DNA from: Giardia intestinalis
Lineage: Eukaryota
Strand: one strand, 5' to 3'
NCBI GenBank assembly: GCA_000002435.2
Contig: CM018790.1
Length of the DNA stretch: 64,000 nucleotides
The notes beneath the pieces were generated by a model. The model did not search any database and was not told the DNA's origin. It was given only the letters and a program-made list of their open reading frames with translations. The translations under genes and the position numbers were made by a program. Below, piece after piece: positions 1-64,000 of the stretch. Numbering within the stretch: position 1 is the stretch's first letter; every line of letters starts with the position of its first letter.

Positions 1-1278
1 GAAGCCTCCAAGAAGGTCCAAGGCATCTTTACTAATCATATCTTGATAAACCCTGACGCTGAGCACTCCCCGCTTTTCTCAGTAGAGGACCTTAATATCT
101 GTTTTATCAAGCATACAGACTGTTATTTGGTGGCTGCAAGTAGTACCAATGCAGATATCAATTCTGCTACCGCGTTCTCCATACTACATTCGCTGGTCAC
201 CGTCCTAGACACCTTTCTTGACGGATTCACGAGCGCTCGCAAACTAGAATTGAACATAGTGGTCGTTCTGCGTGTCCTTGCAGAGTGTTCGAGCAACGGA
301 CAGATCTTTAACTTTGACCTCTCGTTCCTGCAGAACTTAGCACGGCCAACACAGGTTTACGATACCTCTCGCAGCACAGGGAGTGTCGTTGTCCGAAAAA
401 CGACCTTCCACCCTTCTCCAGTTTGGTCCCGTGAAAGACCTGCTCCGCTGACGTCATATGACGAGAACGAAATTGAGTTTACTATTTCTGAGCGAGCGGA
501 TGTGGTGGTCGATCTGACAGGTAATAAGGTAGAATCCTGCGTCGTCTTGGGGGCTGTTAATGCCACTGTGCACCTTGTCAACTCTCCAGAGATCACGGTC
601 ACCCTTTCGGATAACGTTAACATCAGCCAAGTACCCTCAAGTAAGCAAGCCAAGGGCGTTGCTGCCCAATCCCAGGCTTCAATTGAGCTATGTGATGTGC
701 AGCTGCATAGAAGCGTTGACATAGCTAAGTTTCACATAGCTAAGAAGCTAGTATTCGTCCCCGTTGAAGAGGAGTTTAGGCTCTTCTCGTACAGGCTCAA
801 TAAGGTCGATTCAGCGCCCATCCTCTGCATTGTCACCAACAGATCCAATCCCCAAAAGCCGCTGGAGCGCGAATACCATTTGAAGTTAGAAACGCTTTAT
901 CCCAGTAGGATCATTTCAAAGCAGATTGTCATTTCTGTGCCTGTCATGATGAACATAGACTCGCCCAAATTGCAGACACGTCGCGGGATCATGAAGTATT
1001 GCCCTCATGAGCAAGTTGTCAAGTGGATCCTTGAGTCTCTTCCTGGGAAGCAGATATTTAAGGCGTTATTAAACTTTGGTGTACCTAGCAGACATAAGGA
1101 TCAGCTGGGTTGTGATGCTACGTCGCTGCGGCCTATTGTGATAGAATACACTATACCCTACCACCACATTAGCGGTCTGAATATAGACAAGTGCGTGGTT
1201 GACGCGGATTATAGTCCTGAAGTCACTGTTACCAAGTCACTGACTGGAATGGTTGTCATAAAACACACCATCGTGTAG
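1..1278 (+). CDS. Adaptor-protein (AP) complex mu/medium subunit, 5' end lies outside window
   Basis: The frame is open from nt 1. The track start at 43 is a TTG, and the upstream in-frame codons read EASKKVQGIF. A longin-like N-terminal segment (ICFIKHTDCYLVAASSTNADINSATAFSILHSLVTVLDTFLDGF) resembles AP mu/sigma N-termini. It is followed by about 260 aa of beta-rich mu-homology-like sequence. Total size of about 430 aa fits a mu subunit. Confidence 0.55.
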   Translation, partial: EASKKVQGIFTNHILINPDAEHSPLFSVEDLNICFIKHTDCYLVAASSTNADINSATAFSILHSLVTVLDTFLDGFTSARKLELNIVVVLRVLAECSSNGQIFNFDLSFLQNLARPTQVYDTSRSTGSVVVRKTTFHPSPVWSRERPAPLTSYDENEIEFTISERADVVVDLTGNKVESCVVLGAVNATVHLVNSPEITVTLSDNVNISQVPSSKQAKGVAAQSQASIELCDVQLHRSVDIAKFHIAKKLVFVPVEEEFRLFSYRLNKVDSAPILCIVTNRSNPQKPLEREYHLKLETLYPSRIISKQIVISVPVMMNIDSPKLQTRRGIMKYCPHEQVVKWILESLPGKQIFKALLNFGVPSRHKDQLGCDATSLRPIVIEYTIPYHHISGLNIDKCVVDADYSPEVTVTKSLTGMVVIKHTIV

Positions 1279-1452
1279 GTCTCTTCAGGTGCTTCTGCTC
1301 ATCATCTGAACTTTTGTACACTCCATCTACTTTACCAACGTCTGCACTTTACCTGCAGCCTCATCTCGCCCGCATCCATTCACTCTGCATCAGCTGTTTG
1401 AAAACTGAAAATTCCATCTTGTGCACGGATCCACAAGGTCCTTAGAAGTCGT

Positions 1453-1665
1453 CTACTTATTAGGCTGTGCATCGGGGGCCTGCAGGAGCGGCTTTTTCCT
1501 ATTGTTACTTAAAAACCACTGGCCAAGCCACAGCAACGGCTTGACAGGCCTCTCTTTAGCCAAGGCTATGGCGCCCTCATTGAGGTAGTGAATCATGTTT
1601 TGCTCAGATATATATTCCTGAATCTCTGCGTCTTCATACTCAACACCGGTGATGTAATCCGTCAT
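1453..1665 (-). CDS. DPY-30 domain protein (about 70 aa from first ATG; track ORF extends to 1686 with TTG)
   Basis: IHYLNEGAIALAKERPVKPLLWLGQWFLSNN matches the DPY-30 dimerisation/docking motif (LAKERPxNPIxFLAxYLL). The first ATG is codon 8 of the track ORF (CAT at 1663-1665 on the + strand). Confidence 0.5.
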   Translation of the reverse strand: MTDYITGVEYEDAEIQEYISEQNMIHYLNEGAIALAKERPVKPLLWLGQWFLSNNRKKPLLQAPDAQPNK

Positions 1666-1764
1666 CTTAATTTTCAAAAAAATCAAAAAAGTTAAAAAAG
1701 TTCCCGGATTTTTTTATCTTCTGCATGGAGGCAAAAGGTTGGTTTGCCGACTACTGAGGGGTTC

Positions 1765-4700
1765 CTAGGAAGTGGAAGAGCTAGAAAAAACCTCTTTGAC
1801 AAGTCCGTGAGAAACTCTACGGGCTTCCGCGGGTGAAAGTCCAAAGTACCTTAGGGTATTTTCTGTATCACCGGCTGGGGATAGCCCGTGATACAGCGCA
1901 AGATCGGCACATAAGGCATCATGGGAATCCTGTGCACCTTGAATGCTTTGCTCGTCCGTAGCACTAGCGATGTTCACTAAGCTAGTGAAGATGTTTTCCG
2001 CTAAATCTGCCACCCTCTTCGGTTTGTGGTATTCTTTAAGTGCCATTTTAATGATCTCATCGCATATTGCCTGGGACAATCCGAAGATACTTTGTCCAAA
2101 AATTCTGCTTGCGCCACCGCTCTGAGCCTCCAAAAATCGCACCATATTGAACTCCGATGAGCTGTCGGCAGATCCGCGAGCAGAGCAGACAATAGAGTTC
2201 CTTGTACTAGGGGCTGTACTCTTGTTTGCATCTGCGTGACCTTCCTGCCTTTTTCTTTTGTATTTAACTTTGATGACCACGCGTGCCCTTCCGTTGGAGT
2301 CTTGATAGTATTGGCCAGCATCTTCATCTCCATGATCTGACTCCGAGATGTAGCATATTAAGTCGCCAGTCTCCTGGTCAAACCTCCTGTAGTGTCGACG
2401 CACGCTCCCGTCCTCGGCCTCTTCTAGTGAATACTCTCTATCTTCGTAGGTATAGTCTACGTCGTCTTCAACAGCATCTACTTCACTGACTTCCTTTTGA
2501 TCGGACGTCTCTACAAATGGCGTCCGAGTACTGAGTTTAGCCATAGCTTTGTTCGCATAATATACTAGAATATCGTCAGAATGTGGGATTGGCCTCATTA
2601 GGCCATCTGAGCCTCTCACCAGGTGGCGCCTAGTTACCGAACGGCCTCCAACAATGATGTCCAGTTCTGAGGCAGTTTTCTCTATTTTGGATAATTCATA
2701 ATTTGCTGCTCTTGCCTTAATTAAGTGCTCCTTCAAATCAAACGGTTTCTGATTACCTGTCTTACCAGCCTGTTCAAAGAATGCATAGCTCATGTGATTT
2801 GCCTTTCTACCCGACTGTGCTACCTTCTGTAGCGCAAGATTGATGTCATCCCCTGATTGACGTGTAACGTATTTCAAGTATTGTAGTAGCTCACTCTCAA
2901 GTAATTCTAAATCTATCATAGATGGATCGTCATGCACACTCTTGTACATATCAGAGCTGTCTGCATGTGACGCCAGTAACTCTGGTCCTGATTCTAGTGG
3001 TTGGAGCATGTTGGAGGCCATTCTTCCACGAAGACAATTACGCTGAACTGATTTTGGTGCTCTGAATTGGGGATCGGGAGCAGGATGGGATTTGTCTCTC
3101 CGCATGATCAATAGATCTGTCAGTTCTATTGTAGAAATCGTCTGTATTGGGCCAATTCTTTCAGTTCCGGATGCTTTGACGGCTGGGTTTTGAGACACAT
3201 CGTTGTTAGCATCGCATGCCAGCAGCATATAAAAGACTGGATCACTGTTCCCCCAAGTGTCAAATGAAACTTGGATCGTACCTTTTGATGGAAGTTTTTC
3301 AATCTGCACGGGGAAGTACTCGACGGGGTCCTTTGGAGGGGCTTCTACTTCTGCCAACGACGGGACGTGCTGCTTAGACCGTTGAAACACTTGCTTTCGG
3401 AGATTAGTGGTCGATTTTGTAGCCATGCTCTTACGCAGATTGATTGATTTAGATGTGCTTGTTTGAATAGAATGGATATCACCCTCTGCAGCATTTAGCT
3501 TTAAATGGAGATCTGATAGTTTTGTGGTCATGCTGCTTACTAAGTTAGCACAGGCCGTTTGATCGGATTTCTCAAGACCTGGTGGTCTCCAACTTGAGTT
3601 GGTTGTGCTCCGTGACAAGTTAATGCAAAAATCGTGCTCTACACGTCCTCCTTTTTTATCTGAAATGTCCCTTGACGTGTAAATTGGAGTTCCACAAAGT
3701 GAGTGTTTAGAAAAGCGCTGGCGAACCTCACTCAAGGAAATATCAACGATGTGTTGGGCGACTACCTCGTTAAGCTGCACTATATCTAGGTTGGCTGACG
3801 GCACTCCACTCTTTGCTGGACAGATACCATTTCCTCCTACTGCACTACTTCTTGTCTGTACCGGTGTACTTATGGATCTCACAGAGCCATCTGCTTTACC
3901 TTGGGGCCTTGCAAGTATTGTTGCATGGTTGTTCATTAACTCTCTAAAGGGAATCCGTCGTATGGGATTGCTTCTGTCACGGAGGAGATTGTAGCGTATC
4001 AGTATATGAGGGACAGTTCGTGGAGATCCAACATCCACGTTAGTGAGTAGCTCCAAGTTTGTATCCGCCAAATCAGCACGGCAAATGCGCATAAGGTCAT
4101 CGTCACTGACTAGGTTGTGGAGTCCACGTAAGTTGGCATGAGTGCGTAGTCTCGTTATGTGCGGGTCATTGTGTCCTCCAGAGTCGCTAGATGTGTGAGG
4201 AGTCGTTCCAGTTGCTTTTAGATGCTCCAAGCGAAGCTCTTCTGCCTTTGAGGAGGCGTGTTGGGTGCTGCTGGTTGGGCTGGAAAGGGCATATCTGTCA
4301 CGTAGGTCTTGCTTGTCTGTGGATGACATTGTGCTTGAAAAGGAATGATCACACTGCTCTGCAGCAGCAGCTTGAGCAAGTCTTGTTGGCAATCGCTGTG
4401 TCCTGTTTTCCTTTTTGTCGAATTGTTGCGGCTGTGATAGTGGCGGCGGTGGCGGTGGCGGTGATTTCGATGATGATAATAAAGGTGATAAGTTGGGACT
4501 TGGAAGGGGAAGAGCCATACGTGTGGTTTTCTCTGTGGCAGCATCCAGGGAGGACACGATGGGCATAAGAGCTGAGGAAGATACAGCGGGGGGAGATTTT
4601 TCCACTGCTGGTTCTGAAGTAGAATCTGTTTCCATAGCTTGCTGCGAGTCTCCTACCAATTTATGGCGACATAGTTTTATGTGCGATGACAGCTTCATAA

Positions 4701-6267
4701 ATAGATCTTTATTAGACAGTGTTTTGTTTTGGGGTTGGCGCCATACAACAAAATACAAATTAGTTGCGTTATTCTGTTTGACACCCACAGAGATAGTATA
4801 ACTTTTAACATAATGAAGCGGCTTTTTCAAAGGCTGTACTTTTGATCTATCAAGTTGAGGATTTAGTTTTGCGTGCAGATCCCTGTACGTTAAAGGATGA
4901 TCAGTGTTCGCTTGCTTTATGGAATGCTTGTCATCTACAGCAGATTTAGGACTAGCTTCATTCGTCTCTCCAGCTAAATCGGTTTCAGAAGGTATGTCTG
5001 CCACGCAACCGCTGATAACAGGACCAACATATGTGTTACGTAGTACTTGTATCCCTCTCTGAAGCACTATGCTCCCGGGCTTTTGAGATATACCCAGATT
5101 TCGCGCCAAAACAGACCATTCACGTGTGTTGTAAGAATCTGCCTTTTCTAACAACTGTGATTCTTCCAAGGATATGACTCCTAGGCCCACCATTGTGTAT
5201 AGATATCTGACGAGGAGGATGACATATTGCCGTCCACGTATGGTATGATCAAATACGGCTTCTGTCGATAGGAGTGCAGCTAGCTTTGCAAAGAGAGGGA
5301 CCACAAAGCTTCGGGTAACCTCTCGGAGTAAGGGATACACCTCTATGAGAGTTCTAGATCTTATGTCTGCGTTGAATAACCGCGTAATGTAGGAGAGGAC
5401 TAGAATGGTATAGTTGGCATTACTAAGTAAATTAATTAGAGCCAACAGGAGGATGCGCAGGTCAACCATCCCTATCACAGCCTCTGCGAAGTAAATTAGC
5501 TGGTCTCTGTCCAGGATTGTAGCCGTTGCATACGATAACAGCTTAAGGAGATCGTTAATACTCTTAAGTACTACATCGATGTCTGTGCTCTGCGTGCTGG
5601 CATAAAGAGACCTAATATGCATAGGCCATCTGACCTTAATCTGAAAGAGCTCGGCACGGAGAGCGTCTGCGCTGCTGGCGTTAAGCAGAGAAGATAATGC
5701 GCCGTCGATCACGGCGTTCCTTTTGATATTAAGTGAAATTGACGCCATTGTAGATTTTGTTTGCTCGTCAAGTTGAAAAATGTTATTAATCCCTCCAATA
5801 TCACGTAAAATTTCATCATACTCAGCTCCTGAAACTAGATGCCCTATTTTATTTGTGAGATGCTTCTTGTGCCTGAACTGTGGGGACGCATCTTTGACCA
5901 TATGAAAATCGCCATGTTGATCTGAAACTGGCTCTGCACCCAAGTCTCGCAGCTGTCTACCATACTGAACTGTGGATCCAAAATACAGTTGGCCACTATA
6001 GCCATTAACGAGCTCTCGAAACGCGGGCCGAACAACTTGACAAGATACGTCTGCATAATTTTGTGGTTGACTATTACTACGCAATCTAGTTCTATTAATG
6101 GTTCGCAGATTGCTACAAGGGTCTCGTTGCTGGAGAGAACAAGCCCGCTTCCCAAGCTGCTTAAGGCCCTGAGACAGCCGCACTGCCTGCTTAGGATGTT
6201 TCATTGGAGGTTTATGAATATGCAGCACCACCTCATCCTGCTTGACATTGATGTAGTGAGCAAACAT
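1765..6267 (-). CDS. Large hypothetical protein (1500 aa) with central Pro/Ser-rich low-complexity region; no domain recognised
   Basis: Uninterrupted 4.5-kb ORF with an ATG at 6267 and an alternative ATG at 6204. It contains a poly-Pro run (SPPPPPPPLS; the ggcggtggcggtggcg repeat at 4440-4470 on the + strand). Its stop abuts the DPY-30 gene region. Confidence 0.55.
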   Translation of the reverse strand: MFAHYINVKQDEVVLHIHKPPMKHPKQAVRLSQGLKQLGKRACSLQQRDPCSNLRTINRTRLRSNSQPQNYADVSCQVVRPAFRELVNGYSGQLYFGSTVQYGRQLRDLGAEPVSDQHGDFHMVKDASPQFRHKKHLTNKIGHLVSGAEYDEILRDIGGINNIFQLDEQTKSTMASISLNIKRNAVIDGALSSLLNASSADALRAELFQIKVRWPMHIRSLYASTQSTDIDVVLKSINDLLKLLSYATATILDRDQLIYFAEAVIGMVDLRILLLALINLLSNANYTILVLSYITRLFNADIRSRTLIEVYPLLREVTRSFVVPLFAKLAALLSTEAVFDHTIRGRQYVILLVRYLYTMVGLGVISLEESQLLEKADSYNTREWSVLARNLGISQKPGSIVLQRGIQVLRNTYVGPVISGCVADIPSETDLAGETNEASPKSAVDDKHSIKQANTDHPLTYRDLHAKLNPQLDRSKVQPLKKPLHYVKSYTISVGVKQNNATNLYFVVWRQPQNKTLSNKDLFMKLSSHIKLCRHKLVGDSQQAMETDSTSEPAVEKSPPAVSSSALMPIVSSLDAATEKTTRMALPLPSPNLSPLLSSSKSPPPPPPPLSQPQQFDKKENRTQRLPTRLAQAAAAEQCDHSFSSTMSSTDKQDLRDRYALSSPTSSTQHASSKAEELRLEHLKATGTTPHTSSDSGGHNDPHITRLRTHANLRGLHNLVSDDDLMRICRADLADTNLELLTNVDVGSPRTVPHILIRYNLLRDRSNPIRRIPFRELMNNHATILARPQGKADGSVRSISTPVQTRSSAVGGNGICPAKSGVPSANLDIVQLNEVVAQHIVDISLSEVRQRFSKHSLCGTPIYTSRDISDKKGGRVEHDFCINLSRSTTNSSWRPPGLEKSDQTACANLVSSMTTKLSDLHLKLNAAEGDIHSIQTSTSKSINLRKSMATKSTTNLRKQVFQRSKQHVPSLAEVEAPPKDPVEYFPVQIEKLPSKGTIQVSFDTWGNSDPVFYMLLACDANNDVSQNPAVKASGTERIGPIQTISTIELTDLLIMRRDKSHPAPDPQFRAPKSVQRNCLRGRMASNMLQPLESGPELLASHADSSDMYKSVHDDPSMIDLELLESELLQYLKYVTRQSGDDINLALQKVAQSGRKANHMSYAFFEQAGKTGNQKPFDLKEHLIKARAANYELSKIEKTASELDIIVGGRSVTRRHLVRGSDGLMRPIPHSDDILVYYANKAMAKLSTRTPFVETSDQKEVSEVDAVEDDVDYTYEDREYSLEEAEDGSVRRHYRRFDQETGDLICYISESDHGDEDAGQYYQDSNGRARVVIKVKYKRKRQEGHADANKSTAPSTRNSIVCSARGSADSSSEFNMVRFLEAQSGGASRIFGQSIFGLSQAICDEIIKMALKEYHKPKRVADLAENIFTSLVNIASATDEQSIQGAQDSHDALCADLALYHGLSPAGDTENTLRYFGLSPAEARRVSHGLVKEVFSSSSTS

Positions 6268-9200
6268 GAGGTGGAGAGTGGGTAGAAGAAATCAAGGCCT
6301 GCGGTTTATAAAATCTCTTTTTGGTATGGCAGAGCTAAGGCTCTCAATACCTCCAGCCGTTCTTCAACAGATGGTTGCTTTGGCTGCTGAGATTACTATT
6401 ATTGAAAATGGTCTCGCTCAAGCACTTACTCTGGCAGACCGAACCAGATTTCGCACATCTACAGAGTTGACTAACTACCTCTCTCATAAGCTAGACAAGC
6501 ACTTCTACACTACCGTTAGCCAGCGGATTGGATTCCAGCGAGCGGCGTTTCTCTCTGCCTCTGCAGCTATGAAAGAAACGGCTGATACCTGTTTCGAAGA
6601 TTGGGGCTCCACCATAGATAGCTTTAAAAGGGGCGTGGAAAAGATACCAGTTCTGCAGGCAGAGATAAAGAGCTTTACAAGCACTACAGAGCATGGGCTG
6701 CAGGAAGACCTAAAGGACATAAAGACGATCAACCAATCTCTTATCAACCAAGAGAAAGAAGCGCACAGTCTCCTTACAGAAAGGATAGCAGCTCTACAAC
6801 AAAAGACTTTGGAAACTATCAAGCCAGTAGGGTCTCTGCACTCTACCATAGATGCGACAAAGGACGAGCTTCGACATCTTAAGTACCAGCAACGGCTACG
6901 GTCCCAAGCCAATGAAGATAAGTTCTCGTCTCTGCGGTCTGCTCTTGATAAAGGGAATTTTCAGGCTATTCGAAGAGACCGGGTATTTAAACAGGCAGAG
7001 TCAGATATTCTGGAAAAGCTCAACCCGCTTCTCTTTCACCATATGTCTGAGGAGAGTAACTCCTCAAAAGAGCAACTACGTAATCTGCACACCACCATCT
7101 CTACTCAGCTGTCTACGCTGCGCGACTGGGAAAACAAGTTGAACGCTATGGCATCAATCTTTACCAGAGATCACTACACTACCGTTAAAAAACCGGTGGA
7201 GAGATCCATTGAATCAATGCGCACTGAAATAGTAGCACAACAAGAGCGCGTAATACTAGACTTACGCTCCATTCGGGATGAGTTGAACAGTGCTTATCTT
7301 GAACACAAGCGCGGAACAGAACTTATTCGCAAAGTCAAGATCGAAATGGACACTATGAAGCAGAAGTGGCATCAGAGTATAGATCTTCTCAAGAAGAAGT
7401 ACATGCTCAACGACTTGGAAGAGTTGCGCCGTATTTACGAGAAGGAGATCCCAGAGGCCTCTAGATCCAAGGCTTTCGAGCTCTGTGCGGATGCTGAGAC
7501 GACACTGGCATCCACTGAGCAGGCTGTTAAGATGTGGAGCGATCTCATGGCCCAAAGGGTCGAGTCAGAAGATGCAAAAATGAAGAAAATGGAGCAGACG
7601 CTTAACAGACTCTTGAGCGAGTTGATTCTAACCACGCACACACGTTCTCTGGGAATAGATGAGTTGAATAGGCGGCTTTCCCACAAGGCCTTCGAGCTAA
7701 CTCAGCTTGTTGGTACCCGCATGGATGACGCTCAGTTCAAGCAAAAACTCGCAGAAAAGGTGAGCAAATCCGATACAGATATAGCATTTGGTGTGTATTG
7801 TCCTGCGGAACACGAAGAACAGGTCATCCCTCAGCCCCCTCGTGGTAGGATTAACGCCAGCAACTCATACCGTCCTCAATCTGCCAATAATATTAATAAG
7901 AAAGTATGGAGCGATAAGAAGATTGCTGAAGATAGCAGATTGCTTCGAGAGTATCAGAATCAGTGTGCACTAAAGAGCGAAGATTTCAGCTTTATCAAAT
8001 ACTTTACAACTGCAATCATGAACGAAAAATCCGGATTAATGAGTGACCCTTCTCTAGCAGATACGGAGTCGACTATATATGCAGGTCCACACGGTAATGC
8101 CGTACTTGATAGCGATCACGTCGCCACACACGTTTTGCAGGTCAGTCCCAGCTTGGTGCAACAGAGGGTTGCAGCCAGCCTAGCTCTCAGGGAGGCTTCT
8201 CAAAAGTCAATCAGCTCTCCGCTACCATTATCAGTCCCATCTGCTATGCCCGCTTCGAGTAAGGAGCAAATAAGGCTGCGCCCCGGAACCGAGGCCCTTT
8301 TCCCCAAGGAAAAAACTGCATCTACCGTATCACTGACTAATATTTACATGGCAGAGTCAGCGAGTGCCTCCCCAACAGAAGCAACCTCGCAGCACCAGCG
8401 ATTAAATCATACGGGTCGGAATCTCCGAGGACGCCGGTCGTACCATGCACGAATAGCACAAACTATTCTGAATGCAAACGAGGATCTAAACAAGCTAACT
8501 GACAGTATCGCCAAAGCAGAACGCGACCTAGAGGAAGCTGAAAGCAAGCGAGCCATAAATGCCGATTTGACCGGCATCAGAGTCAGAACGCGAGCTACCT
8601 CCGAAGGCATATCATCAAGGCACCAGCAGGTGATGTCTGTGCCCTCAAGCGTGCACGGAAGAAGTCGCTCTGGTAAGGTGGTATCCGCTGGCACTGAAAC
8701 GTCTCTGCTGCACGAAGATGATAAAGCCGTGATTTTCACAACCAGTGACATCAATCCAGAGGTCTTAGCGTATAGCAAATCGGAATCTAAAGATAATTAT
8801 AGAGCACAGAGATATCCTGATGGCATTAACCCCCGAACAGGTCTCTTCGAGGAAATTTCACCGTTCGAATATCAACAGCCCAGGGTAAAACATAGCACGG
8901 TCACAAAATCTACTCCTTCGTTGCCGGCCATGCCAGAAGAACTTGTGATTGTCAGTCACACTCTGGGGAAGGATCAGAATAGACAGCGACAACAGTTGAA
9001 CGCTCGACGCACAGTGCGCTCTGCTGTTCCCGTTGGCGAGCAATATCTGTTGAAGCAGTGTGAACCCCCACTAACCACCTCTATGGACGATATCTACGTT
9101 GAATCTGTCAATACCAACAAAGAGAGTGGCCTTACTAGCGCAGAGGCTAACAAGTTACCGAGAGCATACAGCGCCAATGCGGCTTTGAAAGCTAAAAGAG

Positions 9201-9487
9201 ATCTAGCTACTAACTCGCTTCTTGGCGATGAACCAGATAAGCTGGGGGCCTTTTTGACCATGGGCAACCCAGGGAGAGAATGCCTCCCTAAAATACTGGG
9301 CGGAATCATGGGCACACCGGTGCGCCTACCAGCGTCAAGACAAAGAAATCCGTCAAGGCAATCATGGGAAGAAAAAGCTCTTCGGCGGCTATCCCATGCT
9401 AGAGCAGAAGATCCCGCTACCAAATCAACAATCGACAACACCGAAAAGGTTCTGCGAGAGGCTGAAAAAGCTATTCACCAAGACTAA
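6266..9487 (+). CDS. Coiled-coil protein (1073 aa; alternative ATG at 6326 gives 1053 aa)
   Basis: Long ORF. The N-terminal 500 aa are rich in heptad-like charged repeats (e.g. LRHLKYQQRLRSQANEDK, KQKWHQSIDLLKKKYMLNDLEELRRIYEKE). The C-terminal half is Ser/Thr-rich. The ATG at 6266 overlaps the CAT of the divergent gene (CATG at 6265-6268). The ATG at 6326 is preceded by AT-rich tttataaaatctctttttggt. Confidence 0.55.
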   Translation: MRWRVGRRNQGLRFIKSLFGMAELRLSIPPAVLQQMVALAAEITIIENGLAQALTLADRTRFRTSTELTNYLSHKLDKHFYTTVSQRIGFQRAAFLSASAAMKETADTCFEDWGSTIDSFKRGVEKIPVLQAEIKSFTSTTEHGLQEDLKDIKTINQSLINQEKEAHSLLTERIAALQQKTLETIKPVGSLHSTIDATKDELRHLKYQQRLRSQANEDKFSSLRSALDKGNFQAIRRDRVFKQAESDILEKLNPLLFHHMSEESNSSKEQLRNLHTTISTQLSTLRDWENKLNAMASIFTRDHYTTVKKPVERSIESMRTEIVAQQERVILDLRSIRDELNSAYLEHKRGTELIRKVKIEMDTMKQKWHQSIDLLKKKYMLNDLEELRRIYEKEIPEASRSKAFELCADAETTLASTEQAVKMWSDLMAQRVESEDAKMKKMEQTLNRLLSELILTTHTRSLGIDELNRRLSHKAFELTQLVGTRMDDAQFKQKLAEKVSKSDTDIAFGVYCPAEHEEQVIPQPPRGRINASNSYRPQSANNINKKVWSDKKIAEDSRLLREYQNQCALKSEDFSFIKYFTTAIMNEKSGLMSDPSLADTESTIYAGPHGNAVLDSDHVATHVLQVSPSLVQQRVAASLALREASQKSISSPLPLSVPSAMPASSKEQIRLRPGTEALFPKEKTASTVSLTNIYMAESASASPTEATSQHQRLNHTGRNLRGRRSYHARIAQTILNANEDLNKLTDSIAKAERDLEEAESKRAINADLTGIRVRTRATSEGISSRHQQVMSVPSSVHGRSRSGKVVSAGTETSLLHEDDKAVIFTTSDINPEVLAYSKSESKDNYRAQRYPDGINPRTGLFEEISPFEYQQPRVKHSTVTKSTPSLPAMPEELVIVSHTLGKDQNRQRQQLNARRTVRSAVPVGEQYLLKQCEPPLTTSMDDIYVESVNTNKESGLTSAEANKLPRAYSANAALKAKRDLATNSLLGDEPDKLGAFLTMGNPGRECLPKILGGIMGTPVRLPASRQRNPSRQSWEEKALRRLSHARAEDPATKSTIDNTEKVLREAEKAIHQD

Positions 9488-9505
9488 ATCTGAGGTGAAA
9501 AATAA

Positions 9506-9925
9506 ATGCCCCCTGTCATTGCTTCGAACTTTGCTGTGAGCGGAGCGAACGATTATGTGACCACATCCAATGGCAGTGACTCCCGCCTGGACTGCACAGT
9601 TCCTTCTATTGCTCCAGCCGTTGACTTGGAAGGTTATGAGGGTACTACGTGGAGAGCCTGCGAAGATCTATCCAAAAGCGATCTAGTAAGTCCTCTGCGG
9701 ATTTTTGATGAAATACCACTGGCATCGATGCCACTAGTACGGATATTGTCGCCGGAATCTTTCTACCGTTCTTGCTTCAAAACAACCACGTCTATCACCT
9801 CTCCTAAGCCTCCCGCACGGCAAAGAAGCATGCTTCCAGACGATAGCGACGTCTCAGACATAACGTATGGTCACCAAAAGAACCGCCTCCCAGATCTATC
9901 ATGGCGCTTCAAGCCTATTCTTTAG
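9506..9925 (+). CDS. Small Ser/Pro-rich ORF (139 aa), possible gene in a 412-bp convergent gap
   Basis: ATG at 9506 preceded by the AT-rich gaaaaataa. No recognisable domain. It overlaps the 3' end of the minus-strand gene by 27 nt. It could be spurious. Confidence 0.25.
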   Translation: MPPVIASNFAVSGANDYVTTSNGSDSRLDCTVPSIAPAVDLEGYEGTTWRACEDLSKSDLVSPLRIFDEIPLASMPLVRILSPESFYRSCFKTTTSITSPKPPARQRSMLPDDSDVSDITYGHQKNRLPDLSWRFKPIL

Positions 9926-10693
9926 CCTCTCCAACTGCCTTTTCAAGGCCAGATATTTGTAGATCTTGTCACCATATCTGTCTAGGTTGTCTCCGAAATA
10001 CTCTAAATGGCGTCTCATCTGACCTAGTAGATCAGCAGATTTCCTTAACGCGTCTATTAGTCCAGCAGAAAATGCTCTCAAACCACCACTACACTTCTTT
10101 TCAATTCCTTCCGCAACGGCGATACGCGAACGGCAGAGCAGATGCTGAAGACTAAGCAGCTGCTTGCCGTATTCCTGCCGTAGAACACTATAATCGAGTG
10201 TCTCCATAACCTTTGCGGTTCCAATCTTTTGTAAACAAGCCTCTAATGTAGTCGTTATAAGCCTGGTGCGTTCATCGTTAATTTCTGCCTCGAGACTGTG
10301 AAGATCAAGTCGGGCCTGGTCGAGGCTTTGAGAAAGGGTAGAGTGCCAGTTAACCATCCGCTGCGTATGCATCTCTGGAGCTGTGACGGGCTGCCCCATC
10401 TGCGAAGAGAGATCGGAGGCAATCTTCAAATACCTTGGTAGTCGAAGAATCTGCTTTTGGATAAAGTTGAAGACATACTCGCTGTCCTCCAGTATGTCAT
10501 AGTGCTTAAAATGCTGTCCAATAAGTGTAGATCGCAAGGATACAAGCTCTGCCAACTTCTGCATTTCCTGCTCGTGTTTGTACTTGAGTTCATCTAGATC
10601 TTTGTGCGCACATACAAGCTTTGCGTTTAGTGCATCTATAATATTAGAAACGAGAGGGTGAGAAGCAGTGAATCCATCTGCCTGCCTCAGCAT
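9899..10693 (-). CDS. Coiled-coil protein (264 aa), function unknown
   Basis: ATG at 10693 (CAT at 10691-10693) preceded on the minus strand by an AT-rich stretch. It contains predicted helical heptads (ELKYKHEQEMQKLAELVSLRS, ALKRQLERLKNRLEAP). Confidence 0.5.
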   Translation of the reverse strand: MLRQADGFTASHPLVSNIIDALNAKLVCAHKDLDELKYKHEQEMQKLAELVSLRSTLIGQHFKHYDILEDSEYVFNFIQKQILRLPRYLKIASDLSSQMGQPVTAPEMHTQRMVNWHSTLSQSLDQARLDLHSLEAEINDERTRLITTTLEACLQKIGTAKVMETLDYSVLRQEYGKQLLSLQHLLCRSRIAVAEGIEKKCSGGLRAFSAGLIDALRKSADLLGQMRRHLEYFGDNLDRYGDKIYKYLALKRQLERLKNRLEAP

Positions 10694-10725
10694 GTTATTT
10701 TTACGTTTGGCTCTCCACCAGTAAC

Positions 10726-11784
10726 CTAGTAGACATCATCGTACTCCGGGGCCTGCTTTCTACGCCCGAGGTAACAGAGGCCGTCGACAAAGTCATTCAG
10801 GCTGTTCCCGGAGTGTCCCTTAACATGGACGAACTTTACTGTTCGGGATTGCATTTCAGCATAAATCCAGAGCAGAAGATCTTTGTTGAGAGGCTTTGCA
10901 TTTATGATATCTTTTCTATTAGGGTTTTGAGGGCAAAGCAACCCTTTTTTCTTCCACTGAGTAAGCCATACCCTGCAGCAATTGATTGCATACTGCGAGT
11001 CGGAGTATATGTGCAGAACGCTGCCCTGTGGGACGTTGAGCAAGGCACACAGGATACCCCGCAGCTCCATGCGATTATTAGTAGTGGATTTGTAACTGCG
11101 CGCAAACACATGCATCTCAGTAGCATTGAACAGCAGGCAGCCCCAGCCACCTGGGCCACCTGCACTGGGGGTTGAACCTCCATCTGTGAAGGCAACATAA
11201 TCCGGCGTACCGCTATCACTAAGGCTACTATTAGTGCCAGCTCTAGTTACAGAATTTGCTGATGCGGGGTTCTCTTTCCAAGCTCTTTCAGTGGCCTCCA
11301 TATGAAGCTTGGCTTCTGTGTAGCGTGCAAGATAATCTCTAGGAGATCCATTAGTGCTTTCTTCCAGAAATTTGAAGTGTGTGTCCGGTGCCAGGACTTT
11401 GGCCATGTCGACTAAATCGGCAGCCGACTTTCCATAAAACATGTCATAGCTCACAGGGGCAGCAGGCTCTGTGAATAAGCGCACAGCGTCATGAAGAGTG
11501 GTTGTTTTACTCTTTCTCTTTGACGGTAAAATATTGGCCTTTTTATCGCGAGAAGAGCCCTTGGAAACCTTGACAGATTTGTCCTTCGCTCTAATCTTCA
11601 CGTGCTCTGGGTCAATGTCTTTGTACCACCCAGAAGAAAATGGCTCGTCAGGGGTTCTGAACTTTTTGACTGTCAAGCCAGAAACTCCAGAAACGAGCTG
11701 TTTGACATAGTTCCAAGAGTATCCAATGTAGATCACGTTGGAACTACCGCGAGCGGCATAAACAGATTCAGCAGCAGGGTCCAT
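10726..11784 (-). CDS. Ribonuclease H1 with N-terminal hybrid-binding domain (353 aa from first ATG; track ORF to 11835 starts at TTG)
   Basis: RNase H catalytic signature:
- VAFTDGGS...GGWGCLLF
- TNNRMELRGILCALLN
- HIYSDSQYAINCC..WLTQWKKKG
- VKFVHVKGHSGNSLNDFVDGLC
These correspond to the DGS...TNNRAEL...SQY...W...GH...D core. The N-terminal VYAARGSSNVIYIGYSWNYVKQLVSGVSGLTVKKF matches the RNase H1 HBD (FYAV.KGR..GI...W.......V.G.....KKF). Confidence 0.75.
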   Translation of the reverse strand: MDPAAESVYAARGSSNVIYIGYSWNYVKQLVSGVSGLTVKKFRTPDEPFSSGWYKDIDPEHVKIRAKDKSVKVSKGSSRDKKANILPSKRKSKTTTLHDAVRLFTEPAAPVSYDMFYGKSAADLVDMAKVLAPDTHFKFLEESTNGSPRDYLARYTEAKLHMEATERAWKENPASANSVTRAGTNSSLSDSGTPDYVAFTDGGSTPSAGGPGGWGCLLFNATEMHVFARSYKSTTNNRMELRGILCALLNVPQGSVLHIYSDSQYAINCCRVWLTQWKKKGLLCPQNPNRKDIINAKPLNKDLLLWIYAEMQSRTVKFVHVKGHSGNSLNDFVDGLCYLGRRKQAPEYDDVY

Positions 11785-11834
11785 TGAAAGGGGACAAATG
11801 GAAGCAACTGCTAAAAAAGCAGCACTAAAAAACA

Positions 11835-13055
11835 ATGACGATCGCCCTTGCTCCCCTGGTCACAAAAAAGGACTGGCACGCGGTATCTGAGTCACTACAC
11901 ACCTTAGCATCATCGCCAGAGATGTACAAGGAGGACAGGGCTGGCTCACAAACTGACTTCCAGGGAATTCTTGAGTGTATCAAGGACTGTACACATGCTC
12001 TCGATAAGGTGGCTTTGGCCCATTTTTATGCAATCTACGTTCGATCGCTTCCTTTGTCTGAGGCTCTTGAGTTCGTTGAGAAGGAACGGGCTGTCTTTAA
12101 CCATCATCCAGAAGCCTTATCCGTGATAATTGCTCTGCAGTACCTTCTGTACACAGCGGAACTGGACCCCGTTACCCTTGAGCATGCTATGGCGTTCTCC
12201 TACGAGCGTCAACTGCTCGAGAGCCTGTCTTCTGGTGTATTCTCAGTGTCTTCATACGCCGAAATGATGGCCTTGGAGGCCGCAATTCGCTATGCCATCG
12301 TGGAGCACCGCTTCTACGACATCTATCTATTTTATCAGAAAATGGTTCAGATAGCCATTACGACCCCTTGGGCATACAGTATACTTAGTAACTACTTCTG
12401 CATTGCTGTATGCTCATCGTTCTGTATTTGTGACCATCCCATCGACCTGCTGAGCCTAGTCTATAACGTGTCAGGAAAGAAGAATGCAGAGCACCCGTGC
12501 ACGTGTGCCGATACAGACATAACCGGTAGCACAACCGATAACAATAATAGAGGCATCTGCTGTGGTAGCCCATATTGCATTTCAATGGACTCCATGCTAT
12601 CATCTCACTTTCCACTCAAGGAAACACCGGCCCATAATCTTTTGCTCCAGGTCACTGAGGGTATAGTGCCCAGTGATAGTGAGCTTCCAAAGGACGCAAA
12701 GTACGGGGTTAACTTCTTGTCAGTCAAAGACGGAATCCGCAGACAGGCCCTTCAGCACCGCTTCTGCAAGCTTTTGTATGATGCATCCCTGGCAAAGCGT
12801 AACAATTACCCCTACAGAGACCTTATGGACTCTCTTGAATTACCGAGTGTTCTAGACTTGGAGAGGTTTATATTGGACGCTATGAGGGCAAACCTTCTTG
12901 TGGGGACCTTAAACACGGTCTCGCAAACACTGACAGTGTCCATCATCCAAGCGCGGACAGTGTCGTCCAAGCAAGTCGTAGTCTTCAGCAAGCGCCTTCA
13001 GGAGTGGGCAGACAGAGTGGCGCATTGCCGATCCGTTTTAGATGAGTGCATGTAA
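11835..13055 (+). CDS. PCI-domain protein, Rpn9/PSMD13-like (proteasome lid; CSN/eIF3 family not excluded)
   Basis: The C-terminal winged-helix PCI pattern LERFILDAMRANLLVGTLNTVSQTLTVSIIQARTVSSKQ...LQEWADRV matches Rpn9-type ...LVMKALSVGLVKGSIDEV...WVQPRVL...L..W. It is preceded by a helical-repeat body. The ATG at 11835 lies in the A-rich ctaaaaaacaATG. Confidence 0.5.
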   Translation: MTIALAPLVTKKDWHAVSESLHTLASSPEMYKEDRAGSQTDFQGILECIKDCTHALDKVALAHFYAIYVRSLPLSEALEFVEKERAVFNHHPEALSVIIALQYLLYTAELDPVTLEHAMAFSYERQLLESLSSGVFSVSSYAEMMALEAAIRYAIVEHRFYDIYLFYQKMVQIAITTPWAYSILSNYFCIAVCSSFCICDHPIDLLSLVYNVSGKKNAEHPCTCADTDITGSTTDNNNRGICCGSPYCISMDSMLSSHFPLKETPAHNLLLQVTEGIVPSDSELPKDAKYGVNFLSVKDGIRRQALQHRFCKLLYDASLAKRNNYPYRDLMDSLELPSVLDLERFILDAMRANLLVGTLNTVSQTLTVSIIQARTVSSKQVVVFSKRLQEWADRVAHCRSVLDECM

Positions 13056-13119
13056 ATCTAGCCCCGATGGTCCAATCTTTTTTTCCAGTCTTTTTTTTTG
13101 TAATTGTGGCTTCAATCTT

Positions 13120-13126
13120 AGTAAAT
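13120..13126 (+). promoter_or_regulatory. AGTAAAT putative polyadenylation signal for the PCI gene
   Basis: The motif AGTRAAY lies about 65 nt downstream of the stop at 13053-13055. Confidence 0.35.
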
Positions 13127-13311
13127 AATTTTAATTGCTCCCTCATTAACTCTGATGGGAAGCAGTGTGTGTACAAGGGTATAGCGAAGATAGTGAGTAG
13201 CCGGCATGATCGTAGCATCATTTGAACATCAGTTGCATAAGTAGCTGGGGTTGAGGCTTTCATCTCTAGTTAGCAACCTTAAATGATTGGGAATTTTACT
13301 CAAAAAGTTAA

Positions 13312-14709
13312 ATGATCACCATTGAGACAGAACTGATCAACAGTACCATTGACGCCCTCAAGGAACTCATTTCTCGGCCCCCTCTCACTGAGAAATTGCT
13401 GTCTCGGCCTCCTTTCAAATACATTCTTGACATCTGCAAAGCGGTATCTGCAGCCACTGGCTTCCCATCTCCAGAATCTTGCAACTACGATGACATAACA
13501 GATAGGGAGGAGCGCACTGCCTTTTTAACTTCTATAATTGGCCAGATCACTGATCAACTAGGCGTCCCCGTTGACGTTCAAATTAAGTCTATCTTGGCCG
13601 GCAAAGACGTTCCGAAGACACTCCGGATGTTGGTTATGTTGGCACAGGCAGCAAAGTTGTTCAAAGTAAGATCTAATTCCTCCCAACCTCCACCACAGCA
13701 AGCTCCCAGAGAGACGGTTGCCTCTCCCCCGCAAGAAGATTTGGAAGCTCTTGCACGCGAGAAGGCTGAGAAGGAGCGCCAAAGAAGAGAACAAGAGCAG
13801 CAGGAACGTGAACGAAAAGAGCGAGAGCGTCAGGAAAAGGAACGTGAAGAAAGAGAAAAACATGAGTTAGAATCACGTGAACGGGCGGAAGCAGAGCAGT
13901 GGAAGCAGAAGCAGCAGCAGCAGCAACAACAACAGCAATCTGCTATCTCTCCTCAGAAGAGCCCTCCTAAGGTGCGCTTTGCTGACGATGACAAGACTAG
14001 AGTAGAAGAACACCAGCCCGTCATTGAGCGTCCGCATTTTAATAGGCCTCCTCCCTCTCAGCACTCTCGTCGCATGGCAGTAACAGCAACTTCGGAGCCG
14101 AGCGCACCCCAGCCCTCTGCCATGCGTCTGGTCAAAGTCGTCAGAGAAGAAAGTTCCGACGAAAGCAATCAAGACCTCAATCAAAACGCGGGCCAGGACG
14201 GCGGGTTTACAATGGGGCTTGACGCTGAATGGTGCGATGAAATGCTACCTGGTGAGTTTCCTTTGGATACTGGGGCGCCGGCACCCTCCAGCACTCATGG
14301 AGAGCTAGTGGCAAACATACTTGATACTGCAGAAGCATATAATGTGGCCCTGCACGGAGATGGTTCGAAAAAGCCCACGGGCTTGTCTACACAAAGAGAC
14401 AAGAAACCCATTGACTCTTATAGCCAACCCGTTCAGAAGCTCATCTCTCATATTTCAGCGATCATTAGAAAGTCTGTTCCTTACGCTAAGCACACTGCAT
14501 TCCTTGACGAACATATATTGACTATGCGGACAGAACTTCATACTGCCTCGGAAGCAGTTACAAAGTTGCTATCCACCAGTTTGAAACAAGAAAGCTCTCT
14601 CAAGCAAGCCAATAATGCTTGCGAGTCGAAGCTACACAGCCTTAAGGAGCAAATATATAGTCTTCGGCAAGCGCAGCTGGAGCTCCTCCATAGCACACTT
14701 GCGCTCTAG
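13312..14709 (+). CDS. IFT54: Intraflagellar transport protein 54 (TRAF3IP1/MIP-T3 family)
   Basis: The N-terminus [34 protein letters not shown]...[18 protein letters not shown]...[15 protein letters not shown] aligns with the IFT54 CH-like domain ([33 protein letters not shown]...ISFLQKAIDVV...NELLQIIGKCCL). It is followed by an E/R/K-rich and poly-Gln linker and a C-terminal coiled coil, as in IFT54. Confidence 0.7.
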   Translation: [465 protein letters not shown]

Positions 14710-14794
14710 TCAGGGACAGGAGTGCGCTTTGATCGGCGAGTTGTCGGATCTCCTTTAAAAAGTAAAAAAATCGGTTTTTTGACTTTTTCAACCC

Positions 14795-17700
14795 ATGCTG
14801 CTTCCGGAGCGACAGATCATTCTGGTTCATAAGGACACATTTTTAATTTTTCTTGTGTTCTCAGGCGGCTATGCAACTTACATGCTTTATAAATCCTGTA
14901 GCGTCCATTTCGGTATAAGTGAGGCACATGAACCAACCACCTTCTACGAGTTAGAATATCATCAGGATGCGCAAATGACTTGCCAGCAGATTCAAAACAC
15001 CAATCCTCGAGATCGGTTCATTGAGCTCAGTGCATTTTTTCCGGCACATGAGACGCATGTGCTTGGTTTGACGGAGACATATGCTGTTCCGATCGAGCGT
15101 AACCTCCTCCACAAGATGTTTAGCTCTATACTACCCATTATTGACGTTAGCAAGCCGAATTTTGTGCCGCCGTCACCCGCAGCGCCATCTTCGCCACGCC
15201 GGAAACTGAATCTACCTGTTGCCAAAGTTGCAATGAACGCCAAAGCAAAGTTAAAGGGCAAGCTACAGGAGGATCCGCACTTGCCCAAGATACCAGACGA
15301 CTGCTCGGTGCTCCAGTACTCTATTGAGAAGAACTTAGTGGATATCCAGAATGAAGATGTAAGCCAGGATGATATCAATATACCGAGAGTTGTCTCGAAG
15401 TCCAGTCTGCCTACCCTTGCTCAGGTTCAGCAGGGAGGCCCGTTAGCCGTTTCTGCTCCAACCCCCAGTGTATTGCTTAGTATCCCAAGGGGCGACACCC
15501 CGCAGTCGTGCTTTGCATCTGTTCGGTCCGCTATATCAACTACGGTAATGAGCGCCATCTCTAGTGTGAGGACAAACAGAATTGGTCAAAGGTTGGGTTT
15601 GAATAAGGAAACTGAAAGCAACGACAGTTTGACTAACAGCAGTCAATCCACCACTTCAGGAGTCGCCAGCAATACGTTCTCGACCACCTCGCCCAATAAA
15701 GCCTATCCAGATATTAGACGCTCGATGACTGAAGCCACTTTGACTGGGGCCCTCTTGGATAGTACAGGCAATCTTTTAGTCTTTTCAAATTTTTACAAGC
15801 GTAATTTTGTTCTGCGACTACCACAAGGGACAGGTAGCGCACTCTCGTTTGGCATATGCAATCAATATGTGCCGGGCAATCCTGCAACTCTCAAGAAGCT
15901 TACATTTAGGCTTAGAATGGTTACCTTTCCGGTTATCAACTACTCAAATTGCTGCCTATTCGCCTCTGAGATGATTTTGAACTTTCATCACGCAACCCTA
16001 ACCACGTTTCTCCTTACAGAGACCGCGCACCTCAAGTACTCGTTCCCCTCTATCATTGCAGCCGATAAGAACACTATAGATAGCTCTATAGATTATTTAT
16101 ATAAGCAAGACTTCAAAGTAATAAGCAAAGCCCTTCTCACAGAGCCCAAAGACCTTATACATCGATACTACTTTTTCAAGGTGAATCCGCAAGATCCAGA
16201 GTTCTTATCGGTCCATGATTATTCATCAGCTACCATCTTTATTCAAAAGCAGCTTACCAAGAGGCTGGCAACAGACTTTTTGGTGGGGTGTGCTGCTCTT
16301 TCTGTCCATAGCATTCCAAAGATATATCTTCCAGACCTGTCTCTACTCAAGGACCAGGAGCAAGAAGAGCTGAAGCCGGCAGAACCTCCTAAACTAACAT
16401 TTGGTTCTTCTCCATCTCATCCCAAGAACACAGATAGTCCTAACAGCAAGTGCGTCGATAACGATGCAGAGACCCAGGACAGCAATATGAGCACAGTCTA
16501 TAGTCTAAGCGCTCAGAGCTATGCTGATTTCGAAATGCTGAAGAGCAATGGTATTGTCTTACCGACCTCAGTCTCTACCAAACCACTAACAGGTCTTGAT
16601 GCACTCCACGCCTGTCACAAATCTTTACTCAGTATCCTTACTCATCAACGGTCATACTTTCTCGGCGTTTTCCCCATGCGCCCTTTTACCCTCAGCTACA
16701 CTGACCCTCGGAAGATCATGACCACTTGCGACAAGAAGACCCTCTACACCATCAACATTCTAATAGAGCCTGCTGATACCGCAACTAAGGAGAGCATAGG
16801 GCACACGCTTCGGTCATTGCCGTCGCTAAGTAGCTCAATCAACCCCAACATAAGCACATATCTAATTCTTACATTCCCAAAAGACAAGGTGCTAGGAACA
16901 ATAGTCAACTCTGCATACGGTGACCACAATATTGCCGGGGTTTATGTATACAACAAGCACAGCGAGCACATCACCCAGACGCTGGAGCGGACATTTAGTA
17001 CATTCAGCATCCTTGACCCGGTATCCAAACGGCGATCTCTTAGCAATCTTCAGTCCCTCCTCCCAGAGTACTGCGCCCTTTCCTTTGGCTCTAACACGAA
17101 ACAGCTCATAGCCTCCACCATCAGCAGCGACAGTAATTCGGGAATGGCCCATGACGATGACGACGATAACGATACGACTGTCGATGCAGACGATGTCACC
17201 AACGTGGTGTTCAGTCAGTTTCTCCACCAGGACCTCTACGACCATGGGCTATCGCCCACTGTCACAGGAGAGACGCGGCACCTGCTGGAACTGCATTTGG
17301 AACGCTTGGTAGAGAACATTTATTCTCTCGTATATGCTAAGATATATAATAGCGTCATTTCAGCGCTGAACTGCAACTTCTTGATCAATTTCACCGGGTG
17401 CAGCAGCGTTGGTAAAACAGAACTGGTGGACTCGTTTTTGGGAGCAGATGGCGCAGCCTGTATTCAGGAATCTTCATACACAAGCCTAGAGCGCGTGCAC
17501 GCTTACCTGGATGGCAATTTTAACCACCCTTTTGTCATTGACCATGAGGACTTGCTTCGTGAGCTGGTGAAGTACCGTTTGAAGTGTGTACGAGATGGAT
17601 GTTTGTTCAGTCTCTACGAGGGGAACCTGTCTGTGTACAACCCGTCTGTTCTTGACAAAGCGGAGCGATCCCTTGTATTACACCTTCATACAAATCAGGC

Positions 17701-17950
17701 CACTGCTCACTACAGGAAGTATCAGCAGTCGCTGCGTGCAAACGGGAACAAGACCTTCATTAATCAGATATGGCCATGCTATGTGTGGTACAGAGACAAT
17801 GTTTTGTCGGCTGCAAAGAAGTATATCAGCATCCTCAACTATGACACAACGCAGCACAAGCCCGAGGAAACCTACTCGTATCTGATGTACCTATTGGGGC
17901 GCATTGTGGATGCCCACAATCAAAACACCTCCAAGGGCTCGTTAGTGTAG
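14795..17950 (+). CDS. Hypothetical protein (1051 aa), no domain recognised
   Basis: Uninterrupted 3.2-kb ORF with an ATG at 14795 after an A-rich spacer. It contains Ser/Thr-rich segments and an acidic patch (HDDDDDNDTTVDADD). An AGTGAAT motif lies 40 nt after the stop (17990-17996). Confidence 0.5.
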   Translation: MLLPERQIILVHKDTFLIFLVFSGGYATYMLYKSCSVHFGISEAHEPTTFYELEYHQDAQMTCQQIQNTNPRDRFIELSAFFPAHETHVLGLTETYAVPIERNLLHKMFSSILPIIDVSKPNFVPPSPAAPSSPRRKLNLPVAKVAMNAKAKLKGKLQEDPHLPKIPDDCSVLQYSIEKNLVDIQNEDVSQDDINIPRVVSKSSLPTLAQVQQGGPLAVSAPTPSVLLSIPRGDTPQSCFASVRSAISTTVMSAISSVRTNRIGQRLGLNKETESNDSLTNSSQSTTSGVASNTFSTTSPNKAYPDIRRSMTEATLTGALLDSTGNLLVFSNFYKRNFVLRLPQGTGSALSFGICNQYVPGNPATLKKLTFRLRMVTFPVINYSNCCLFASEMILNFHHATLTTFLLTETAHLKYSFPSIIAADKNTIDSSIDYLYKQDFKVISKALLTEPKDLIHRYYFFKVNPQDPEFLSVHDYSSATIFIQKQLTKRLATDFLVGCAALSVHSIPKIYLPDLSLLKDQEQEELKPAEPPKLTFGSSPSHPKNTDSPNSKCVDNDAETQDSNMSTVYSLSAQSYADFEMLKSNGIVLPTSVSTKPLTGLDALHACHKSLLSILTHQRSYFLGVFPMRPFTLSYTDPRKIMTTCDKKTLYTINILIEPADTATKESIGHTLRSLPSLSSSINPNISTYLILTFPKDKVLGTIVNSAYGDHNIAGVYVYNKHSEHITQTLERTFSTFSILDPVSKRRSLSNLQSLLPEYCALSFGSNTKQLIASTISSDSNSGMAHDDDDDNDTTVDADDVTNVVFSQFLHQDLYDHGLSPTVTGETRHLLELHLERLVENIYSLVYAKIYNSVISALNCNFLINFTGCSSVGKTELVDSFLGADGAACIQESSYTSLERVHAYLDGNFNHPFVIDHEDLLRELVKYRLKCVRDGCLFSLYEGNLSVYNPSVLDKAERSLVLHLHTNQATAHYRKYQQSLRANGNKTFINQIWPCYVWYRDNVLSAAKKYISILNYDTTQHKPEETYSYLMYLLGRIVDAHNQNTSKGSLV

Positions 17951-20314
17951 TTACTCCCTGCAATTTTCTAATACCTTCTTTAGTTTTGTAGTGAATGCTT
18001 GCTGCTCTGCTGCTCTAAGCTTATTGAGTTCATCGACTCTGTATGCCGCTTCTTCTGCTCTTCGCTGGGCCTCAACAAGCTGTTCGTTAGCGGATCTATA
18101 CATTGCTTTGACCTTTCCGAGGGCAACACTGAGGCCCTGCTCTCTGCCGGCAGACTCTGCAACAAAGCGCTTGGCCTCGTTCAGCTCGGTCATGAGGACA
18201 CGTAGCCTATCGTCACAGTCTTTTCTAACTCGCTGAATCTCTGATTGGGCCCGGGAGTTAAGATTGGTTGCACCTTCTCCGCCACCATAGCTTCCCAGGG
18301 CGGCTATCATTTCTGTGAATATGTTTAATATTGCATCCGAAATAGGAGGTATCATATACCCGTTGTTTAGCCGCTTAACACGCGATGTCTGCTGAGCGGC
18401 GCCTCCTGATTCAATGTTGAAGAGGATGGATGGGTTGAAGGCGTGTGGAGACATATTGAATCTTTTGGAGAGAAGGACACCGATATCTATAGGTTCTAGC
18501 AAGAAGCTGCTGCTGGTCCCCTGTGCCACGACCTTTTTGGTGTAGTGAACTGCTTCGGTGCTCAGGATAAGCATGTTGTAAATAAACAAGTTTCTATGTT
18601 CTACATCAGTTGAAAGTTGCTCTATAGATTTAAGAAGATTGGTCACTTCTATGGCATGAAGATTTGCCGCTTGTTTTGCTTGATGGCTGTGCTCGCGTAT
18701 TTGCTGCTGCAACGTCAGTGTCATGGTGTTCAACTGCTCGATCTTCGAGGCGTTCTCGTCTAGCTCTTTGTGAGCTAGCTGGAGCTGCTCTTCCAACTCC
18801 TTGACCTGCTTGGCCTTATCCTCAATGACGAGACTCTGCTCTGTCTCTCCCTGAGATAGCCGAATGCATTCCTGGCGGGACTTCTCACCCTCAGAGAGTG
18901 CGTGTTGGAGGCTAACACGAAGGCCTTCAGACTCCTTTGCCAGCAGATCACATTGTGTACATTTTTGGTTATAGTCCGAAAGCAGATCATTGAAGTTGGA
19001 CTTGACACTGTCCATTTCTTTCATTATTTCCTTGACGTTCCCCAGCCTCTTCTCATACTGGGCACAGGTCTCGGTCAGGGCTGTGACATTTTCGGACAGG
19101 GTCTGGTTCTTCTTATTTGCCTGGGAAAGCTTGTCCTTGTATACACCCAGGGTGATGTCATGCTCATCTGTTAGTGTCTTAATCTTTAACTTTAGCCGTG
19201 CAATCTCAATCTCGTTTCTTACGACTTGCTTGTAGTCACACTTGGCCACCTCGGCAGGAGAACATGTGGTGAGTGGCGAGTTCGCTGAGGAGAGCACTCT
19301 TTCAGTAGCAAGAAGGTCTGTCACCCCTCCGCTCCCAGAGATGCTTGCTGATGAGTGAGAGGGAATTCTCTCTGGAAGATTGGGGGCCTCTGATCTGAAA
19401 AGTTGACTTGGCTGGTGGTCTATTGAGGAGATTACTGAACTAGGTTTAGATATTCGTGGACCTAAAAGGCCAGAGGATCCTTGGCCTCTGCAAGTGCTTG
19501 GTGTGCCTGCAGATTCTTGCGTAACATCGGCAACTGCACGGAGGGCCTCAAAATCGGCTGCTAATTGCTTATGCTTTTCTAGAAGAGAATTATAGCTATC
19601 TCTATAGAACTGTGATGCATCAGGAGGCGCGGGAGGCGCTCCCGGGTGGCTGCTATGTGCAAATGTGGTTTCGCTGCCAGAAGACCCCTTGAAAGACTCT
19701 ATTTCTGTTTTTAGCTGCGTGATGTACTGATGCGCATCGTGTAGTTGACGCTCTAACGCTCTATTCTTATCTCGGAGCTTCTGACAAATTAGTTTAAGTG
19801 CATGAGCATAATTGTATATGCGTTCTATTGCGCCTAGTGAGTTGTCCGATTCAGTCTTGCCAAGGTCAACATCAGGACCTGATGCATACAGAGCATCTAT
19901 TATTCTATTCCTGTTTTTGGGCATACCGGCACTCAGTAGCTTTTCCTCTGCCGCCGCGCTGTTGTACTGATAGGCTTCATCAAGTCCTTGCTCCTGATCG
20001 TCAGTCAGGAAGTCCAAATAAACGTGTGCCCCGTCGTTGGTCTCCGCAGCAGAGTCTGTCAGGGTATTAATTATACTTCTGCTGCGGCTTAAATCATCAT
20101 CAAATCTACTACTACAATCAGAATCTAGAGCGGCGCTTACGTTCACGCCTTCGTGAAGCAGCTGCTTAACTGCTTGGTCGCGGTACACGGAGAGATCCTC
20201 CTGCAGTAACCGATCGACCTCGTCGTCAAACTGTCGGACTTGAAATTGCTGATAGGACCCGGAAGGATCGGTCTGAAGATCTATGTTAGCCACTAGTGAG
20301 AGATTTGGGCGCAT
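17951..20314 (-). CDS. Coiled-coil protein (about 788 aa from first ATG; track ORF to 20380 starts at TTG)
   Basis: Extensive heptad coiled-coil sequence (e.g. KQVKELEEQLQLAHKELDENASKIEQLNTM and RVDELNKLRAAEQQAFTTKLKK). Its stop codon abuts the stop of the convergent plus-strand gene (17948-17953). Confidence 0.5.
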   Translation of the reverse strand: MRPNLSLVANIDLQTDPSGSYQQFQVRQFDDEVDRLLQEDLSVYRDQAVKQLLHEGVNVSAALDSDCSSRFDDDLSRSRSIINTLTDSAAETNDGAHVYLDFLTDDQEQGLDEAYQYNSAAAEEKLLSAGMPKNRNRIIDALYASGPDVDLGKTESDNSLGAIERIYNYAHALKLICQKLRDKNRALERQLHDAHQYITQLKTEIESFKGSSGSETTFAHSSHPGAPPAPPDASQFYRDSYNSLLEKHKQLAADFEALRAVADVTQESAGTPSTCRGQGSSGLLGPRISKPSSVISSIDHQPSQLFRSEAPNLPERIPSHSSASISGSGGVTDLLATERVLSSANSPLTTCSPAEVAKCDYKQVVRNEIEIARLKLKIKTLTDEHDITLGVYKDKLSQANKKNQTLSENVTALTETCAQYEKRLGNVKEIMKEMDSVKSNFNDLLSDYNQKCTQCDLLAKESEGLRVSLQHALSEGEKSRQECIRLSQGETEQSLVIEDKAKQVKELEEQLQLAHKELDENASKIEQLNTMTLTLQQQIREHSHQAKQAANLHAIEVTNLLKSIEQLSTDVEHRNLFIYNMLILSTEAVHYTKKVVAQGTSSSFLLEPIDIGVLLSKRFNMSPHAFNPSILFNIESGGAAQQTSRVKRLNNGYMIPPISDAILNIFTEMIAALGSYGGGEGATNLNSRAQSEIQRVRKDCDDRLRVLMTELNEAKRFVAESAGREQGLSVALGKVKAMYRSANEQLVEAQRRAEEAAYRVDELNKLRAAEQQAFTTKLKKVLENCRE

Positions 20315-20381
20315 ATAAGCACCTACTCCGCCTGTCTTTTTTCCTTTCACGTCCGAGTCATGAAGCTCCCCTCCCACCAAG

Positions 20382-20388
20382 ATTTACT
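20382..20388 (-). promoter_or_regulatory. AGTAAAT poly(A)-signal motif overlapping the stop codon of the ankyrin/pseudokinase gene
   Basis: The + strand ATTTACT at 20382-20388 is AGTAAAT on the minus strand. The TAA within it (20384-20386) is the stop codon. Confidence 0.4.
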
Positions 20389-22600
20389 TCGTATTACTGC
20401 ATGGTACTGATCTCAAAAGAAGCGTGACGATGTGTTGTACCTTGACGAAGTCAACACGAGAGAATTGTCCTCTTCCACAGGCAGCTATCAAAAGAGAGGC
20501 AACACTGGCTGCATATTCTGGACCCTCGTGTTCCGCAATAAGACTAACAGCTTCCTTGTTCAGTGCAAAGGCAGACAACTCCAGAGCAGTCTCGCCAGCC
20601 ACAGAACACCGCCCTCCCTCATAAGGAAGTAACAAACATATGTGTTCAATGCACCCTACTTGCGACGCGTACATCAACGCTGTAATACCAGCGGGCGTGC
20701 ACCTGCCCGCCTCTCCCGCCTCGATCAACGCCTTGCACTCGTTCTGCAGGGTCTTACCAGATTGACAAACGCACATGAGAGATGTATTCTGTTCAGCATT
20801 TACCATGCCTGCTTCAATAGATAGCAAAGTAGTATACAAATTGACTAAAGCGTCTACACCCAAGAGGCACGCCTTTGTTAAAAGACCGCGGCGCGATGCG
20901 ATAATAAGAGCGGTGTCTCCAGTGAAAAGGGCATGAAACGAGGCCATGTGAAGTAAGCGACATGCATTTTTAGCCAGCTGAGCAAGTGCTTCGGGATCCT
21001 CCTCCGATTCCGCCATAACGAGCAGAGATTGTAGCATAGTCAGCCCAGTTTGGATTCGTACAAGTTCATGATTCGCTAGGTAGTTTGCGACAGCGCGATA
21101 CCCTCTCTGCATGGCGAAAGTTCCTGCAGTAGTACCATCCTCCGTCATTGTTCCAGCATATTGATCTACAAGCCCAATGACTGCTTGCTCCAGCCCGTTT
21201 AGTGCAGCATACATTAGAGGTGTATAGGCATGCTTTGAAGGTGGTAGAAAGACAGTGGTAGAGGGTGATCTTATAACAGGGCAGCGACGAGTGCCATAAT
21301 GAATGATCCGATTGATTGTCGACGCGGAAATATCTGTTAGATAAGTTGCACTGCTAGATAACCTAGATATGTCTATCAGTGCCTGTACAGCGCTGGTGCC
21401 GTTCAGCCAAAGGTAGCGGAGCGCATACTGGCCATCATTGTCCATGGCATTGAGTGTATCAAGGTTCAACACACAAACCAGATCAAGCCAGCAAGCAGTA
21501 CTTACACGAAGAAAACCATTGATGGCCAAGCGATGCAAGGCCGTCATATTCTTTTGGTCTCTGCGGAGACCTTCGATGTGCAGCAGGAGCCGTGCTTGAG
21601 CCAAATCGCAAGCTTCTAGGGCACGCATATATCTAGTCACACCTTTGCTATCTACTTCCAAGACACCCATTTGTACATCGAGCACAGGTTGCAATGCCGC
21701 TCGCACGGTGTCGTAAGCAGCAGAAAAGTCTATGCGATGGACTGCAAATGGATTGGAAAGCGCCCGAAGCAGGTTAAAAAACCAATCTATTTGCGAAGTA
21801 TTCACGTAATTGTACAGTAACTGCACGCTTGATGAGTTCAGACCTTTGGTTATTTTCTGAACAACCAGGGAATGGAGATAGTGAACCGTGGCATGAAACT
21901 CAGATACGGTGGGAAATTTTAAGGCGACCTTTCTATTGGCAGCTAAGAGCTCTAAGCACAGCATACCCACCTTATGGAGCAGGACCTGAAGTCCACTTGC
22001 ACTGTCCCGCCGGGGCTTTGGTGTACTACACTGACCAGATATGAATTGGCTGAACTTAGGTTCCAACTTAATATACCCGTTGGGGGTCAGCCAGATATTC
22101 GATGGTGTTAAACAATCTGAAAATATGTGCCAGGGAAAGTCTGGCCAAGAGTTACATGAGCGGAGGTAATCGCAAAGACTGAGTAGCTGGACTAAAACGG
22201 AAAGGATAAGGTAAACTGGAAAAGGTCGAGATGCTTTTTTTCGAGAGTGGGTCAGCAACAGGTCAGTGAGCCGCACTGATCCAGTAGGGATCCAAGATGC
22301 AAGCATGAGGGTGTGGAGATAGCGACACGAAGACACCTTAACTACTGCTGGGAGGACTCGTTGTACCACTCCCTCAGACACGGATTGCTTCTGGAAGCTT
22401 GCTGCGCCGCAAAGGGGGAGAGTGTAATGACTAAGTGTTAGTGTAAGGTGGTAAGTCTTGAGCAAGACGCGAATCCCGGCTAGCTGCTTCTTTGTAGATT
22501 GTCTGATAATATGAGAAATATAACGTGGAGACCCATTAACTGCGGATAGAGCGTAGGCCTCTAGCGGACCTGCAAACGCTACGAAAATGTGACGTGTCAC
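20384..22600 (-). CDS. NEK-like pseudokinase with C-terminal ankyrin repeats (protein 21.1-like); first ATG only at 22306
   Basis: Ankyrin repeats (TALMYASQVGCIEHICLLL, TPLMYAALNGLEQAVIGLV, DTALIIASRRGLL). Upstream is a degenerate kinase catalytic-loop / activation segment HIFSDCLTPSNIWLTPNGYIKLEPKFSQF, where HRDLKPENI..DG.IKLGDFG would be expected. Kinase-like similarity continues upstream of the first ATG (codon 99 of the track ORF, which begins with GTG). Confidence 0.6.
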   Translation of the reverse strand: MTRHIFVAFAGPLEAYALSAVNGSPRYISHIIRQSTKKQLAGIRVLLKTYHLTLTLSHYTLPLCGAASFQKQSVSEGVVQRVLPAVVKVSSCRYLHTLMLASWIPTGSVRLTDLLLTHSRKKASRPFPVYLILSVLVQLLSLCDYLRSCNSWPDFPWHIFSDCLTPSNIWLTPNGYIKLEPKFSQFISGQCSTPKPRRDSASGLQVLLHKVGMLCLELLAANRKVALKFPTVSEFHATVHYLHSLVVQKITKGLNSSSVQLLYNYVNTSQIDWFFNLLRALSNPFAVHRIDFSAAYDTVRAALQPVLDVQMGVLEVDSKGVTRYMRALEACDLAQARLLLHIEGLRRDQKNMTALHRLAINGFLRVSTACWLDLVCVLNLDTLNAMDNDGQYALRYLWLNGTSAVQALIDISRLSSSATYLTDISASTINRIIHYGTRRCPVIRSPSTTVFLPPSKHAYTPLMYAALNGLEQAVIGLVDQYAGTMTEDGTTAGTFAMQRGYRAVANYLANHELVRIQTGLTMLQSLLVMAESEEDPEALAQLAKNACRLLHMASFHALFTGDTALIIASRRGLLTKACLLGVDALVNLYTTLLSIEAGMVNAEQNTSLMCVCQSGKTLQNECKALIEAGEAGRCTPAGITALMYASQVGCIEHICLLLPYEGGRCSVAGETALELSAFALNKEAVSLIAEHEGPEYAASVASLLIAACGRGQFSRVDFVKVQHIVTLLLRSVPCSNTK

Positions 22601-22866
22601 AGGCCCAGAATTTTACGGATTGAGATAGGGCCGACAAGCGTGAAAAAAATGTGTTGCAGCATTTGTAAAATAAAAACAGAAGATTTTAAAGGGCAGTTTA
22701 ACATTTCAATGAACTACTATTAGAAAAACCGTGCTATCTACTGGTTGTGTTCACTACTTTATGTGACAGAGGTATTTCGATAAAAGAATTTTCCCTCAGA
22801 GTCTAATTTCTTGGAAAAAAGTTGCTTTTACAGGCGTGAGATCTTTTGAAAACTGTTGAGAGCCAA

Positions 22867-23760
22867 ATGGCGTACAGCGACTGGGCTAAGAGTCAATATA
22901 TGGAGTTGAATGAACTAGGGTGCAACGGAAAGCTTTCCTTACACAGTGCGCGTGTGAGGTCGTCCGGGGACGCGGTTTCCTTCTGGCGCATCGGTATATC
23001 TGGCCTCCCCGATTCTGTACTGGATGCAATCGTCGTGGAAGTCCAGCATGTCAAGGACTATCAGCATCCAGCACTAATAAAGGTAACCAATGTGTATGCT
23101 GATGTAGACGACCTGTATGTGTACATAGAGATGGAACCTGTCAACTGCACCTTGAAGGACTATGCGAAGCAACACATCAGCGCTCAGAGTAAAGTTCCCG
23201 AGCAAGTTGTTTGGGACACGGCAAGCTCTTTATTAGAGGGTCTTTCATACCTTCACTTGCTTGAAAATCCTACCCCGTTTCTATCAACGAGCTCCTCTAG
23301 TCTGATGGATGCTACCAACAACAGTAGAAGCGTTAATATTGTTGGAGTTCACGCCAGTATCACGTCGTCAACCGTCTTAGTAACGCAGGAGGGCCATATA
23401 AAGCTCGGTGTCTTTGGGCTTTCCGCGACCCTCGATGAACTGTATTCGCTCGGATATTATGACGTCCCGCACTGCTTCCGAGCACCTGAGGTGACAAAGT
23501 ACAAGCACAGCTTAAAGAGCGACGTTTGGGCACTTGGAGCAACCCTTGTGGATATGTGCGTGGGAACGCTTTCTTCTCGTGATGACTTCCCGGTCAATCC
23601 TGGCTCATTGGAGCACCCAGATCTTTCAGACTATCTAGCGCAATATACACCAAGGCTTAGAAAGTTCCTAGGTGTGTGTCTGCGCTTCGATGTGACAAAG
23701 AGGCATCTGACTAATGGGTTGATGGACGAGCTGGCTAGTCTGAAACCGAACGGAGTGTAA
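22867..23760 (+). CDS. Kinase-like protein lacking catalytic motifs (probable NEK-type pseudokinase)
   Basis: HIKLGVFGLSA is present where DFG would be. APEV and SDVWALGATLVDM match subdomains VIII/IX. There is no Gly-rich loop or HRD motif. The ATG at 22867 is codon 8 of the track ORF (TTG at 22846). Confidence 0.5.
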   Translation: MAYSDWAKSQYMELNELGCNGKLSLHSARVRSSGDAVSFWRIGISGLPDSVLDAIVVEVQHVKDYQHPALIKVTNVYADVDDLYVYIEMEPVNCTLKDYAKQHISAQSKVPEQVVWDTASSLLEGLSYLHLLENPTPFLSTSSSSLMDATNNSRSVNIVGVHASITSSTVLVTQEGHIKLGVFGLSATLDELYSLGYYDVPHCFRAPEVTKYKHSLKSDVWALGATLVDMCVGTLSSRDDFPVNPGSLEHPDLSDYLAQYTPRLRKFLGVCLRFDVTKRHLTNGLMDELASLKPNGV

Positions 23761-23802
23761 ATGTGTCATTTTGCTGCGTGGCCTCTGCATGTACGCGTGG
23801 GT

Positions 23803-25188
23803 TCACCCATAAGCTGTTCTAGGTACCCTCTGTTTGAGGGACTCGACAATATCGGTAAGGTAGAAGACTTGAGCTTTCAATTCAAGCACTTCCGATCGCG
23901 TCTTGTGAAGCTCTTGCTCAAGCTGTATGTTTCGGCCTTTGAGAAGAGCCATCTCGCTTTGCAAAGCTTTGACGCCTAAAGGCACAATTTCTTGATTGCA
24001 GTGAGCTCCAGGCTTGCTCTGTGGACCAACAGGCGCAGTGTTACTGGAAGCATTAGCCGATACCGATCTATATGCCTTCTGAGTCTTGGTATTGCTGCCT
24101 CGCGCGGGAGAAAGCGCCGTTAGAGTATAGTTCATGGTTGGGGTTGCTGCTCTCTGGCTGGATGAAGATCTTCGAGTCAGCATTCGCGACAAAGTTCCCT
24201 CTATGAGTGGTATGTTAGATACCTGCAAAGACCCATTGAGCGAAAAGAGAGGGTTCTTGGTAAAAAGGGCTCGGGGTGTACTAGGCTGAGCTCCATTCGG
24301 ATGAAACTCTGCTTGTGGAATAGGGATCGTGCTGGATGATTCTGTTTTGCAAGCATTGATACGATAGAGAATGTCGATAATTTCCTCTGGGAGGTCAATC
24401 GACCCCGTCCGCATAATAATCCTGCACAGCTTCTTGTGGACCACACCAGTGACATCAGTAAAAAGCGCTGGGCGTATATTGGACGGAAACATAATGAACA
24501 CTCCGCTTATAGAGTCGTACACCCTGACCAACTCTCGACCCGATGCTTGGAAAAAACTCAAGATATACCTGTTTTGGAAGATAACTGTCATGTGGTAGGC
24601 ATCACAAACAGCGTCATCTACTATCAGCTCGTTGACGGTGATTTTGTTTCCCTTCTTGAGAAGCTTGAGAATGCCCAGCTCGCTATGAGTACCCTTCCTG
24701 CGAAGGACAAGTAGCAATATGGTTCCCTCAAAGCTATGTGCAAAGAGCGGAACACCATTTATATCTATGTCAGTAGATGAGAAGATATGTGTTTCAAGCT
24801 CAAAGACGTAGACCCTTGAGTGGCCTGGAGCGGACGCTACAGTAGTTTCCGTGAGGATAATGTATATGTGGCTGTGCGTAGCGGCAATAACACCTTGGTG
24901 GCCCACCGGACCTGACCCTATGGCCTTGAAACTTAGGGTAGAGTCTATTAAGAAGAGGCTGCCCTGGGACAATTGATAAAGATAAGCAGTACACGCAGCT
25001 CTGTCTCTTGCTAAGTCAGGGCTTATAGACTCATGTGTCCACGTGAAGACGCAGGTCTCGCGGTCGACGTTTGCAAGTCTCGAAGGAACAATTGCGGGCG
25101 TGTGCTCCCATGTACCTGTGCTTGACATCTTCAGTACACGGGTGCACCCCCTACTAAGAGCGTATAGCTGTCCATTCAGTGAAAACAT
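23803..25188 (-). CDS. Hypothetical protein (461 aa) with C-terminal coiled coil
   Basis: ATG at 25188 (CAT at 25186-25188). The C-terminus reads MALLKGRNIQLEQELHKTRSEVLELKAQVFYLTDIVESLKQR. The N-terminal 300 aa are unassigned. Confidence 0.45.
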   Translation of the reverse strand: MFSLNGQLYALSRGCTRVLKMSSTGTWEHTPAIVPSRLANVDRETCVFTWTHESISPDLARDRAACTAYLYQLSQGSLFLIDSTLSFKAIGSGPVGHQGVIAATHSHIYIILTETTVASAPGHSRVYVFELETHIFSSTDIDINGVPLFAHSFEGTILLLVLRRKGTHSELGILKLLKKGNKITVNELIVDDAVCDAYHMTVIFQNRYILSFFQASGRELVRVYDSISGVFIMFPSNIRPALFTDVTGVVHKKLCRIIMRTGSIDLPEEIIDILYRINACKTESSSTIPIPQAEFHPNGAQPSTPRALFTKNPLFSLNGSLQVSNIPLIEGTLSRMLTRRSSSSQRAATPTMNYTLTALSPARGSNTKTQKAYRSVSANASSNTAPVGPQSKPGAHCNQEIVPLGVKALQSEMALLKGRNIQLEQELHKTRSEVLELKAQVFYLTDIVESLKQRVPRTAYG

Positions 25189-25204
25189 CCTCCAAAGTCT
25201 GATT

Positions 25205-25211
25205 GTTTACT
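25205..25211 (-). promoter_or_regulatory. AGTAAAC poly(A)-signal motif about 25 nt 3' of the cytochrome b5 stop
   Basis: The + strand GTTTACT at 25205-25211. The cyt b5 stop (TTA on the + strand) is at 25236-25238. Confidence 0.4.
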
Positions 25212-25235
25212 TTCTCGCCCAGGAGCTCTAAAATA

Positions 25236-25631
25236 TTAGGCCGGCGACCCTCTTCTAAGATCTCTGGTTCTCAGAGCATCATAGTCATAGCCTTGCAGAA
25301 GACGTGGAGGTCCTTGAAGCATTCCTATGTGCAAGGGTTCTATCATCTTGTGTATACCCACCCAGGAGTGAGCCACATTGCACGCTTCCGTAATATCATA
25401 GCCAAAGAAGGGGCGCAGAATGTCTTTTCCAGCAGGATGCCAGTCTAAATATTGCGTGATGTCGTAGACACGACCACGGTAGGTGACCCAACAGTCATCC
25501 TCTGAACGATGCTCATAAACCTGGTTTGCCGTGTAATTGGTATTGGCTGCTACATGCGCCGGGACTCCCTTAATCCGCCTGTGCTGCATGAGAAACGCCA
25601 CTCCAGATGGGCGACCATGATGTTCACTCAT
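25236..25631 (-). CDS. Cytochrome b5-like haem-binding protein (131 aa)
   Basis: HRSEDDCWVTYRGRVYDITQYLDWHPAGKDIL...GYDITEA...HS matches the cytochrome b5 fold (H...DD.W..I.G.VYD.T.FL..HPGG...L...G.DAT..F...HS), including both axial His positions. Confidence 0.7.
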   Translation of the reverse strand: MSEHHGRPSGVAFLMQHRRIKGVPAHVAANTNYTANQVYEHRSEDDCWVTYRGRVYDITQYLDWHPAGKDILRPFFGYDITEACNVAHSWVGIHKMIEPLHIGMLQGPPRLLQGYDYDALRTRDLRRGSPA

Positions 25632-25658
25632 TAAAATTATGGTGAAATTCCTGTGACT

Positions 25659-25690
25659 TTGGACGTGACCTTGGACGTGACCTTGGACGG
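25659..25690. repeat. Tandem 12-bp repeat TTGGACGTGACC x2.7, located -28 to -59 of the cytochrome b5 ATG and 3' of the DJ-1 gene
   Basis: Two perfect copies at 25659-25670 and 25671-25682, plus a partial copy TTGGACGG at 25683-25690. The minus-strand reading is GGTCACGTCCAA. Confidence 0.6.
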
Positions 25691-25703
25691 AGCCCCGTAC
25701 CTT

Positions 25704-26264
25704 CTACTTGTCAATAAGATGCAAAAGCATCCCCTTCGTTACTTCAGCATGCTTCTCTGGAGTCACAAGCAATTCCAGGGCCTTGACAGCGAAGAGAAGA
25801 GCTGTCGCTGGCCCCTGGGAAGTTAGGAACTTGCCGTCAACCACAACAGGCTCGTCGACGAATTGAGCACCGTTTGCAACTAGCCCGTCCTTCATGGCAG
25901 GATAGCAGGTTGCACGCTTGTCCTTCAAAAGACCCCATGACGCTAGGGAAGCAGAGGGGGCCGCGCATATAGCCATGACCCACTTGCCGTGCCGGCTGTG
26001 ATTCTCCGTTAAAGCCTTGATAACACCATTCGTTTGCATTTCCTTCCAGCCAGGTCCGCCAGGTAGCACAATGGCGTCATAGAGCGTGTTGCCAATCTCA
26101 GAGACCAGGGCGTCCGTGTGTACAGTGACCCCGTGAGCACCCTTTTGGACTTTCTCGGTGCCTGCAAGTGTCACAGACACTCCGCCACGACGGAGAACGT
26201 CCACCACTGTGACACACTCGATGGGCTCGAAGCCTTCGACAACGCAGACAAGTGCAGAGGGCAT
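25704..26264 (-). CDS. DJ-1/PfpI (ThiJ) family protein (186 aa)
   Basis: Class I glutamine amidotransferase-like fold with the nucleophile elbow AICAAP (DJ-1 Cys106 context AICAGP). Also VLPGGPG and the C-terminal helix typical of DJ-1. ATG at 26264. Confidence 0.8.
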   Translation of the reverse strand: MPSALVCVVEGFEPIECVTVVDVLRRGGVSVTLAGTEKVQKGAHGVTVHTDALVSEIGNTLYDAIVLPGGPGWKEMQTNGVIKALTENHSRHGKWVMAICAAPSASLASWGLLKDKRATCYPAMKDGLVANGAQFVDEPVVVDGKFLTSQGPATALLFAVKALELLVTPEKHAEVTKGMLLHLIDK

Positions 26265-26336
26265 GGATTTGAAAAGATATTAAAGCATCTTCTTAAAATG
26301 GCGATAGTAAAGAGTATTATCGCAATATCATTTTAA

Positions 26337-26843
26337 ATGCAAGCAATCAACTTGTCTGATCTCCCCCCAGACGCGCGCATTGAGAATGAGCGATCGATAG
26401 AAGAGAGGTGGGCGGAGACGGCTGCGAAGTATGCCGAGATAATAGAAAAGCTTCTAGTTTCTGCAGGCCGCAAATCAATAGATCACCTTCACCGGATGCG
26501 CTTTACTCCCATGGATAATGAGATGTACCGGATCTTCAGAACAGCATTTCCTGAGCTGAATGTTAAGTGCATTGATGTGGCCAGTCTGAAGTCTGCAGAA
26601 GAAAAGGCGAAGTGGTATTTGATATTGGAGAGCTGGAAGGATTCTCTCAAGGATTACAATACGGGAACACTTTTAAGAATTGACTGCGCCGCCCCCCTTT
26701 CCCCAGAGAATTCCTGCATCGTTCCTCGCAGTCAGTTCTATTGCATAGAGATTGCGCGCTGCCGTGAGGGTCTAAATGATGAGTTCGTCCAGTCAGTTAT
26801 CGATGGAAGGCAGACCACTGCGAAGCTCGATTCACATGCATGA
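26337..26843 (+). CDS. PBDC1: PBDC1 homologue (polysaccharide-biosynthesis-domain-containing protein 1, DUF757)
   Basis: DVASLKSAEEKAKWYLILESWKDSLKDYNTGTLLRIDCAAPLSPENSCIVPRSQFYCIEIARCREGLN aligns with human PBDC1 LDPEELKSESAKEKWRPFCLKFNGIVEDFNYGTLLRLDCSQGYTEENTIFAPRIQFFAIEIARNREGYN. Confidence 0.75.
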   Translation: MQAINLSDLPPDARIENERSIEERWAETAAKYAEIIEKLLVSAGRKSIDHLHRMRFTPMDNEMYRIFRTAFPELNVKCIDVASLKSAEEKAKWYLILESWKDSLKDYNTGTLLRIDCAAPLSPENSCIVPRSQFYCIEIARCREGLNDEFVQSVIDGRQTTAKLDSHA

Positions 26844-26896
26844 GGGCAATCTGCCAACAGGGATAGCAGAGGAGGATAAGTGTTAAGGAATAAACT

Positions 26897-27757
26897 ATGT
26901 GTACGTGCTTTTCCAATATTAGGTCCATCACCCCTGGCCCAGGAAGCTATGAGGCAACACCGTTCAGCGTCTACAAGCCTCGCACACCGTCGGTTCACAT
27001 CTCTACGCGGCTGAAGAGTGGCAAGCGCGATGGCCCGGGGCCGGGAAGATATGATTTCAACGAGCTTTCTTCTTCGTTTCTGTCGGGTATACAGAGCCAC
27101 AATTCCTCTCAGCAACTAACCAAGGCTCAGCTGACCCGAGCTCATCTGTCAGACTTTGGAGGAACGCAGTCAGGGATGCTAAGCGCGGATAGCTCTTACC
27201 TGAGTGCTACAATGAGTAGATCGACCACCCCGATCCTCATATACTCAGAGGACATGCAGACAACGGCCCAGACCGAACTAAGCAGGAGCAGCACCCACAC
27301 TAAGGCACCAGCACACTCCTTTGGCGCTTGTGGTCGCTCAGCAGGGGGGCCGTTTGACGTTAGATACGCCATGGATTTCTCGAACATAGGACCGAAATAC
27401 ACCCCCAAAACGTCCCTTACTAAGACGGCAAGCCCTGCTATACACATCGGGTCGCGGCTTCCAGACCTTTCCGCGCGGTCTAATACCCCCGGGCCTGGGA
27501 GTTACTCCCTAGACAGAAATCCGGACTTTTCGGTACAATCTAGAGCAGATATCATTAGGAGGCGTGCCCTTCTTGCATCTCGCTCCAAGAGACAGGCTGA
27601 TAACGTTGCTAGTTCAGTGTCTGAGAAGTTTATACCAGAAGCCTCCAAGCCGCGAAGCTACTGTCCTCATCTCTCAACAACTATACTACCAAGCGTCCGA
27701 GGCCCTGCATTTACCCTTTCCAGTCGCACGCCCCTGCGGATTTTCGGCCAGTATTAG
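26897..27757 (+). CDS. SHIPPO / STPGR (sperm-tail PG-rich repeat) protein, 286 aa
   Basis: Repeated PGPGxY motifs (TPGPGSYEAT, GPGPGRYDF, TPGPGSYSLD) and ...FS..R repeat ends, typical of the ODF3/SHIPPO family. ATG at 26897. Confidence 0.7.
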   Translation: MCTCFSNIRSITPGPGSYEATPFSVYKPRTPSVHISTRLKSGKRDGPGPGRYDFNELSSSFLSGIQSHNSSQQLTKAQLTRAHLSDFGGTQSGMLSADSSYLSATMSRSTTPILIYSEDMQTTAQTELSRSSTHTKAPAHSFGACGRSAGGPFDVRYAMDFSNIGPKYTPKTSLTKTASPAIHIGSRLPDLSARSNTPGPGSYSLDRNPDFSVQSRADIIRRRALLASRSKRQADNVASSVSEKFIPEASKPRSYCPHLSTTILPSVRGPAFTLSSRTPLRIFGQY

Positions 27758-27769
27758 CCGCAGAGTTAA

Positions 27770-29260
27770 AAATCCACGCCCACTTTCTTTGATTGTATTA
27801 AGGGCTCTACCCCAGGCCCTGGATCGTATGATGTCCCGGTACTGGATTTTATACAGCCATCTACCCCATCATTTAGCATAGGCTTGAAGCACCCTACTCC
27901 AAGGGATTTGACTCCGGGCCCAGGAACATACAACGTAAACCAGGGGGACGAAGCAATGCGTAAGGGCCCCAAGAACCTCACTATTGGAGTTAAGCTACCA
28001 GACCATCACATACAGGAGACTCCAGGACCAGGGACCTATGAAACCCAACGGGCTTTTGAGGTAAAGCCAAAGGCACTCTCGTTCTCCGACAGGCATGCAG
28101 ATCCTTATGAGCAAGAACGCCTAATGACGCCGAGTCCGACACGTTACAACCCGTCTTTATCCCTGAAGCAGGTTCAGGATAAGGTTTTGCCATGCACGTT
28201 CAAGTCCAGCGTGACTCCACGAGGCCCATTTGATGATCTGGCCCACACGCCAGGTCCGTCAGCATACTCTGTCAATGACAGCATGACAACACCTCGTGCA
28301 AGCAGGGCTTGTATCGGAAATAAGCAACCGGTTAGCTATGACAATCAGGTCCCTGGCCCTGGTTCATATGATAATGTTATGAAAGAGTACATAGAGATGA
28401 CGACACCATCATCTCCTGCTTTCACTCTGCACGGGAAGCTTGAACACGGCGGACCATTTGACGTTCATGCGGTGAGGGAATATGCCTCCGTAGGCCCAGG
28501 AACATACACACTGGACAAGCTCGTTAGCAACGGCGGACTTATTTTGCCCCACGCTGCCAATCTTTCTGGTAGACATCCCGATCCTCTCGAAAGGGAAAAA
28601 CAGCTTACGCCAGGCCCGGGCTCATATTTCAAGGAAGGCGCTGGCGCACAGACAACTCCGCAATACGATCCGCTGGGGACCAAGGGATGCAAATTTGGAG
28701 TACGGCCTGCAGATCTTACCTTCATCTCATCACAGTCTGGATTAGGAACACATGATAATACTGCCGTGGGTCCAGGGACTTACACACCTAGATCAGTGAC
28801 TCCGCGCACTCCTGGGGGCGTACTGAGCTTCAAGCACGCAAATCCTTTACGAACCCTTGGAGATGGGCCTGGTAAATATGATATTAGCAGCGCAGTTACC
28901 GCAACGCTTCCCTCGTCACCGCAGCCGACTATGCATAACGGTCGGGCCAACGACTTAAACAGCCCATTTACAACCCGCTTTGATTGCAGCTGCCTAGGTG
29001 GGCCTGGTACATATGCTTTGGGGGAGAAGCTTCGAGGTAGTAGGCTTCGGGGTGCGCGCGCACTGATCTCTAGCGACACTTCACGAGGGTCTTCTAGTGG
29101 TAGGGTAGGCCCATCAATTGGGATACGATATACACGGATACGGCAGCAGAATACTCCTGGGCCGGGTGAGTATGACATATCTTCAGCGCCGCGTGGACCC
29201 TCGTTCTCATTTAGATCCCGCACCCCTTTGGCGGTAGGAACAGGTGAGCCTATGAAGTAA
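27770..29260 (+). CDS. Second SHIPPO / STPGR repeat protein, in the SAME frame as the preceding one (open from 27770; first ATG 27956; track start 27884 is TTG)
   Basis: At least 10 PGPGxY repeats (STPGPGSYDV, TPGPGTYNV, TPGPGTYET, VPGPGSYDN, GPGTYTL, TPGPGSYFK, GPGTYTP, GPGKYDI, GPGTYAL, TPGPGEYDI). The frame is separated from the upstream SHIPPO ORF only by TAG (27755-27757) and TAA (27767-27769). Confidence 0.65.
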   Translation, partial: KSTPTFFDCIKGSTPGPGSYDVPVLDFIQPSTPSFSIGLKHPTPRDLTPGPGTYNVNQGDEAMRKGPKNLTIGVKLPDHHIQETPGPGTYETQRAFEVKPKALSFSDRHADPYEQERLMTPSPTRYNPSLSLKQVQDKVLPCTFKSSVTPRGPFDDLAHTPGPSAYSVNDSMTTPRASRACIGNKQPVSYDNQVPGPGSYDNVMKEYIEMTTPSSPAFTLHGKLEHGGPFDVHAVREYASVGPGTYTLDKLVSNGGLILPHAANLSGRHPDPLEREKQLTPGPGSYFKEGAGAQTTPQYDPLGTKGCKFGVRPADLTFISSQSGLGTHDNTAVGPGTYTPRSVTPRTPGGVLSFKHANPLRTLGDGPGKYDISSAVTATLPSSPQPTMHNGRANDLNSPFTTRFDCSCLGGPGTYALGEKLRGSRLRGARALISSDTSRGSSSGRVGPSIGIRYTRIRQQNTPGPGEYDISSAPRGPSFSFRSRTPLAVGTGEPMK

Positions 29261-29278
29261 TACTGCTACTCCCTTCTG

Positions 29279-32200
29279 TCAATCCTCTATCTCCATGACC
29301 CCATCATACCACTGCTTCGGTGGAAGGTTCTTGGAGTATGGGTTGCCAAATGCTATTTTCAAACCCTCAAGCTTTATTCTAACAGTCTTACTAATGGCCT
29401 TTCCGACCTGCCCAACCGATTGGTAGACGTCTATAACGTTGCAGAATTCGCTGGAGTAGAATAGCAGACTGTCTGTCAGCTCAATAAAGGCAAGCATTAA
29501 GTCATCGCGCAACGACAGGGTAGAGAGCCACTCAGCCTTCTCCGCAAACCACTTTTGGATGTCTAGTACGATATAGTTAAAAACGTTCTTGAAATACGTG
29601 CCTGCAAGCTGTTCCGACCACCCATATACACGGGCAAGGCTGGTATAGAGCGAAAATGTACTTAGCGCCAGCTTCAACACCTCAGTACGCAGAAGAGCGC
29701 TTCTCTCTGGCCTTTTTATATAATCTTTTCCGACAGCAGGAGCTCCCGCAGCTTGCTCCAAACTGGCCACTTCACTTGTGTAATTTTCAGGGAGGACTCC
29801 GTAGATGTTCCCTCCAACAATTACATAATCCTTGAACACCTTGCAGGTAAATGCCAGGAGATTGCAACCTGCAAACACCTCATTAGTGAGAAGGTGCAAG
29901 TGGTCCTTGAGGGCTAGGCGCTTCTGCTGAATGAAGAAGGCATCGAGGGGCTTTGCAGGGGGGTCCGAGAGGGCCTTGATGTGAGCAGTCACGATGCTGT
30001 CGAGGGTCATGGTTGCATTAACGAGAATGTTAAAGACACGCAAAAAAGCATAAATATCGTCGCCTTCCACCTTGATTTCAAAGGAGTCCGGATTGATGAC
30101 CTTTGGAAAGACCTTCTCCAGCGTATATGTGCACCCGCAGTTAGCAACAAAGATCTGCCACATGCGCTCGTCACTCACTGCATTGCTTATTCCGTCAATT
30201 ATCAGGTCTGTATGTATGTTCCCATGTATATAGGACTGCAGGAAGTACTTTCGAAGTTCTGGATTCAGCGACAGCTTCTTGGTACGGAGGGCATTGACAA
30301 CTATCGTGAGAGCAACCTCGTGATATTGTGAGCTATTAAATAAGCAGAGAAGCATTGACTGGGAGTTGATCAATCGGTGGTAGCTTCCAACAATGGCCTC
30401 CGTAAAGAGAGCAATCTCGTCAGACCTCACCATTTCGCCCATAAATAGGCCAACTTCCTGTATGTCCCTAGTGATCTTTACAAAAATGGGCTCTGGTGCC
30501 GCAGACTGCATCTGGGTGGGGTCTATGATTTTGCCATCTTCCTGAGGTTTGACAGATTCGGAAACCTTGGTGCTAGGGAGCCGCAACATGAAAGACACAG
30601 ATTCCTTGATGTAAGCGTCTATCGTGGTGCATGTGTTGAAGAATCCATATGCTCTTCCACGCTCTAAACTTACAGATAGAATAGTTGCAGCGGCGTGTCG
30701 AATGTATCTGAAGAACTCAATTGCATAGTTAAATAACTGTAAGTTGTCCTTACCGTGCACTTTTGCCAACTCTGTGCTCCCCTCTGGTATCTCATTAAAG
30801 AGAGAAAAGTTATGTGTGTCTTTTAGAAGATTCATAATTGCAAATGTAAGCCCCTTTACCTTACGAGTGGTGTCAGAAATGTAGAATAAGTGATCGCGAA
30901 CGAGGTGATGCGCTGGATGGTTAAGCACGCAAGCGGTGATGCCTAGAAGTAACTTGGACATTTGTATGTATTCGGGGTTAAGCTGAAAGAACGAAGGGCT
31001 TCCCTTCTTGTCAGCAGTTGTGATTTGCTGTTGGAGCATGGCCTGGTCGATTCCCTCTATCCGTATCAGTTTCGTCTCACTCTCTTGTGCTGTGGCTGCA
31101 CCCTGTGCGGCATCAGCACCTTTGGCATCAGAAGACGGTCTCTCCGAGACTTGCTTTTGTGATTGGTGAAGGTTGGTCAGCATAGCTGTTTCATAGAGCT
31201 CTCGGGGCGGTACTGTATTAAAAGCGGTGTTGGCAAGAGCAAACAAGCAAGACTCCAGATTGAGCACCATGCGGCGGCTCAAGTAGAACGGCACGTGAGG
31301 CTTTGTATATGACTGGTAAAACTCATCGAGCACCTGGAGCGAGGGAATAGACTTGAAGCTGTTCCTGATGTTTATGCTATTTCCCTGTAGCATGTTCGCC
31401 TTCAAGACCTGGGCACAGATGTCGAGATAGACGTGAATGGCCCCTGACAGAAGTGTAAACGCGTTTATGTATGCTGCACGGAACAAGATCTCTCTTTTTT
31501 CCTTGGTTCTTATCGTCTTAAGCCGGGTCCTAGAGGCCTCTAAGACAGACTCGAGCTTGCTCTGGGGATAGTCAGTTATGGAAAGAGTAGACATGATATG
31601 GATGTCCAGATTCTTCACCTTTGTGAGCCGCGCTTGTAATTCTCGTATGTTTTGTCCGGGGAGGCGATTAAGGTAGTATTTGTCGATTGCGTTGGAGCGG
31701 TCTCCCTCTGCCTCCATGCCCATGGATATAATAGAGGTGTAGTCGCTCAGCAGCGAAGGTGCATCATTGACTATCCGACTGCAATCTACTATAGTATTTT
31801 GGACAACTCTACGCAAGTCAATCTTAGGTTCAGAAGATGACTCCGTTAATATGCGATAAAAATTGTGATTGGTTGCAGTGGACGGGTTCTTGAGTACATT
31901 AAACGTATTGAAATCGAAAAAGAATAGCAGAGCTAAGGCTAGGCATAGATACGGCTTCAAAATAGTTGCCTCAGAGTTAATGTAGAAGAACAGGAACGTC
32001 TTGTAGTGTGAGTAAAGAAATGGAAGCCCCCTATAGTCCTTCGGCTTGCTCCAGTGGGCCTCGAAGGCCTTATCTGTCCCTCTAAAGAAAGAGTAAGGCC
32101 GAAGCTGCTCGACAGCGAACGCTTGGCGATATTCTTCAGTGAGCCTGTCCCTCCTAACCGGTTGCTCCTCAAGGATATGCTTGTCCTTGTCTGTGGATAT

Positions 32201-34903
32201 GGCCCCGGAAACTCCCAGTTCTAATACATTGAAGTAATCCATCATGACTTCACCAAAGCTGAGTACAATGAAACAGCTCAAGATCTGCTTATACATTTCC
32301 AAATTTTTGCTCACGAAAGTAAAGTCTAAGTGTGTGAGAATGGTCTTGATGGATCCGATCATGAGAGGAAGAAAATCTGGGGTAATGGCCGATGAAAGAG
32401 CAGAGACAATGATCCGTAGAGACTCGTTGTGAAGACCGATTACTACGTTACTGCAGAGGGACTTTACGGGCAGGTCGTATGTGTCACTTGCAATGGTTTT
32501 GTAAACAAAGGCCAGGCCTGAAACTATTCGTTCAAAGGGTACATAACTCCGTATAAGGTCCAGCTTAAAATAGTTGAAATCTGTCTCGCAGAGAACCCCA
32601 GAGGAAAGCACAGATCGCGGATGCTCTCCTGCGCCTGTGGGTTGGTCCACCCCTGGAAGGATGTTAAACGACGCACAGTAGTATGATGTGAGCATGAGAG
32701 CGAGGTTCTCTACAAACGCACAATAGAGAATGCGGGAATGGAACCTTCTGAGCAGGAATCTCTCCTCGGGGACTTTCCCTTCCTTTATCTCGATTGGCTT
32801 TGCCTCTATCTCAAGGTAAGGGAGGGCTTCCAGGGTCAGAAGATTGTAAATGTCTATTCCATAGAGGATTTTGGAGATATCACCGAGGACACTGTTGAGC
32901 AGATTGTGCTTTAATAGGACGAGATAGATCTGGAGAAGGAGCGCCAGCGTCGCCACAGAGATGGTAAACACCTTCTTTGATTGCCCATCTGGTTTGTGCA
33001 GCAGGGCATTGAGCAGGTTCTGCAGGGGCTCAGACTTCTTTCGTGGATTCCCTACGTCGTCGATCCAGACCTGAAGCACCGCAAGCTCTACAGTTGTGGA
33101 AGCAGTGGATCCCACGCCGGATGCTCCTGCAGAACCAACAATATGGGGGTTAAAGAAAAAGTGGTAGTAGAAGAGAGTAAGTGCAGCCGACGCCCTATCC
33201 AAGTCGTTCCTTCGGTTCATCAGGCCATAGCCGACCCGCGAATCAAAGTATGCATCTCCCAGGTGTGAATTGAGAGCCGAGAGAAAGGCGTGGACTAAAA
33301 ACGAATGAAAAACAGGAGCTCCCTCTGTTAAAATAGAAAAATCCCTTGTGGCAAGTGCAAACTCAGTCAATTTCAATCCTGTCCTACTGTCTTGATAGAG
33401 AAATTTCTCTAAAACTCCTATGTTTGCCAGGATGTCCTTATTGAAGTCTGTCTTTACGATCATTAACAAGGCTCCAGGTCTTTTTGAGAAATAGGAAGCG
33501 CGGCAGAGGCGCGCTAATGCCTTGTGATATGTGGAAACATAGGACTTGAAGGTGTCCAGGCCTTCAAATGGAACGGCGACATTGACCTTAGCTAGAGAAT
33601 GGATTGTCGGGTCCTGCATGATGCAAGTACTATACAAAAGCCCTGTGGTCTTAATGGATATGTTAGCGACTCCCTCATTGTGGTCCGACATGCCAAACTC
33701 GTCTCCTTCTGTTTGCGTCCTTGCAGTATCGCCGGGACCCAGTTCATCGTTGGCAGAGACTGGTGCACTGGCAGGTAGTTTCCTCTGCTCCTTCAGACGC
33801 TCCTCAAACCGTTCTATGTTGGCTAAAAGATGCTTAGGACAAGTGATTTTTCCATCAGATTGAATGGTGATAGCGTGATATACATCTGGATAAGTGTTGT
33901 TTGATATGAAAAGACGCATGGACGTGAGAAACTGCGGTTCGAGTGGTAGCTTGATTCGCTCCTTGATCTTGGCATTGAAGAAGGGGTGAGAAGCTAATTC
34001 ATTCCAAGTGATCCTCTTGAATGGGAAGGGTTGTAGCAGCTTGTAGAGCAAGTCCTTAAAATTAGCGCTTAAGGGGAAGCCTCGATAACTAGATGGGATG
34101 AGGTTGTTGAACAGATGCTCCTCGCCGTGTTGAATGACTCGAAAAGCGTACCTTTGGTAGTCACGTATTCGAACTGTTATGCGTGTTTGTTGCTTGTCTG
34201 GGCTGTCCTCAGAGTCACTGTCATTATACACCAGGTTCTCGGCAGAAGACTTGTCCATAAACTGTTCAAACGGGTAACGCCGAAATAGTATCCTATAGAG
34301 CAGGCAACCAAAGGAGAACAGGTCTGAAGAGATACTATGAGAGCCGTCGGGCAGAAGGGTTTCAGGAGCTTTGTGGAGATAACCATTGGACTTAACGTGC
34401 TTATCAATAACCTCGATGGTGAGAGGCTGATGTTTGACAATTTGGCTTGCAAACTCGAAGTCGGCCAGCTTTATGTTACCGTCAATATCAACAAGGATGT
34501 TACTACCCAGCAGTTCATTGAATGTTATGCCCTTTAAGTGAAGAAAATGAAGGGCGTCTCGGATGTCACTTGCAAACGACTCCACAGAGACCTCGGGCCA
34601 GTAGTGATACTCTCTGCTCAGTAGAGACTCTAAAGACCCGCCCTCGCAGAGCTCCGTTATTAGCCAGATTTCGTCGTTGCTCTGGTACCACGATATGAAG
34701 CGTAGAATATTTGGGTGGACATTCGAGCTGAGGAATGTTGCTTCGACTTGAACCTTCGTCTTTAGCGCCTGAATGCGTGTAGGAGTTTGCTTTGCAGCCA
34801 CATATTCTAGAGATTGCGGCTGCCGGGCACGATAGATAATTGATCCGCTATTCTTTCCTCGGCCAATCTCCTCATAGGTCTTGAACTTGCTGGCGGAGTT
34901 CAT
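29279..34903 (-). CDS. ULK4: ULK4-like pseudokinase: N-terminal degenerate kinase domain plus about 1550 aa helical-repeat region
   Basis: Matches between this protein's N-terminus and human ULK4:
- FKTYEEIGRGKNSGSIIYRAR ~ FILYEEIGRGSKTVVYKGR
- HPNILRFISWYQSNDEIWLITELCEGGSL ~ [29 protein letters not shown]
- SISSDLFSFGCLLYRILFRRYPF ~ [23 protein letters not shown]
- KRITWNELASHPFF ~ KRLTWTRLLQHSFW
The catalytic loop reads HLKGITFNELLGSN, not HRDLKPEN. DFG is replaced by DFE. Confidence 0.7.
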   Translation of the reverse strand: MNSASKFKTYEEIGRGKNSGSIIYRARQPQSLEYVAAKQTPTRIQALKTKVQVEATFLSSNVHPNILRFISWYQSNDEIWLITELCEGGSLESLLSREYHYWPEVSVESFASDIRDALHFLHLKGITFNELLGSNILVDIDGNIKLADFEFASQIVKHQPLTIEVIDKHVKSNGYLHKAPETLLPDGSHSISSDLFSFGCLLYRILFRRYPFEQFMDKSSAENLVYNDSDSEDSPDKQQTRITVRIRDYQRYAFRVIQHGEEHLFNNLIPSSYRGFPLSANFKDLLYKLLQPFPFKRITWNELASHPFFNAKIKERIKLPLEPQFLTSMRLFISNNTYPDVYHAITIQSDGKITCPKHLLANIERFEERLKEQRKLPASAPVSANDELGPGDTARTQTEGDEFGMSDHNEGVANISIKTTGLLYSTCIMQDPTIHSLAKVNVAVPFEGLDTFKSYVSTYHKALARLCRASYFSKRPGALLMIVKTDFNKDILANIGVLEKFLYQDSRTGLKLTEFALATRDFSILTEGAPVFHSFLVHAFLSALNSHLGDAYFDSRVGYGLMNRRNDLDRASAALTLFYYHFFFNPHIVGSAGASGVGSTASTTVELAVLQVWIDDVGNPRKKSEPLQNLLNALLHKPDGQSKKVFTISVATLALLLQIYLVLLKHNLLNSVLGDISKILYGIDIYNLLTLEALPYLEIEAKPIEIKEGKVPEERFLLRRFHSRILYCAFVENLALMLTSYYCASFNILPGVDQPTGAGEHPRSVLSSGVLCETDFNYFKLDLIRSYVPFERIVSGLAFVYKTIASDTYDLPVKSLCSNVVIGLHNESLRIIVSALSSAITPDFLPLMIGSIKTILTHLDFTFVSKNLEMYKQILSCFIVLSFGEVMMDYFNVLELGVSGAISTDKDKHILEEQPVRRDRLTEEYRQAFAVEQLRPYSFFRGTDKAFEAHWSKPKDYRGLPFLYSHYKTFLFFYINSEATILKPYLCLALALLFFFDFNTFNVLKNPSTATNHNFYRILTESSSEPKIDLRRVVQNTIVDCSRIVNDAPSLLSDYTSIISMGMEAEGDRSNAIDKYYLNRLPGQNIRELQARLTKVKNLDIHIMSTLSITDYPQSKLESVLEASRTRLKTIRTKEKREILFRAAYINAFTLLSGAIHVYLDICAQVLKANMLQGNSINIRNSFKSIPSLQVLDEFYQSYTKPHVPFYLSRRMVLNLESCLFALANTAFNTVPPRELYETAMLTNLHQSQKQVSERPSSDAKGADAAQGAATAQESETKLIRIEGIDQAMLQQQITTADKKGSPSFFQLNPEYIQMSKLLLGITACVLNHPAHHLVRDHLFYISDTTRKVKGLTFAIMNLLKDTHNFSLFNEIPEGSTELAKVHGKDNLQLFNYAIEFFRYIRHAAATILSVSLERGRAYGFFNTCTTIDAYIKESVSFMLRLPSTKVSESVKPQEDGKIIDPTQMQSAAPEPIFVKITRDIQEVGLFMGEMVRSDEIALFTEAIVGSYHRLINSQSMLLCLFNSSQYHEVALTIVVNALRTKKLSLNPELRKYFLQSYIHGNIHTDLIIDGISNAVSDERMWQIFVANCGCTYTLEKVFPKVINPDSFEIKVEGDDIYAFLRVFNILVNATMTLDSIVTAHIKALSDPPAKPLDAFFIQQKRLALKDHLHLLTNEVFAGCNLLAFTCKVFKDYVIVGGNIYGVLPENYTSEVASLEQAAGAPAVGKDYIKRPERSALLRTEVLKLALSTFSLYTSLARVYGWSEQLAGTYFKNVFNYIVLDIQKWFAEKAEWLSTLSLRDDLMLAFIELTDSLLFYSSEFCNVIDVYQSVGQVGKAISKTVRIKLEGLKIAFGNPYSKNLPPKQWYDGVMEIED

Positions 34904-34938
34904 GGCGGGGCGCCGATTAAATTATTGAACCAGAATTG

Positions 34939-35853
34939 CTAGAATTTACCTGCTGCCACGGACAGGCCTGCTAAGAGATCGCTTAGCACCGGGTCCTCGG
35001 CCTTTGTCTTTGCCGTCACGTAGCCGAAGTAGTCACTCAGGCTGCTGATCTGCTCTTCGTCCTGCGGTCCGTCCCCGTCCTGAACGTTGGTCTTGAAGGC
35101 GCCCATCTGCACCTTCAGCGCCTCGTCCGGAGAGGACGACTGGCATATCATGGTGTGGGAATCCATCCCAGGCGGGATGCGCAGTATCGCTTCGTCTTCG
35201 TCGATCGTGAAGTCGAAGGCGTGCGCACCCCCCTTGGTATGTCCCAGCAAGTGTCTCGCAATGGGGCCCGTGTCGTCTGTGCCGGCTGCAGAGTAGACGG
35301 TTGTTCTTTGGGGGCACGCAGAGCCATCGGAGGACGGAAAGAGCTTGGCGTTGGCGACCAGGGCCAGGGCCCGAACGCACCGGAGGGCGATGCTGCGGCT
35401 CACAGGGTTTGTGTTCTGCAGCTGGGTGCTGTCTGTCAGCAGGATGGTGCAGCTGGAGAAGCGCTGGCGCTTGCTAAGCGCGTAGACGGCATCCAGCCAG
35501 GCCTTCGTCTCCGTGACGCACAGCGAAACCGAGGCGGCAGAAATTAAAAGAACGAGATGCAGCTGCTCAGGGTCAGCGAAGAAGTCAAGGTCGTGCAACT
35601 TGTCCTTCAGAAGCCCAGAGGAACCCAAAATAAAACAGGAAACAGGAGCTGCATCGTCTGCACCGCGGTCAGACGAGACCAGTAAAGTGGTGTATTTTGA
35701 TGTGCCAGGGGGGATTATAACCTGCTTTCCGAGCAGCCGCGTGGCAAGCGCGCCCTTGTATGCGTCCCCATTGCCCAGGAGTACAAATGTGGCCGGCGAG
35801 CCTTTCGCATCGCAGCCCTCCGTGAAGGGCGCAAGAATGTCCTGGATGCTCAT
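34939..35853 (-). CDS. Possible dynein light intermediate chain-like protein (DLIC/D2LIC family) with degenerate P-loop; 304 aa from first ATG
   Basis: TFVLLGNGDAYKGALATRLLG resembles a degraded GxxGxGKT P-loop as in F..GSKNGGKTTIILRCL. VSCFILGSSGLLKDKLHDLDFFADPEQLHLVLLISAAS resembles D2LIC [38 protein letters not shown]. The gene is GC-rich. Track ORF to 35883 starts on a non-ATG. Confidence 0.35.
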   Translation of the reverse strand: MSIQDILAPFTEGCDAKGSPATFVLLGNGDAYKGALATRLLGKQVIIPPGTSKYTTLLVSSDRGADDAAPVSCFILGSSGLLKDKLHDLDFFADPEQLHLVLLISAASVSLCVTETKAWLDAVYALSKRQRFSSCTILLTDSTQLQNTNPVSRSIALRCVRALALVANAKLFPSSDGSACPQRTTVYSAAGTDDTGPIARHLLGHTKGGAHAFDFTIDEDEAILRIPPGMDSHTMICQSSSPDEALKVQMGAFKTNVQDGDGPQDEEQISSLSDYFGYVTAKTKAEDPVLSDLLAGLSVAAGKF

Positions 35854-36247
35854 TTTAATTCTTTGCCAGATCTCCCAAGCCACCTCCCTGCTTCCTGTGG
35901 CTTATCAAAAGTGCAGAGTCTGTTGCCTGGGGGTCGCGCTTCGCTGCACAGAAGCTTACATTGGCACCAGACGGCTCCGTGCACTCAGATTGATGGACAG
36001 AAGGGGTCAGTTCGTAAGATCTGTCTCACTAAGGGCGCTTTGGTTGCAATCCCACGACTTCAGAGGCTTCTGTGCTGATTGGGATTGGGCAATGATGCGC
36101 GAGGAAAAGCGTTCGACCAGGAGGTAGCAAGGCTGAGGCTCACCGAATCCATGATTGTTATCTACCCACAGATTCTGCGAAAATTGGACCCGATACAGTA
36201 ATTGTTAGTTTGGCGTAATAGAAAGCGTGAATCTAATTGCGCATGAC

Positions 36248-37077
36248 ATGGTCAGTGAGAGTCCCACTCGTGCTGCAGAGAGCGCTGGCAGTGGCTCCGA
36301 TAGCATCCCCATGTTCAGTCCCGAAGAGCTGTATCGGCGTGAAGGCGAGCTGCTAGGCAAGGGGCCTTCGGAGTCGTCATGTACGAGCTTGCTACTATGA
36401 ATTTGCCGAGCTTTTCACACTTTGGGAGCCAGAGGACGCGAAAGCAGTCTTTGACAATGAGTGGAGGCCTGATTTGGACACCATCACAGATGAATTCGTA
36501 AGAACTGTCATCGAGAAGATATTATCCTGGACTCGGCAGAGCAGCCCACAGCCAGGGAGTTTCATAGTCTGCTCCGGGAGCTGAACGCTTCAGAAGTAGG
36601 GATCAGGCTTCACATCAGTGCGTTGGAGAGCATCCTGGAAGATGCCAATGCTAGGGACGATCCCCTCGAGAAGGCCCTTCAAGCCGAGTCAGCTGAGAAC
36701 AAAGGCCTGAAGGAGACTATCTCTGCTCAGACTGTCGAGCTGGACTTTCCAAAGAAGGTCTCAGGAAGCTGGCCGCTCGAGACTCATCGTGGATCCCGCT
36801 CATACGGGGTGCCGAAAGAGGTGACGTAGAGGCTGTTAAAGCAATTTCTCCTCTTCACATGGGAAGGACAGCAAGATATGTCAAAACAGACAGATGGAGT
36901 GTGCATGGAGGAACAGCACTGATGATAGCAGCACGAGGACATGCAGAAGTGGTGAGGCTATTAGTGAAACACGAGAGTGGCATGAAGGATAGATATAACT
37001 GGACTCCCCTTAATCATGCAAAGTCACGGAATAACCGGGAGTGTATGGAGCTTCTTCGAGGTGACCAACCGTTCTGA
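36248..37077 (+). pseudogene. Decayed NEK-kinase / coiled-coil / ankyrin-repeat gene remnant (frameshifted, internally deleted)
   Basis: Recognisable pieces sit in three different frames, broken by stops:
- Kinase start YRREGELLGKG followed directly by (G)AFGVVMYELATMNLPSF. Subdomain I is fused to subdomain IX-like sequence.
- Kinase C-lobe-like DEFVRTVIEKILSWTRQSSPQP.
- Coiled coil LESILEDANARDDPLEKALQAESAENKGLKETISAQTVEL.
- Ankyrin repeats IPLIRGAERGDVEAVKAI and GGTALMIAARGHAEVVRLLVKHE...WTPLNHA. Confidence 0.45.
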
Positions 37078-37499
37078 AGATCTCCGCTGCATCTTAATGA
37101 ATTTAGTGATCCCAACTTCTAACAGAACTAAGCAATCCAGTAGGCCCCCGGTGCTAGCCCAATCAATAGTACGTCCCTCTCTAAATCCTTCGGTGGACAT
37201 AGCGATCAGGGGCCCAGCCCCACCTGCACATAGAGCCTTGCATAATGTAGGAGATGCAAGATACTGTCGCTAACAGCATGGCTGTGCGATCGGCAGGCAG
37301 AAAGCGAGTGAAGGACCTCGTTGACAGTGGCACCCTGGATCAAGTGCACTCGCTGGAGTTGGCGATTCACACATAGAATGGAGTCCCCATGTGGCTGTCC
37401 TGACCTCGTTCTGGTCTAGATGATGAAGTACGACCCTTACTGTACGTAGCCTTTCACACTGACAACTGCTGACTTGTAGACCCCTACTGGTATAAAAGC

Positions 37500-39044
37500 A
37501 TGGCAACAGCCCTCATCTTAGCAGGAGGGAAGGGGACACGTCTCAGACCAATGACAGACAGCACGCCCAAGCCGCTGCTGCGAACCCCACACCGGACAAT
37601 CCTCGAAACCCAGATCCAGAGCCTCTACGAGCACGGTGTGCGCTCTGTGTATGTCCTCATTCATCAGTCTCAGCATGACTCTTACAAGGCGTGCGTTGAC
37701 AGCCTTGATGTAAGGCACCACATGCAGATAGTCTTGGTTACAGAGCACGAGTGGTTGGGAACAGCAGGCGCTGTTGTTAGCTGTTTGTGGGCCTACCCGG
37801 AGCTTTCCAAGCTGACACACATCCTCATCATGAACGGAGACGTTGTCTGCCGCTATCCCTTCTCATCGTTGATCTCTACCTACAAGTCGCAGAACTGCGC
37901 GTGCCTACTAACACACTTCTCCACTCGGGACCCATCGCAGTATGGGCTGCTGAGGCTGACCAGAGAAAACGGGCCGTCGGCTCTGTCACTGTCTGAATTA
38001 TCAGATCGGCCCTCACTGCCTTCCTCCTCCGCGGGCTCTGAGCTGAGCGAGTCCTTATCCGCTGGAGACGGGCTGCTATCGTCCTTCGGCCCTGCTAGCT
38101 CTGCCGAATCAGCAGACATCCTATTCGAAGATCCCACCGACGCCAGCGCCGAGAGTGACAGCGTGGCATCGGTCTCCTCAGCGGTCGATGCACGCCAAGT
38201 AATGAGGATAAGAGATTATAACCGAATCCACCGCGGTGGAGCAAGCATCGCAAGGGTCTCCACGCCACACCTCCCCAGCTCTCCGGCGGGACTGCGGGTC
38301 AACAGCCGTCGAAGCGATAGAACTAGGAGCAGGTCCAGAGATAGGCCCAGAGGGGGTGTGCAGATGGGATCCCTGGGACCGCAGCTGGACTTGTCGTACG
38401 GGCAGATATCTCTGGTGGACTGCTCAAACAGACACTTGCGCTCCCTCCCCACTCAGACCGCCTCCAGAACCTCCACACGATCATCCTCGGGCGCCACCAT
38501 CCGTCTGGGCAGGGTGTCAGCGTTCATAGAAAAGCCTTGTTTTGTGGCAGTGGAGAGCCAGCAGGACAGAGCTGGCCACGGAGTCTCGTATGCAAATGCC
38601 GGGATCTATGTCATCAACCCCGCTCTCCTGCTGGCGTTCCCGGTCCCCTGCTCTATGGAGCAGGGAGTCTTTCCCATCCTTCTGTCACGGAAGCTGGACG
38701 TGCTGTCGTTCTACATCGGCACGGAGAAGACGTGGAGTGACATGGGGACCGTCGCGGGATTTATAAGGGGGTGTCAGCTGTTGAACGGAGTCCCGGCGTT
38801 TGACCAGGGCTCAAACTCATCCACACGGCTGGGAAGTGAGGCACACAAGTCTATGTCAAAGAATGGCCTTCGGGGCAATGTCACAGGCGACGATGTGCGT
38901 ATCGCGAGGGGGGCGCACGTCGCCAACTGCGTAATATACGACAATACAGTCGTGCCGCCCGGAGTGCATCTGGAGGGATGCATTGTTTGTTCAGGGGAAG
39001 GGCTGGCGCAGGGCAAGCACTATTACAACAAAATCATACCTTAG
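37500..39044 (+). CDS. Sugar-1-phosphate nucleotidyltransferase (GDP-mannose pyrophosphorylase-like, NTP_transferase + left-handed beta-helix) with about 180-aa Ser/Arg-rich insertion
   Basis: N-terminal ALILAGGKGTRLRPMTDSTPKPLL (compare [24 protein letters not shown]). GTAGAV and a VSAFIEKP...NAGIYVINPALL...FPILLSRKLDVLSFYIGTEKTWSDMGT core. C-terminal LbH repeats VRIARGAHVANCVIYDNTVVPPGVHLEGCIV. Residues 150-340 are low-complexity S/A/R-rich, including RSDRTRSRSRDRPRGG. The ATG at 37500 is directly preceded by TATAAAAG. Confidence 0.7.
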   Translation: MATALILAGGKGTRLRPMTDSTPKPLLRTPHRTILETQIQSLYEHGVRSVYVLIHQSQHDSYKACVDSLDVRHHMQIVLVTEHEWLGTAGAVVSCLWAYPELSKLTHILIMNGDVVCRYPFSSLISTYKSQNCACLLTHFSTRDPSQYGLLRLTRENGPSALSLSELSDRPSLPSSSAGSELSESLSAGDGLLSSFGPASSAESADILFEDPTDASAESDSVASVSSAVDARQVMRIRDYNRIHRGGASIARVSTPHLPSSPAGLRVNSRRSDRTRSRSRDRPRGGVQMGSLGPQLDLSYGQISLVDCSNRHLRSLPTQTASRTSTRSSSGATIRLGRVSAFIEKPCFVAVESQQDRAGHGVSYANAGIYVINPALLLAFPVPCSMEQGVFPILLSRKLDVLSFYIGTEKTWSDMGTVAGFIRGCQLLNGVPAFDQGSNSSTRLGSEAHKSMSKNGLRGNVTGDDVRIARGAHVANCVIYDNTVVPPGVHLEGCIVCSGEGLAQGKHYYNKIIP

Positions 39045-39840
39045 GCGCACTCGAGAGCGTCAGTTTCGTTCGTATCCTCGTTAGGTGAGTATCTACGACA
39101 TTGAAGATATCTTCCGCCACCTGCTCGGCCGTGGTCTCGACGAATGGGCAGTCAATGCCACCCTTTTCCCAGAGGCCGGACAAAAAGTTGCCAGGGTATA
39201 TTTCCTCTACGTGTGCATGCGGTAAGTCATGTCGAGCACAGTCCACCAGGCCACGGAGAGCAAACTTGGCCACACAGTACGGGCAGCAGTCGACGGTTCC
39301 TTCCCAACTAAGGGGATCAGAGCCGACGGCCACATAACAGCAGTACCTGTTCCCCGAAAGAGTGGGGAGATACCGGAGGCTTTGCTGCATAGGCAGGACG
39401 TGCGCAGAAATGGCATCCAGTATGTCCTGCGGTGTCGTCTCCCCCACAGAGCGGCATGCAAGGGCTCCTGTACAGGTGACAACAGCAATGAGAATGCCCT
39501 TGCCACGCTGCTGTGCAGGTGATGGACGGCTGGTGCCTGCATACCATGCCTCGGCCTCGTCCAGGCTTGAGCACGCAATACCCAACTCACCCAGTAAACG
39601 CTCATAGGTAAGCCAGAACTGGTCTGCAGACGGGTCTCCACGTATGATGCGCAGCCTCTTGTAGCAGGAAGCAGTGGAGGCGGGGGCCCTTTCCGCATCT
39701 TCAAGAAGCGCATCCAAAGACCCGGTATCCGCGCGATCGCGCACCTGTGCATGCACAGAGAACCCTTCGAGGAGAAGCTTGCAGGTTACAGCAACGCCCA
39801 GGGTACCGTTGGCGCCCAGGACCAGAACAAATAGAGACAT
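39034..39840 (-). CDS. Short-chain dehydrogenase/reductase-type NAD(P)-binding oxidoreductase (268 aa)
   Basis: N-terminal Rossmann motif VLVLGANGTLGVAV. Active-site YxxxK as YCVAKFALRGL. The 3' end overlaps the convergent nucleotidyltransferase gene by 11 nt. The ATG at 39840 is 32 nt from the ATG of the divergent giant gene. Confidence 0.55.
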   Translation of the reverse strand: MSLFVLVLGANGTLGVAVTCKLLLEGFSVHAQVRDRADTGSLDALLEDAERAPASTASCYKRLRIIRGDPSADQFWLTYERLLGELGIACSSLDEAEAWYAGTSRPSPAQQRGKGILIAVVTCTGALACRSVGETTPQDILDAISAHVLPMQQSLRYLPTLSGNRYCCYVAVGSDPLSWEGTVDCCPYCVAKFALRGLVDCARHDLPHAHVEEIYPGNFLSGLWEKGGIDCPFVETTAEQVAEDIFNVVDTHLTRIRTKLTLSSAPKV

Positions 39841-39872
39841 TTCCCACTCAAAAAAGAGGCGACCGGGACTCG

Positions 39873-42800
39873 ATGCACACAGCGAGGCGCGTCGGCGAGC
39901 TGCTCAATGTCTTCTACTTGCTAGAGGATCCCCGGAGCGCAGCATATGGCCGCACCTCACCCACTACACTTACTCCACCGGCAGGTATCCAATGCTCCGA
40001 CAGCCAGATCCTCACAAGGGGCATTCTGAACTTCCAGGGCGTCCTGGAGAGGCTCCGCATTGCATGCGACTCTGAATACAGCCTTTACAGCCCCGTCACA
40101 GCTTTGTTGGAAGGCCAGGAGCACTTTCGCCCCCTTGGAGCAAAGCAGCAGGGTTCCCGGTCGGACGCTAGTCACGAGCGGATAGGACGGCCTCCCAGGC
40201 GGACTACTAATTACGTTAGATTTTACGACTGGCATGTCTGCTCCTGCATATTGTCACCGTTAGAATTGAATACTTTCCAGCGAGCTTTACGGGTGCTGCT
40301 GGAGGTCAAGCAGCCAATAAAGATCACATCAGATATAAGTGTCAATCCAGGAGAGTGGATGCACCCCTATGGAAGCAGCAAACCTCTTCACATCATAGCA
40401 AATATGGGTAGACAGCGTTCTTCTGATGCAACACTCTCTCCATTACTCACCCTATCATATCAACAGGATGCATACACAGCGGTAGAAGAGGGTCCAGAGC
40501 CAGTAAAAGCGTCTTCTCTTTTGCCTGCCGTAACTACTTGGTTGAAACATCCTCCAGCACTATCTCAACAGTCATCCCACTCACTAGGTTCGGCAGAAGC
40601 ACTTTCTAATACAGGACTACTCAGTGGCTACTTTATAGGCAGTTTTCTCTCTCAGCCACTACAAAGGAATAAACTACTGAGCACAAGGCAGGCAAATGCA
40701 GGGACAGCTAGCGGTACTGCAGACGCACAATTACAGCCTGCAGAAGATTGCAATAGGATGAGCGGTGATGTATCATTGTATGCCTACGAGCCTCTGTGTA
40801 CTAGTACTTATTCGCAGTTTGGAGAGCCAACGAGTCTATCAGACACGTTTTGCAGACAGCCTTCTGATAACTTTAATCAACCTGATAGTAAGACCGAGGA
40901 GGAGGAGCTCACTCCAGAGCTCTCATCTAGAAACATATGCACATTGCAGACGGCAACTGCCGATGGAATAGCCATATTGGGTGAATATTTTAAGAACGAG
41001 CGGCTTTGGAAACAACAAACAGCGGCTTTCCTAGCTAAACGCGCGGTTATGTCTATCGAGGATAGGCTTCGACAAAGAAATCGCCTAAAGTCTTCCCCTA
41101 AGACCGAAGCTGTCCTCATAGAGCAATTTTGGTCGACCGTTACTAAGGCTATCTCGCTGAGGGCTACAGATGATATAAATAACGAGGAAATTATGTGCCT
41201 TGTGCGCGATTCTGATGATAATTCGCAGAACTATGGGCACAGTAATCACCCACCAGAGATAGAGCACCGAGCTGCAGCTGACAATACTATAGAGCTCTCT
41301 GAGCTGGCTCCGTTTGCAGACCCTCACTCTCCCGTGCCTCCGTTTGAGCCACTGGAGGTTGCTGGGCCCAAACACATAGACTGTGAGTCTCTTTATTGCA
41401 TGGATGGAAACCTTATCCAAGGAGTGGGCGCTATAAGTGCATCTATGCCTGCCAAGCCTACCATGCAAATAGGGTCGGTTGACCATACAGACACGCCTCA
41501 CCTGTGTCCACTTTATCAAAATGTGCGGCAAATATTCAGGCTTTTCAGTGCAGACCTATCTGTGTCTCTTAACCTTTTGCAGATTCTATTCACTAATCTT
41601 ATTCTAAAGTTCCTCACGCTTTCTCAACTGCTGAGTCTTTCTACTTCTACATGCTGGTATCACACTGTCACATTTGTAATAAGAACAGGTCGAATTATGG
41701 CCGTTTCGATCCGTCCTCAACAAGGAAGTAAGTTCTTGTTTAGAGCCAGAAAGACCACACATAGGCAATCCTTTTTACAACTACGGTCCTCCTACAAGTA
41801 CCTTCCAATGGATCTGGCGCTGTTGAATGCCAGCTACCAAGTCCATAAGCAACAAAAGACACCACAGGAAGGCTTTCTGGCTCGCTTAGAGATCACCAGA
41901 GCTGCCGTTTGCCGTTTGCTATACCTGCACCCTTCAGCTCAATACACACCAGAGACCCATTCGATAACACAGCTCTTTATGCTGTCGGACCAAATCTCGG
42001 CACACGGTCTCATTCTAGAAACCCGCTTCTTTATGGAGCATTCACTTCTCTTGAATAACAACACCGAGCTTTCCACGTTAACAGAGGTAGACGTTCTCAT
42101 CAAGTTCTTGACAGAGTACTTGATGTCTGAGCCGCTCTTTGACTTTGGTTCATTTAACTCTGACATCCTATTGTCCGAATACTATCTCAAGCATCAATTA
42201 CCAGGCAAAGAGAGCTGCTCCTTGACTAGTTCACATTCCCGTAGTGCTTATGACAGCACTTTAGTAAAGCCATTAGCACTAGAGCAAGTATCTGAGAAGA
42301 AAGATAACCGAGTGTATGATCAACGGGACCATCTTAACCACGAAGCTGTCATGCTCTATAATCAGCTCTTAAGCATATATAAAGACACACTTCCATTATT
42401 CTTTACCAAAGCGGACGATTCGAAAAGCCTGCCTAAAAGGCAAACCGAGCTAGACATGGTAGTACCCTACCTGTACTACCACCCCAATATTAGGCACCTT
42501 TTGCCATACCAGGCGCACATGCTCCTGGGCGTTTCTGCTTCCTATATTACAGGGAACAATTCCTTTATTATACGTGCGCCGAGAAAGGTTGGTGTACTGC
42601 GGTTTGTTATATCAACGTTTCTAACACGGTCAGCTGCTCTGCAAAATCTCAGGTATGCGTGCGCAGGGATGCATCTTGAGGGTAAGGGTGTTGCAGGCCT
42701 CAAAGTGCCCAATCAGATTGCGCCTTCCGCAACGAAAAAAGACTATAGCTCTGCTTCACTAGACGGCATGCTAAGGAGAGAGCAAGTGCATCTGGTACTT

Positions 42801-45800
42801 TGCGAAGAAGGAAAGGTAGAAGGGTTTGTTAACATGTACATCAGATTGCTCTTCGGAGCGCGTGTGTATGACGTCGTTTCCAGAGAAATGTTTGGCCAAA
42901 ACGTGGACCAATTCTTACTTGATATGAAATCACGGAAGCTTTCGCAAGAGCATACACATGTAGATGATGTATCCTCTGTAGCAGACCATTGCTCGGGGCA
43001 GTCTAGCACATTCTATCCTAGCTCTGTGTCTCCCATCAACTTTATGGATATTCTTGGCCAGAAGATGCTGCTGGATGATATGGAGTCTACTCTTTTTATT
43101 ACTATTCTTTCCTGCAATCCGCATCGGAACAGCGTTCCAGTAGCAGAAATCACGAAAGGTACAGCGTTTGGGCCTCTTAAGCCGCGCTCAAGCAACAGCA
43201 ATGTGTTTAGATGCATGAGTTCGAGCGACTGCAACCCTGCAACTATCAGCTTGCCATATGCACGCCGCTGTGAGGCTTCACACAAGCCTTCTCGTGCGAA
43301 TGACGCGTCTTATTTGGGGATGGAGTTGCTAGACACCAATCCCGTCGACTCAGAACGCCATGTACGGTGTGTATCCTATGTTATTGGGCCTGAAGCCGAA
43401 AACCAAAAGACTATCAGTGTTCCGTCGCGCATTGTGTTCAACCTCTTCGATCAACTGCACGGATTTCAGCAGAGCTCGAACCAGGTAGATCAGCCTACCT
43501 CTATCAAAGTATTTGTAGTAACATACGATGCGTTACATTATAACTATGCCTATACAAATGGACAGATCCTATCTCTTATTAAAGAGGCTAAGCGATTAGA
43601 CACCCTGGTGGTCCACAGGATTAAGGACCATGCACCACATTTGCCAATACACATGTACAAGGCCGATTTCATCGTCAGTGTTGAGAGTGCATATCTTCTC
43701 AACAAGGGTGACGATCTGCGACAAGAGGAGGAGACCAGGAAAAAGTTGCTCCAGCTCCAGAGTGCGCACTCCACAACTCTCACAGATAAGGCCTCTATCA
43801 AGCAGCTACAGACCCACGATAAGCGTGCCACAAGTAGCGTTACAATCTATTCAAGTGCGCCTTCACATGAACGGATTTCGCAGCCATCGTGTACGGGAGA
43901 CCAGACGGTCCTGTCAGAGCAAAACGATCCTTCTCCCCTAGGCACAGACCGGCAAAGTGAGCAGAGCTACATTTTATATGACACAGTTAGTGCGCCCAGC
44001 AGTAGTTTGACGCGTGTGATTGAGGATACCCCTGTGCACCTACTCTTCTTCGATCTCGTAGCTTTAAACTATGAGCCCTCCACTCCTGTGCTCACTAGCA
44101 TCTATGACATGAAACTGCTGGATAAGGTCCTTACTGATCCCGCAATTGCACTACTCTTCTTGGACGCCTCTAAGAAGGGTTCTTGTAGTATCTACCTCCA
44201 CGATATTCACGGCTATGGCCCACAGATCGCTTATCGCTTCCCCAATCTTCAACATATTCCGCTGGTTGTTCCGAGAAGAGACAGACAGTATGTGCAGGAT
44301 CTCTCACCATCAGACTATTTCGCACACTTTCCGCTACATCAGCAAGTGGTCGATGTTTGCAACCCATACTCTTTCGACGTCATTGCACCGAGCAAGCGTG
44401 GTACTACTCTACAATCAGTGACCACGTTCGGTGGCCCATCTTATTCTTACCCTTTATCTTACCCTTTAAGGAATTTCTCATCAAAGTTCAGAACCTCTGA
44501 TCAATCTATTTCAGACGACACACTTAAGCTTGTCACTAAGTTCATTTCATTTGATAGCTTCATAACTGATTTAAATGCAAGCTATAACGCACTTCTTGTT
44601 CAGCACCAGATAGTAACTGCCAAGCACGGAAGCACAAGAACCAGGCACAGTACGAATTTCTGGTCACATATGGGGGCATATATGAATCCCGTGGTTCTCA
44701 CTACTACGATGAATGTTAGCTCGCTAGATAGTGTTGCATCCATTCTTGCACGGTCACACAGTATAGCATTTGGCCGTGGTTCTGAGGGAGCTTGGCTACG
44801 GATGATCGACTCAGATCTATGGGATAGCTATGCGTATCCGCATACATTCAGTAGCATATGTAACAGTATGATACGCCACAATGCTAGGTTTCCTTCAGCA
44901 TATAAAGACTCTTTGGGATCCTCCTTGGATATGACAGTTGTCTCCGATATTCGGCGATCCTTCCCCGAGAAGTATCTCAATGCTATGATATCTCACCTGG
45001 AGCATTTACAGCAGCTTTGGGTGCGTACAGATGGAAGTCTTTTTCTCATTCCTGCAGCACCGCGGGCAGCTCCACGCTCCAGCGTGCTTAGCAATTATCC
45101 ATCCGATCAGTCAACAGCACAGACCCTTTCTCACAACATGTCTATCCCCTTTTCTGTCTATGACAAGCTCTTTATAGATTTCCAAAAGACCGTAGAGACA
45201 AATCACAATCAGAAATCTCTCTGTTTTGTTTCGTCTGGAGACTCATGGAGCAACATCTCACGTTCTGTAGTGTATCAAACGCGGTCTATTTCACTCCTAG
45301 TTGCGATAGAGCTTATTGACATCTTCAAGCGCCTCCTGTATAGGCAGACACCACATGGTAAGCTCAACAATCATACGCCTAACCCCATGCTTCAAGCCAG
45401 CTTTGAGGCAGGATCTTTTTCTGCAAAGGATCGAGTAAGCAAACCTGTGCTTGATATGCTTGCGAGTCAGTTGAATGAAACGCTTGTCAGGATCGAGACG
45501 ACTGCCAAAAGTCTGCTCTTCTCTGCATATCATTCGTATCACACGAGCATGTGCTGTACCACGCAGCAACTCACATGCCTCCAGCCAATGGCTAAGCTTG
45601 AGAAGATGGACCGATTGCCGAACTTAGTGGTTTTCTCATTACTGAATACAATTCGGCTTACGATCATCCTTCCCCGCTACACGCAATTGGTGTGTGCTCA
45701 AGCCAGGCCAAAATTGTATGGTGATCCATGCATCTGTCCGCACGCTACCAGTACGTTTGCTCGCATCAAGAATAAGCTGTCCTATGCAGTGGAGCTGAAG

Positions 45801-48800
45801 AACAAAGCAACTTACGTGTTTAAGATACCGTTTAAGACGCAAATTCAGCCGAAATACCTCAGCATGCTCCACAAGCGCCCCCTTCTACAGCACCTGTATC
45901 AATTAGATAATCAAAACACACGCAACTTACACGATAATTTCTTTAATCGCATAGACTTTTCCTCAATGCGGTCCAGGATTGAGGCCAACAACAATAGCAT
46001 ATCGCAATATGTAGGCTCTCTTCTATTTTTCTACAGAATGTTACTGAGTATAGATGCCAATATTAGTAGCAGCACCACAAGTCGAGACACTCAGTTCGTA
46101 GTGGCTTTTCCGTTCGCTCATAACTTTTATTCGTCTGTGACCATGCAGCTTTTAGGATCTGCCCCAAGCGGCCACATGCTCGATAGTTTTGGCTGCCTCC
46201 TTCCCTTGAAGCTGGTCACTTACAGCGCAACTCAACATCCTATCTATTCAATAACTCGCGAAGACAAATTAGTTGGGGGCTTTTTAATCGCCTCGTCAAC
46301 CCCCAATGACATCAGTCTCTACTCCATCAACTGTGGTGCTAGTGCTATAAGTAGGGGGAAAGACTCCACTGTACCAGACAATCCACCTTCGTTACTCTCT
46401 GCTTTCCTTAATGAAATCAATCCCTCAGAAGAGGATACTAACGTGGAGTTACTGTCATCTATGCTGGTCATGTGTGGTAGGCTGTGCTGTGCTACGTGTC
46501 CCTTATCCTCTATGATGTATAAAATCCTTGCAAATAGTACAAGTGGAGTGCTTGCGTCTGCCGTGAACCTGATAAGGCTTCTTACCCAGGAAATCCATAC
46601 ACTGAATGTCATATACACCGAAACCCCCGTAATAGTTGCCGTATGCTTTGCTATACGACGGCTTTTCATCGAGTTTGGCCTATATGGCAAGAGGCATAAG
46701 CCGACAGCAGAAATAATAAAGCAATCCTATCGCAAGTACAGACAGGAAGCGCATAAATATAAGTTCGGCGATGACCATGCCACGCTTTGCCCTATGTCCC
46801 TACAGAGATTGAATAACGTAACATTGGCGTCTGCCATGTCGAACGCGAACAAAAGTGCATCCAATGTCAACAGCAGTCCGCCACTTTCCAATGATAGTCC
46901 CCGTGGTTCCAATTGCTTTAATGTCCGCTATACTGACGCTTCACAGTCATCCAACGAAAATCAACGAAGCAAACAGACAATTAATGGATGTCTACCCTAT
47001 AAAAAAGAAAATTCCTACAATAGAGTGCCACTTTCACCCCCAGAATCTTCTATAGCAAGAGAGCTCATCGAAAATAAGGGTGTAGCTGACAGGCATACAC
47101 CGTCAAGGGTCCTCTACATATCCACCAAGGAGCCACCTAGAAAGCGCGGGATTGCCTCAAAGGCAGATGAATTAGGACAGATTACCGCAAGTATTCGGTC
47201 AGAGATATCTGCCGTCGACGCTGCAGAACGTGCAAACGAGCCCTCGGAGGGCTCCAACGATCTTTCAGAGTTTTGCCAGAGCACACAACCAGAGTATGCT
47301 TCTAAGTGTACCACCAGCTTGCTGTATTCAAGGGAGCAGGGGGTCACCGGGGCCCCCACTGATGGAGTGGGAAACATGTCTGCGCTACTAAAATCCCACA
47401 CTGAAGAAAGGATCAGCAAGCCATACACCCTGTACCACGATAACTCGGATGACAATGAGCACGACATCGATGATGCTTTCCTTAGGACTATGGGCTTTAA
47501 CTTTATCTTAGTGCTGGTAAGTACCCAAGACACCTTACAGATGCTTGGGGCAATCATGGGTTTCTCATTGGGAGATTGCAACGCTAACATCATCATACCA
47601 AAGAGTAACGAGGTCTTAGCATACATCACGCCTACTACATCTGCTGCAACAACGGTATCTTCCATAGGCAGGAAGAACTTAGCCTACATAGGTCTATCGG
47701 AATTATCCATTCAATCAAAGAAAAGCTGCTACGATAACAATATAAAGACTACTACTGAGGCCCAGGAACCGATACTACGAAACCTTGCAAACGAAGAAGG
47801 AAAGTGTATTGTTCTCCAGACAGTGGCAGACTTCATTGACAGCGTCGAGCGCTTTAGAGACGCTCAGCGAATCCACCTATTTGCGATGCCATGCGTCCAA
47901 AATATATTAATAGTAGAAGCTATTCATCGGGCGAATATGGCCGAGAAGATCATATGCTGGTCAAGTCCGCCTTTGTACAGAGCTTTTGATCACTTATTGG
48001 CGGACGTTGCAATAAGTGCTGAGCTTCTAGAGAGGTTGAGACCCGTCGGCATGCCCTTTCAGGATGATATTACGTCACTTCCTGAAGAGCTTCAATACAC
48101 TATCCTGAATCAAGCAGGAAACAGGCCGCTGCAGCAGCTCCTAGTATCAATCGTGGGACTGATAAAAGAATTTGGTTATAACATATCCCGCTTTTCTATT
48201 TTCGATGACGACCCAGCACGATTTGCGATGCCCAAGTTCGACTCTTCTATGGAGCAAGAGTCTCTTAGCACCGAGTCGCAGATTGATGCAGAGAAGATGT
48301 CAGATGAATTTCCTAACAACGGCAGGCATGACGCTGAGATTACAGAATGTGACCCCCAGCCTACTACAGAATATACCTGCAGAACAGAGCCGCCCGAATA
48401 TTCGTTTGTGCTAGATTGTAATCATAAAAATAATAGACATACAAGCGTCCTTCAGAGGTGTGTCAAGCATGCTATTCGTGAGAAATTTCAAGAGGGCTTT
48501 TCTGTGGGGCCAAACGCGGAAGATTTTGATATTCGGCACAGCCTAGAACCACTTGGTGTAGAAGGCATACAACACCCAGAATACAATTCGGTAGAAAAAG
48601 ATCACGGACAGACAGACGGATCCATCATGCTACATGAGACGCTTGCTGCACTGTCGTCACTGCGTGGTGCATACTCTCAGCTCACATTTCCGCTTCGTAG
48701 TGACATGTACCAGATGGATTTGAGTTGCTGCCCACTAAATATAGTGAAGCTGCTATCACAGGGGGTGTTTTTAAGCAAGCATAGCAATGTAAGTCATTTT

Positions 48801-50702
48801 GACGCCTTTGTCTCATCTTCATGTGCAGGGAAGATGCTAGACTTGAGTGGAGTCAGCGGGACTGGGGGAGCCAATGCCCCGGGAGCTTCGAAATTCCGCC
48901 TCACAAACTTAATAGCTAACATTCTGAGTAACAATCCAAATATTAAAGCGTCTCAAGTATCGAGGGACAACGTCCTTCTAGCCGTACATAGCACTTCTTC
49001 CCTGCCTTCCCTGTCTATAGATGCGTCACTAAACAACCACCCACCCATAATTAATCTCAAGAAGATTGAAAGCTTCTATCCAGTTCGTCTTCATTGTGGT
49101 TCCAACGGCTCAATTACAGAAATTCATGCAGTTACTCCAGAGAACTTAATAGTTACCCATAACAAAGCAGCATCTTACGCCACACGCATGTCCGTTCCAA
49201 TTCCTGCTCTTGCTCCTGATTCACGTATAAATACTATCAGGGGGAGCACCTCAGCCTCTTGCGAAACGGTCAATACCTTAATCAAGCACATTGACAGTAT
49301 AAGCAGAGCCATTATCATAGCGCCTTCTTTATCGGACAAGCTCAAGGTATGTACCATACGTCCATATAAAAGGATAAACCCAGTCACTGTCCTGGGAAGA
49401 GAGCTCAAGCGTACGTTCTACTCGTTATTAGAGGGTGAGGAAAACACCTTCCTTTCCATCGACTTCCCAGAGAGTCAGGTCACGCGCATCTCCCTGTCCC
49501 CAATATCGTCTGCTTCTAGCTTCAAGCGAAACTTAATACCTTTCTGTGAGCGCCAGCTGGTGTATGAAGACCTGCACCCGTCCGACTCTACCCCCTTCAA
49601 GCACCAGCTAATACCGGATAAACCCACAATGAACCTGAATCAGTTTGTGTGGAAGCGGCAGCTTGTGACCAATCTTCTATCAGTATACTCTTCGCACGAG
49701 GTTATTATTAAGAGTCTGCAGCTCCAGTGTAGGATGGCTGAGTATGCTGCGAGATCAGGACCCTCTTCGAACCAAATGAATCAGGAGTATACGAATGCTT
49801 ATCAGCAGATGTACACAATCATACACACGATAGCTTATTCCATCAACGACTCGTTCTCATATCGCTTGCATATTAACAACCAAATATGTAACCACCTAAT
49901 TATGCGGTACAACGAAGTGAGTAAGCTATTGAGAGCCCAGCCGTTACTAAAGAATTCTGCGGAAGCCGTTATATCCATGAGTATAGCGCGAGAAAACAAC
50001 GTGAAGACACTCTATCAATCATTTAAAAACGCCGTTCCCCACCTGCTTTTAACTTCATTCGATAAGAAGGTTATACTGTATCTTCTTAAGCATAGGAAGG
50101 CAAAGTATCCCGAGACGATAGAGATAACCCTCAACCAATACCTTCGTGATAAGTACGCTCCAAGGCTTCCGCCCAATCTGTGCAACAGGGAAGCAGCGGT
50201 ACAGTATATTATAGCCCAAAAGTGGAGTGACACATCCTCTAACCATCTAGTTGAGCACCTGAAAATTAAGATTTTGGCACGAATTGATGAGCTGATAGCT
50301 AACAATATGGACACCGAAGAGGCAGAGCGGAGCCTAATACAGCTGCTTCTATATAATCTCAACTGCAATCACATACTGAGCGGAACATTCAGTGGAATAT
50401 TTAACAATTGCACCACGGTGCAGCACGCAGAAGCAACGGTCAATCTCGCCGCTTCTAACTTTGGGTACAGCACCTTCAAGAGACAAGATATTGCACCCTT
50501 GCCCAAAGAGTACTGTCTAACCATCACTGCTAACCGCTGCACCCCTTCTACCCAACAAACAACCCACGATCTGCCACCTGAACCAAGGCACTTTTCTCTC
50601 AAGAAGGACAACCCCCTGGGCCTATGTTCTGCAGAGGAATATTCTCCTGAGATATATGAACCCCCAGAGTCGTATGCTCAATGCTGGAAGCCCCTTTGGT
50701 GA
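39873..50702 (+). CDS. Giant hypothetical protein (about 3609 aa from ATG 39873; track ORF from 39747 is an alternative-start extension that overlaps the SDR gene)
   Basis: Single uninterrupted 10.8-kb ORF with no recognisable catalytic or repeat domain. Composition shifts from GC-rich (first about 400 nt) to AT-richer. AGTAAAT sits 5 nt after the TGA stop (50707-50713). Confidence 0.55.
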   Translation: MHTARRVGELLNVFYLLEDPRSAAYGRTSPTTLTPPAGIQCSDSQILTRGILNFQGVLERLRIACDSEYSLYSPVTALLEGQEHFRPLGAKQQGSRSDASHERIGRPPRRTTNYVRFYDWHVCSCILSPLELNTFQRALRVLLEVKQPIKITSDISVNPGEWMHPYGSSKPLHIIANMGRQRSSDATLSPLLTLSYQQDAYTAVEEGPEPVKASSLLPAVTTWLKHPPALSQQSSHSLGSAEALSNTGLLSGYFIGSFLSQPLQRNKLLSTRQANAGTASGTADAQLQPAEDCNRMSGDVSLYAYEPLCTSTYSQFGEPTSLSDTFCRQPSDNFNQPDSKTEEEELTPELSSRNICTLQTATADGIAILGEYFKNERLWKQQTAAFLAKRAVMSIEDRLRQRNRLKSSPKTEAVLIEQFWSTVTKAISLRATDDINNEEIMCLVRDSDDNSQNYGHSNHPPEIEHRAAADNTIELSELAPFADPHSPVPPFEPLEVAGPKHIDCESLYCMDGNLIQGVGAISASMPAKPTMQIGSVDHTDTPHLCPLYQNVRQIFRLFSADLSVSLNLLQILFTNLILKFLTLSQLLSLSTSTCWYHTVTFVIRTGRIMAVSIRPQQGSKFLFRARKTTHRQSFLQLRSSYKYLPMDLALLNASYQVHKQQKTPQEGFLARLEITRAAVCRLLYLHPSAQYTPETHSITQLFMLSDQISAHGLILETRFFMEHSLLLNNNTELSTLTEVDVLIKFLTEYLMSEPLFDFGSFNSDILLSEYYLKHQLPGKESCSLTSSHSRSAYDSTLVKPLALEQVSEKKDNRVYDQRDHLNHEAVMLYNQLLSIYKDTLPLFFTKADDSKSLPKRQTELDMVVPYLYYHPNIRHLLPYQAHMLLGVSASYITGNNSFIIRAPRKVGVLRFVISTFLTRSAALQNLRYACAGMHLEGKGVAGLKVPNQIAPSATKKDYSSASLDGMLRREQVHLVLCEEGKVEGFVNMYIRLLFGARVYDVVSREMFGQNVDQFLLDMKSRKLSQEHTHVDDVSSVADHCSGQSSTFYPSSVSPINFMDILGQKMLLDDMESTLFITILSCNPHRNSVPVAEITKGTAFGPLKPRSSNSNVFRCMSSSDCNPATISLPYARRCEASHKPSRANDASYLGMELLDTNPVDSERHVRCVSYVIGPEAENQKTISVPSRIVFNLFDQLHGFQQSSNQVDQPTSIKVFVVTYDALHYNYAYTNGQILSLIKEAKRLDTLVVHRIKDHAPHLPIHMYKADFIVSVESAYLLNKGDDLRQEEETRKKLLQLQSAHSTTLTDKASIKQLQTHDKRATSSVTIYSSAPSHERISQPSCTGDQTVLSEQNDPSPLGTDRQSEQSYILYDTVSAPSSSLTRVIEDTPVHLLFFDLVALNYEPSTPVLTSIYDMKLLDKVLTDPAIALLFLDASKKGSCSIYLHDIHGYGPQIAYRFPNLQHIPLVVPRRDRQYVQDLSPSDYFAHFPLHQQVVDVCNPYSFDVIAPSKRGTTLQSVTTFGGPSYSYPLSYPLRNFSSKFRTSDQSISDDTLKLVTKFISFDSFITDLNASYNALLVQHQIVTAKHGSTRTRHSTNFWSHMGAYMNPVVLTTTMNVSSLDSVASILARSHSIAFGRGSEGAWLRMIDSDLWDSYAYPHTFSSICNSMIRHNARFPSAYKDSLGSSLDMTVVSDIRRSFPEKYLNAMISHLEHLQQLWVRTDGSLFLIPAAPRAAPRSSVLSNYPSDQSTAQTLSHNMSIPFSVYDKLFIDFQKTVETNHNQKSLCFVSSGDSWSNISRSVVYQTRSISLLVAIELIDIFKRLLYRQTPHGKLNNHTPNPMLQASFEAGSFSAKDRVSKPVLDMLASQLNETLVRIETTAKSLLFSAYHSYHTSMCCTTQQLTCLQPMAKLEKMDRLPNLVVFSLLNTIRLTIILPRYTQLVCAQARPKLYGDPCICPHATSTFARIKNKLSYAVELKNKATYVFKIPFKTQIQPKYLSMLHKRPLLQHLYQLDNQNTRNLHDNFFNRIDFSSMRSRIEANNNSISQYVGSLLFFYRMLLSIDANISSSTTSRDTQFVVAFPFAHNFYSSVTMQLLGSAPSGHMLDSFGCLLPLKLVTYSATQHPIYSITREDKLVGGFLIASSTPNDISLYSINCGASAISRGKDSTVPDNPPSLLSAFLNEINPSEEDTNVELLSSMLVMCGRLCCATCPLSSMMYKILANSTSGVLASAVNLIRLLTQEIHTLNVIYTETPVIVAVCFAIRRLFIEFGLYGKRHKPTAEIIKQSYRKYRQEAHKYKFGDDHATLCPMSLQRLNNVTLASAMSNANKSASNVNSSPPLSNDSPRGSNCFNVRYTDASQSSNENQRSKQTINGCLPYKKENSYNRVPLSPPESSIARELIENKGVADRHTPSRVLYISTKEPPRKRGIASKADELGQITASIRSEISAVDAAERANEPSEGSNDLSEFCQSTQPEYASKCTTSLLYSREQGVTGAPTDGVGNMSALLKSHTEERISKPYTLYHDNSDDNEHDIDDAFLRTMGFNFILVLVSTQDTLQMLGAIMGFSLGDCNANIIIPKSNEVLAYITPTTSAATTVSSIGRKNLAYIGLSELSIQSKKSCYDNNIKTTTEAQEPILRNLANEEGKCIVLQTVADFIDSVERFRDAQRIHLFAMPCVQNILIVEAIHRANMAEKIICWSSPPLYRAFDHLLADVAISAELLERLRPVGMPFQDDITSLPEELQYTILNQAGNRPLQQLLVSIVGLIKEFGYNISRFSIFDDDPARFAMPKFDSSMEQESLSTESQIDAEKMSDEFPNNGRHDAEITECDPQPTTEYTCRTEPPEYSFVLDCNHKNNRHTSVLQRCVKHAIREKFQEGFSVGPNAEDFDIRHSLEPLGVEGIQHPEYNSVEKDHGQTDGSIMLHETLAALSSLRGAYSQLTFPLRSDMYQMDLSCCPLNIVKLLSQGVFLSKHSNVSHFDAFVSSSCAGKMLDLSGVSGTGGANAPGASKFRLTNLIANILSNNPNIKASQVSRDNVLLAVHSTSSLPSLSIDASLNNHPPIINLKKIESFYPVRLHCGSNGSITEIHAVTPENLIVTHNKAASYATRMSVPIPALAPDSRINTIRGSTSASCETVNTLIKHIDSISRAIIIAPSLSDKLKVCTIRPYKRINPVTVLGRELKRTFYSLLEGEENTFLSIDFPESQVTRISLSPISSASSFKRNLIPFCERQLVYEDLHPSDSTPFKHQLIPDKPTMNLNQFVWKRQLVTNLLSVYSSHEVIIKSLQLQCRMAEYAARSGPSSNQMNQEYTNAYQQMYTIIHTIAYSINDSFSYRLHINNQICNHLIMRYNEVSKLLRAQPLLKNSAEAVISMSIARENNVKTLYQSFKNAVPHLLLTSFDKKVILYLLKHRKAKYPETIEITLNQYLRDKYAPRLPPNLCNREAAVQYIIAQKWSDTSSNHLVEHLKIKILARIDELIANNMDTEEAERSLIQLLLYNLNCNHILSGTFSGIFNNCTTVQHAEATVNLAASNFGYSTFKRQDIAPLPKEYCLTITANRCTPSTQQTTHDLPPEPRHFSLKKDNPLGLCSAEEYSPEIYEPPESYAQCWKPLW

Positions 50703-50706
50703 ATCC

Positions 50707-50713
50707 AGTAAAT
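50707..50713 (+). promoter_or_regulatory. AGTAAAT poly(A)-signal motif immediately 3' of the giant ORF stop
   Basis: TGA at 50700-50702. AGTAAAT at 50707-50713. Confidence 0.4.
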
Positions 50714-50908
50714 TTAAAATGAAGCACCTTCGGTCTGACACCCCACAGTCGAGGATAACAAAGGCATAGACGCTTGCCAAAGAACCTCCGCATAAATCTG
50801 AAGGTATCCACTTCTCTACTAGCTCTACTACCCTAACCCTCTTAGTCTACATTCAACATGAAGGTCAACTAGGGATACGAAGGCACGTTTCCTCAGCAAA
50901 TTAAATAT

Positions 50909-52240
50909 ATGTACGCTTCACTGGGTGATAGCCCGCACTTAGACTATGACGTGGACTGTTATTCGCCCTCATACATTGGATTTTCAGGCCCGTACATGCA
51001 TGAAATGCCCGAGCTTCTTGAAAACCGAGACTTGCAGCAAACGCCGCTATATCCCGACAACATTGATGTTCATATTTGCAAGGATCTGGCAGACTACTCG
51101 GCAACCAAAGAGCCGCCCTCTACTGAATCTCAGGGGCTAACCCCGCAGGTCTCACATATCTCTAATTATAGCTACCGTGCAGCCGGTAATCCGTCCTATT
51201 GCTTCACAGACGGAGGATCATGCATAAACTCTGCACTAGACTCTATTCACCCGGGGTCGAAATACCTAAGCAATCTATCTATGGAAAATGATACAGATCA
51301 AGCAGCCGATTCAGCGCGAAACACAGTTACTCCCTCCAAGGATATACCAATAAGCGAGCATACTACAGGTGTAGCGCCAAATGTGATACCCCACCGGCAT
51401 AGCTCAGAGTCAAGGATCCACCAAACAATACCACCACCCCTGCCTGATCCCTTCTGTGATCCTGTGAAGGAGCTAGCGTGTTCCTCTATGTTAGAACAAA
51501 CACCTCTCTATCTCACTGGAGACAGAGAGCAGTCTGGATCCGTAGACATAACAGCTGATTTCTCCCTGGAACGAGAGGGTCACCCTCGACCTATTCATCA
51601 CAGTCTACATAGGCAAAGTATTTCTTATCATGTACCAACCCACACTAACTCCACGTTGCCATTTCTTCTGCAAGGAACCCCACAGCAGTATACTCATCAG
51701 TCATCAGGCTATGAGAGGTCGTCTGAAAAGCATCACATGCACAAAAGGTACATTATGCCGGCAGAGAAGCCTTACATGTATTCATATACAGAGCAGTCCA
51801 GTATACACCGCCAGATGAATTACCAGTTATTCTTGCGCTCATACCAGTACTTCTACGGACTCGATGACGAAGAGATAGACCTCCATCAAGAGGCACTAGT
51901 GACGCGAGATAGTGTGCTTGGCCCTCAGTACGCCTCACAGGACCGAGTAACATCCAGTACCTTGTACAAAGGCCTCTTTTGCGCAAACAAAGAGTGCTGT
52001 GGACTTCTCATCGACAATCTAACACGATCACCATACTGCTCAAAGCAGTGCCAAGTCCGTGAGCAGAACATGCGGCAGGCGCGTGTCAAGCCCCGTGAAA
52101 CCCTCATCAGGCGTAAGGATAGCCTGTTCCGCCTGCTGCGTACGTTGCCAGGGGTTAACTTTGAACGAGCACAGCTTATTCCTCTTGTCCGTAATTTTCT
52201 CCGCGGCGGCCTAACCACTCGACTGAAGCAGACAGACTGA
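50909..52240 (+). CDS. Hypothetical protein (443 aa) with C-terminal Cys cluster (possible degenerate MYND/HIT-like zinc-binding motif)
   Basis: ATG at 50909. The C-terminus reads LFCANKECCGLLIDNLTRSPYCSKQCQ; the YCSxxCQ element is MYND/HIT-like. The rest is low complexity. Confidence 0.45.
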   Translation: MYASLGDSPHLDYDVDCYSPSYIGFSGPYMHEMPELLENRDLQQTPLYPDNIDVHICKDLADYSATKEPPSTESQGLTPQVSHISNYSYRAAGNPSYCFTDGGSCINSALDSIHPGSKYLSNLSMENDTDQAADSARNTVTPSKDIPISEHTTGVAPNVIPHRHSSESRIHQTIPPPLPDPFCDPVKELACSSMLEQTPLYLTGDREQSGSVDITADFSLEREGHPRPIHHSLHRQSISYHVPTHTNSTLPFLLQGTPQQYTHQSSGYERSSEKHHMHKRYIMPAEKPYMYSYTEQSSIHRQMNYQLFLRSYQYFYGLDDEEIDLHQEALVTRDSVLGPQYASQDRVTSSTLYKGLFCANKECCGLLIDNLTRSPYCSKQCQVREQNMRQARVKPRETLIRRKDSLFRLLRTLPGVNFERAQLIPLVRNFLRGGLTTRLKQTD

Positions 52241-52270
52241 AGCAGACATTGAAACAGACGTGAACAAAAA

Positions 52271-52693
52271 ATGTATCAGCCCTCTGCATACATCCCCAAG
52301 ACCTCTGCGCAGAAAAGGGAAGAAGCAGAGATGGAAGAGAAGAAGAATTCGCTTTTGTCGATCTTTCTGACGCCTGACGCAAAGGAGCGACTCAGGCGTA
52401 TTGAAATTGTCAGTCCAGAGCGTGCCAGCAGAGTTGAGGCGATCTTGCTTCAGCAGATGCAGAGAGGGCAGCTATCTCCTCAATCTGTGTCTGATGACAT
52501 GCTCAAAGGCCTTCTGGAGCAACTCACAGATGTACATACCAGGGGACTTGTCGTAGGAGGCATTGACGTGGCAGACGAGGCTACCGGATCCGGGAGGGTG
52601 ATAATTTCACGCAGAGGTGCCGACGCCTTTATGGGGGTCGGCGATTCAACTAATCTTCAGACTAAATCTGACGACGAGGAGCTTTCATTCTAA
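52271..52693 (+). CDS. PDCD5: PDCD5 / TFAR19 family dsDNA-binding protein (140 aa)
   Basis: LSIFLTPDAKERLRRIEIVSPERASRVEAILLQQMQRGQL...MLKGLLEQL aligns with PDCD5 [56 protein letters not shown]. It has an acidic C-terminal tail. ATG at 52271, 30 nt after the upstream stop. Confidence 0.75.
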   Translation: MYQPSAYIPKTSAQKREEAEMEEKKNSLLSIFLTPDAKERLRRIEIVSPERASRVEAILLQQMQRGQLSPQSVSDDMLKGLLEQLTDVHTRGLVVGGIDVADEATGSGRVIISRRGADAFMGVGDSTNLQTKSDDEELSF

Positions 52694-52717
52694 ATTTCTG
52701 TTGAAGTTAGTTATTCA

Positions 52718-52918
52718 CTAGAATACTCTATAGCATGACACCTTCGTTGCAGAGAGGAGGACCCTGTCGAAGCGTTCGTCATCGACGGATACGTCGGCAA
52801 GAAGGATGTTTTCGTATTCGTCCGTGGCTTCAATAGTGCCTGTTAGCTTGTCACCGGTTGTAAATATTAACTCCACCCGAGATCCTATCAGTGAGGGAAG
52901 GTGCTCCTTCTGCAGCAT
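52718..52918 (-). CDS. Sm-like (LSm) protein, about 66 aa from first ATG (track ORF to 52960 starts at TTG)
   Basis: LIGSRVELIFTTGDKLTGTIEATDEYENILLADVSV...RVLLSATKVSCYRV fits Sm1/Sm2 motifs (V.V.LK.G....G.L...D.fMNlvL.d..E......v.iRG..I..i). ATTCACT at 52713-52719 (AGTGAAT on the minus strand) overlaps the stop. Confidence 0.5.
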   Translation of the reverse strand: MLQKEHLPSLIGSRVELIFTTGDKLTGTIEATDEYENILLADVSVDDERFDRVLLSATKVSCYRVF

Positions 52919-52940
52919 GCTTGAAGCTTGCTTGAATTTT

Positions 52941-53528
52941 TTAGATGTGGGGCACCCCAAGTCGCCTGAGGAGGGTGGCGGCCGTCTCCTCTGAAAATCC
53001 GGGTAGCGATGCTATTTCTTTGACAGATGACATACAGATGTCTCTAAGTGTTTTAAAGTGTTCACAGAGAGAGCGAATCTTCGGCTTGGAGAGCCCAGCA
53101 GCCAGCAGAATGTGAAGAGCTCGTTCAGGCCCCTGGCAGGCCCGGGAAGTAATGTTCATGGAGCACGTTGGACCATGCGAGAAGCGCTGCAGCTCTTGGA
53201 TTGCGTAGGCAGCCTGTTCGTGGTCCCAATGTGGAAAGACATTGAAGTTAAGCTTAACTGCTAACTCTGAGTATGCTGAGAGAAGGTCCGCAGACCCTGA
53301 ATATATGTGCACAAACAAGAAATGCATAGCCTTATCGTCTACATCACGGTGTTTAGAAAACTTAGCCAAGCGAGGCATGTCTGTGTCGATAGTTTGAGAT
53401 CCCGCACAATATATGTCCAAGCCCGGCACAGGTTCGAAGTCAGCATTAATATCTGCGAAGCGGTAGGGTCGCTTAAGGTGTAGAAGAATGGGGGACGCGC
53501 GGAGACGTGCATTGACCAAAATAGACAT
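52941..53528 (-). CDS. ERCC1: ERCC1/Rad10-like DNA excision repair protein (195 aa)
   Basis: [35 protein letters not shown] aligns with the human ERCC1 central domain [54 protein letters not shown] aligns with LAWSPEEAGRYLETYKAYE. The C-terminal (HhH)2 reads [38 protein letters not shown]. The ATG at 53528 is 1 nt after the upstream gene's stop. Confidence 0.65.
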   Translation of the reverse strand: [195 protein letters not shown]

Positions 53529-53529
53529 T

Positions 53530-55674
53530 TTAGATATCTCTGGAGTAGAAGTCTTTGTTTTCCCCTGTCGTTTTATCTTCGCGACTAAGACGTGCAGCTA
53601 ATTCGCGCTGAGCACGGGTCAATCTTTTTTCTTGTCCCCCATAGCTCCTGAATTGGACCGCGCGGCCCGGGGCTCGAGCCTGCGAAGTCTTCTCCATCCT
53701 AAGGGCGACCTTAGCATTACGCTCTGCTTGGAGCCGGTCCTGTTCTGCTTGCTTAGCATTCTTGCTGATGTCTCGCCGCAGTTTGTTCAACTTTCTGCGA
53801 CTTTCCTGGAACTTATCAACAGGGATTTGTGCCAATGCAGCAAGAGTCCTATCCAGCAGCAACTCCATTGCCCCAAGAATCGAGTGGGAGGCCATATTGA
53901 CGTCGTCAGAGCCTATGGCGCCAGTACGCATGCCTGCAAGTGAAACGGCTTGATGAAGATAGCCTAGTTCCGATTCGAGGCGATCTACCTCTGCTTCTGT
54001 TGAGTTAGCCATTTCTGTTGCGAGGGTACGCTGCAACTCAGCAATAGTGGCTTCCATACTAGAGATGTTCGCCCGAAGCGCAGCTTGTTGGGAGGCGAAG
54101 TCGGCAGCATGGATGGCATTATCGGCCTGGACATTGGCAACAATTGAGGAGTAATCTTGGAGCTGTTCTGCACGGAGGAGGTTTGCATCCTCGAGCCGCT
54201 TCATGGCGCCCATGAGCTCAGATGCATCGTCAAAGGGAACACGGGCATCTGTGCACGAACGACGGAGCAGAAGCACTGCGCGCCGTACACTAGGATCTAC
54301 GTGTACATGCTCTACTGGTAATGCTTCAAACACATGAACATTTCTAAGGTAGGTCTCGTCTTCTGTTTGCTTGATATCTCCCGTGTCATCAGCCTCAGTC
54401 CCGACTCCGGTTTCGACTTCGACTTCGACGTCATTGAGTGGTTTGGCTGAATTGACTCGCTGGGTAGATCTAAGAGAGGTGTCACGTGTATTCAGCGTGC
54501 TGCGGATGCTCTCAAGGTGCTCGCGTTGGAGATCTTCTATGAGTGGAGGGGTATAGCGAAACAAATCAGTGGGTAGGCCCTCTCCCAAAGCTGTTTGAAA
54601 TTCCCCAAAGTCAAAGTCTACTTGAAAGTAGCGCTTAGATTCGTCTGGAAGTTTACGACGAAAGGAAGCATGCGACACGTCCAGTCCACGCTCCGTGACA
54701 TGACTGCAATCAAGACCAGCAGCGGAGAGAAGAGACGCCCGGAAGGTGCAGAATTCAAGCGATGCTTTTAGTACTTCCTTCGTTTTTAATAGTTCATAAG
54801 GGTCTGTGGCACTGGTAAGATTGGTAGATCTAGAATCTGTGTACTGTGCATATGCCTGCTCAATGCTAGTATTCAGATGCTGTTCGGCTGCATTGCGCTC
54901 GGTTTGTATTGCCTGAACACGACCGCGAAGGATCGACCCTGCGGCGACATCTTCTAGAAATTGCCGTGCCGTAAGATTAAGCTCTAAAAGGTCTGCTTGT
55001 CTGTCAACTTCTCTGAATATTGTCTGGAGAGTTGTTTCTAGCTCATCGAGCCGCCTCTTGCAGACCTCTAATTTATGGGCTGCCAGTTCTGCTTGCCTGG
55101 TAGTTTCCACCGCACCAGTGTCTGCAGCTCTGGCAGAAGTCTCAAGAGAGATTTCTAATCTGTTAAGACTGAGTTCGTCCGCTTCTATCTTCTCTTCTCT
55201 TTGGGCAAGCTGAGTCTGCAAGTGCGAAATTTTGCGCTCCTTCATGGAGATAGACACACGGACTCGTGCTATCATCTTTTGTCGTTCGAGGAAGGACTTA
55301 GTGCCTTCACGCCGCATAGGGCGAAACGAGGGAGGAAGAAGCTCATCAGTAATCTTTCCTTCGCCGCAACTTGACCCGTTATTGGACTGAGGGAGCTTTT
55401 CTTTCATCAGATCTGCAAGGCCCTCGGCCAGCTGTCTTCGGTCTTCCCTGTGCATTTCTGAAACACCAATGCGGCTGCAACGCTGCTGATGGGTGCGTGT
55501 CTTGTCGATTATGCTCATGTTGTAGAATTTGCGACGGCTCTCAAGAGTGGTTCGCATGATCTCTTCCTGTGCTGCCTGAGTTACAACTGTAGTATATGGA
55601 TTCTGCATAATCTCTGACAGCGTCCCGTCTTGTGAGGCCTCTTGGTCGGGGCCAAAAGATCCCCCCACTGACAT
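53530..55674 (-). CDS. Coiled-coil protein (714 aa), function unknown
   Basis: ATG at 55674. Long heptad-repeat segments (EKIEADELSLNRLEISLETSARA, ELAAHKLEVCKRRLDELETTLQTIFREVDRQADLLE) and a charged C-terminus. Confidence 0.5.
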   Translation of the reverse strand: MSVGGSFGPDQEASQDGTLSEIMQNPYTTVVTQAAQEEIMRTTLESRRKFYNMSIIDKTRTHQQRCSRIGVSEMHREDRRQLAEGLADLMKEKLPQSNNGSSCGEGKITDELLPPSFRPMRREGTKSFLERQKMIARVRVSISMKERKISHLQTQLAQREEKIEADELSLNRLEISLETSARAADTGAVETTRQAELAAHKLEVCKRRLDELETTLQTIFREVDRQADLLELNLTARQFLEDVAAGSILRGRVQAIQTERNAAEQHLNTSIEQAYAQYTDSRSTNLTSATDPYELLKTKEVLKASLEFCTFRASLLSAAGLDCSHVTERGLDVSHASFRRKLPDESKRYFQVDFDFGEFQTALGEGLPTDLFRYTPPLIEDLQREHLESIRSTLNTRDTSLRSTQRVNSAKPLNDVEVEVETGVGTEADDTGDIKQTEDETYLRNVHVFEALPVEHVHVDPSVRRAVLLLRRSCTDARVPFDDASELMGAMKRLEDANLLRAEQLQDYSSIVANVQADNAIHAADFASQQAALRANISSMEATIAELQRTLATEMANSTEAEVDRLESELGYLHQAVSLAGMRTGAIGSDDVNMASHSILGAMELLLDRTLAALAQIPVDKFQESRRKLNKLRRDISKNAKQAEQDRLQAERNAKVALRMEKTSQARAPGRAVQFRSYGGQEKRLTRAQRELAARLSREDKTTGENKDFYSRDI

Positions 55675-55699
55675 CTCTGGATTTTAATTGAGTCAGCCA

Positions 55700-55734
55700 A
55701 TTTACTTACTTATGTTTATTTACTTAGGTTTACT
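55700..55734 (-). promoter_or_regulatory. Triplicated poly(A)-signal-like motif (AGTAAAT, AGTAAAT, AGTAAAC on the minus strand) in the 3' flank of the 789-aa gene
   Basis: The + strand caATTTACTtacttatgttTATTTACTtaggTTTACTca carries three RTTTACT copies at 55700-55706, 55718-55724 and 55728-55734. The last one touches the TGA stop (TCA at 55734-55736). Confidence 0.4.
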
Positions 55735-58103
55735 CAGGAGCTGGGCAGAACAAGGTCATTGATGATGTCTTCGTTGAAGTCGGCTGCTAGATCAATGCCA
55801 CTACTGCTGCCACTACTCAACTCAGAGTCTTCCTTTTCCATGGCAGCAAAGTCAGGAGCATCTTTGTTGGAGCCCTCATTCGAATCCTCGTTGCTATACT
55901 CCTCGTCCGAATCATAACTATTACTTGATTCATCACTAGGGTCCAGAACCTTGTATCGTTTAGAGTCTCCCAGCTCTTCCTTTTGAAGCACTGTACGCTC
56001 TCCTTTGATGGCTGTGTACTTCTCAAGTAGCTGCGCTAGTGTGGGCGTGACCTTGTGCTGAGTGACACCCTGATTGTACATATTGTTCTCATCTTCACTG
56101 CCAGCTTCTTCATCTGCACCCTGTACGGTAAACCCGTCATCGATAACGCGCTTTCTGATTGCGTTCATAGCAGCCGAGATGTCTCCATCTATAAGGTTCT
56201 TTGTGTGTAACCGCAAATCTAACCGTACAGCAACCATCAGTGCAATGTGTCTGTTAATTGCGCGACGCAATCCATCTAGAATCATGCAGATTTCCATATA
56301 TGTCGGCTTGATCACCGATGTGTAATGGATCTTGTAGTCGTGGCCCAAGAGGCTCTCCTTCTCCTTCATTGAAAGCACAAGATGCTTTAGATAGTGTGTG
56401 GGCTTATACATGAGCTCTGGAAACGAGGGATGATAAAGATAGGGTAGTATGTTTGTACAAAACAAATTCAAGCTTTCGTAGAACACTGTTTTTCTATAAA
56501 TTAGGGTACTAGCAAGCTCCTTGGGGCAAAGAAGCAAGGCATTCAGGCTCAGGAGAGAGCCAGAAAGCGTCCCCTCAGCATTCTCGGCCAGAATACGTGA
56601 CCTCCACTTGCCGATGCTATCTGCATATGAGGAGGTGCCCCCGCCTGCGTTGCTATTGCTGCTGGCAGGTTTGACCGCCTCAATAATCATCTCCATGACA
56701 CTGTGAAGGAGGGGAATGTACAGCGGTTTCTTACCGTCAGGGCCTTCTGCTAACCTTGTCATGGCGGTTAAAATCTTGACACGGCAGGGGAAAAAGCGGA
56801 GAGACGATGGGACGACCTCATTGTAATAGAAGCATATCTCTATATATGGATGTACAAGGTTGGCCAGATTGCAGGCCTTTATCACCATAAGGGAGAGCTC
56901 CACAGAGGCAACAAAGACCCAGCTGCAGAGATCACGATACCGTTGAACGGCATCTTCCTTTATTGCGTTTTTCCCACCCTTTTTCCTGGTGGGATCGTCA
57001 AAGATTGTGCGCTTTTTCCCTTTTCCACTCTTTGTGCTGCTCCTCGTGAAAAGTAATTGGCCTTTCCCAACAAAACAGCATCTAATGTGAGAAATAATCT
57101 GTTTGCTGAAACCTAGAAGCATCTCTGTAAGGATTTTCCGCGGGGCCTTGGTGTATACATGAACAATAAGTTGCCGCTGTATCCCGAGTGCCTTTATCTG
57201 TGTTAGGCGTGGTCGACCGTGCTGGCTGAGATACTTCGACCAAAGAGAACGAACCAGTCTTTGGCACTCCTCCTCGTACTCTGTTGTTATTGTGACAAGT
57301 TCTGTCAGCAGGTGTGTGATAGATAGTGAAAGCAAGGGATACTTACGTTTCTTACCATCCTTCTGCTTCTTCTTTGGTGCAGGACTTGTGAGTGACGCAG
57401 GTTGTGCCTGGTCTTCGGAATCCGAGTCACATGGGTTTCCAGTCTCCTCTTCTGCGCTCAGGGCAGCATATAAGTCTTCTAAAGGTCCAGTAAAGTTATA
57501 GCCATTATAAACTGCATGCACTATATCCAGAAGGCAGACCGTCGATGACAAGGCAATCTCTGCATTTTGATAGAGCACTTGGAGGAAAGTCTCTCTGTCC
57601 TGGGGCTCACAGAGCTCCATTGCCGTGGGGAGCAATCTTGTGATGAGGATGATTAAGTAAGGAAGTACGTACTGCTCCTGTGCACTTGCAGACTCGTACC
57701 GGGTCAGAAGCCGAACCGTGGACGAATACACAGTCCGCATGTGGCCAATCCGCACAGTAGTTGTACTAACTTTGTTGACATTAGAATGATTGGTTGCAAA
57801 GGGGCCTGTGCTGCTGAGCATAGTGGGCAGAAACTGTATGGCATGCAGCGCAAATAGAGCATATGCGGAGTCCTCCACTATCGAATATGCTGTTGTATCT
57901 GGATCTGATCCTGTTACGGCCAAGTAGTACTGAACAATCCGAGTGAGAAGGTCTTCTGAAACTTCGCCTGCCTCAATGGCATCCTTTGCCTCCTTGATGA
58001 CTGCAGTCGCAATGTCTGCCGTTAACACCACCTTCAGTCCACTGTTCTCCTCAGAGTGTTCCAGAGACGAGACCTCGGGGGTGTACGATTCATCGCTGCT
58101 CAT
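55734..58103 (-). CDS. Helical-repeat protein (789 aa) with strongly acidic Ser/Asp/Glu C-terminal tail (nucleolar Noc2-like?; unassigned)
   Basis: ATG at 58103. The body is predicted alpha-helical. The tail reads DSDEEYSNEDSNEGSNKDAPDFAAMEKEDSELSSGSSSGIDLAADFNEDIINDLVL. There is an internal KKKQKDGKKRKYP basic patch (NLS-like). Confidence 0.5.
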   Translation of the reverse strand: MSSDESYTPEVSSLEHSEENSGLKVVLTADIATAVIKEAKDAIEAGEVSEDLLTRIVQYYLAVTGSDPDTTAYSIVEDSAYALFALHAIQFLPTMLSSTGPFATNHSNVNKVSTTTVRIGHMRTVYSSTVRLLTRYESASAQEQYVLPYLIILITRLLPTAMELCEPQDRETFLQVLYQNAEIALSSTVCLLDIVHAVYNGYNFTGPLEDLYAALSAEEETGNPCDSDSEDQAQPASLTSPAPKKKQKDGKKRKYPLLSLSITHLLTELVTITTEYEEECQRLVRSLWSKYLSQHGRPRLTQIKALGIQRQLIVHVYTKAPRKILTEMLLGFSKQIISHIRCCFVGKGQLLFTRSSTKSGKGKKRTIFDDPTRKKGGKNAIKEDAVQRYRDLCSWVFVASVELSLMVIKACNLANLVHPYIEICFYYNEVVPSSLRFFPCRVKILTAMTRLAEGPDGKKPLYIPLLHSVMEMIIEAVKPASSNSNAGGGTSSYADSIGKWRSRILAENAEGTLSGSLLSLNALLLCPKELASTLIYRKTVFYESLNLFCTNILPYLYHPSFPELMYKPTHYLKHLVLSMKEKESLLGHDYKIHYTSVIKPTYMEICMILDGLRRAINRHIALMVAVRLDLRLHTKNLIDGDISAAMNAIRKRVIDDGFTVQGADEEAGSEDENNMYNQGVTQHKVTPTLAQLLEKYTAIKGERTVLQKEELGDSKRYKVLDPSDESSNSYDSDEEYSNEDSNEGSNKDAPDFAAMEKEDSELSSGSSSGIDLAADFNEDIINDLVLPSS

Positions 58104-58357
58104 GGTGGGTCAACCAAATAAATGCAGGATCATGTTATGCAATATATTTTAAAAGAAGAAAAAGTATTTGAATTTAAGCTAAATTGCACGAACTTGCTTT
58201 TTCCTCAAAGCCTAATTACAAGAATCTCTTTGGGTCCCTTCAAATCTCTTCAAGGGCTTTCTGGCCATTCATGCAAAAGAGATGCCTTCGCTGCCAGAGG
58301 ACAAGCTTACTTAGTCAAAAGGTAGACGAAATAACCATTTTCTACATACGCGTGACC

Positions 58358-61300
58358 ATGCAGCTAATGGCCATTCAGGCGATCATCATGCACCTGGTTT
58401 GTCTTCCGCCCGTTTTCACCGACATAAAATCGCCGCTCAAACGCACTATGGTTATGGGGTTCCGCATAGTGGACTCATTTTACTGCACCTTCAGTGTCAT
58501 GTACCTCACCCATATGGACACCCATCTGTTCTGCAGTCTGTGCTTCAACCTGTCAGGCGTTGATGCACTAGTGTCAAAGTGCCTTTGTGTGCATAAGAAG
58601 CTAGGTGCTCTAACAAAGGTGTTCAGTGTAGGGCTTCTGATACGTTGTCTGTTCGCAGGTGTGATTGCAGAACAAGTGTCTCCTTCGTCTATAATTACTT
58701 ACTTGATAGAATTGTGCACTCTTCTCTATTCCATGCTGATTGGTATTGTCATTCCAATTCCTCTTGGCATTAAAATGCTCTATTTTTTATTAAGTCAGTT
58801 TCCAATGACAATCTTATCATACAATCTATCTGGCAACTTGGTAATTGTTCCAACACTAATTGCAACAATACTCCTGGTCTCTCTTATTAGCTACTACTTC
58901 GTGTCGTTTTCGAGAAAAAAGAGCTTCTTTTCCATTGAGACCACGCGAAACATGGTTACTATCCTTGGAGGACAGATCATGAACCTCTTTTTGAATGCTC
59001 TCCCCTCACGGCTAGTTCCCAACGTCATGAGCGGTGTCAGAATGGAGCCAACTGTCTGCTTGGATGTGTGCTTTTCATATATCGCAGTAAGCGACGCTGT
59101 CCCTTCCAACCCGGGTTGCCTGGTTGTCAATGCTAAAAATGCCGACTACCAGAAGATAGACGAGTACACGAAGGGCTTTATGAGCCGGCTCAACCTATAT
59201 TACTGTCTCCTGGACTTTTTGTCTGAGTGCATAGGGGTGCAGAAGATTAAATCGACGTACACCCTTTATATGGTAGCAGCCGGGCTTGAAAGCATTCTAG
59301 ATATTAACTATAAAGGCCCTGTCAGCGGCTACCTACTGGGACAGGATGACGACCAGGAGCCACAAGCAGAGCAATTGTTATTACAAACAGATCCGCTGGC
59401 TTATAAATTGCGAGCCGAGAAGCTAAAATTTAAACAGATAGCCACTTTTTGTTTGGCTGCTAGAATAGCAGGCGAGTCTTTGGGGTTTAACGTCTCAGCC
59501 GGAATCACGAAGGGACCTATCATCACGGGAATGCTCGGTCAGGGACAGGCAAATTGCAACTTTGATGTCTGGGGGGACGTTGTCAATATGGCGGCCCGGA
59601 TTGCCCGCGGCTTCAATTCCGGAGTGTTTATTAAGCAGGATGACTTTTATAGCCAGTTGGATGACTCTATAAGTGGCTCATACTGCCGGGCTGCCATTTC
59701 GGAGAGCAGCCTTGACGACGACTACTCTGTGATAGCCTTGAAAAATGACCTTGAGAAAAAAAGACAAGATGTGTCAAAATACTTACCCAGCGAGGATATC
59801 GTTCGACGCTCACGTGAGATTGTCTATAACCTTCCACCGTGCTATATGTTTGGGATGTCGTTTCCGCGTATGTACAAAGGGAAGGCAGGAGTCACCTGGA
59901 TCACCGAGCTGGTTGAGACCGATTATATGCCCTGGCTCTTGAGGCGCACGTTTAGCTTGGCGTACCGCAATCTTCTGCTGTCATATATTTCAGAGGATAG
60001 TCAGCAGACTCTTGGTTTGCCCGCTAACCCTGCGTCTCCTAGGCACCGCGTGGGCCAGAGCATTAAGCAGGGTGCTAATACCGCAGAAGCAAAGCAATTA
60101 GTTGGCATGGAGCTCTTTGAAGCAATAAAACGGAACCTAGGACTGGAGAAGGATGACAACTCACACATTGATAATGCACTCGCTGTTGTCCGTCAGCGCG
60201 ATCAGCTCGATGCTCTTTTGCTTGAGCTTAAGATGTACGTGTGTGATGAGTCTAAAAACGCTTCTAAATCAAGCGTTGTACCCATCAAAGACGATCATCT
60301 AAAGATCCTCAAGAGCCTTAGCACGCTAGCTACACTAGAATCAAGCAGCGCCACCACAAAGCCATATTCCACACAGTCCCCATGTAAGGATCCTGCCACC
60401 TCATCCTCCTTCCTATCAGATAACAGCCTGAGGAGGGTCATCTACTGTGTTTATTCGGGGGACTATTCGCTCCTTGAGCACGGCGGCGAGTTTATCGATC
60501 TGCGGATCTATTTCGGCCTTACAAATTTTCTTTCGCACGTTAATCTTAGGAATGAACCAATGTTTTCCGGAAAGCACCCTATTATGGCTCGTTTGCAATT
60601 TCCAGCCTCTGCAAACCAATTGAATATACTAGAACCGCGCTCTGACAGCAGCGATGATCTATTTGATGGCATTACAAACTCTCAGCTTATGATCGAAACG
60701 ATCTACAAGGCCACAAACGTGATGGTAGACTCTCAGTTCCATAAATCTCATGTCTCATCATCTATTGCAGATTCCTCTCAGCAGCGAGGCGAGGACAAGT
60801 ACAGAAACACGAGCCTGACCCTTCCAAGCTCGTCCCAGGACCTCCATTCAACTATTCGGCAATCGACTGACGGCATCTCCGGCTCAGCCATAAAATCTAA
60901 GGGAAGGTACCGCAAGCCGAACAATCTGCAGATATCACCGTTGCCTGACAGTGCCCCGAACGCCGTGGAGGAGTACTTCTTTGTGCAACCGGATATCAAG
61001 CCTCTGGCCCTAAGTTCATTCAATACTTCGTCTCTACGAATTCCTGAGACCATCCTAACGCCGCGTGTTCTCACCAACCAGCCCAGGCATGACTTTCACG
61101 ACGTTGTCAAGCTGGGTGTGGAGAAAACTCTGCGTAAGACAGCCCGAAATGTTCTAAAGGGGCAGAAATCCTTCAGCAGAACAGGTTCAAATGGGCTGCT
61201 GCGTATTGAAGAAGACTCTCGCGAGGTTGAAGGGTCGCTAGGCGGCCAACGATCTGAAATTCTGCAACTCCATGACCTAGGACTTACTAAGAGAGGCGCT

Positions 61301-64000
61301 AGTGTGAGCAGAGAGACATCTGGAGATGATACGGAGTATTCCCTTGCCAGTATTACGCGACGGTATGCTTCAGGAGAGAGCATAGAGCTCCAGCCCACTG
61401 TGGAGTATACCAAATCAAAGTTGGGAAAGCAGACAGTAGCTGTTGAGAAATCTGCCTCCGAAGAAGTCGGGTATGGGGATGTACAGCACTTTAAGGACTT
61501 TACCTTGATGGATCTGCCCCATCAATCTGGCTTTACTACGTTTGATGACCAGCTAGAAGATAACACGCTGCAATCTACATTGCGATCTTTTGATAAGATG
61601 AATTATTCCTTCAAGGATCTCCTCCCGCCGATTCAAGCTCCTTCAGACAACATGAAAGCTCTTCGGAACAAAACTGAAGCCTCACATGAGAACTCTTGTC
61701 CCGCACTAGTTCCAATAAGACCACTGATTGAAGCGGATACGGAATCTGACAACATTTCTGTGTCTAATGATGACATACACTTAACCGCCGCACAGGGCCT
61801 GTCTCTAGCAACGCCAACAGCTGGAGATCAAAGAGGATCGCCTTTGCCGCACTTTTCTTCGACAACCGGAACTCGTCCTCTGGCACGCTCAAATTCGCAG
61901 CTCCACTGGCAGTCAGAGGATAATGCCAAGACGGCCCCTGCTTTCTGTAGTCGCGCAGACTCCACAGACTCGATAGAACCGACGCACCACCAGTTTTCTG
62001 ATGCGGCTAGGTTCAGCATCTCTAAACCTGCCCTTCAAAAGAGTACCGGCTCCATCAAAGGCGATTCGTTCGCCAGTTCCCTGTTGCAATGCAAGCAAAC
62101 GGGAAAGATTCAGCAGCGTGCCTCGTCTCTCTCTCGCACTCCTCAGCAACAACCGCACCGTATCTATTCCCAGCGATCAACCAGTGTGTCTGCCGAACAA
62201 CGGGTACAGAACTTCTTCACCTTCTTTAATACAAGTGCAACAGCGACCCCGACACCAACCAAGGTCGACGCCGTCAAGAATGCGCTTATTCTGGATTATA
62301 CTCAACTCGAAAGCATGACGGCTCCACAGAATGGTGGCCGGCATGGCCGCTCCGTTTCTTTTCTAGCAAGGCCCAAGTCTTCCTGCCAGTCACGTGACAA
62401 TCAGTCAACTGGGTCCAGCCGGCCTCTGTCTACGCTCACCATGCAGAGAAGCCAGTCCACCCTTGAGAGCTGGAACGACCCAACCAGGGGCACGGTGTAT
62501 AGCAAGACGCCTGACTTCACAGAGCAAGATGCGTCCTTCGATCCGTCGACTACCTGTTCCCGGAACAATCTTGTGGCACAGGAGCTATGCATAGACAAGC
62601 CAGAAAACGACGAGTGCTTTCAGTTTGAGGATTGTGACCGCACTAGTACTAGTATTACTGTGTGTACTAATGGGTATAATGACAGACAAGTCTGCGCATA
62701 CCCCCTTTCACAGGAAAGAATTCCCGTAGGGCTACTTAGCTTTCAAATTCTCTTTGGCGTTCTACTACATATGAGGAGGCAGATTGAGTTACTGTGCAGC
62801 ATCTCCAACTTGATCAGTAAAAGGTGCACTGAGGAGATAGGTTTTGCATTCATGGTCACTGGTATGATGCGTTCTCAGAATTATTGTATTGATTTCTTCG
62901 TCATACTCTTCATGTACATAACTTTTTCAATCATTTTGCGCGTAACAAAATTTAATACTATGGCTGTTATTTTCTTTTTTAACTCGAAAGTCTATTTTTC
63001 CAGTATAAAATTTATATACTGGACGATGCTGGGCATAAATATCCTCTGGCAAATCTCCTTCAGCATCTACTTACGATACTATGATGGAGTTAGGAGAGCT
63101 GTCAAAATTGATTTCGATAAGGCCACTGAACGTGGAGAAAATAGCGACAACCTCGGCCGAGATCTTCTTTTCAACAACGTGGTGATCGGGGTTCGGATTC
63201 TGGTCACGCTCACCACTGTTGTGTGCATCTACCTGATCCAATGTTTCTATTCTATTGGATTCTACTCCGCGCTGAATAATTCCATTAACGAAGAACCAGA
63301 CGCGATGGCGCTATTGATATTTTTCATGCTACCATTTCAGTTCTTCTACGTTGTGACTATCCTCTCTACCACAAGCAACTCCGTCTTCTTCATAAGCTAT
63401 AACTTCATTGCTCTCATGGTAGCAACCCTAGTCTTGGTCATAGCATCCTTCTGTGGGCAGATTGAGGCAGTCCTGGTGAACCTTATCATGTTGATCGCTG
63501 CCTGCATCTACTCTAGCACAAAGCTGAGGATTCGCATCAGCATCCTGGATTGGAAGGCATCTGTCGCCAACCAGATCAAGACGTACAAGGAGAGGCTCAA
63601 CCCCATCCTTCCTGGGATGACAATAGATGTCATGATTGCTGCAAAGCAACCAGAAGCTATCTCGTCAACAGAGGGCGTTTTTCAGTTTATAGAGTGCTAT
63701 ATGCGTGATCTTAACCATATGATATGTCTTGCAGAGCTGGAGAAGGCGTCCCAAATACATAGAGTGGGGTCTACTCCCATCACAGACGCCCCTCATAGCC
63801 GTGTCCCGCCCATAGATTTCTTTGCACTTAAACTAGAGCGTGACCTGCTACCGAACACATCTCCATTTATCTCATCAGACGCTGCGCATGACCCAGATGA
63901 GCCTGGCCTCATCGTGGAGACTGGCCAAAAGAACAAGCACTACTGGGAAGACTTTTGCCAGCAGGCACGTGAGACAATAGAGAGCCGTAGCAAGGAGCTC
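58358..64000 (+). CDS. Membrane class III nucleotidyl (adenylyl/guanylyl) cyclase: 6TM - cyclase domain - linker - second 6TM (3' end outside window)
   Basis: Frame 2 is open from the ATG at 58358 to the window end (over 1880 codons). Two hydrophobic cassettes (58.4-58.9 kb and 62.8-63.5 kb). Cyclase homology domain:
- KIKSTYTLYMVAAGLES ~ KIKTIGDAYMVVSGLP
- LKFKQIATFCLAARIAGESLGFNVSAGITKGPIITGMLGQ ~ LRIGIHSGPVVAGVVG
- NFDVWGDVVNMAARIARG ~ YCLFGDTVNTASRMES. Confidence 0.65.
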   Translation, partial: MQLMAIQAIIMHLVCLPPVFTDIKSPLKRTMVMGFRIVDSFYCTFSVMYLTHMDTHLFCSLCFNLSGVDALVSKCLCVHKKLGALTKVFSVGLLIRCLFAGVIAEQVSPSSIITYLIELCTLLYSMLIGIVIPIPLGIKMLYFLLSQFPMTILSYNLSGNLVIVPTLIATILLVSLISYYFVSFSRKKSFFSIETTRNMVTILGGQIMNLFLNALPSRLVPNVMSGVRMEPTVCLDVCFSYIAVSDAVPSNPGCLVVNAKNADYQKIDEYTKGFMSRLNLYYCLLDFLSECIGVQKIKSTYTLYMVAAGLESILDINYKGPVSGYLLGQDDDQEPQAEQLLLQTDPLAYKLRAEKLKFKQIATFCLAARIAGESLGFNVSAGITKGPIITGMLGQGQANCNFDVWGDVVNMAARIARGFNSGVFIKQDDFYSQLDDSISGSYCRAAISESSLDDDYSVIALKNDLEKKRQDVSKYLPSEDIVRRSREIVYNLPPCYMFGMSFPRMYKGKAGVTWITELVETDYMPWLLRRTFSLAYRNLLLSYISEDSQQTLGLPANPASPRHRVGQSIKQGANTAEAKQLVGMELFEAIKRNLGLEKDDNSHIDNALAVVRQRDQLDALLLELKMYVCDESKNASKSSVVPIKDDHLKILKSLSTLATLESSSATTKPYSTQSPCKDPATSSSFLSDNSLRRVIYCVYSGDYSLLEHGGEFIDLRIYFGLTNFLSHVNLRNEPMFSGKHPIMARLQFPASANQLNILEPRSDSSDDLFDGITNSQLMIETIYKATNVMVDSQFHKSHVSSSIADSSQQRGEDKYRNTSLTLPSSSQDLHSTIRQSTDGISGSAIKSKGRYRKPNNLQISPLPDSAPNAVEEYFFVQPDIKPLALSSFNTSSLRIPETILTPRVLTNQPRHDFHDVVKLGVEKTLRKTARNVLKGQKSFSRTGSNGLLRIEEDSREVEGSLGGQRSEILQLHDLGLTKRGASVSRETSGDDTEYSLASITRRYASGESIELQPTVEYTKSKLGKQTVAVEKSASEEVGYGDVQHFKDFTLMDLPHQSGFTTFDDQLEDNTLQSTLRSFDKMNYSFKDLLPPIQAPSDNMKALRNKTEASHENSCPALVPIRPLIEADTESDNISVSNDDIHLTAAQGLSLATPTAGDQRGSPLPHFSSTTGTRPLARSNSQLHWQSEDNAKTAPAFCSRADSTDSIEPTHHQFSDAARFSISKPALQKSTGSIKGDSFASSLLQCKQTGKIQQRASSLSRTPQQQPHRIYSQRSTSVSAEQRVQNFFTFFNTSATATPTPTKVDAVKNALILDYTQLESMTAPQNGGRHGRSVSFLARPKSSCQSRDNQSTGSSRPLSTLTMQRSQSTLESWNDPTRGTVYSKTPDFTEQDASFDPSTTCSRNNLVAQELCIDKPENDECFQFEDCDRTSTSITVCTNGYNDRQVCAYPLSQERIPVGLLSFQILFGVLLHMRRQIELLCSISNLISKRCTEEIGFAFMVTGMMRSQNYCIDFFVILFMYITFSIILRVTKFNTMAVIFFFNSKVYFSSIKFIYWTMLGINILWQISFSIYLRYYDGVRRAVKIDFDKATERGENSDNLGRDLLFNNVVIGVRILVTLTTVVCIYLIQCFYSIGFYSALNNSINEEPDAMALLIFFMLPFQFFYVVTILSTTSNSVFFISYNFIALMVATLVLVIASFCGQIEAVLVNLIMLIAACIYSSTKLRIRISILDWKASVANQIKTYKERLNPILPGMTIDVMIAAKQPEAISSTEGVFQFIECYMRDLNHMICLAELEKASQIHRVGSTPITDAPHSRVPPIDFFALKLERDLLPNTSPFISSDAAHDPDEPGLIVETGQKNKHYWEDFCQQARETIESRSKEL

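Follow-up and report, generated by a model that had tools for sequence, protein, structure and literature searches.

The window analyzed here, a 64-kb stretch of the Giardia duodenalis assemblage A genome, carries a tandem pair of genes for repeat proteins of the SHIPPO/STPGR family (sperm-tail PG-rich repeat, ODF3/CIMAP1) (Table 1). The upstream member, ORF1, corresponds to GL50803_9086 (GL50803_009086) and has an ordinary ATG start with AATAAACT just 5′ of it. The product of the downstream member, ORF2, counted from M27956, is XP_037901735.1/GL50803_0014861 (GL50803_14861). A first-pass annotation had described a junction reading RIFGQY–TAG–PQS–TAA, with both ORFs in one frame and the earliest in-frame ATG past both stops at 27956, 186 nt beyond the TAA. 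The coordinates and the sequence are as described there: TAG is followed by CCG CAG AGT and then TAA (27767–27769), from which the ORF2 frame stays open up to the TAA at 29258–29260.

Table 1. Features of the tandem SHIPPO locus (positions are those of the window)
Feature	Position	Strand	Description
ORF1	26897..27757	+	286 aa, SHIPPO/STPGR-repeat protein, upstream tandem paralogue
ORF1 stop	27755..27757	+	TAG after RIFGQY; genuine stop codon of ORF1
Spacer CCGCAGAG	27758..27765	+	8 nt, intergenic, non-coding
TTAAAAAT element	27766..27773	+	AT-rich, initiator-like, assigned to ORF2; contains TAA 27767–27769
ACG codon	27776..27778	+	Near-cognate; proposed ORF2 translation start
Pre-ATG coding segment of ORF2	27776..27955	+	60 conserved codons, two SHIPPO repeats; absent from current gene model
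ATG	27956..27958	+	Start in WB annotation (GL50803_0014861, 434 aa); probably an internal Met codon
ORF2 as proposed	27776..29260	+	494 codons plus stop; SHIPPO/STPGR-repeat protein, downstream tandem paralogue

The assignment of both ORFs to one repeat family, also made in the first pass, is borne out by Pfam. Membership in SHIPPO-rpt (PF07004) was judged by repeated PGPGxY ... PxFS(F/M)xxR units scoring above the gathering threshold (cut-off 20 bits); ORF1 scores 48.8 bits (E 9e-13) and ORF2 114.3 bits (E 1e-33), with PF07004 repeats found throughout both ORFs and present in all database relatives. The pair is distinct from the characterized Giardia SHIPPO proteins DAP9148 and DAP103164, which localize to the ventral disc, axonemes, and median body (bioRxiv 10.1101/361105). 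Literature searches by gene ID for GL50803_9086 and GL50803_14861 gave no matches and yielded no localization data for either, and neither is listed in the TSS-seq supplements. GL50803_14861 does have an entry among 3′ UTRs determined by experiment (PMC9014877 supplement) and is thus transcribed.

Comparison of five G. duodenalis lineages (assemblages A, E, and B and two further lineages, X and Y) and G. muris indicates that ORF1 and ORF2 are separate, anciently duplicated flagellar-repeat genes. Each of the five lineages, and G. muris as well, has two genes and no uninterrupted ORF. The gene order PBDC1, SHIPPO, SHIPPO, ULK kinase is common to A, E, B, X, and Y, and in G. muris the tandem SHIPPO pair also adjoins PBDC1. 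The ORF1 orthologues are 286–291 aa long in the five lineages, and the G. muris counterpart has 440 aa. The ORF1 stop lies at one aligned position after FGQY in five of five lineages, as TAG in A and E and as TAA in B, X, and Y, and G. muris ORF1 ends at the equivalent position (CIFDHI–TAG). On this comparative evidence, the two-gene arrangement is older than the divergence of G. muris from G. duodenalis.

The two ORFs also align with each other end to end. Residues 3–64 of ORF1 and residues 5–66 of ORF2 (counted from K27770) form a gapless alignment (E 1e-8), which pairs M1 of ORF1 with the ACG of ORF2. The C termini are homologous as well, the end of ORF1, RGPAFTLSSRTPLRI..., aligning with the end of ORF2, RGPSFSFRSRTPLAV.... 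Since N terminus matches N terminus and C terminus matches C terminus, the ORFs are tandem paralogues, and the junction is a native C terminus beside a native N terminus. The first-pass impression that a SHIPPO repeat runs straight across the two stops therefore does not hold.

The apparent second stop, TAA, sits inside a conserved AT-rich element. All five lineages retain this element as (A)TTAAAAA(T/G) next to a spacer that varies; assemblage A has TTAAAAAT, and the remaining lineages have ATTAAAAAT. Giardia genes are known for an AT-rich initiator (Inr) core promoter coupled to a 5′ UTR that is very short (Holberton & Marshall AATTAAAAA; Tolba et al. 2013, PMC3792122). Published variants of the transcription-start consensus include AATTAAAAA and AAATTAAAAAT, and most Giardia 5′ UTRs are <20 nt (PMC3792122); short leaders are reported to be necessary for efficient translation (PMC1885649). 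The ORF2 element resembles the Giardia Inr in being AT-rich and consensus-like, in lying within a few nucleotides of the proposed ACG start, directly 5′ of conserved coding sequence, and in being conserved amid a varying spacer. Most genes in the window have a similar A/T-rich patch within ~10–20 nt of their ATG, and ATG 27956 has none. Unlike the usual Inr genes, ORF2 has an ACG rather than an ATG after its element.

Transcript ends were also looked for in public assemblies. The 5′ end of one Logan contig (L009, from SRR26410988) falls exactly at A27768, which is only suggestive and possibly an assembly accident; a contig of a sister run (L010) spans an intergenic region. L010 itself and L011 are uninformative. 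For ORF1, no canonical poly(A) signal AGURAA occurs from the stop to 27900, with AGTTAA at 27764 differing by one mismatch. The ORF2 mRNA probably starts inside TTAAAAAT.

The pattern of substitution clearly marks 27776–27955 as protein-coding under purifying selection as strong as that on the rest of ORF2. In five lineages, the coding frame is without stops while the other two frames have 3–5. Variable sites fall 18/13/49 across the three codon positions, and the 60-codon segment contains no indels across lineages. For the 60 codons from the ACG (to codon 59) dN/dS is 0.058–0.122, compared with 0.039–0.107 for codons 116 to the end, and dS across the segment is 0.57–2.25. Peptides encoded by 27776–27955 on conceptual translation include GSTPGPGSYDVPVLDFIQPSTPSFSIGLK and DLTPGPGTYNVNQGDEAMR. 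The first-pass annotation had proposed that a transcript 5′ end just before 27956, with 27770–27955 untranslated, would make this an ordinary tandem pair. That expectation points the wrong way, the segment being coding by dN/dS and ATG 27956 being unconserved.

No ATG is conserved near the beginning of ORF2. In place of ATG 27956, assemblage B has ATA and assemblage E has ACA. Counted in ORF2 codons, in-frame ATGs stand at codon 60 in A, X, and Y, at codon 116 in A, X, B, and E, and at codon 169 in Y. The ACG, by comparison, is conserved in 10 of 10 loci examined, spanning the five lineages. Its counterpart in gapless alignments is the ATG of ORF1, G. muris ORF1, the homologues P0164 and P0225, and the G. 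muris orthologue GMRT_15873; the N terminus of GMRT_15873, for example, is MSTIFDSIRSDTPGPG against TPTFFDCIKGSTPGPG in ORF2. An in-frame TAA lies two codons 5′ of the ACG in four lineages (A, E, B, and X). ORF2 thus combines comparative features expected of a gene with a near-cognate start: coding conservation upstream of the first AUG, a conserved boundary codon without a conserved AUG, and an AUG in the aligned homologues. Identity at the third base of the ACG is itself only mildly unusual, as 13% of four-fold-degenerate columns and 7 of 27 Thr columns are invariant in the five lineages. No conserved RNA structure was found 3′ of the ACG (z-score −0.75, 0 covarying pairs). The initial M of two database proteins, P0002 and P0003, was considered as an alternative ATG start and rejected; in both it is a GTG codon picked by a bacterial-style gene caller.

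Because conserved coding begins at the ACG, ATG 27956 is unconserved, and homologues carry an aligned ATG, ORF2 most likely initiates at the conserved ACG 27776. The comparative evidence thus favors the option that the first pass had listed last, i.e., two genuine genes with the second starting on a non-ATG codon. Current ORF2 annotations would then most likely miss 60–116 N-terminal residues, including two SHIPPO repeats. The literature searched contains no description of non-AUG initiation on Giardia cellular mRNAs.

The N-terminal segment could instead be translated by another route, namely C-to-U editing of the mRNA to AUG, use of a different near-cognate codon (e.g., AAG 27806), or bicistronic reinitiation after ORF1. 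The comparative data leave some room for these, as they place the start at or just past TTAAAAAT without fixing the codon. The ACG is, however, the exact homologue of the ancestral ATG, and from the in-frame stop to the first PGPG motif no other good near-cognate is shared by every lineage. ATT 27803 reads CTC in assemblage B; AAG 27806 is also conserved, but AAG is generally the weakest of the near-cognate start codons. Giardia is not known to edit its mRNAs from C to U. As a group, these routes seem rather unlikely.

Current annotation takes the internal ATGs as the starts (434 aa in WB, from 27956; 378 aa in GS and P15, with codon 116 used in B and E), which would make the 180 nt before 27956 a conserved non-coding 5′ UTR. 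A few Giardia genes are reported to have 5′ UTRs of 150–400 nt (PMC3792122), so such a leader would have company. The conservation is nonetheless codon-periodic and confined to one frame, at the dN/dS of ~0.1 given above, and the segment consists of two canonical SHIPPO repeats that can be aligned with homologues. In addition, out-of-frame ATGs lie within 27776–27955, the supposed leader, in every lineage, and the candidate ATGs differ between lineages. Initiation at internal ATGs only is accordingly judged improbable.

The shared frame raises a further question, whether readthrough of TAG and TAA (or frameshifting in other strains) yields a long ORF1–ORF2 fusion isoform. In assemblage A the ORFs do lie in one frame, with just three sense codons between the stops. 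The length of the spacer, though, differs among lineages (A, 8 nt; E, X, and Y, 9 nt; B, 10 nt), and indels that are not multiples of three indicate that it is untranslated. The distance from the ORF1 stop to the ACG, taken modulo 3, gives a frame offset of 0 for A, 1 for E and X, and 2 for B and Y; for G. muris the offset is 1. A common frame is restricted to assemblage A, one of the five lineages, because the length of the spacer varies. An extension maintained by readthrough would be expected to stay in frame across related lineages and to show coding conservation right after a single leaky stop. Here, two consecutive stops would have to be passed, the sequence between the ORFs carries 1- and 2-nt indels and no coding pattern, and coding-type conservation starts only past TTAAAAAT, not in the 8–10 nt after the ORF1 stop. 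The homology of the ORF1 C terminus and the ORF2 N terminus to native paralogue ends also stands against a fusion. Readthrough, which the first pass had entertained, is refuted by these frame offsets and has very little probability left. Two ORFs share a frame with a prior of 1 in 3, and from the lineage comparison the frame-sharing of ORF1 and ORF2 in assemblage A is an ordinary accident.

A recent nonsense split of one ancestral gene, or an ORF2 decaying as a pseudogene after loss of its start codon, might be suspected from the common family, strand, and frame and from the missing ATG at the homologous start, and is scarcely credible given that two genes with the same ORF1 stop already existed before G. 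muris and G. duodenalis diverged and that neither a single ORF among orthologues nor relaxed constraint was found in the five lineages and G. muris. The constraint on ORF2 (dN/dS ~0.05–0.12 despite saturating synonymous divergence, dS up to ~2), its stop-free frame, and the near-absence of indels, with one single-codon indel (in the second assemblage A isolate) along the 494 codons across five lineages, exclude a pseudogene, and GL50803_14861 is transcribed, as noted above. An assembly or sequencing error, also raised in the first pass, is contradicted by L005 and L008, independent assemblies of assemblage A in which the junction is identical, and by the indexing of the 434-aa product in 85 blocks of the collection. 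An intron across the stops was rejected as well. The length of the candidate GTATTA...AAG is divisible by 3 only in B and Y (54 nt), as against 52 nt in A and 53 nt in E and X, and B and E lack the 3′ motif. Giardia cis-spliced introns have a GTATGT-type 5′ site and a CT(A/G)AC(A/C)CACAG-type 3′ end. TAA and TAG encode Gln in hexamitid diplomonads; for the window, such an alternative code was rejected, since ORFs of 1874 and 3609 codons run through it without a stop and G. duodenalis has the standard code.

Near-cognate codons are known as sole starts in some eukaryotic cellular genes, including eIF4G2/DAP5/NAT1 (GUG) and Arabidopsis AGAMOUS (ACG). Like these, ORF2 has a near-cognate at the 5′ edge of conserved coding sequence, no upstream in-frame AUG, and homologues with an AUG. 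Initiation in cases such as eIF4G2 and AGAMOUS depends on scanning of a long leader and on Kozak context, and some of them have a hairpin downstream of the start. The ORF2 ACG, in contrast, would lie ~4–8 nt from the predicted mRNA 5′ end, with no downstream structure found, in an organism with near-leaderless mRNAs. A non-AUG (UUG) capsid start has been proposed for Giardiavirus (PMC8230311) and is a precedent for a proposed non-AUG start on Giardia ribosomes. That case is viral and IRES-driven, whereas ORF2 would be read from a capped, near-leaderless cellular mRNA.

The preferred model is thus one of two tandem SHIPPO genes with a short-leader ORF2 mRNA and initiation at ACG 27776, and taken as a whole we consider it probable. 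In this model, ORF1 terminates at its own normal stop and is followed by the 8-nt non-coding spacer. The ORF2 mRNA would be transcribed from TTAAAAAT with a leader just a few nucleotides long, and the TAA within that element lands in the ORF1/ORF2 frame by chance, a 1-nt difference in spacer length putting both genes in a single frame in assemblage A only. The ancestral ORF2 ATG, kept in G. muris and the paralogues, is ACG in every sampled G. duodenalis lineage. The ribosome would most likely initiate at ACG 27776, near the mRNA 5′ end, and the ACG itself would be the codon decoded by the initiator tRNA.

The unusual part of the locus is the missing ATG; that the two ORFs share a frame is ordinary. 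Elsewhere in the window, an ankyrin gene (20384–22600, minus strand) has the same architecture with GTG/CTG in place of ATG, making the ATG-less pattern a feature of 2 of ~24 genes in the 64 kb. With this second case, a comparative screen of the whole genome seems worth doing. As a tentative idea, which we consider somewhat less likely than not, start choice in Giardia may rest mainly on cap proximity, ACG, GUG, and CUG may serve as sole stable starts, and a noticeable fraction of genes may be AUG-less and annotated with truncated N termini. Giardia is not known to have eIF4G and does little or no scanning. ORF2 models that are short by 60–116 residues would affect tagging constructs, knock-downs, and proteomic databases. 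If the model is true, the ORF2 ACG would be a natural instance, in a eukaryote whose mRNAs are nearly leaderless, of a non-AUG start conserved in evolution and would offer a direct handle on start-codon choice in Giardia.

By its exact and near-exact database matches, the window comes from Giardia duodenalis assemblage A (WB-like), and its G+C content of 46-51% is in keeping with Giardia. ORF1 and ORF2 both score well over the Pfam SHIPPO repeat threshold. A re-reading of the sequence agrees with the coordinates and repeat family given in the first-pass annotation. The C-terminal end of ORF1 reads ...RIFGQY-TAG, followed by three sense codons (CCG CAG AGT) and a TAA (27767-27769), after which the same frame is open up to 29260. 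When read from its first in-frame ATG past the stops (27956), ORF2 is GL50803_0014861, a 434-aa protein annotated as a "hypothetical protein."

Features of the window and their coordinates
Feature	Coordinates	Strand	Remarks
ORF1	26897-27757	plus	286 aa; GL50803_009086
ORF2 (as proposed)	27776-29260	plus	proposed start ACG 27776
Convergent kinase gene	29279-34903	minus	1874 aa; probably ULK kinase GL50803_103838
Ankyrin-repeat gene	20384-22306; extended 20384-22600	minus	first ATG at 22306
Divergent pair, first gene	39034-39840	minus	start ATGs of the pair 32 nt apart
Divergent pair, second gene	39873-50702	plus	3609 aa
Cytochrome b5			neighbor of ORF1/ORF2
DJ-1/PfpI			neighbor of ORF1/ORF2
PBDC1			neighbor of ORF1/ORF2

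The orthologous locus was taken from a second assemblage A isolate (L005, L008), assemblage E strain P15 (L006, L007), assemblage B (L002), and lineages X (L003/L004) and Y (L001), two divergent lineages recovered from public read assemblies. This comparison, proposed in the first-pass annotation, found a tandem pair in all five lineages and in Giardia muris, with the ORF1 stop at the identical aligned position in each of the five. That stop is followed by a conserved TTAAAAA motif at a distance of 8 nt in A, 10 nt in B, and 9 nt in the other three lineages (E, X, and Y); Y also carries one extra C past the motif. Because of these length differences, only assemblage A has ORF1 and ORF2 in a common frame (offset 0), whereas E and X show an offset of 1 and B and Y an offset of 2. 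In G. muris, the pair adjoins PBDC1; TAG and 25 nt of spacer stand between the two ORFs, which once more occupy different frames. Stop-codon readthrough or a frameshift giving an ORF1-ORF2 fusion, for which the common frame in A had been the attraction, is contradicted by this inconstant frame relation. An intron across the stops is also excluded, as candidate GT..AG lengths differ from lineage to lineage by 1-2 nt and would not preserve the frame.

The appearance of a repeat continuing across the stops, which had suggested a recent split of one gene, is only an impression. Each protein ends in a PxF(S/T)xxxR half-repeat and begins with a PGPGxY half, and the ends of each align with the native ends of the other. 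In a BLASTP comparison, ORF1 residues 3-64 align N-terminus to N-terminus with ORF2 residues 5-66 (counted from K27770) without gaps (E 1e-8), and the ORF1 C terminus RGPAFTLSSRTPLRI aligns with the ORF2 C terminus RGPSFSFRSRTPLAV. On these alignments the two are ancient tandem paralogues. The presence of two genes in every lineage and in the G. muris outgroup, together with strong purifying selection on ORF2, contradicts both a split gene and an ORF2 pseudogene. Between the tandem paralogues, the in-frame TAG...TAA junction consists of an ordinary intergenic spacer and a putative promoter element, and the common frame in one assemblage is chance.

The promoter element is the AT-rich TTAAAAAT, within which the TAA falls; its counterpart is ATTAAAAAT in B, X, and Y and ATTAAAAAG in E. 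The motif is kept across lineages while the neighboring spacer is not, and it agrees with the published Giardia transcription-initiation consensus AATTAAAAA and with AAATTAAAAAT, one of the commonest variants (PMC3792122). Giardia 5' UTRs mostly measure less than 20 nt (PMC3792122; PMC1885649). Most genes of the window have an A/T-rich patch ~10-20 nt or less from their ATG, unlike ATG 27956, which is preceded by CCAGGGGGACGAAGCA. A 1607-nt public contig (L009, Logan SRR26410988; 27768-29375, with three indel errors) starts with the leading A of the TTAAAAAT A-run, a weak hint of the ORF2 transcript 5' end, which it resembles. Neither form of the canonical Giardia poly(A) signal, AGTAAA or AGTGAA, occurs in 27758-27900, past the ORF1 stop, so the ORF1 3' end may lie within the ORF2 coding region. 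The nearest poly(A)-like match there, AGTTAA at 27764, overlaps the ORF2 initiator-like element.

The 180 nt of 27776-27955 evolve as coding sequence. Pairwise dN/dS among the five lineages is 0.058-0.122 (dS 0.57-2.25), not distinguishable from the remaining ORF2 (0.039-0.107), and the variable sites number 18/13/49 at codon positions 1/2/3. Every lineage lacks stops in the ORF2 frame and has three to five in each of the other two. In place of ATG 27956, assemblage B has ATA and assemblage E has ACA; the following in-frame ATG, codon 116, with which the 378-aa GS and P15 models start, is missing in lineage Y. All lineages have out-of-frame ATGs upstream of these candidates. A long 5' UTR with initiation at internal ATGs, as the current annotation would have it, is contradicted by the codon-periodic conservation and the lack of conserved ATGs. 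In four lineages a TAA two codons ahead of ACG 27776 shuts the ORF2 frame, and lineage Y has a 1-nt indel immediately before the ACG; judging from these alignments, ORF2 translation must start within a few nucleotides of 27776. Public predictions of ORF2 orthologues (P0002, P0003, P0105, P0117; 483, 441, and 458 aa) have GTG/TTG starts rendered as Met, attributable to bacterial-style gene callers. GenBank ESU36758.1 (458 aa) is labeled "Superfamily I DNA helicase," although the protein has SHIPPO repeats.

An exhaustive HMMER search identified the G. muris orthologue of ORF2 as GMRT_15873 (518 aa, E 6e-75), with residue 3 aligned to residue 3 (MSTIFDSIRSDTPGPG versus TPTFFDCIKGSTPGPG in ORF2). 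At the DNA level, G. muris GAAAAA-ATG-AGC-ACC-ATA-TTC-GAC corresponds to G. duodenalis TTAAAAATCC-ACG-CCC-ACT-TTC-TTT-GAT. In an ungapped N-terminal alignment of ten sequences, column 1 is Met in G. muris ORF2, both ORF1 proteins, and two remoter homologues (MPTIFD...), and Thr (ACG) in all five G. duodenalis ORF2 sequences; ACG occupies this position in 10/10 loci examined. Among other candidates, ATT 27803 is replaced by CTC in assemblage B, and the conserved AAG 27806 is a poor initiator codon. From the stop up to the first PGPG motif, these alignments leave ACG 27776 as the sole strong near-cognate codon that is conserved. Invariant columns make up 13% of the four-fold-degenerate columns of the gene, and conservation of the ACG third base is by itself only mildly unusual; the case rests on homology and selection together, not on the codon alone. 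The 186 nt without an ATG after the TAA are real and point to a conserved ACG start and a mis-annotated ORF2 N terminus. Of the first-pass proposal of two genuine genes, the second with a non-ATG start, the two genes stand, and the ACG start is backed by comparative sequence. In a less probable variant, 27776-27955 would be translated without the ACG being decoded, whether from an AUG made by RNA editing, from a different near-cognate codon, or by reinitiation downstream of ORF1.

The convergent gene has a protein-kinase Pfam domain in its orthologues and appears to be the ULK kinase GL50803_103838 of a supplement table. Its stop and that of ORF2 are 18 nt apart (29258-29281), and a published table gives 3' UTRs of 2208 nt for GL50803_14861 (ORF2) and 322 nt for GL50803_103838. 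With such lengths and so small a gap, the two mRNAs would overlap antisense, unless the 2208-nt figure is an artifact. In the divergent pair (39034-39905), the ATGs lie on either side of a single A-rich patch, CTCAAAAAAGAG, an arrangement in keeping with bidirectional promoters, which have been reported in Giardia. Upstream of the 3609-aa ORF, 75 codons are open simply through overlap with the antisense gene.

The ankyrin-repeat gene is probably, from its sequence, a second case of an ATG-less start. Ahead of its first ATG the frame is open for 102 codons, and lineages B, X, and Y conserve a 96-codon N-terminal extension, with dN/dS of 0.11-0.36 for the extension and 0.11-0.29 over codons 2-98. 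The orthologues compared lie at L001 2110-4371, L013 1501-3717, and L014 567-2810. The first in-frame ATG is placed differently in each lineage. The conserved coding region starts at GTG 22600 in A, GTG in B and X, and CTG in Y, with a TAAAAT element 10-20 nt upstream. The assemblage B orthologue is "partial" in GenBank, with Val as its first residue.

In the mechanism proposed for ORF2, an ATG-to-ACG mutation of the start preceded the divergence of the assemblages, the protein being kept intact. Transcription from the A-run of TTAAAAAT would leave a leader of ~4-8 nt, and the small subunit would be positioned by cap proximity, without scanning, to initiate at ACG. Work by Li and Wang from 2004 reportedly also favors cap proximity over scanning in Giardia. 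The Giardia literature provides the basis for this view of translation (PMC3792122; PMC1885649). No conserved RNA structure was found at the ACG site, and a literature search found no publication on non-AUG initiation in Giardia cellular mRNAs. The only precedent found is the proposed UUG start of Giardiavirus. On comparative sequence evidence, ORF2 would be a further instance of an already known type of mechanism, apparently undescribed in Giardia, and two such genes among ~24 in the window suggest that an ATG-less start is not unique.

Follow-up and report, generated by a model that had tools for sequence, protein, structure and literature searches.

What occupies the longest stretch of this DNA in which no intact open reading frame (ORF) can be read, and is it a gene still in use or the remains of one? 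The window, by which we mean the whole stretch of 64,000 nucleotides that was analysed, comes from Giardia intestinalis WB C6, and the proteins encoded on either side of the locus are identical to WB proteins in an exact-sequence look-up. The initial annotation had drawn attention to a 1.37-kb gap without an intact ORF, and the gap is real: when a gap is defined by the lack of any stop-free frame of at least 150 codons, positions 36128-37472 (1,345 bp) form the longest such stretch in the window, and the runner-up measures 700 bp. Its edges and its emptiness call for some adjustment. The left edge at 36128 is fixed by a 204-aa ORF (35513-36127) that is probably spurious; it faces the 5' end of a real 304-aa gene and extends upstream of it, and the product of this ORF was absent from the protein collection that was searched; the true gene-free interval is 35854-37499. 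Moreover, the gap is partly annotated, with a reference protein encoded by a 72-aa ORF inside it (Table 1). Searches of 35800-37600 against Rfam (E ≤ 1) and with a tRNA scan found no RNA gene, and the base composition of the region is unremarkable. We are highly confident that positions 36248-37077 on the plus strand are a non-functional, neutrally decaying Nek-GL4 kinase/ankyrin pseudogene of Giardia intestinalis WB (assemblage A). The locus is an ordinary, known feature that was catalogued in 2011 as GL50803_10686 / GK424.

How much of a kinase gene can still be recognised? All of the fragments quoted in the initial annotation are present in the three plus frames, and they fall in different frames as had been claimed. 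They can be placed along an intact 602-aa Nek of P15 (assemblage E), a protein with a Pkinase domain at residues 33-288 (1.4e-39) followed by ankyrin repeats that extend to about residue 555. The region upstream of the pseudogene, its start codon and its N-terminus are collinear with three P15 loci (L010, L009 and L001), and nucleotide comparison of the pseudogene with the intact Nek gives blastn E-values of 1e-51 and 1e-78. By blastx, the C-lobe and linker remnants (36423-36521 and 36524-36748) jointly cover residues 241-349 with E = 1e-33, and 36799-37074 matches the P15 ankyrin repeats with E = 7e-20. The ankyrin repeats lie C-terminal to the helical linker, so that the domain order is that of the P15 protein. 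The part of the claim that concerned the two ankyrin repeats is upheld by profile searches, in which the frame-3 fragment matches Ank_2 (7.6e-12), Ank (9.6e-10) and Ank_4 (9.4e-7). The kinase part is not recovered in this way: Pfam Pkinase (PF00069) matches neither the single kinase fragments (E ≤ 1) nor the stitched 86-aa remnant (E ≤ 0.01), because only about 75 of the 256 domain residues remain. What identifies the remnant as a kinase is therefore its homology to the P15 gene, and so to one clade of Giardia Neks. This homology (blastx against the P15 GL4 Nek, 1e-13, 5e-8 and 1e-33), together with the published listing as Nek-GL4, identifies the locus as a relic of the Nek-GL4 family and not as a member in the sense of a working kinase. 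The coiled coil that had also been proposed is plausible, given one weak GAS match (E = 0.0086) on the P15 counterpart.

Table 1 Features of the pseudogene locus (positions in the window; residues are those of the intact P15 Nek).
Feature	Position	Strand	Basis
2,472-bp (2.47-kb) duplicated block: 304-aa gene GL50803_15265 (-) and Nek pseudogene (+)	34895..37366		blastn to DH paralogous locus; Logan contigs; Manning GK426
N-terminal remnant, MVSESP...YRREGELLGKG, residues 1-39, ending in the first two Gly-loop glycines	36248..36364	+	blastx vs P15 602-aa Nek, 72% identity, E = 1e-13
Deletion junction GGGCCTTCGG; 544 bp gone	36362..36371	+	alignment; blastn and blastx coordinates; Pkinase limits 33-288 in P15 protein
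Subdomain IX remnant AFGVVMYELATMNLPSFSH, residues 221-240	36364..36420	+	blastx, 5e-8
C-lobe remnant WEPEDAKAVFDNEWRPDLDTITDEFVRTVIEKI, residues 241-273	36423..36521	+	blastx, 67% identity
End of kinase domain and helical or coiled-coil linker, residues 275-349	36524..36748	+	blastx, 68% identity
End of linker and ankyrin-repeat remnant, to premature TGA at 37075-37077	36751..37077	+	Ank_2, Ank; alignment; blastx
72-aa ORF, tail of the pseudogene; WB reference name 'Ankyrin repeat protein 1', GL50803_10686; XP_001708775.1 / KAE8302320.1	36859..37077	+	exact-sequence look-up; Manning et al. Additional file 1; Xu et al. 2020 naming rule
Decayed last ~32 codons and 3' region, still alignable to the C-terminal end of the 602-aa P15 gene (…ECMELLRNEMLFYEPPLRL…)	37078..37170	+	alignment; blastx
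26-nt motif GGCACCCTGGATCAAGTGCACTCGCT, right end of duplicated block	37329..37354	+	alignment columns ~2085-2125

The lesions that separate these fragments were mapped base by base in a multiple alignment, relative to the P15 gene, as the initial annotation had suggested should be done with intact relatives. The largest is the 544-bp deletion, which is bounded by two 8-bp GCCTTCGG repeats that both encode 'AFG', one in the Gly-loop and the other in subdomain IX. It removes residues 40-220, including the VAIK lysine and the HRD/YRD, DFG and APE motifs, and thus takes 181 of the 256 kinase-domain residues; the loss of most of the catalytic domain and the direct joining of the Gly-loop to subdomain IX were both read correctly from the fragments. 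The joint is out of frame by one base, and the junction is identical in both DH copies. Three 1-bp deletions follow: one in the T run at 36421-36423 after the subdomain IX remnant, one at 36523/36524 after the C-lobe remnant that is common to all assemblage-A copies, and one at 36749/36750 that is found in the WB window copy and in the DH paralogue and is absent from the DH syntenic copy. Two in-frame deletions of ankyrin repeat units (168 bp at 36798/36799 and 186 bp at 36990/36991) and the premature stop complete the set of disabling lesions that distinguish this locus from an intact orthologue.

Is such an orthologue found only in P15? Here three live or nearly live copies are present, all of them in the same clade as the pseudogene: ACVC01000033 (L010, the 602-aa ORF) and ACVC01000316 (L009) are intact, and GLP15_1501 (L001) carries a single in-frame TAA. 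These Neks have a complete kinase domain (G-loop, VAIK Lys, YRD, DFG, APE) and six or more ankyrin repeats. On the left, window positions 28937-36371 are collinear with the flank of L010 (86% identity); on the right, the window from 37425 onward is collinear with the flank of L001 (85% identity). A search for an intact assemblage A or a syntenic assemblage B orthologue found none; the best relatives outside P15 are 49-56% identical, and those in GS-B lie in VSP-rich, non-syntenic regions. In a more divergent lineage of Giardia the site is without a Nek. A short assemblage-B-like contig (L014) that covers just 466 bp next to the guanylyltransferase, on its upstream side, shows no Nek trace either, but is uninformative. 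Within WB, the Nek-GL4 pseudogenes GK415, GK420 and GK421 of the MVSESP clade share the N-terminal and C-lobe sequence and are all broken by stops or frameshifts, but they keep the kinase core that is lost at the window locus and differ in their C-terminal regions. Assemblage A thus has only dead members of this clade, which is alive in assemblage E. The real sister copies of the pseudogene are on other chromosomes, and the two ORFs at 20.4-23.8 kb that had been taken for further family members are remote relatives only, their kinase domains being 25% identical and their ankyrin repeats 36% identical; local tandem turnover involving these ORFs was rejected on this 25-36% identity to the clade. 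Elsewhere in the window, an in-frame stop between 25704-26264 and 25236-25703 was suspected to mark a broken gene, and this was rejected since the two frames are abutting separate genes, DJ-1/PfpI and cytochrome b5.

A further question is whether the annotated ankyrin tail has been salvaged from the dead kinase as a functional mini-gene (72 aa here, 91-158 aa in sister copies). The ORF begins with ATG and has a significant Ank_2/Ank match, the same segment is open in every assemblage-A copy, and the two DH loci share 99.7% identity over the ankyrin segment. However, the start and the length vary among copies (51, 72, 91, 151 and 158 aa), the stop comes earlier than in the P15 gene, the repeats have lost internal sequence, and gene conversion is a better explanation for the near-identity of the DH copies. 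Between WB and DH the ankyrin segment has accumulated 10-11 non-synonymous changes against 1 synonymous change, with no sign of purifying selection, and the SAGE signal of the locus is minimal, at the floor (max%*1000 = 2.6; Manning et al. 2011, Genome Biol 12:R66). For these reasons a retained mini-gene seems very unlikely, and a small ankyrin protein made from the 72-aa ORF would likewise be unlikely, the dN/dS being 1 or more on small counts (11 vs 1). Under the rule of Xu et al. 2020, sequences that have ankyrin repeats without a kinase domain are named Ankyrin repeat protein 1 / Protein 21.1; the ORF has an Ank match and no kinase domain, and the label is a naming convention that carries no evidence of function. 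These last 72 codons would be better flagged as pseudogene in the WB reference.

For the remnant as a whole, dN/dS is about 1 (0.95-1.88, or 0.95-1.9 when rounded, on small counts of 21-29 substitutions per comparison), indicating relaxed constraint when set against 0.03-0.13 for the adjacent 304-aa gene within the same duplicated block, and nucleotide identity between WB and DH is 96.8% for the pseudogene and 99.2% for the neighbouring gene. The substitution pattern shows that the pseudogene evolves neutrally, and the original view of a dying Nek/ankyrin gene is confirmed.

A second copy of the duplicated block lies on another chromosome beside GL50803_103540 / GL50803_27813. It was compared by way of the DH paralogue and of Logan contigs carrying the neighbouring protein: blastn identity to the DH paralogous locus (L007, 6094-8564) is 97.2%, and contigs with the exact WB paralogue protein GL50803_103540 are 98-99% identical over 34895-36335; an exact look-up of the 91-aa product of the WB paralogue in the contig index gave no record. 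The paralogous pseudogene (GK426 / GL50803_27813 in WB, DHA2_150779 in DH) has the same kinase-core deletion, ankyrin deletions and premature stop within the same 2.47-kb block with the 304-aa gene, at about 96-97% identity; it has its own flanking genes, one encoding 750 aa and the other a UBP-type hydrolase, and no ORF longer than 91 aa, and the Manning translation indicates that the 1-bp deletion at 36749/36750 is missing from its WB copy. At the right end of the block, GGCACCCTGGATCAAGTGCACTCGCT is conserved on the downstream side of all assemblage A and E copies, with homology to the differing flanks switching just after it; the motif is unique in the window, where 0 chance matches are expected. 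Copies group by assemblage and not by locus (identity is 98% among the A copies and also among those of P15, and 85% across the two sets), and the deletion at 36749/36750 is distributed discordantly between loci and strains. These patterns are signs of gene conversion between the block copies. They could also be taken to favour another reading, in which the locus would be kept as a recombination or regulatory element, whether as a gene-conversion donor or acceptor or a small-RNA source for other GL4 Neks, or as a preferred site of chromosomal rearrangement. In addition, the right flanks of the Nek copies appear permuted between WB and P15, and published work reports Neks at WB/P15 synteny breaks. 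Nevertheless, gene conversion and ectopic recombination follow passively from sequence similarity and require no selected function, and the permuted P15 flanks could reflect misassembly of 454 contigs over ~2-kb near-identical repeats; when P15 synteny breaks were tested by PCR, only 70% were verified (published). We consider a selected element of this kind a slightly poorer prospect even than the salvaged mini-gene. There is an equally slim chance, on a par with that of the mini-gene, that the two ~97% identical dead copies and the three kinase-retaining sister pseudogenes are not inert and act as gene-conversion partners or as substrates of ectopic recombination, by which chromosome arms would be reshuffled from one assemblage to another, as in the apparent three-way right-flank permutation of WB and P15, or that the ankyrin ORF is expressed as a small ARP-1 protein.

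Finally, an assembly or sequencing artefact was weighed, since 1-bp indels typify 454 errors and one lies in a T run, but no support was found, and the idea that an intact Nek is made after all, through such errors or through splicing or programmed frameshifting, is almost certainly wrong: the large deletions (the 544-bp one and the two in the ankyrin repeats) recur, as do the two shared 1-bp deletions, in the old and new WB references, at both DH loci and in ENA and Logan contigs, sequencing error is therefore excluded, and the catalytic core is physically absent. Giardia is known to have only a handful of introns; their branch/acceptor motif CTRACACRCAG is not found in the region, its window-wide count equals chance expectation, and splicing as a rescue of the Nek reading was rejected on its absence.

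Returning to the pseudogene, we observe directly each of its lesions, its neutral pattern of substitution, its duplication and its live counterparts in P15; the sequence in which its history unfolded, and how recombination acted in it, are inferred. The ancestor would have been a protein of ~600 aa that began with a kinase domain of the active type, continued with a helical linker and carried some six ankyrin repeats. A recombination-type loss between the 8-bp repeats may have removed 181 codons of the catalytic core, with an extra base lost at the junction; three further 1-bp deletions, the loss of two ankyrin units by repeat-unit deletion and the premature stop would have followed. The dead gene travels together with its 304-aa neighbour as the 2.47-kb block, of which assemblage A genomes have two, and the two copies may exchange sequence via gene conversion.

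Beyond annotation hygiene the locus has little importance. It offers modest new detail in the loss of a catalytic core between two 'AFG'-encoding repeats, in a dead gene that was copied or homogenised along with a strongly constrained neighbour, and in a clade that differs in fate between two assemblages, and it could serve as a clean, small case for studies of lineage-specific Nek loss or of Giardia gene conversion. In the wider family it illustrates, in textbook fashion, the rapid birth and death of Nek-GL4 genes described by Manning et al. 2011 (Genome Biol 12:R66), who reported rampant GL4 duplication and pseudogenisation and listed 30 WB kinase pseudogenes, 29 of which are GL4. The ongoing turnover proposed in the initial annotation accords with that report, whose Additional file 1 lists this exact sequence as Nek-GL4 pseudogene GK424/GL50803_10686; the conceptual translation given there (…MVSESPTRAAESAGSGSDSIPMFSPEELYRREGELLGKGPSESS*DAKAVF…LLRGDQPF) is identical to the window frames, which establishes that the two are the same locus. 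The published table entry comes without a lesion map, an orthologue or selection evidence, and these are supplied by the present analysis: what is new here is the lesion map, the P15 orthologue, the selection evidence and the 2.47-kb duplicated block with its signs of gene conversion.

Exact matches of the encoded proteins assign the window to Giardia intestinalis WB clone C6 (ATCC 50803), on a chromosome of 1.54 Mb. The longest stretch of the window in which no frame stays free of stops for 150 codons or more, as determined by a six-frame scan, spans 36128-37472 (1,345 bp; the runner-up is 700 bp), in agreement with the large ORF-free gap described in the initial annotation. Its left limit is imposed by a 204-aa ORF at 35513-36127 (+) that is antisense to the 5' end of GL50803_15265 and to the sequence upstream of it, has no Pfam match and yields a product absent from the protein collection. 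This ORF is probably spurious rather than a gene, and for this reason the real intergenic interval is taken as 35854-37499. All kinase and ankyrin peptides quoted in the initial annotation are present in the three plus-frame translations. Profile searches upheld the ankyrin part, since the frame-3 piece matches Pfam Ank_2 (7.6e-12) and Ank (9.6e-10), but not the kinase part, as the kinase pieces have no Pkinase match either singly or stitched together. Searches of the relic's region for Giardia intron motifs, Rfam families and tRNAs were all negative.

Homology searching with the stitched conceptual protein returned a sole close relative, a "Kinase, NEK" of P15 (assemblage E); the best relatives outside P15 are 49-56% identical, those of GS-B are non-syntenic, and assemblage A yielded no intact member of this Nek clade. 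The locus of the P15 relative (L001) sits directly upstream of the P15 guanylyltransferase, and two further P15 loci, L010 and L009, were reached by way of the 304-aa gene adjacent to the relic. The L010 ORF is uninterrupted for 602 aa and starts MVSESP, and the L009 ORF, also uninterrupted, is longer still with the same N-terminus. Pkinase covers residues 33-288 of the 602-aa protein (1.4e-39) and ankyrin repeats continue to approximately residue 555; the protein looks catalytically competent because the G-loop, AVK lysine, YRDLKPAN, DFG and APE motifs are all visible in its sequence. The L001 copy (GLP15_1501) has an identical kinase domain; at 6001-7674 of that contig it forms one 558-codon frame broken by a single in-frame TAA (LEKAL*ASSAENK). 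CAA stands at this position in the WB relic and in the other P15 copies, and the TAA may be a sequencing error or, if real, a nonsense mutation that arose very recently.

Alignment of the relic to this intact kinase, as blastx against the 602-aa protein and as a five-way DNA alignment of copies, located both the deletion and the frameshifts that separate its pieces, which are listed below.

Coordinates of the Nek relic (GL50803_10686, 36248-37077), its lesions relative to the 602-aa P15 protein, and annotated neighbours
Feature	Position	Strand	Basis
ORF containing the 304-aa hypothetical protein GL50803_15265	34939-35883	-	exact-sequence look-up
P15 Nek residues 1-39	36248-36364	+	blastx, 72% identity
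Core-deletion junction GGGCCTTCGG; residues 40-220 absent	36362-36371	+	blastx and five-way alignment
Residues 221-240	36364-36420	+	blastx
1-bp deletion within T run	36421-36423	+	five-way alignment
Residues 241-273	36423-36521	+	blastx
1-bp deletion	36523/36524	+	five-way alignment
Residues 275-349	36524-36748	+	blastx, 68% identity
1-bp deletion	36749/36750	+	five-way alignment
168-bp in-frame deletion between successive ankyrin "LM" motifs	36798/36799	+	five-way alignment
"Ankyrin repeat protein 1", 72 aa, XP_001708775.1 / KAE8302320.1, inside pseudogene	36859-37077	+	exact-sequence look-up
186-bp in-frame deletion	36990/36991	+	five-way alignment
TGA stop, ~32 codons short of P15 stop	37075-37077	+	five-way alignment
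Mannose-1-phosphate guanylyltransferase (annotation), XP_001708774.1	37500-39044	+	exact-sequence look-up
GL50803_10682	39034-39840	-	exact-sequence look-up

The core deletion leaves none of the catalytic lysine, catalytic loop, DFG or APE. In P15, GCCTTCGG is present twice, once in the Gly-loop (GKG-AFG-AV) and once in subdomain IX (W-AFG-VV), and the core deletion therefore lies between these two 8-bp direct repeats, with one extra base gone at the junction to produce a frameshift. Beyond the TGA, a decayed tail is still alignable as far as ~37170.

Could these lesions be sequencing errors? Two loci of the assemblage A2 isolate DH, the syntenic L002 and the paralogous L007, share the core deletion with the relic, along with its two 5'-most 1-bp deletions, the pair of ankyrin deletions and the stop. 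The exact 72-aa product is found in both WB reference versions, and ENA and Logan assemblies contain related products. Sequencing error is excluded on these grounds. Nei-Gojobori comparisons among three copies, that of the WB window and the syntenic and paralogous ones of DH, gave dN/dS of 0.95-1.88 for the relic versus 0.03-0.13 for the 304-aa gene of the same block, with non-synonymous to synonymous changes of 16-25 to 4-5 and 1-2 to 5-10, respectively. Nucleotide identity between WB and DH is 96.8% for the relic and 99.2% for the 304-aa gene. The annotated 72-aa ankyrin ORF shows no sign of constraint, as WB and DH differ there by 10-11 non-synonymous changes and 1 synonymous one, although these counts are small. 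Its label is explained by Xu et al. 2020, in which every ankyrin-only ORF was named "ankyrin repeat protein 1".

The relic belongs to a larger duplicated unit. Positions 34895-37366 (2,472 bp), whose ends lie just past the stop of GL50803_15265 and ~290 bp beyond that of the pseudogene, are 97.2% identical to 6094-8564 of L007. Identity to Logan contigs that encode GL50803_103540, the WB paralogue, is 98-99% over the whole extent that these cover. This second locus lies on a different WB chromosome (1,485,438 bp; that of the window is 1,539,535 bp) between unlike flanks, a 750-aa gene and a UBP hydrolase. A strongly constrained gene, GL50803_15265, and a dead Nek are duplicated across two chromosomes as a single 2.47-kb block. 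Identity between copies is ~98% inside assemblage A and likewise ~98% inside P15, falling to ~85% across assemblages, despite distinct left flanks that are orthologous across assemblages, and this pattern carries the signature of gene conversion, or concerted evolution, between copies. Both the WB window copy and the DH paralogue carry the 1-bp deletion at 36749/36750; the DH syntenic copy lacks it, as does the WB paralogue GK426 (GL50803_27813), going by the translation listed in Manning et al. 2011. This distribution does not follow locus orthology and suggests that the two blocks have traded sequence by gene conversion or reciprocal exchange. The DH ankyrin segment is 99.7% identical across its two loci.

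Positions 28937-36371 are collinear with L010 (86% identity) and those from 37425 onward with L001 (85%), such that P15 homology changes contig at 37366-37425, from an L010-type order (1873aa-305aa-Nek-UBP) to an L001-type order (1811aa-Nek-Man1P-GT). The right flanks of the three P15 copies are permuted relative to WB and DH. The switch falls directly 3' of a 26-nt motif, GGCACCCTGGATCAAGTGCACTCGCT (37329-37354), that is unique in the window and kept 3' of each of the five copies aligned (assemblages A and E); it may be no more than the boundary of the ancestral duplication unit. In a contig of a more divergent Giardia lineage (L013, Logan ERR3333379; 74.6% nucleotide identity across 7.4 kb), a 1871-aa gene, the 304-aa gene, a 526-bp AT-rich spacer (7475-8000) and the guanylyltransferase occur in succession, with no trace of a Nek remnant in the spacer. 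On this evidence the WB flanks are ancestral, and the Nek was either inserted at this site on the branch that gave rise to assemblages A and E or cleanly lost in that of L013. For the P15 arrangement, one reading is a derived state produced when Nek copies exchanged ectopically, and the other is misassembly of 454 data; the genome paper on P15 places Neks at synteny breaks, and PCR verified only 70% of the breaks tested.

Separately, a ~30-nt element, CACTGACAACTGCTGACTTGTAGACCCCTA (~37458-37487), precedes the guanylyltransferase ATG by 15-45 nt and is conserved in P15 as well as in two Giardia lineages that are far more divergent (L014 and L013), with proteins just 55-65% identical. It includes CTGTAG, the reverse complement of CTACAG, which resembles a Giardia Myb2-type site, and it is a possible promoter element.

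The two nearby family members proposed at 20.4-23.8 kb do contain the expected domains, ankyrin in the ORF at 20384-22600 (-) and Pkinase in that at 22846-23760 (+). However, they are only 25-36% identical to the relic's clade, and on this identity they are assigned to the broad Nek/21.1 superfamily and not regarded as recent siblings. Elsewhere in the window, a DJ-1/PfpI gene at 25704-26264 (-) is followed, in the same frame past its stop, by a cytochrome b5 open frame at 25236-25703 (-); a broken gene at 25236-26264 (-) was considered and rejected, as the separate domains represent two abutting genes.

The reading of the gap as a dying Nek/ankyrin gene is right, given the lesions relative to P15, the relaxed dN/dS and its cataloguing as Nek-GL4 pseudogene GK424. 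The feature is already known, in a family known for such turnover; what is added here is the lesion map together with evidence that the relic evolves neutrally and that copies undergo gene conversion, and we suggest that the reference annotation mark GL50803_10686 as a pseudogene. In Manning et al. 2011, 30 WB predictions that were fragmentary were lengthened into kinase pseudogenes, 29 belonging to Nek-GL4, and the authors described "rampant gene duplication and pseudogenization" in this family. An entry in their Additional file 1 reads G108 / GL50803_10686 / GK424 / Nek-GL4 / Pseudogene; the conceptual sequence listed there is identical to the frames of the window, and its SAGE maximum of 2.6 (max% x 1000) is at the low end among the table rows examined. 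Within the same listed entries, GK426 is a paralogue of the window's pseudogene, and GK415, GK420 and GK421 share its MVSESP N-terminus and contain stops but, unlike the relic, keep the kinase core.
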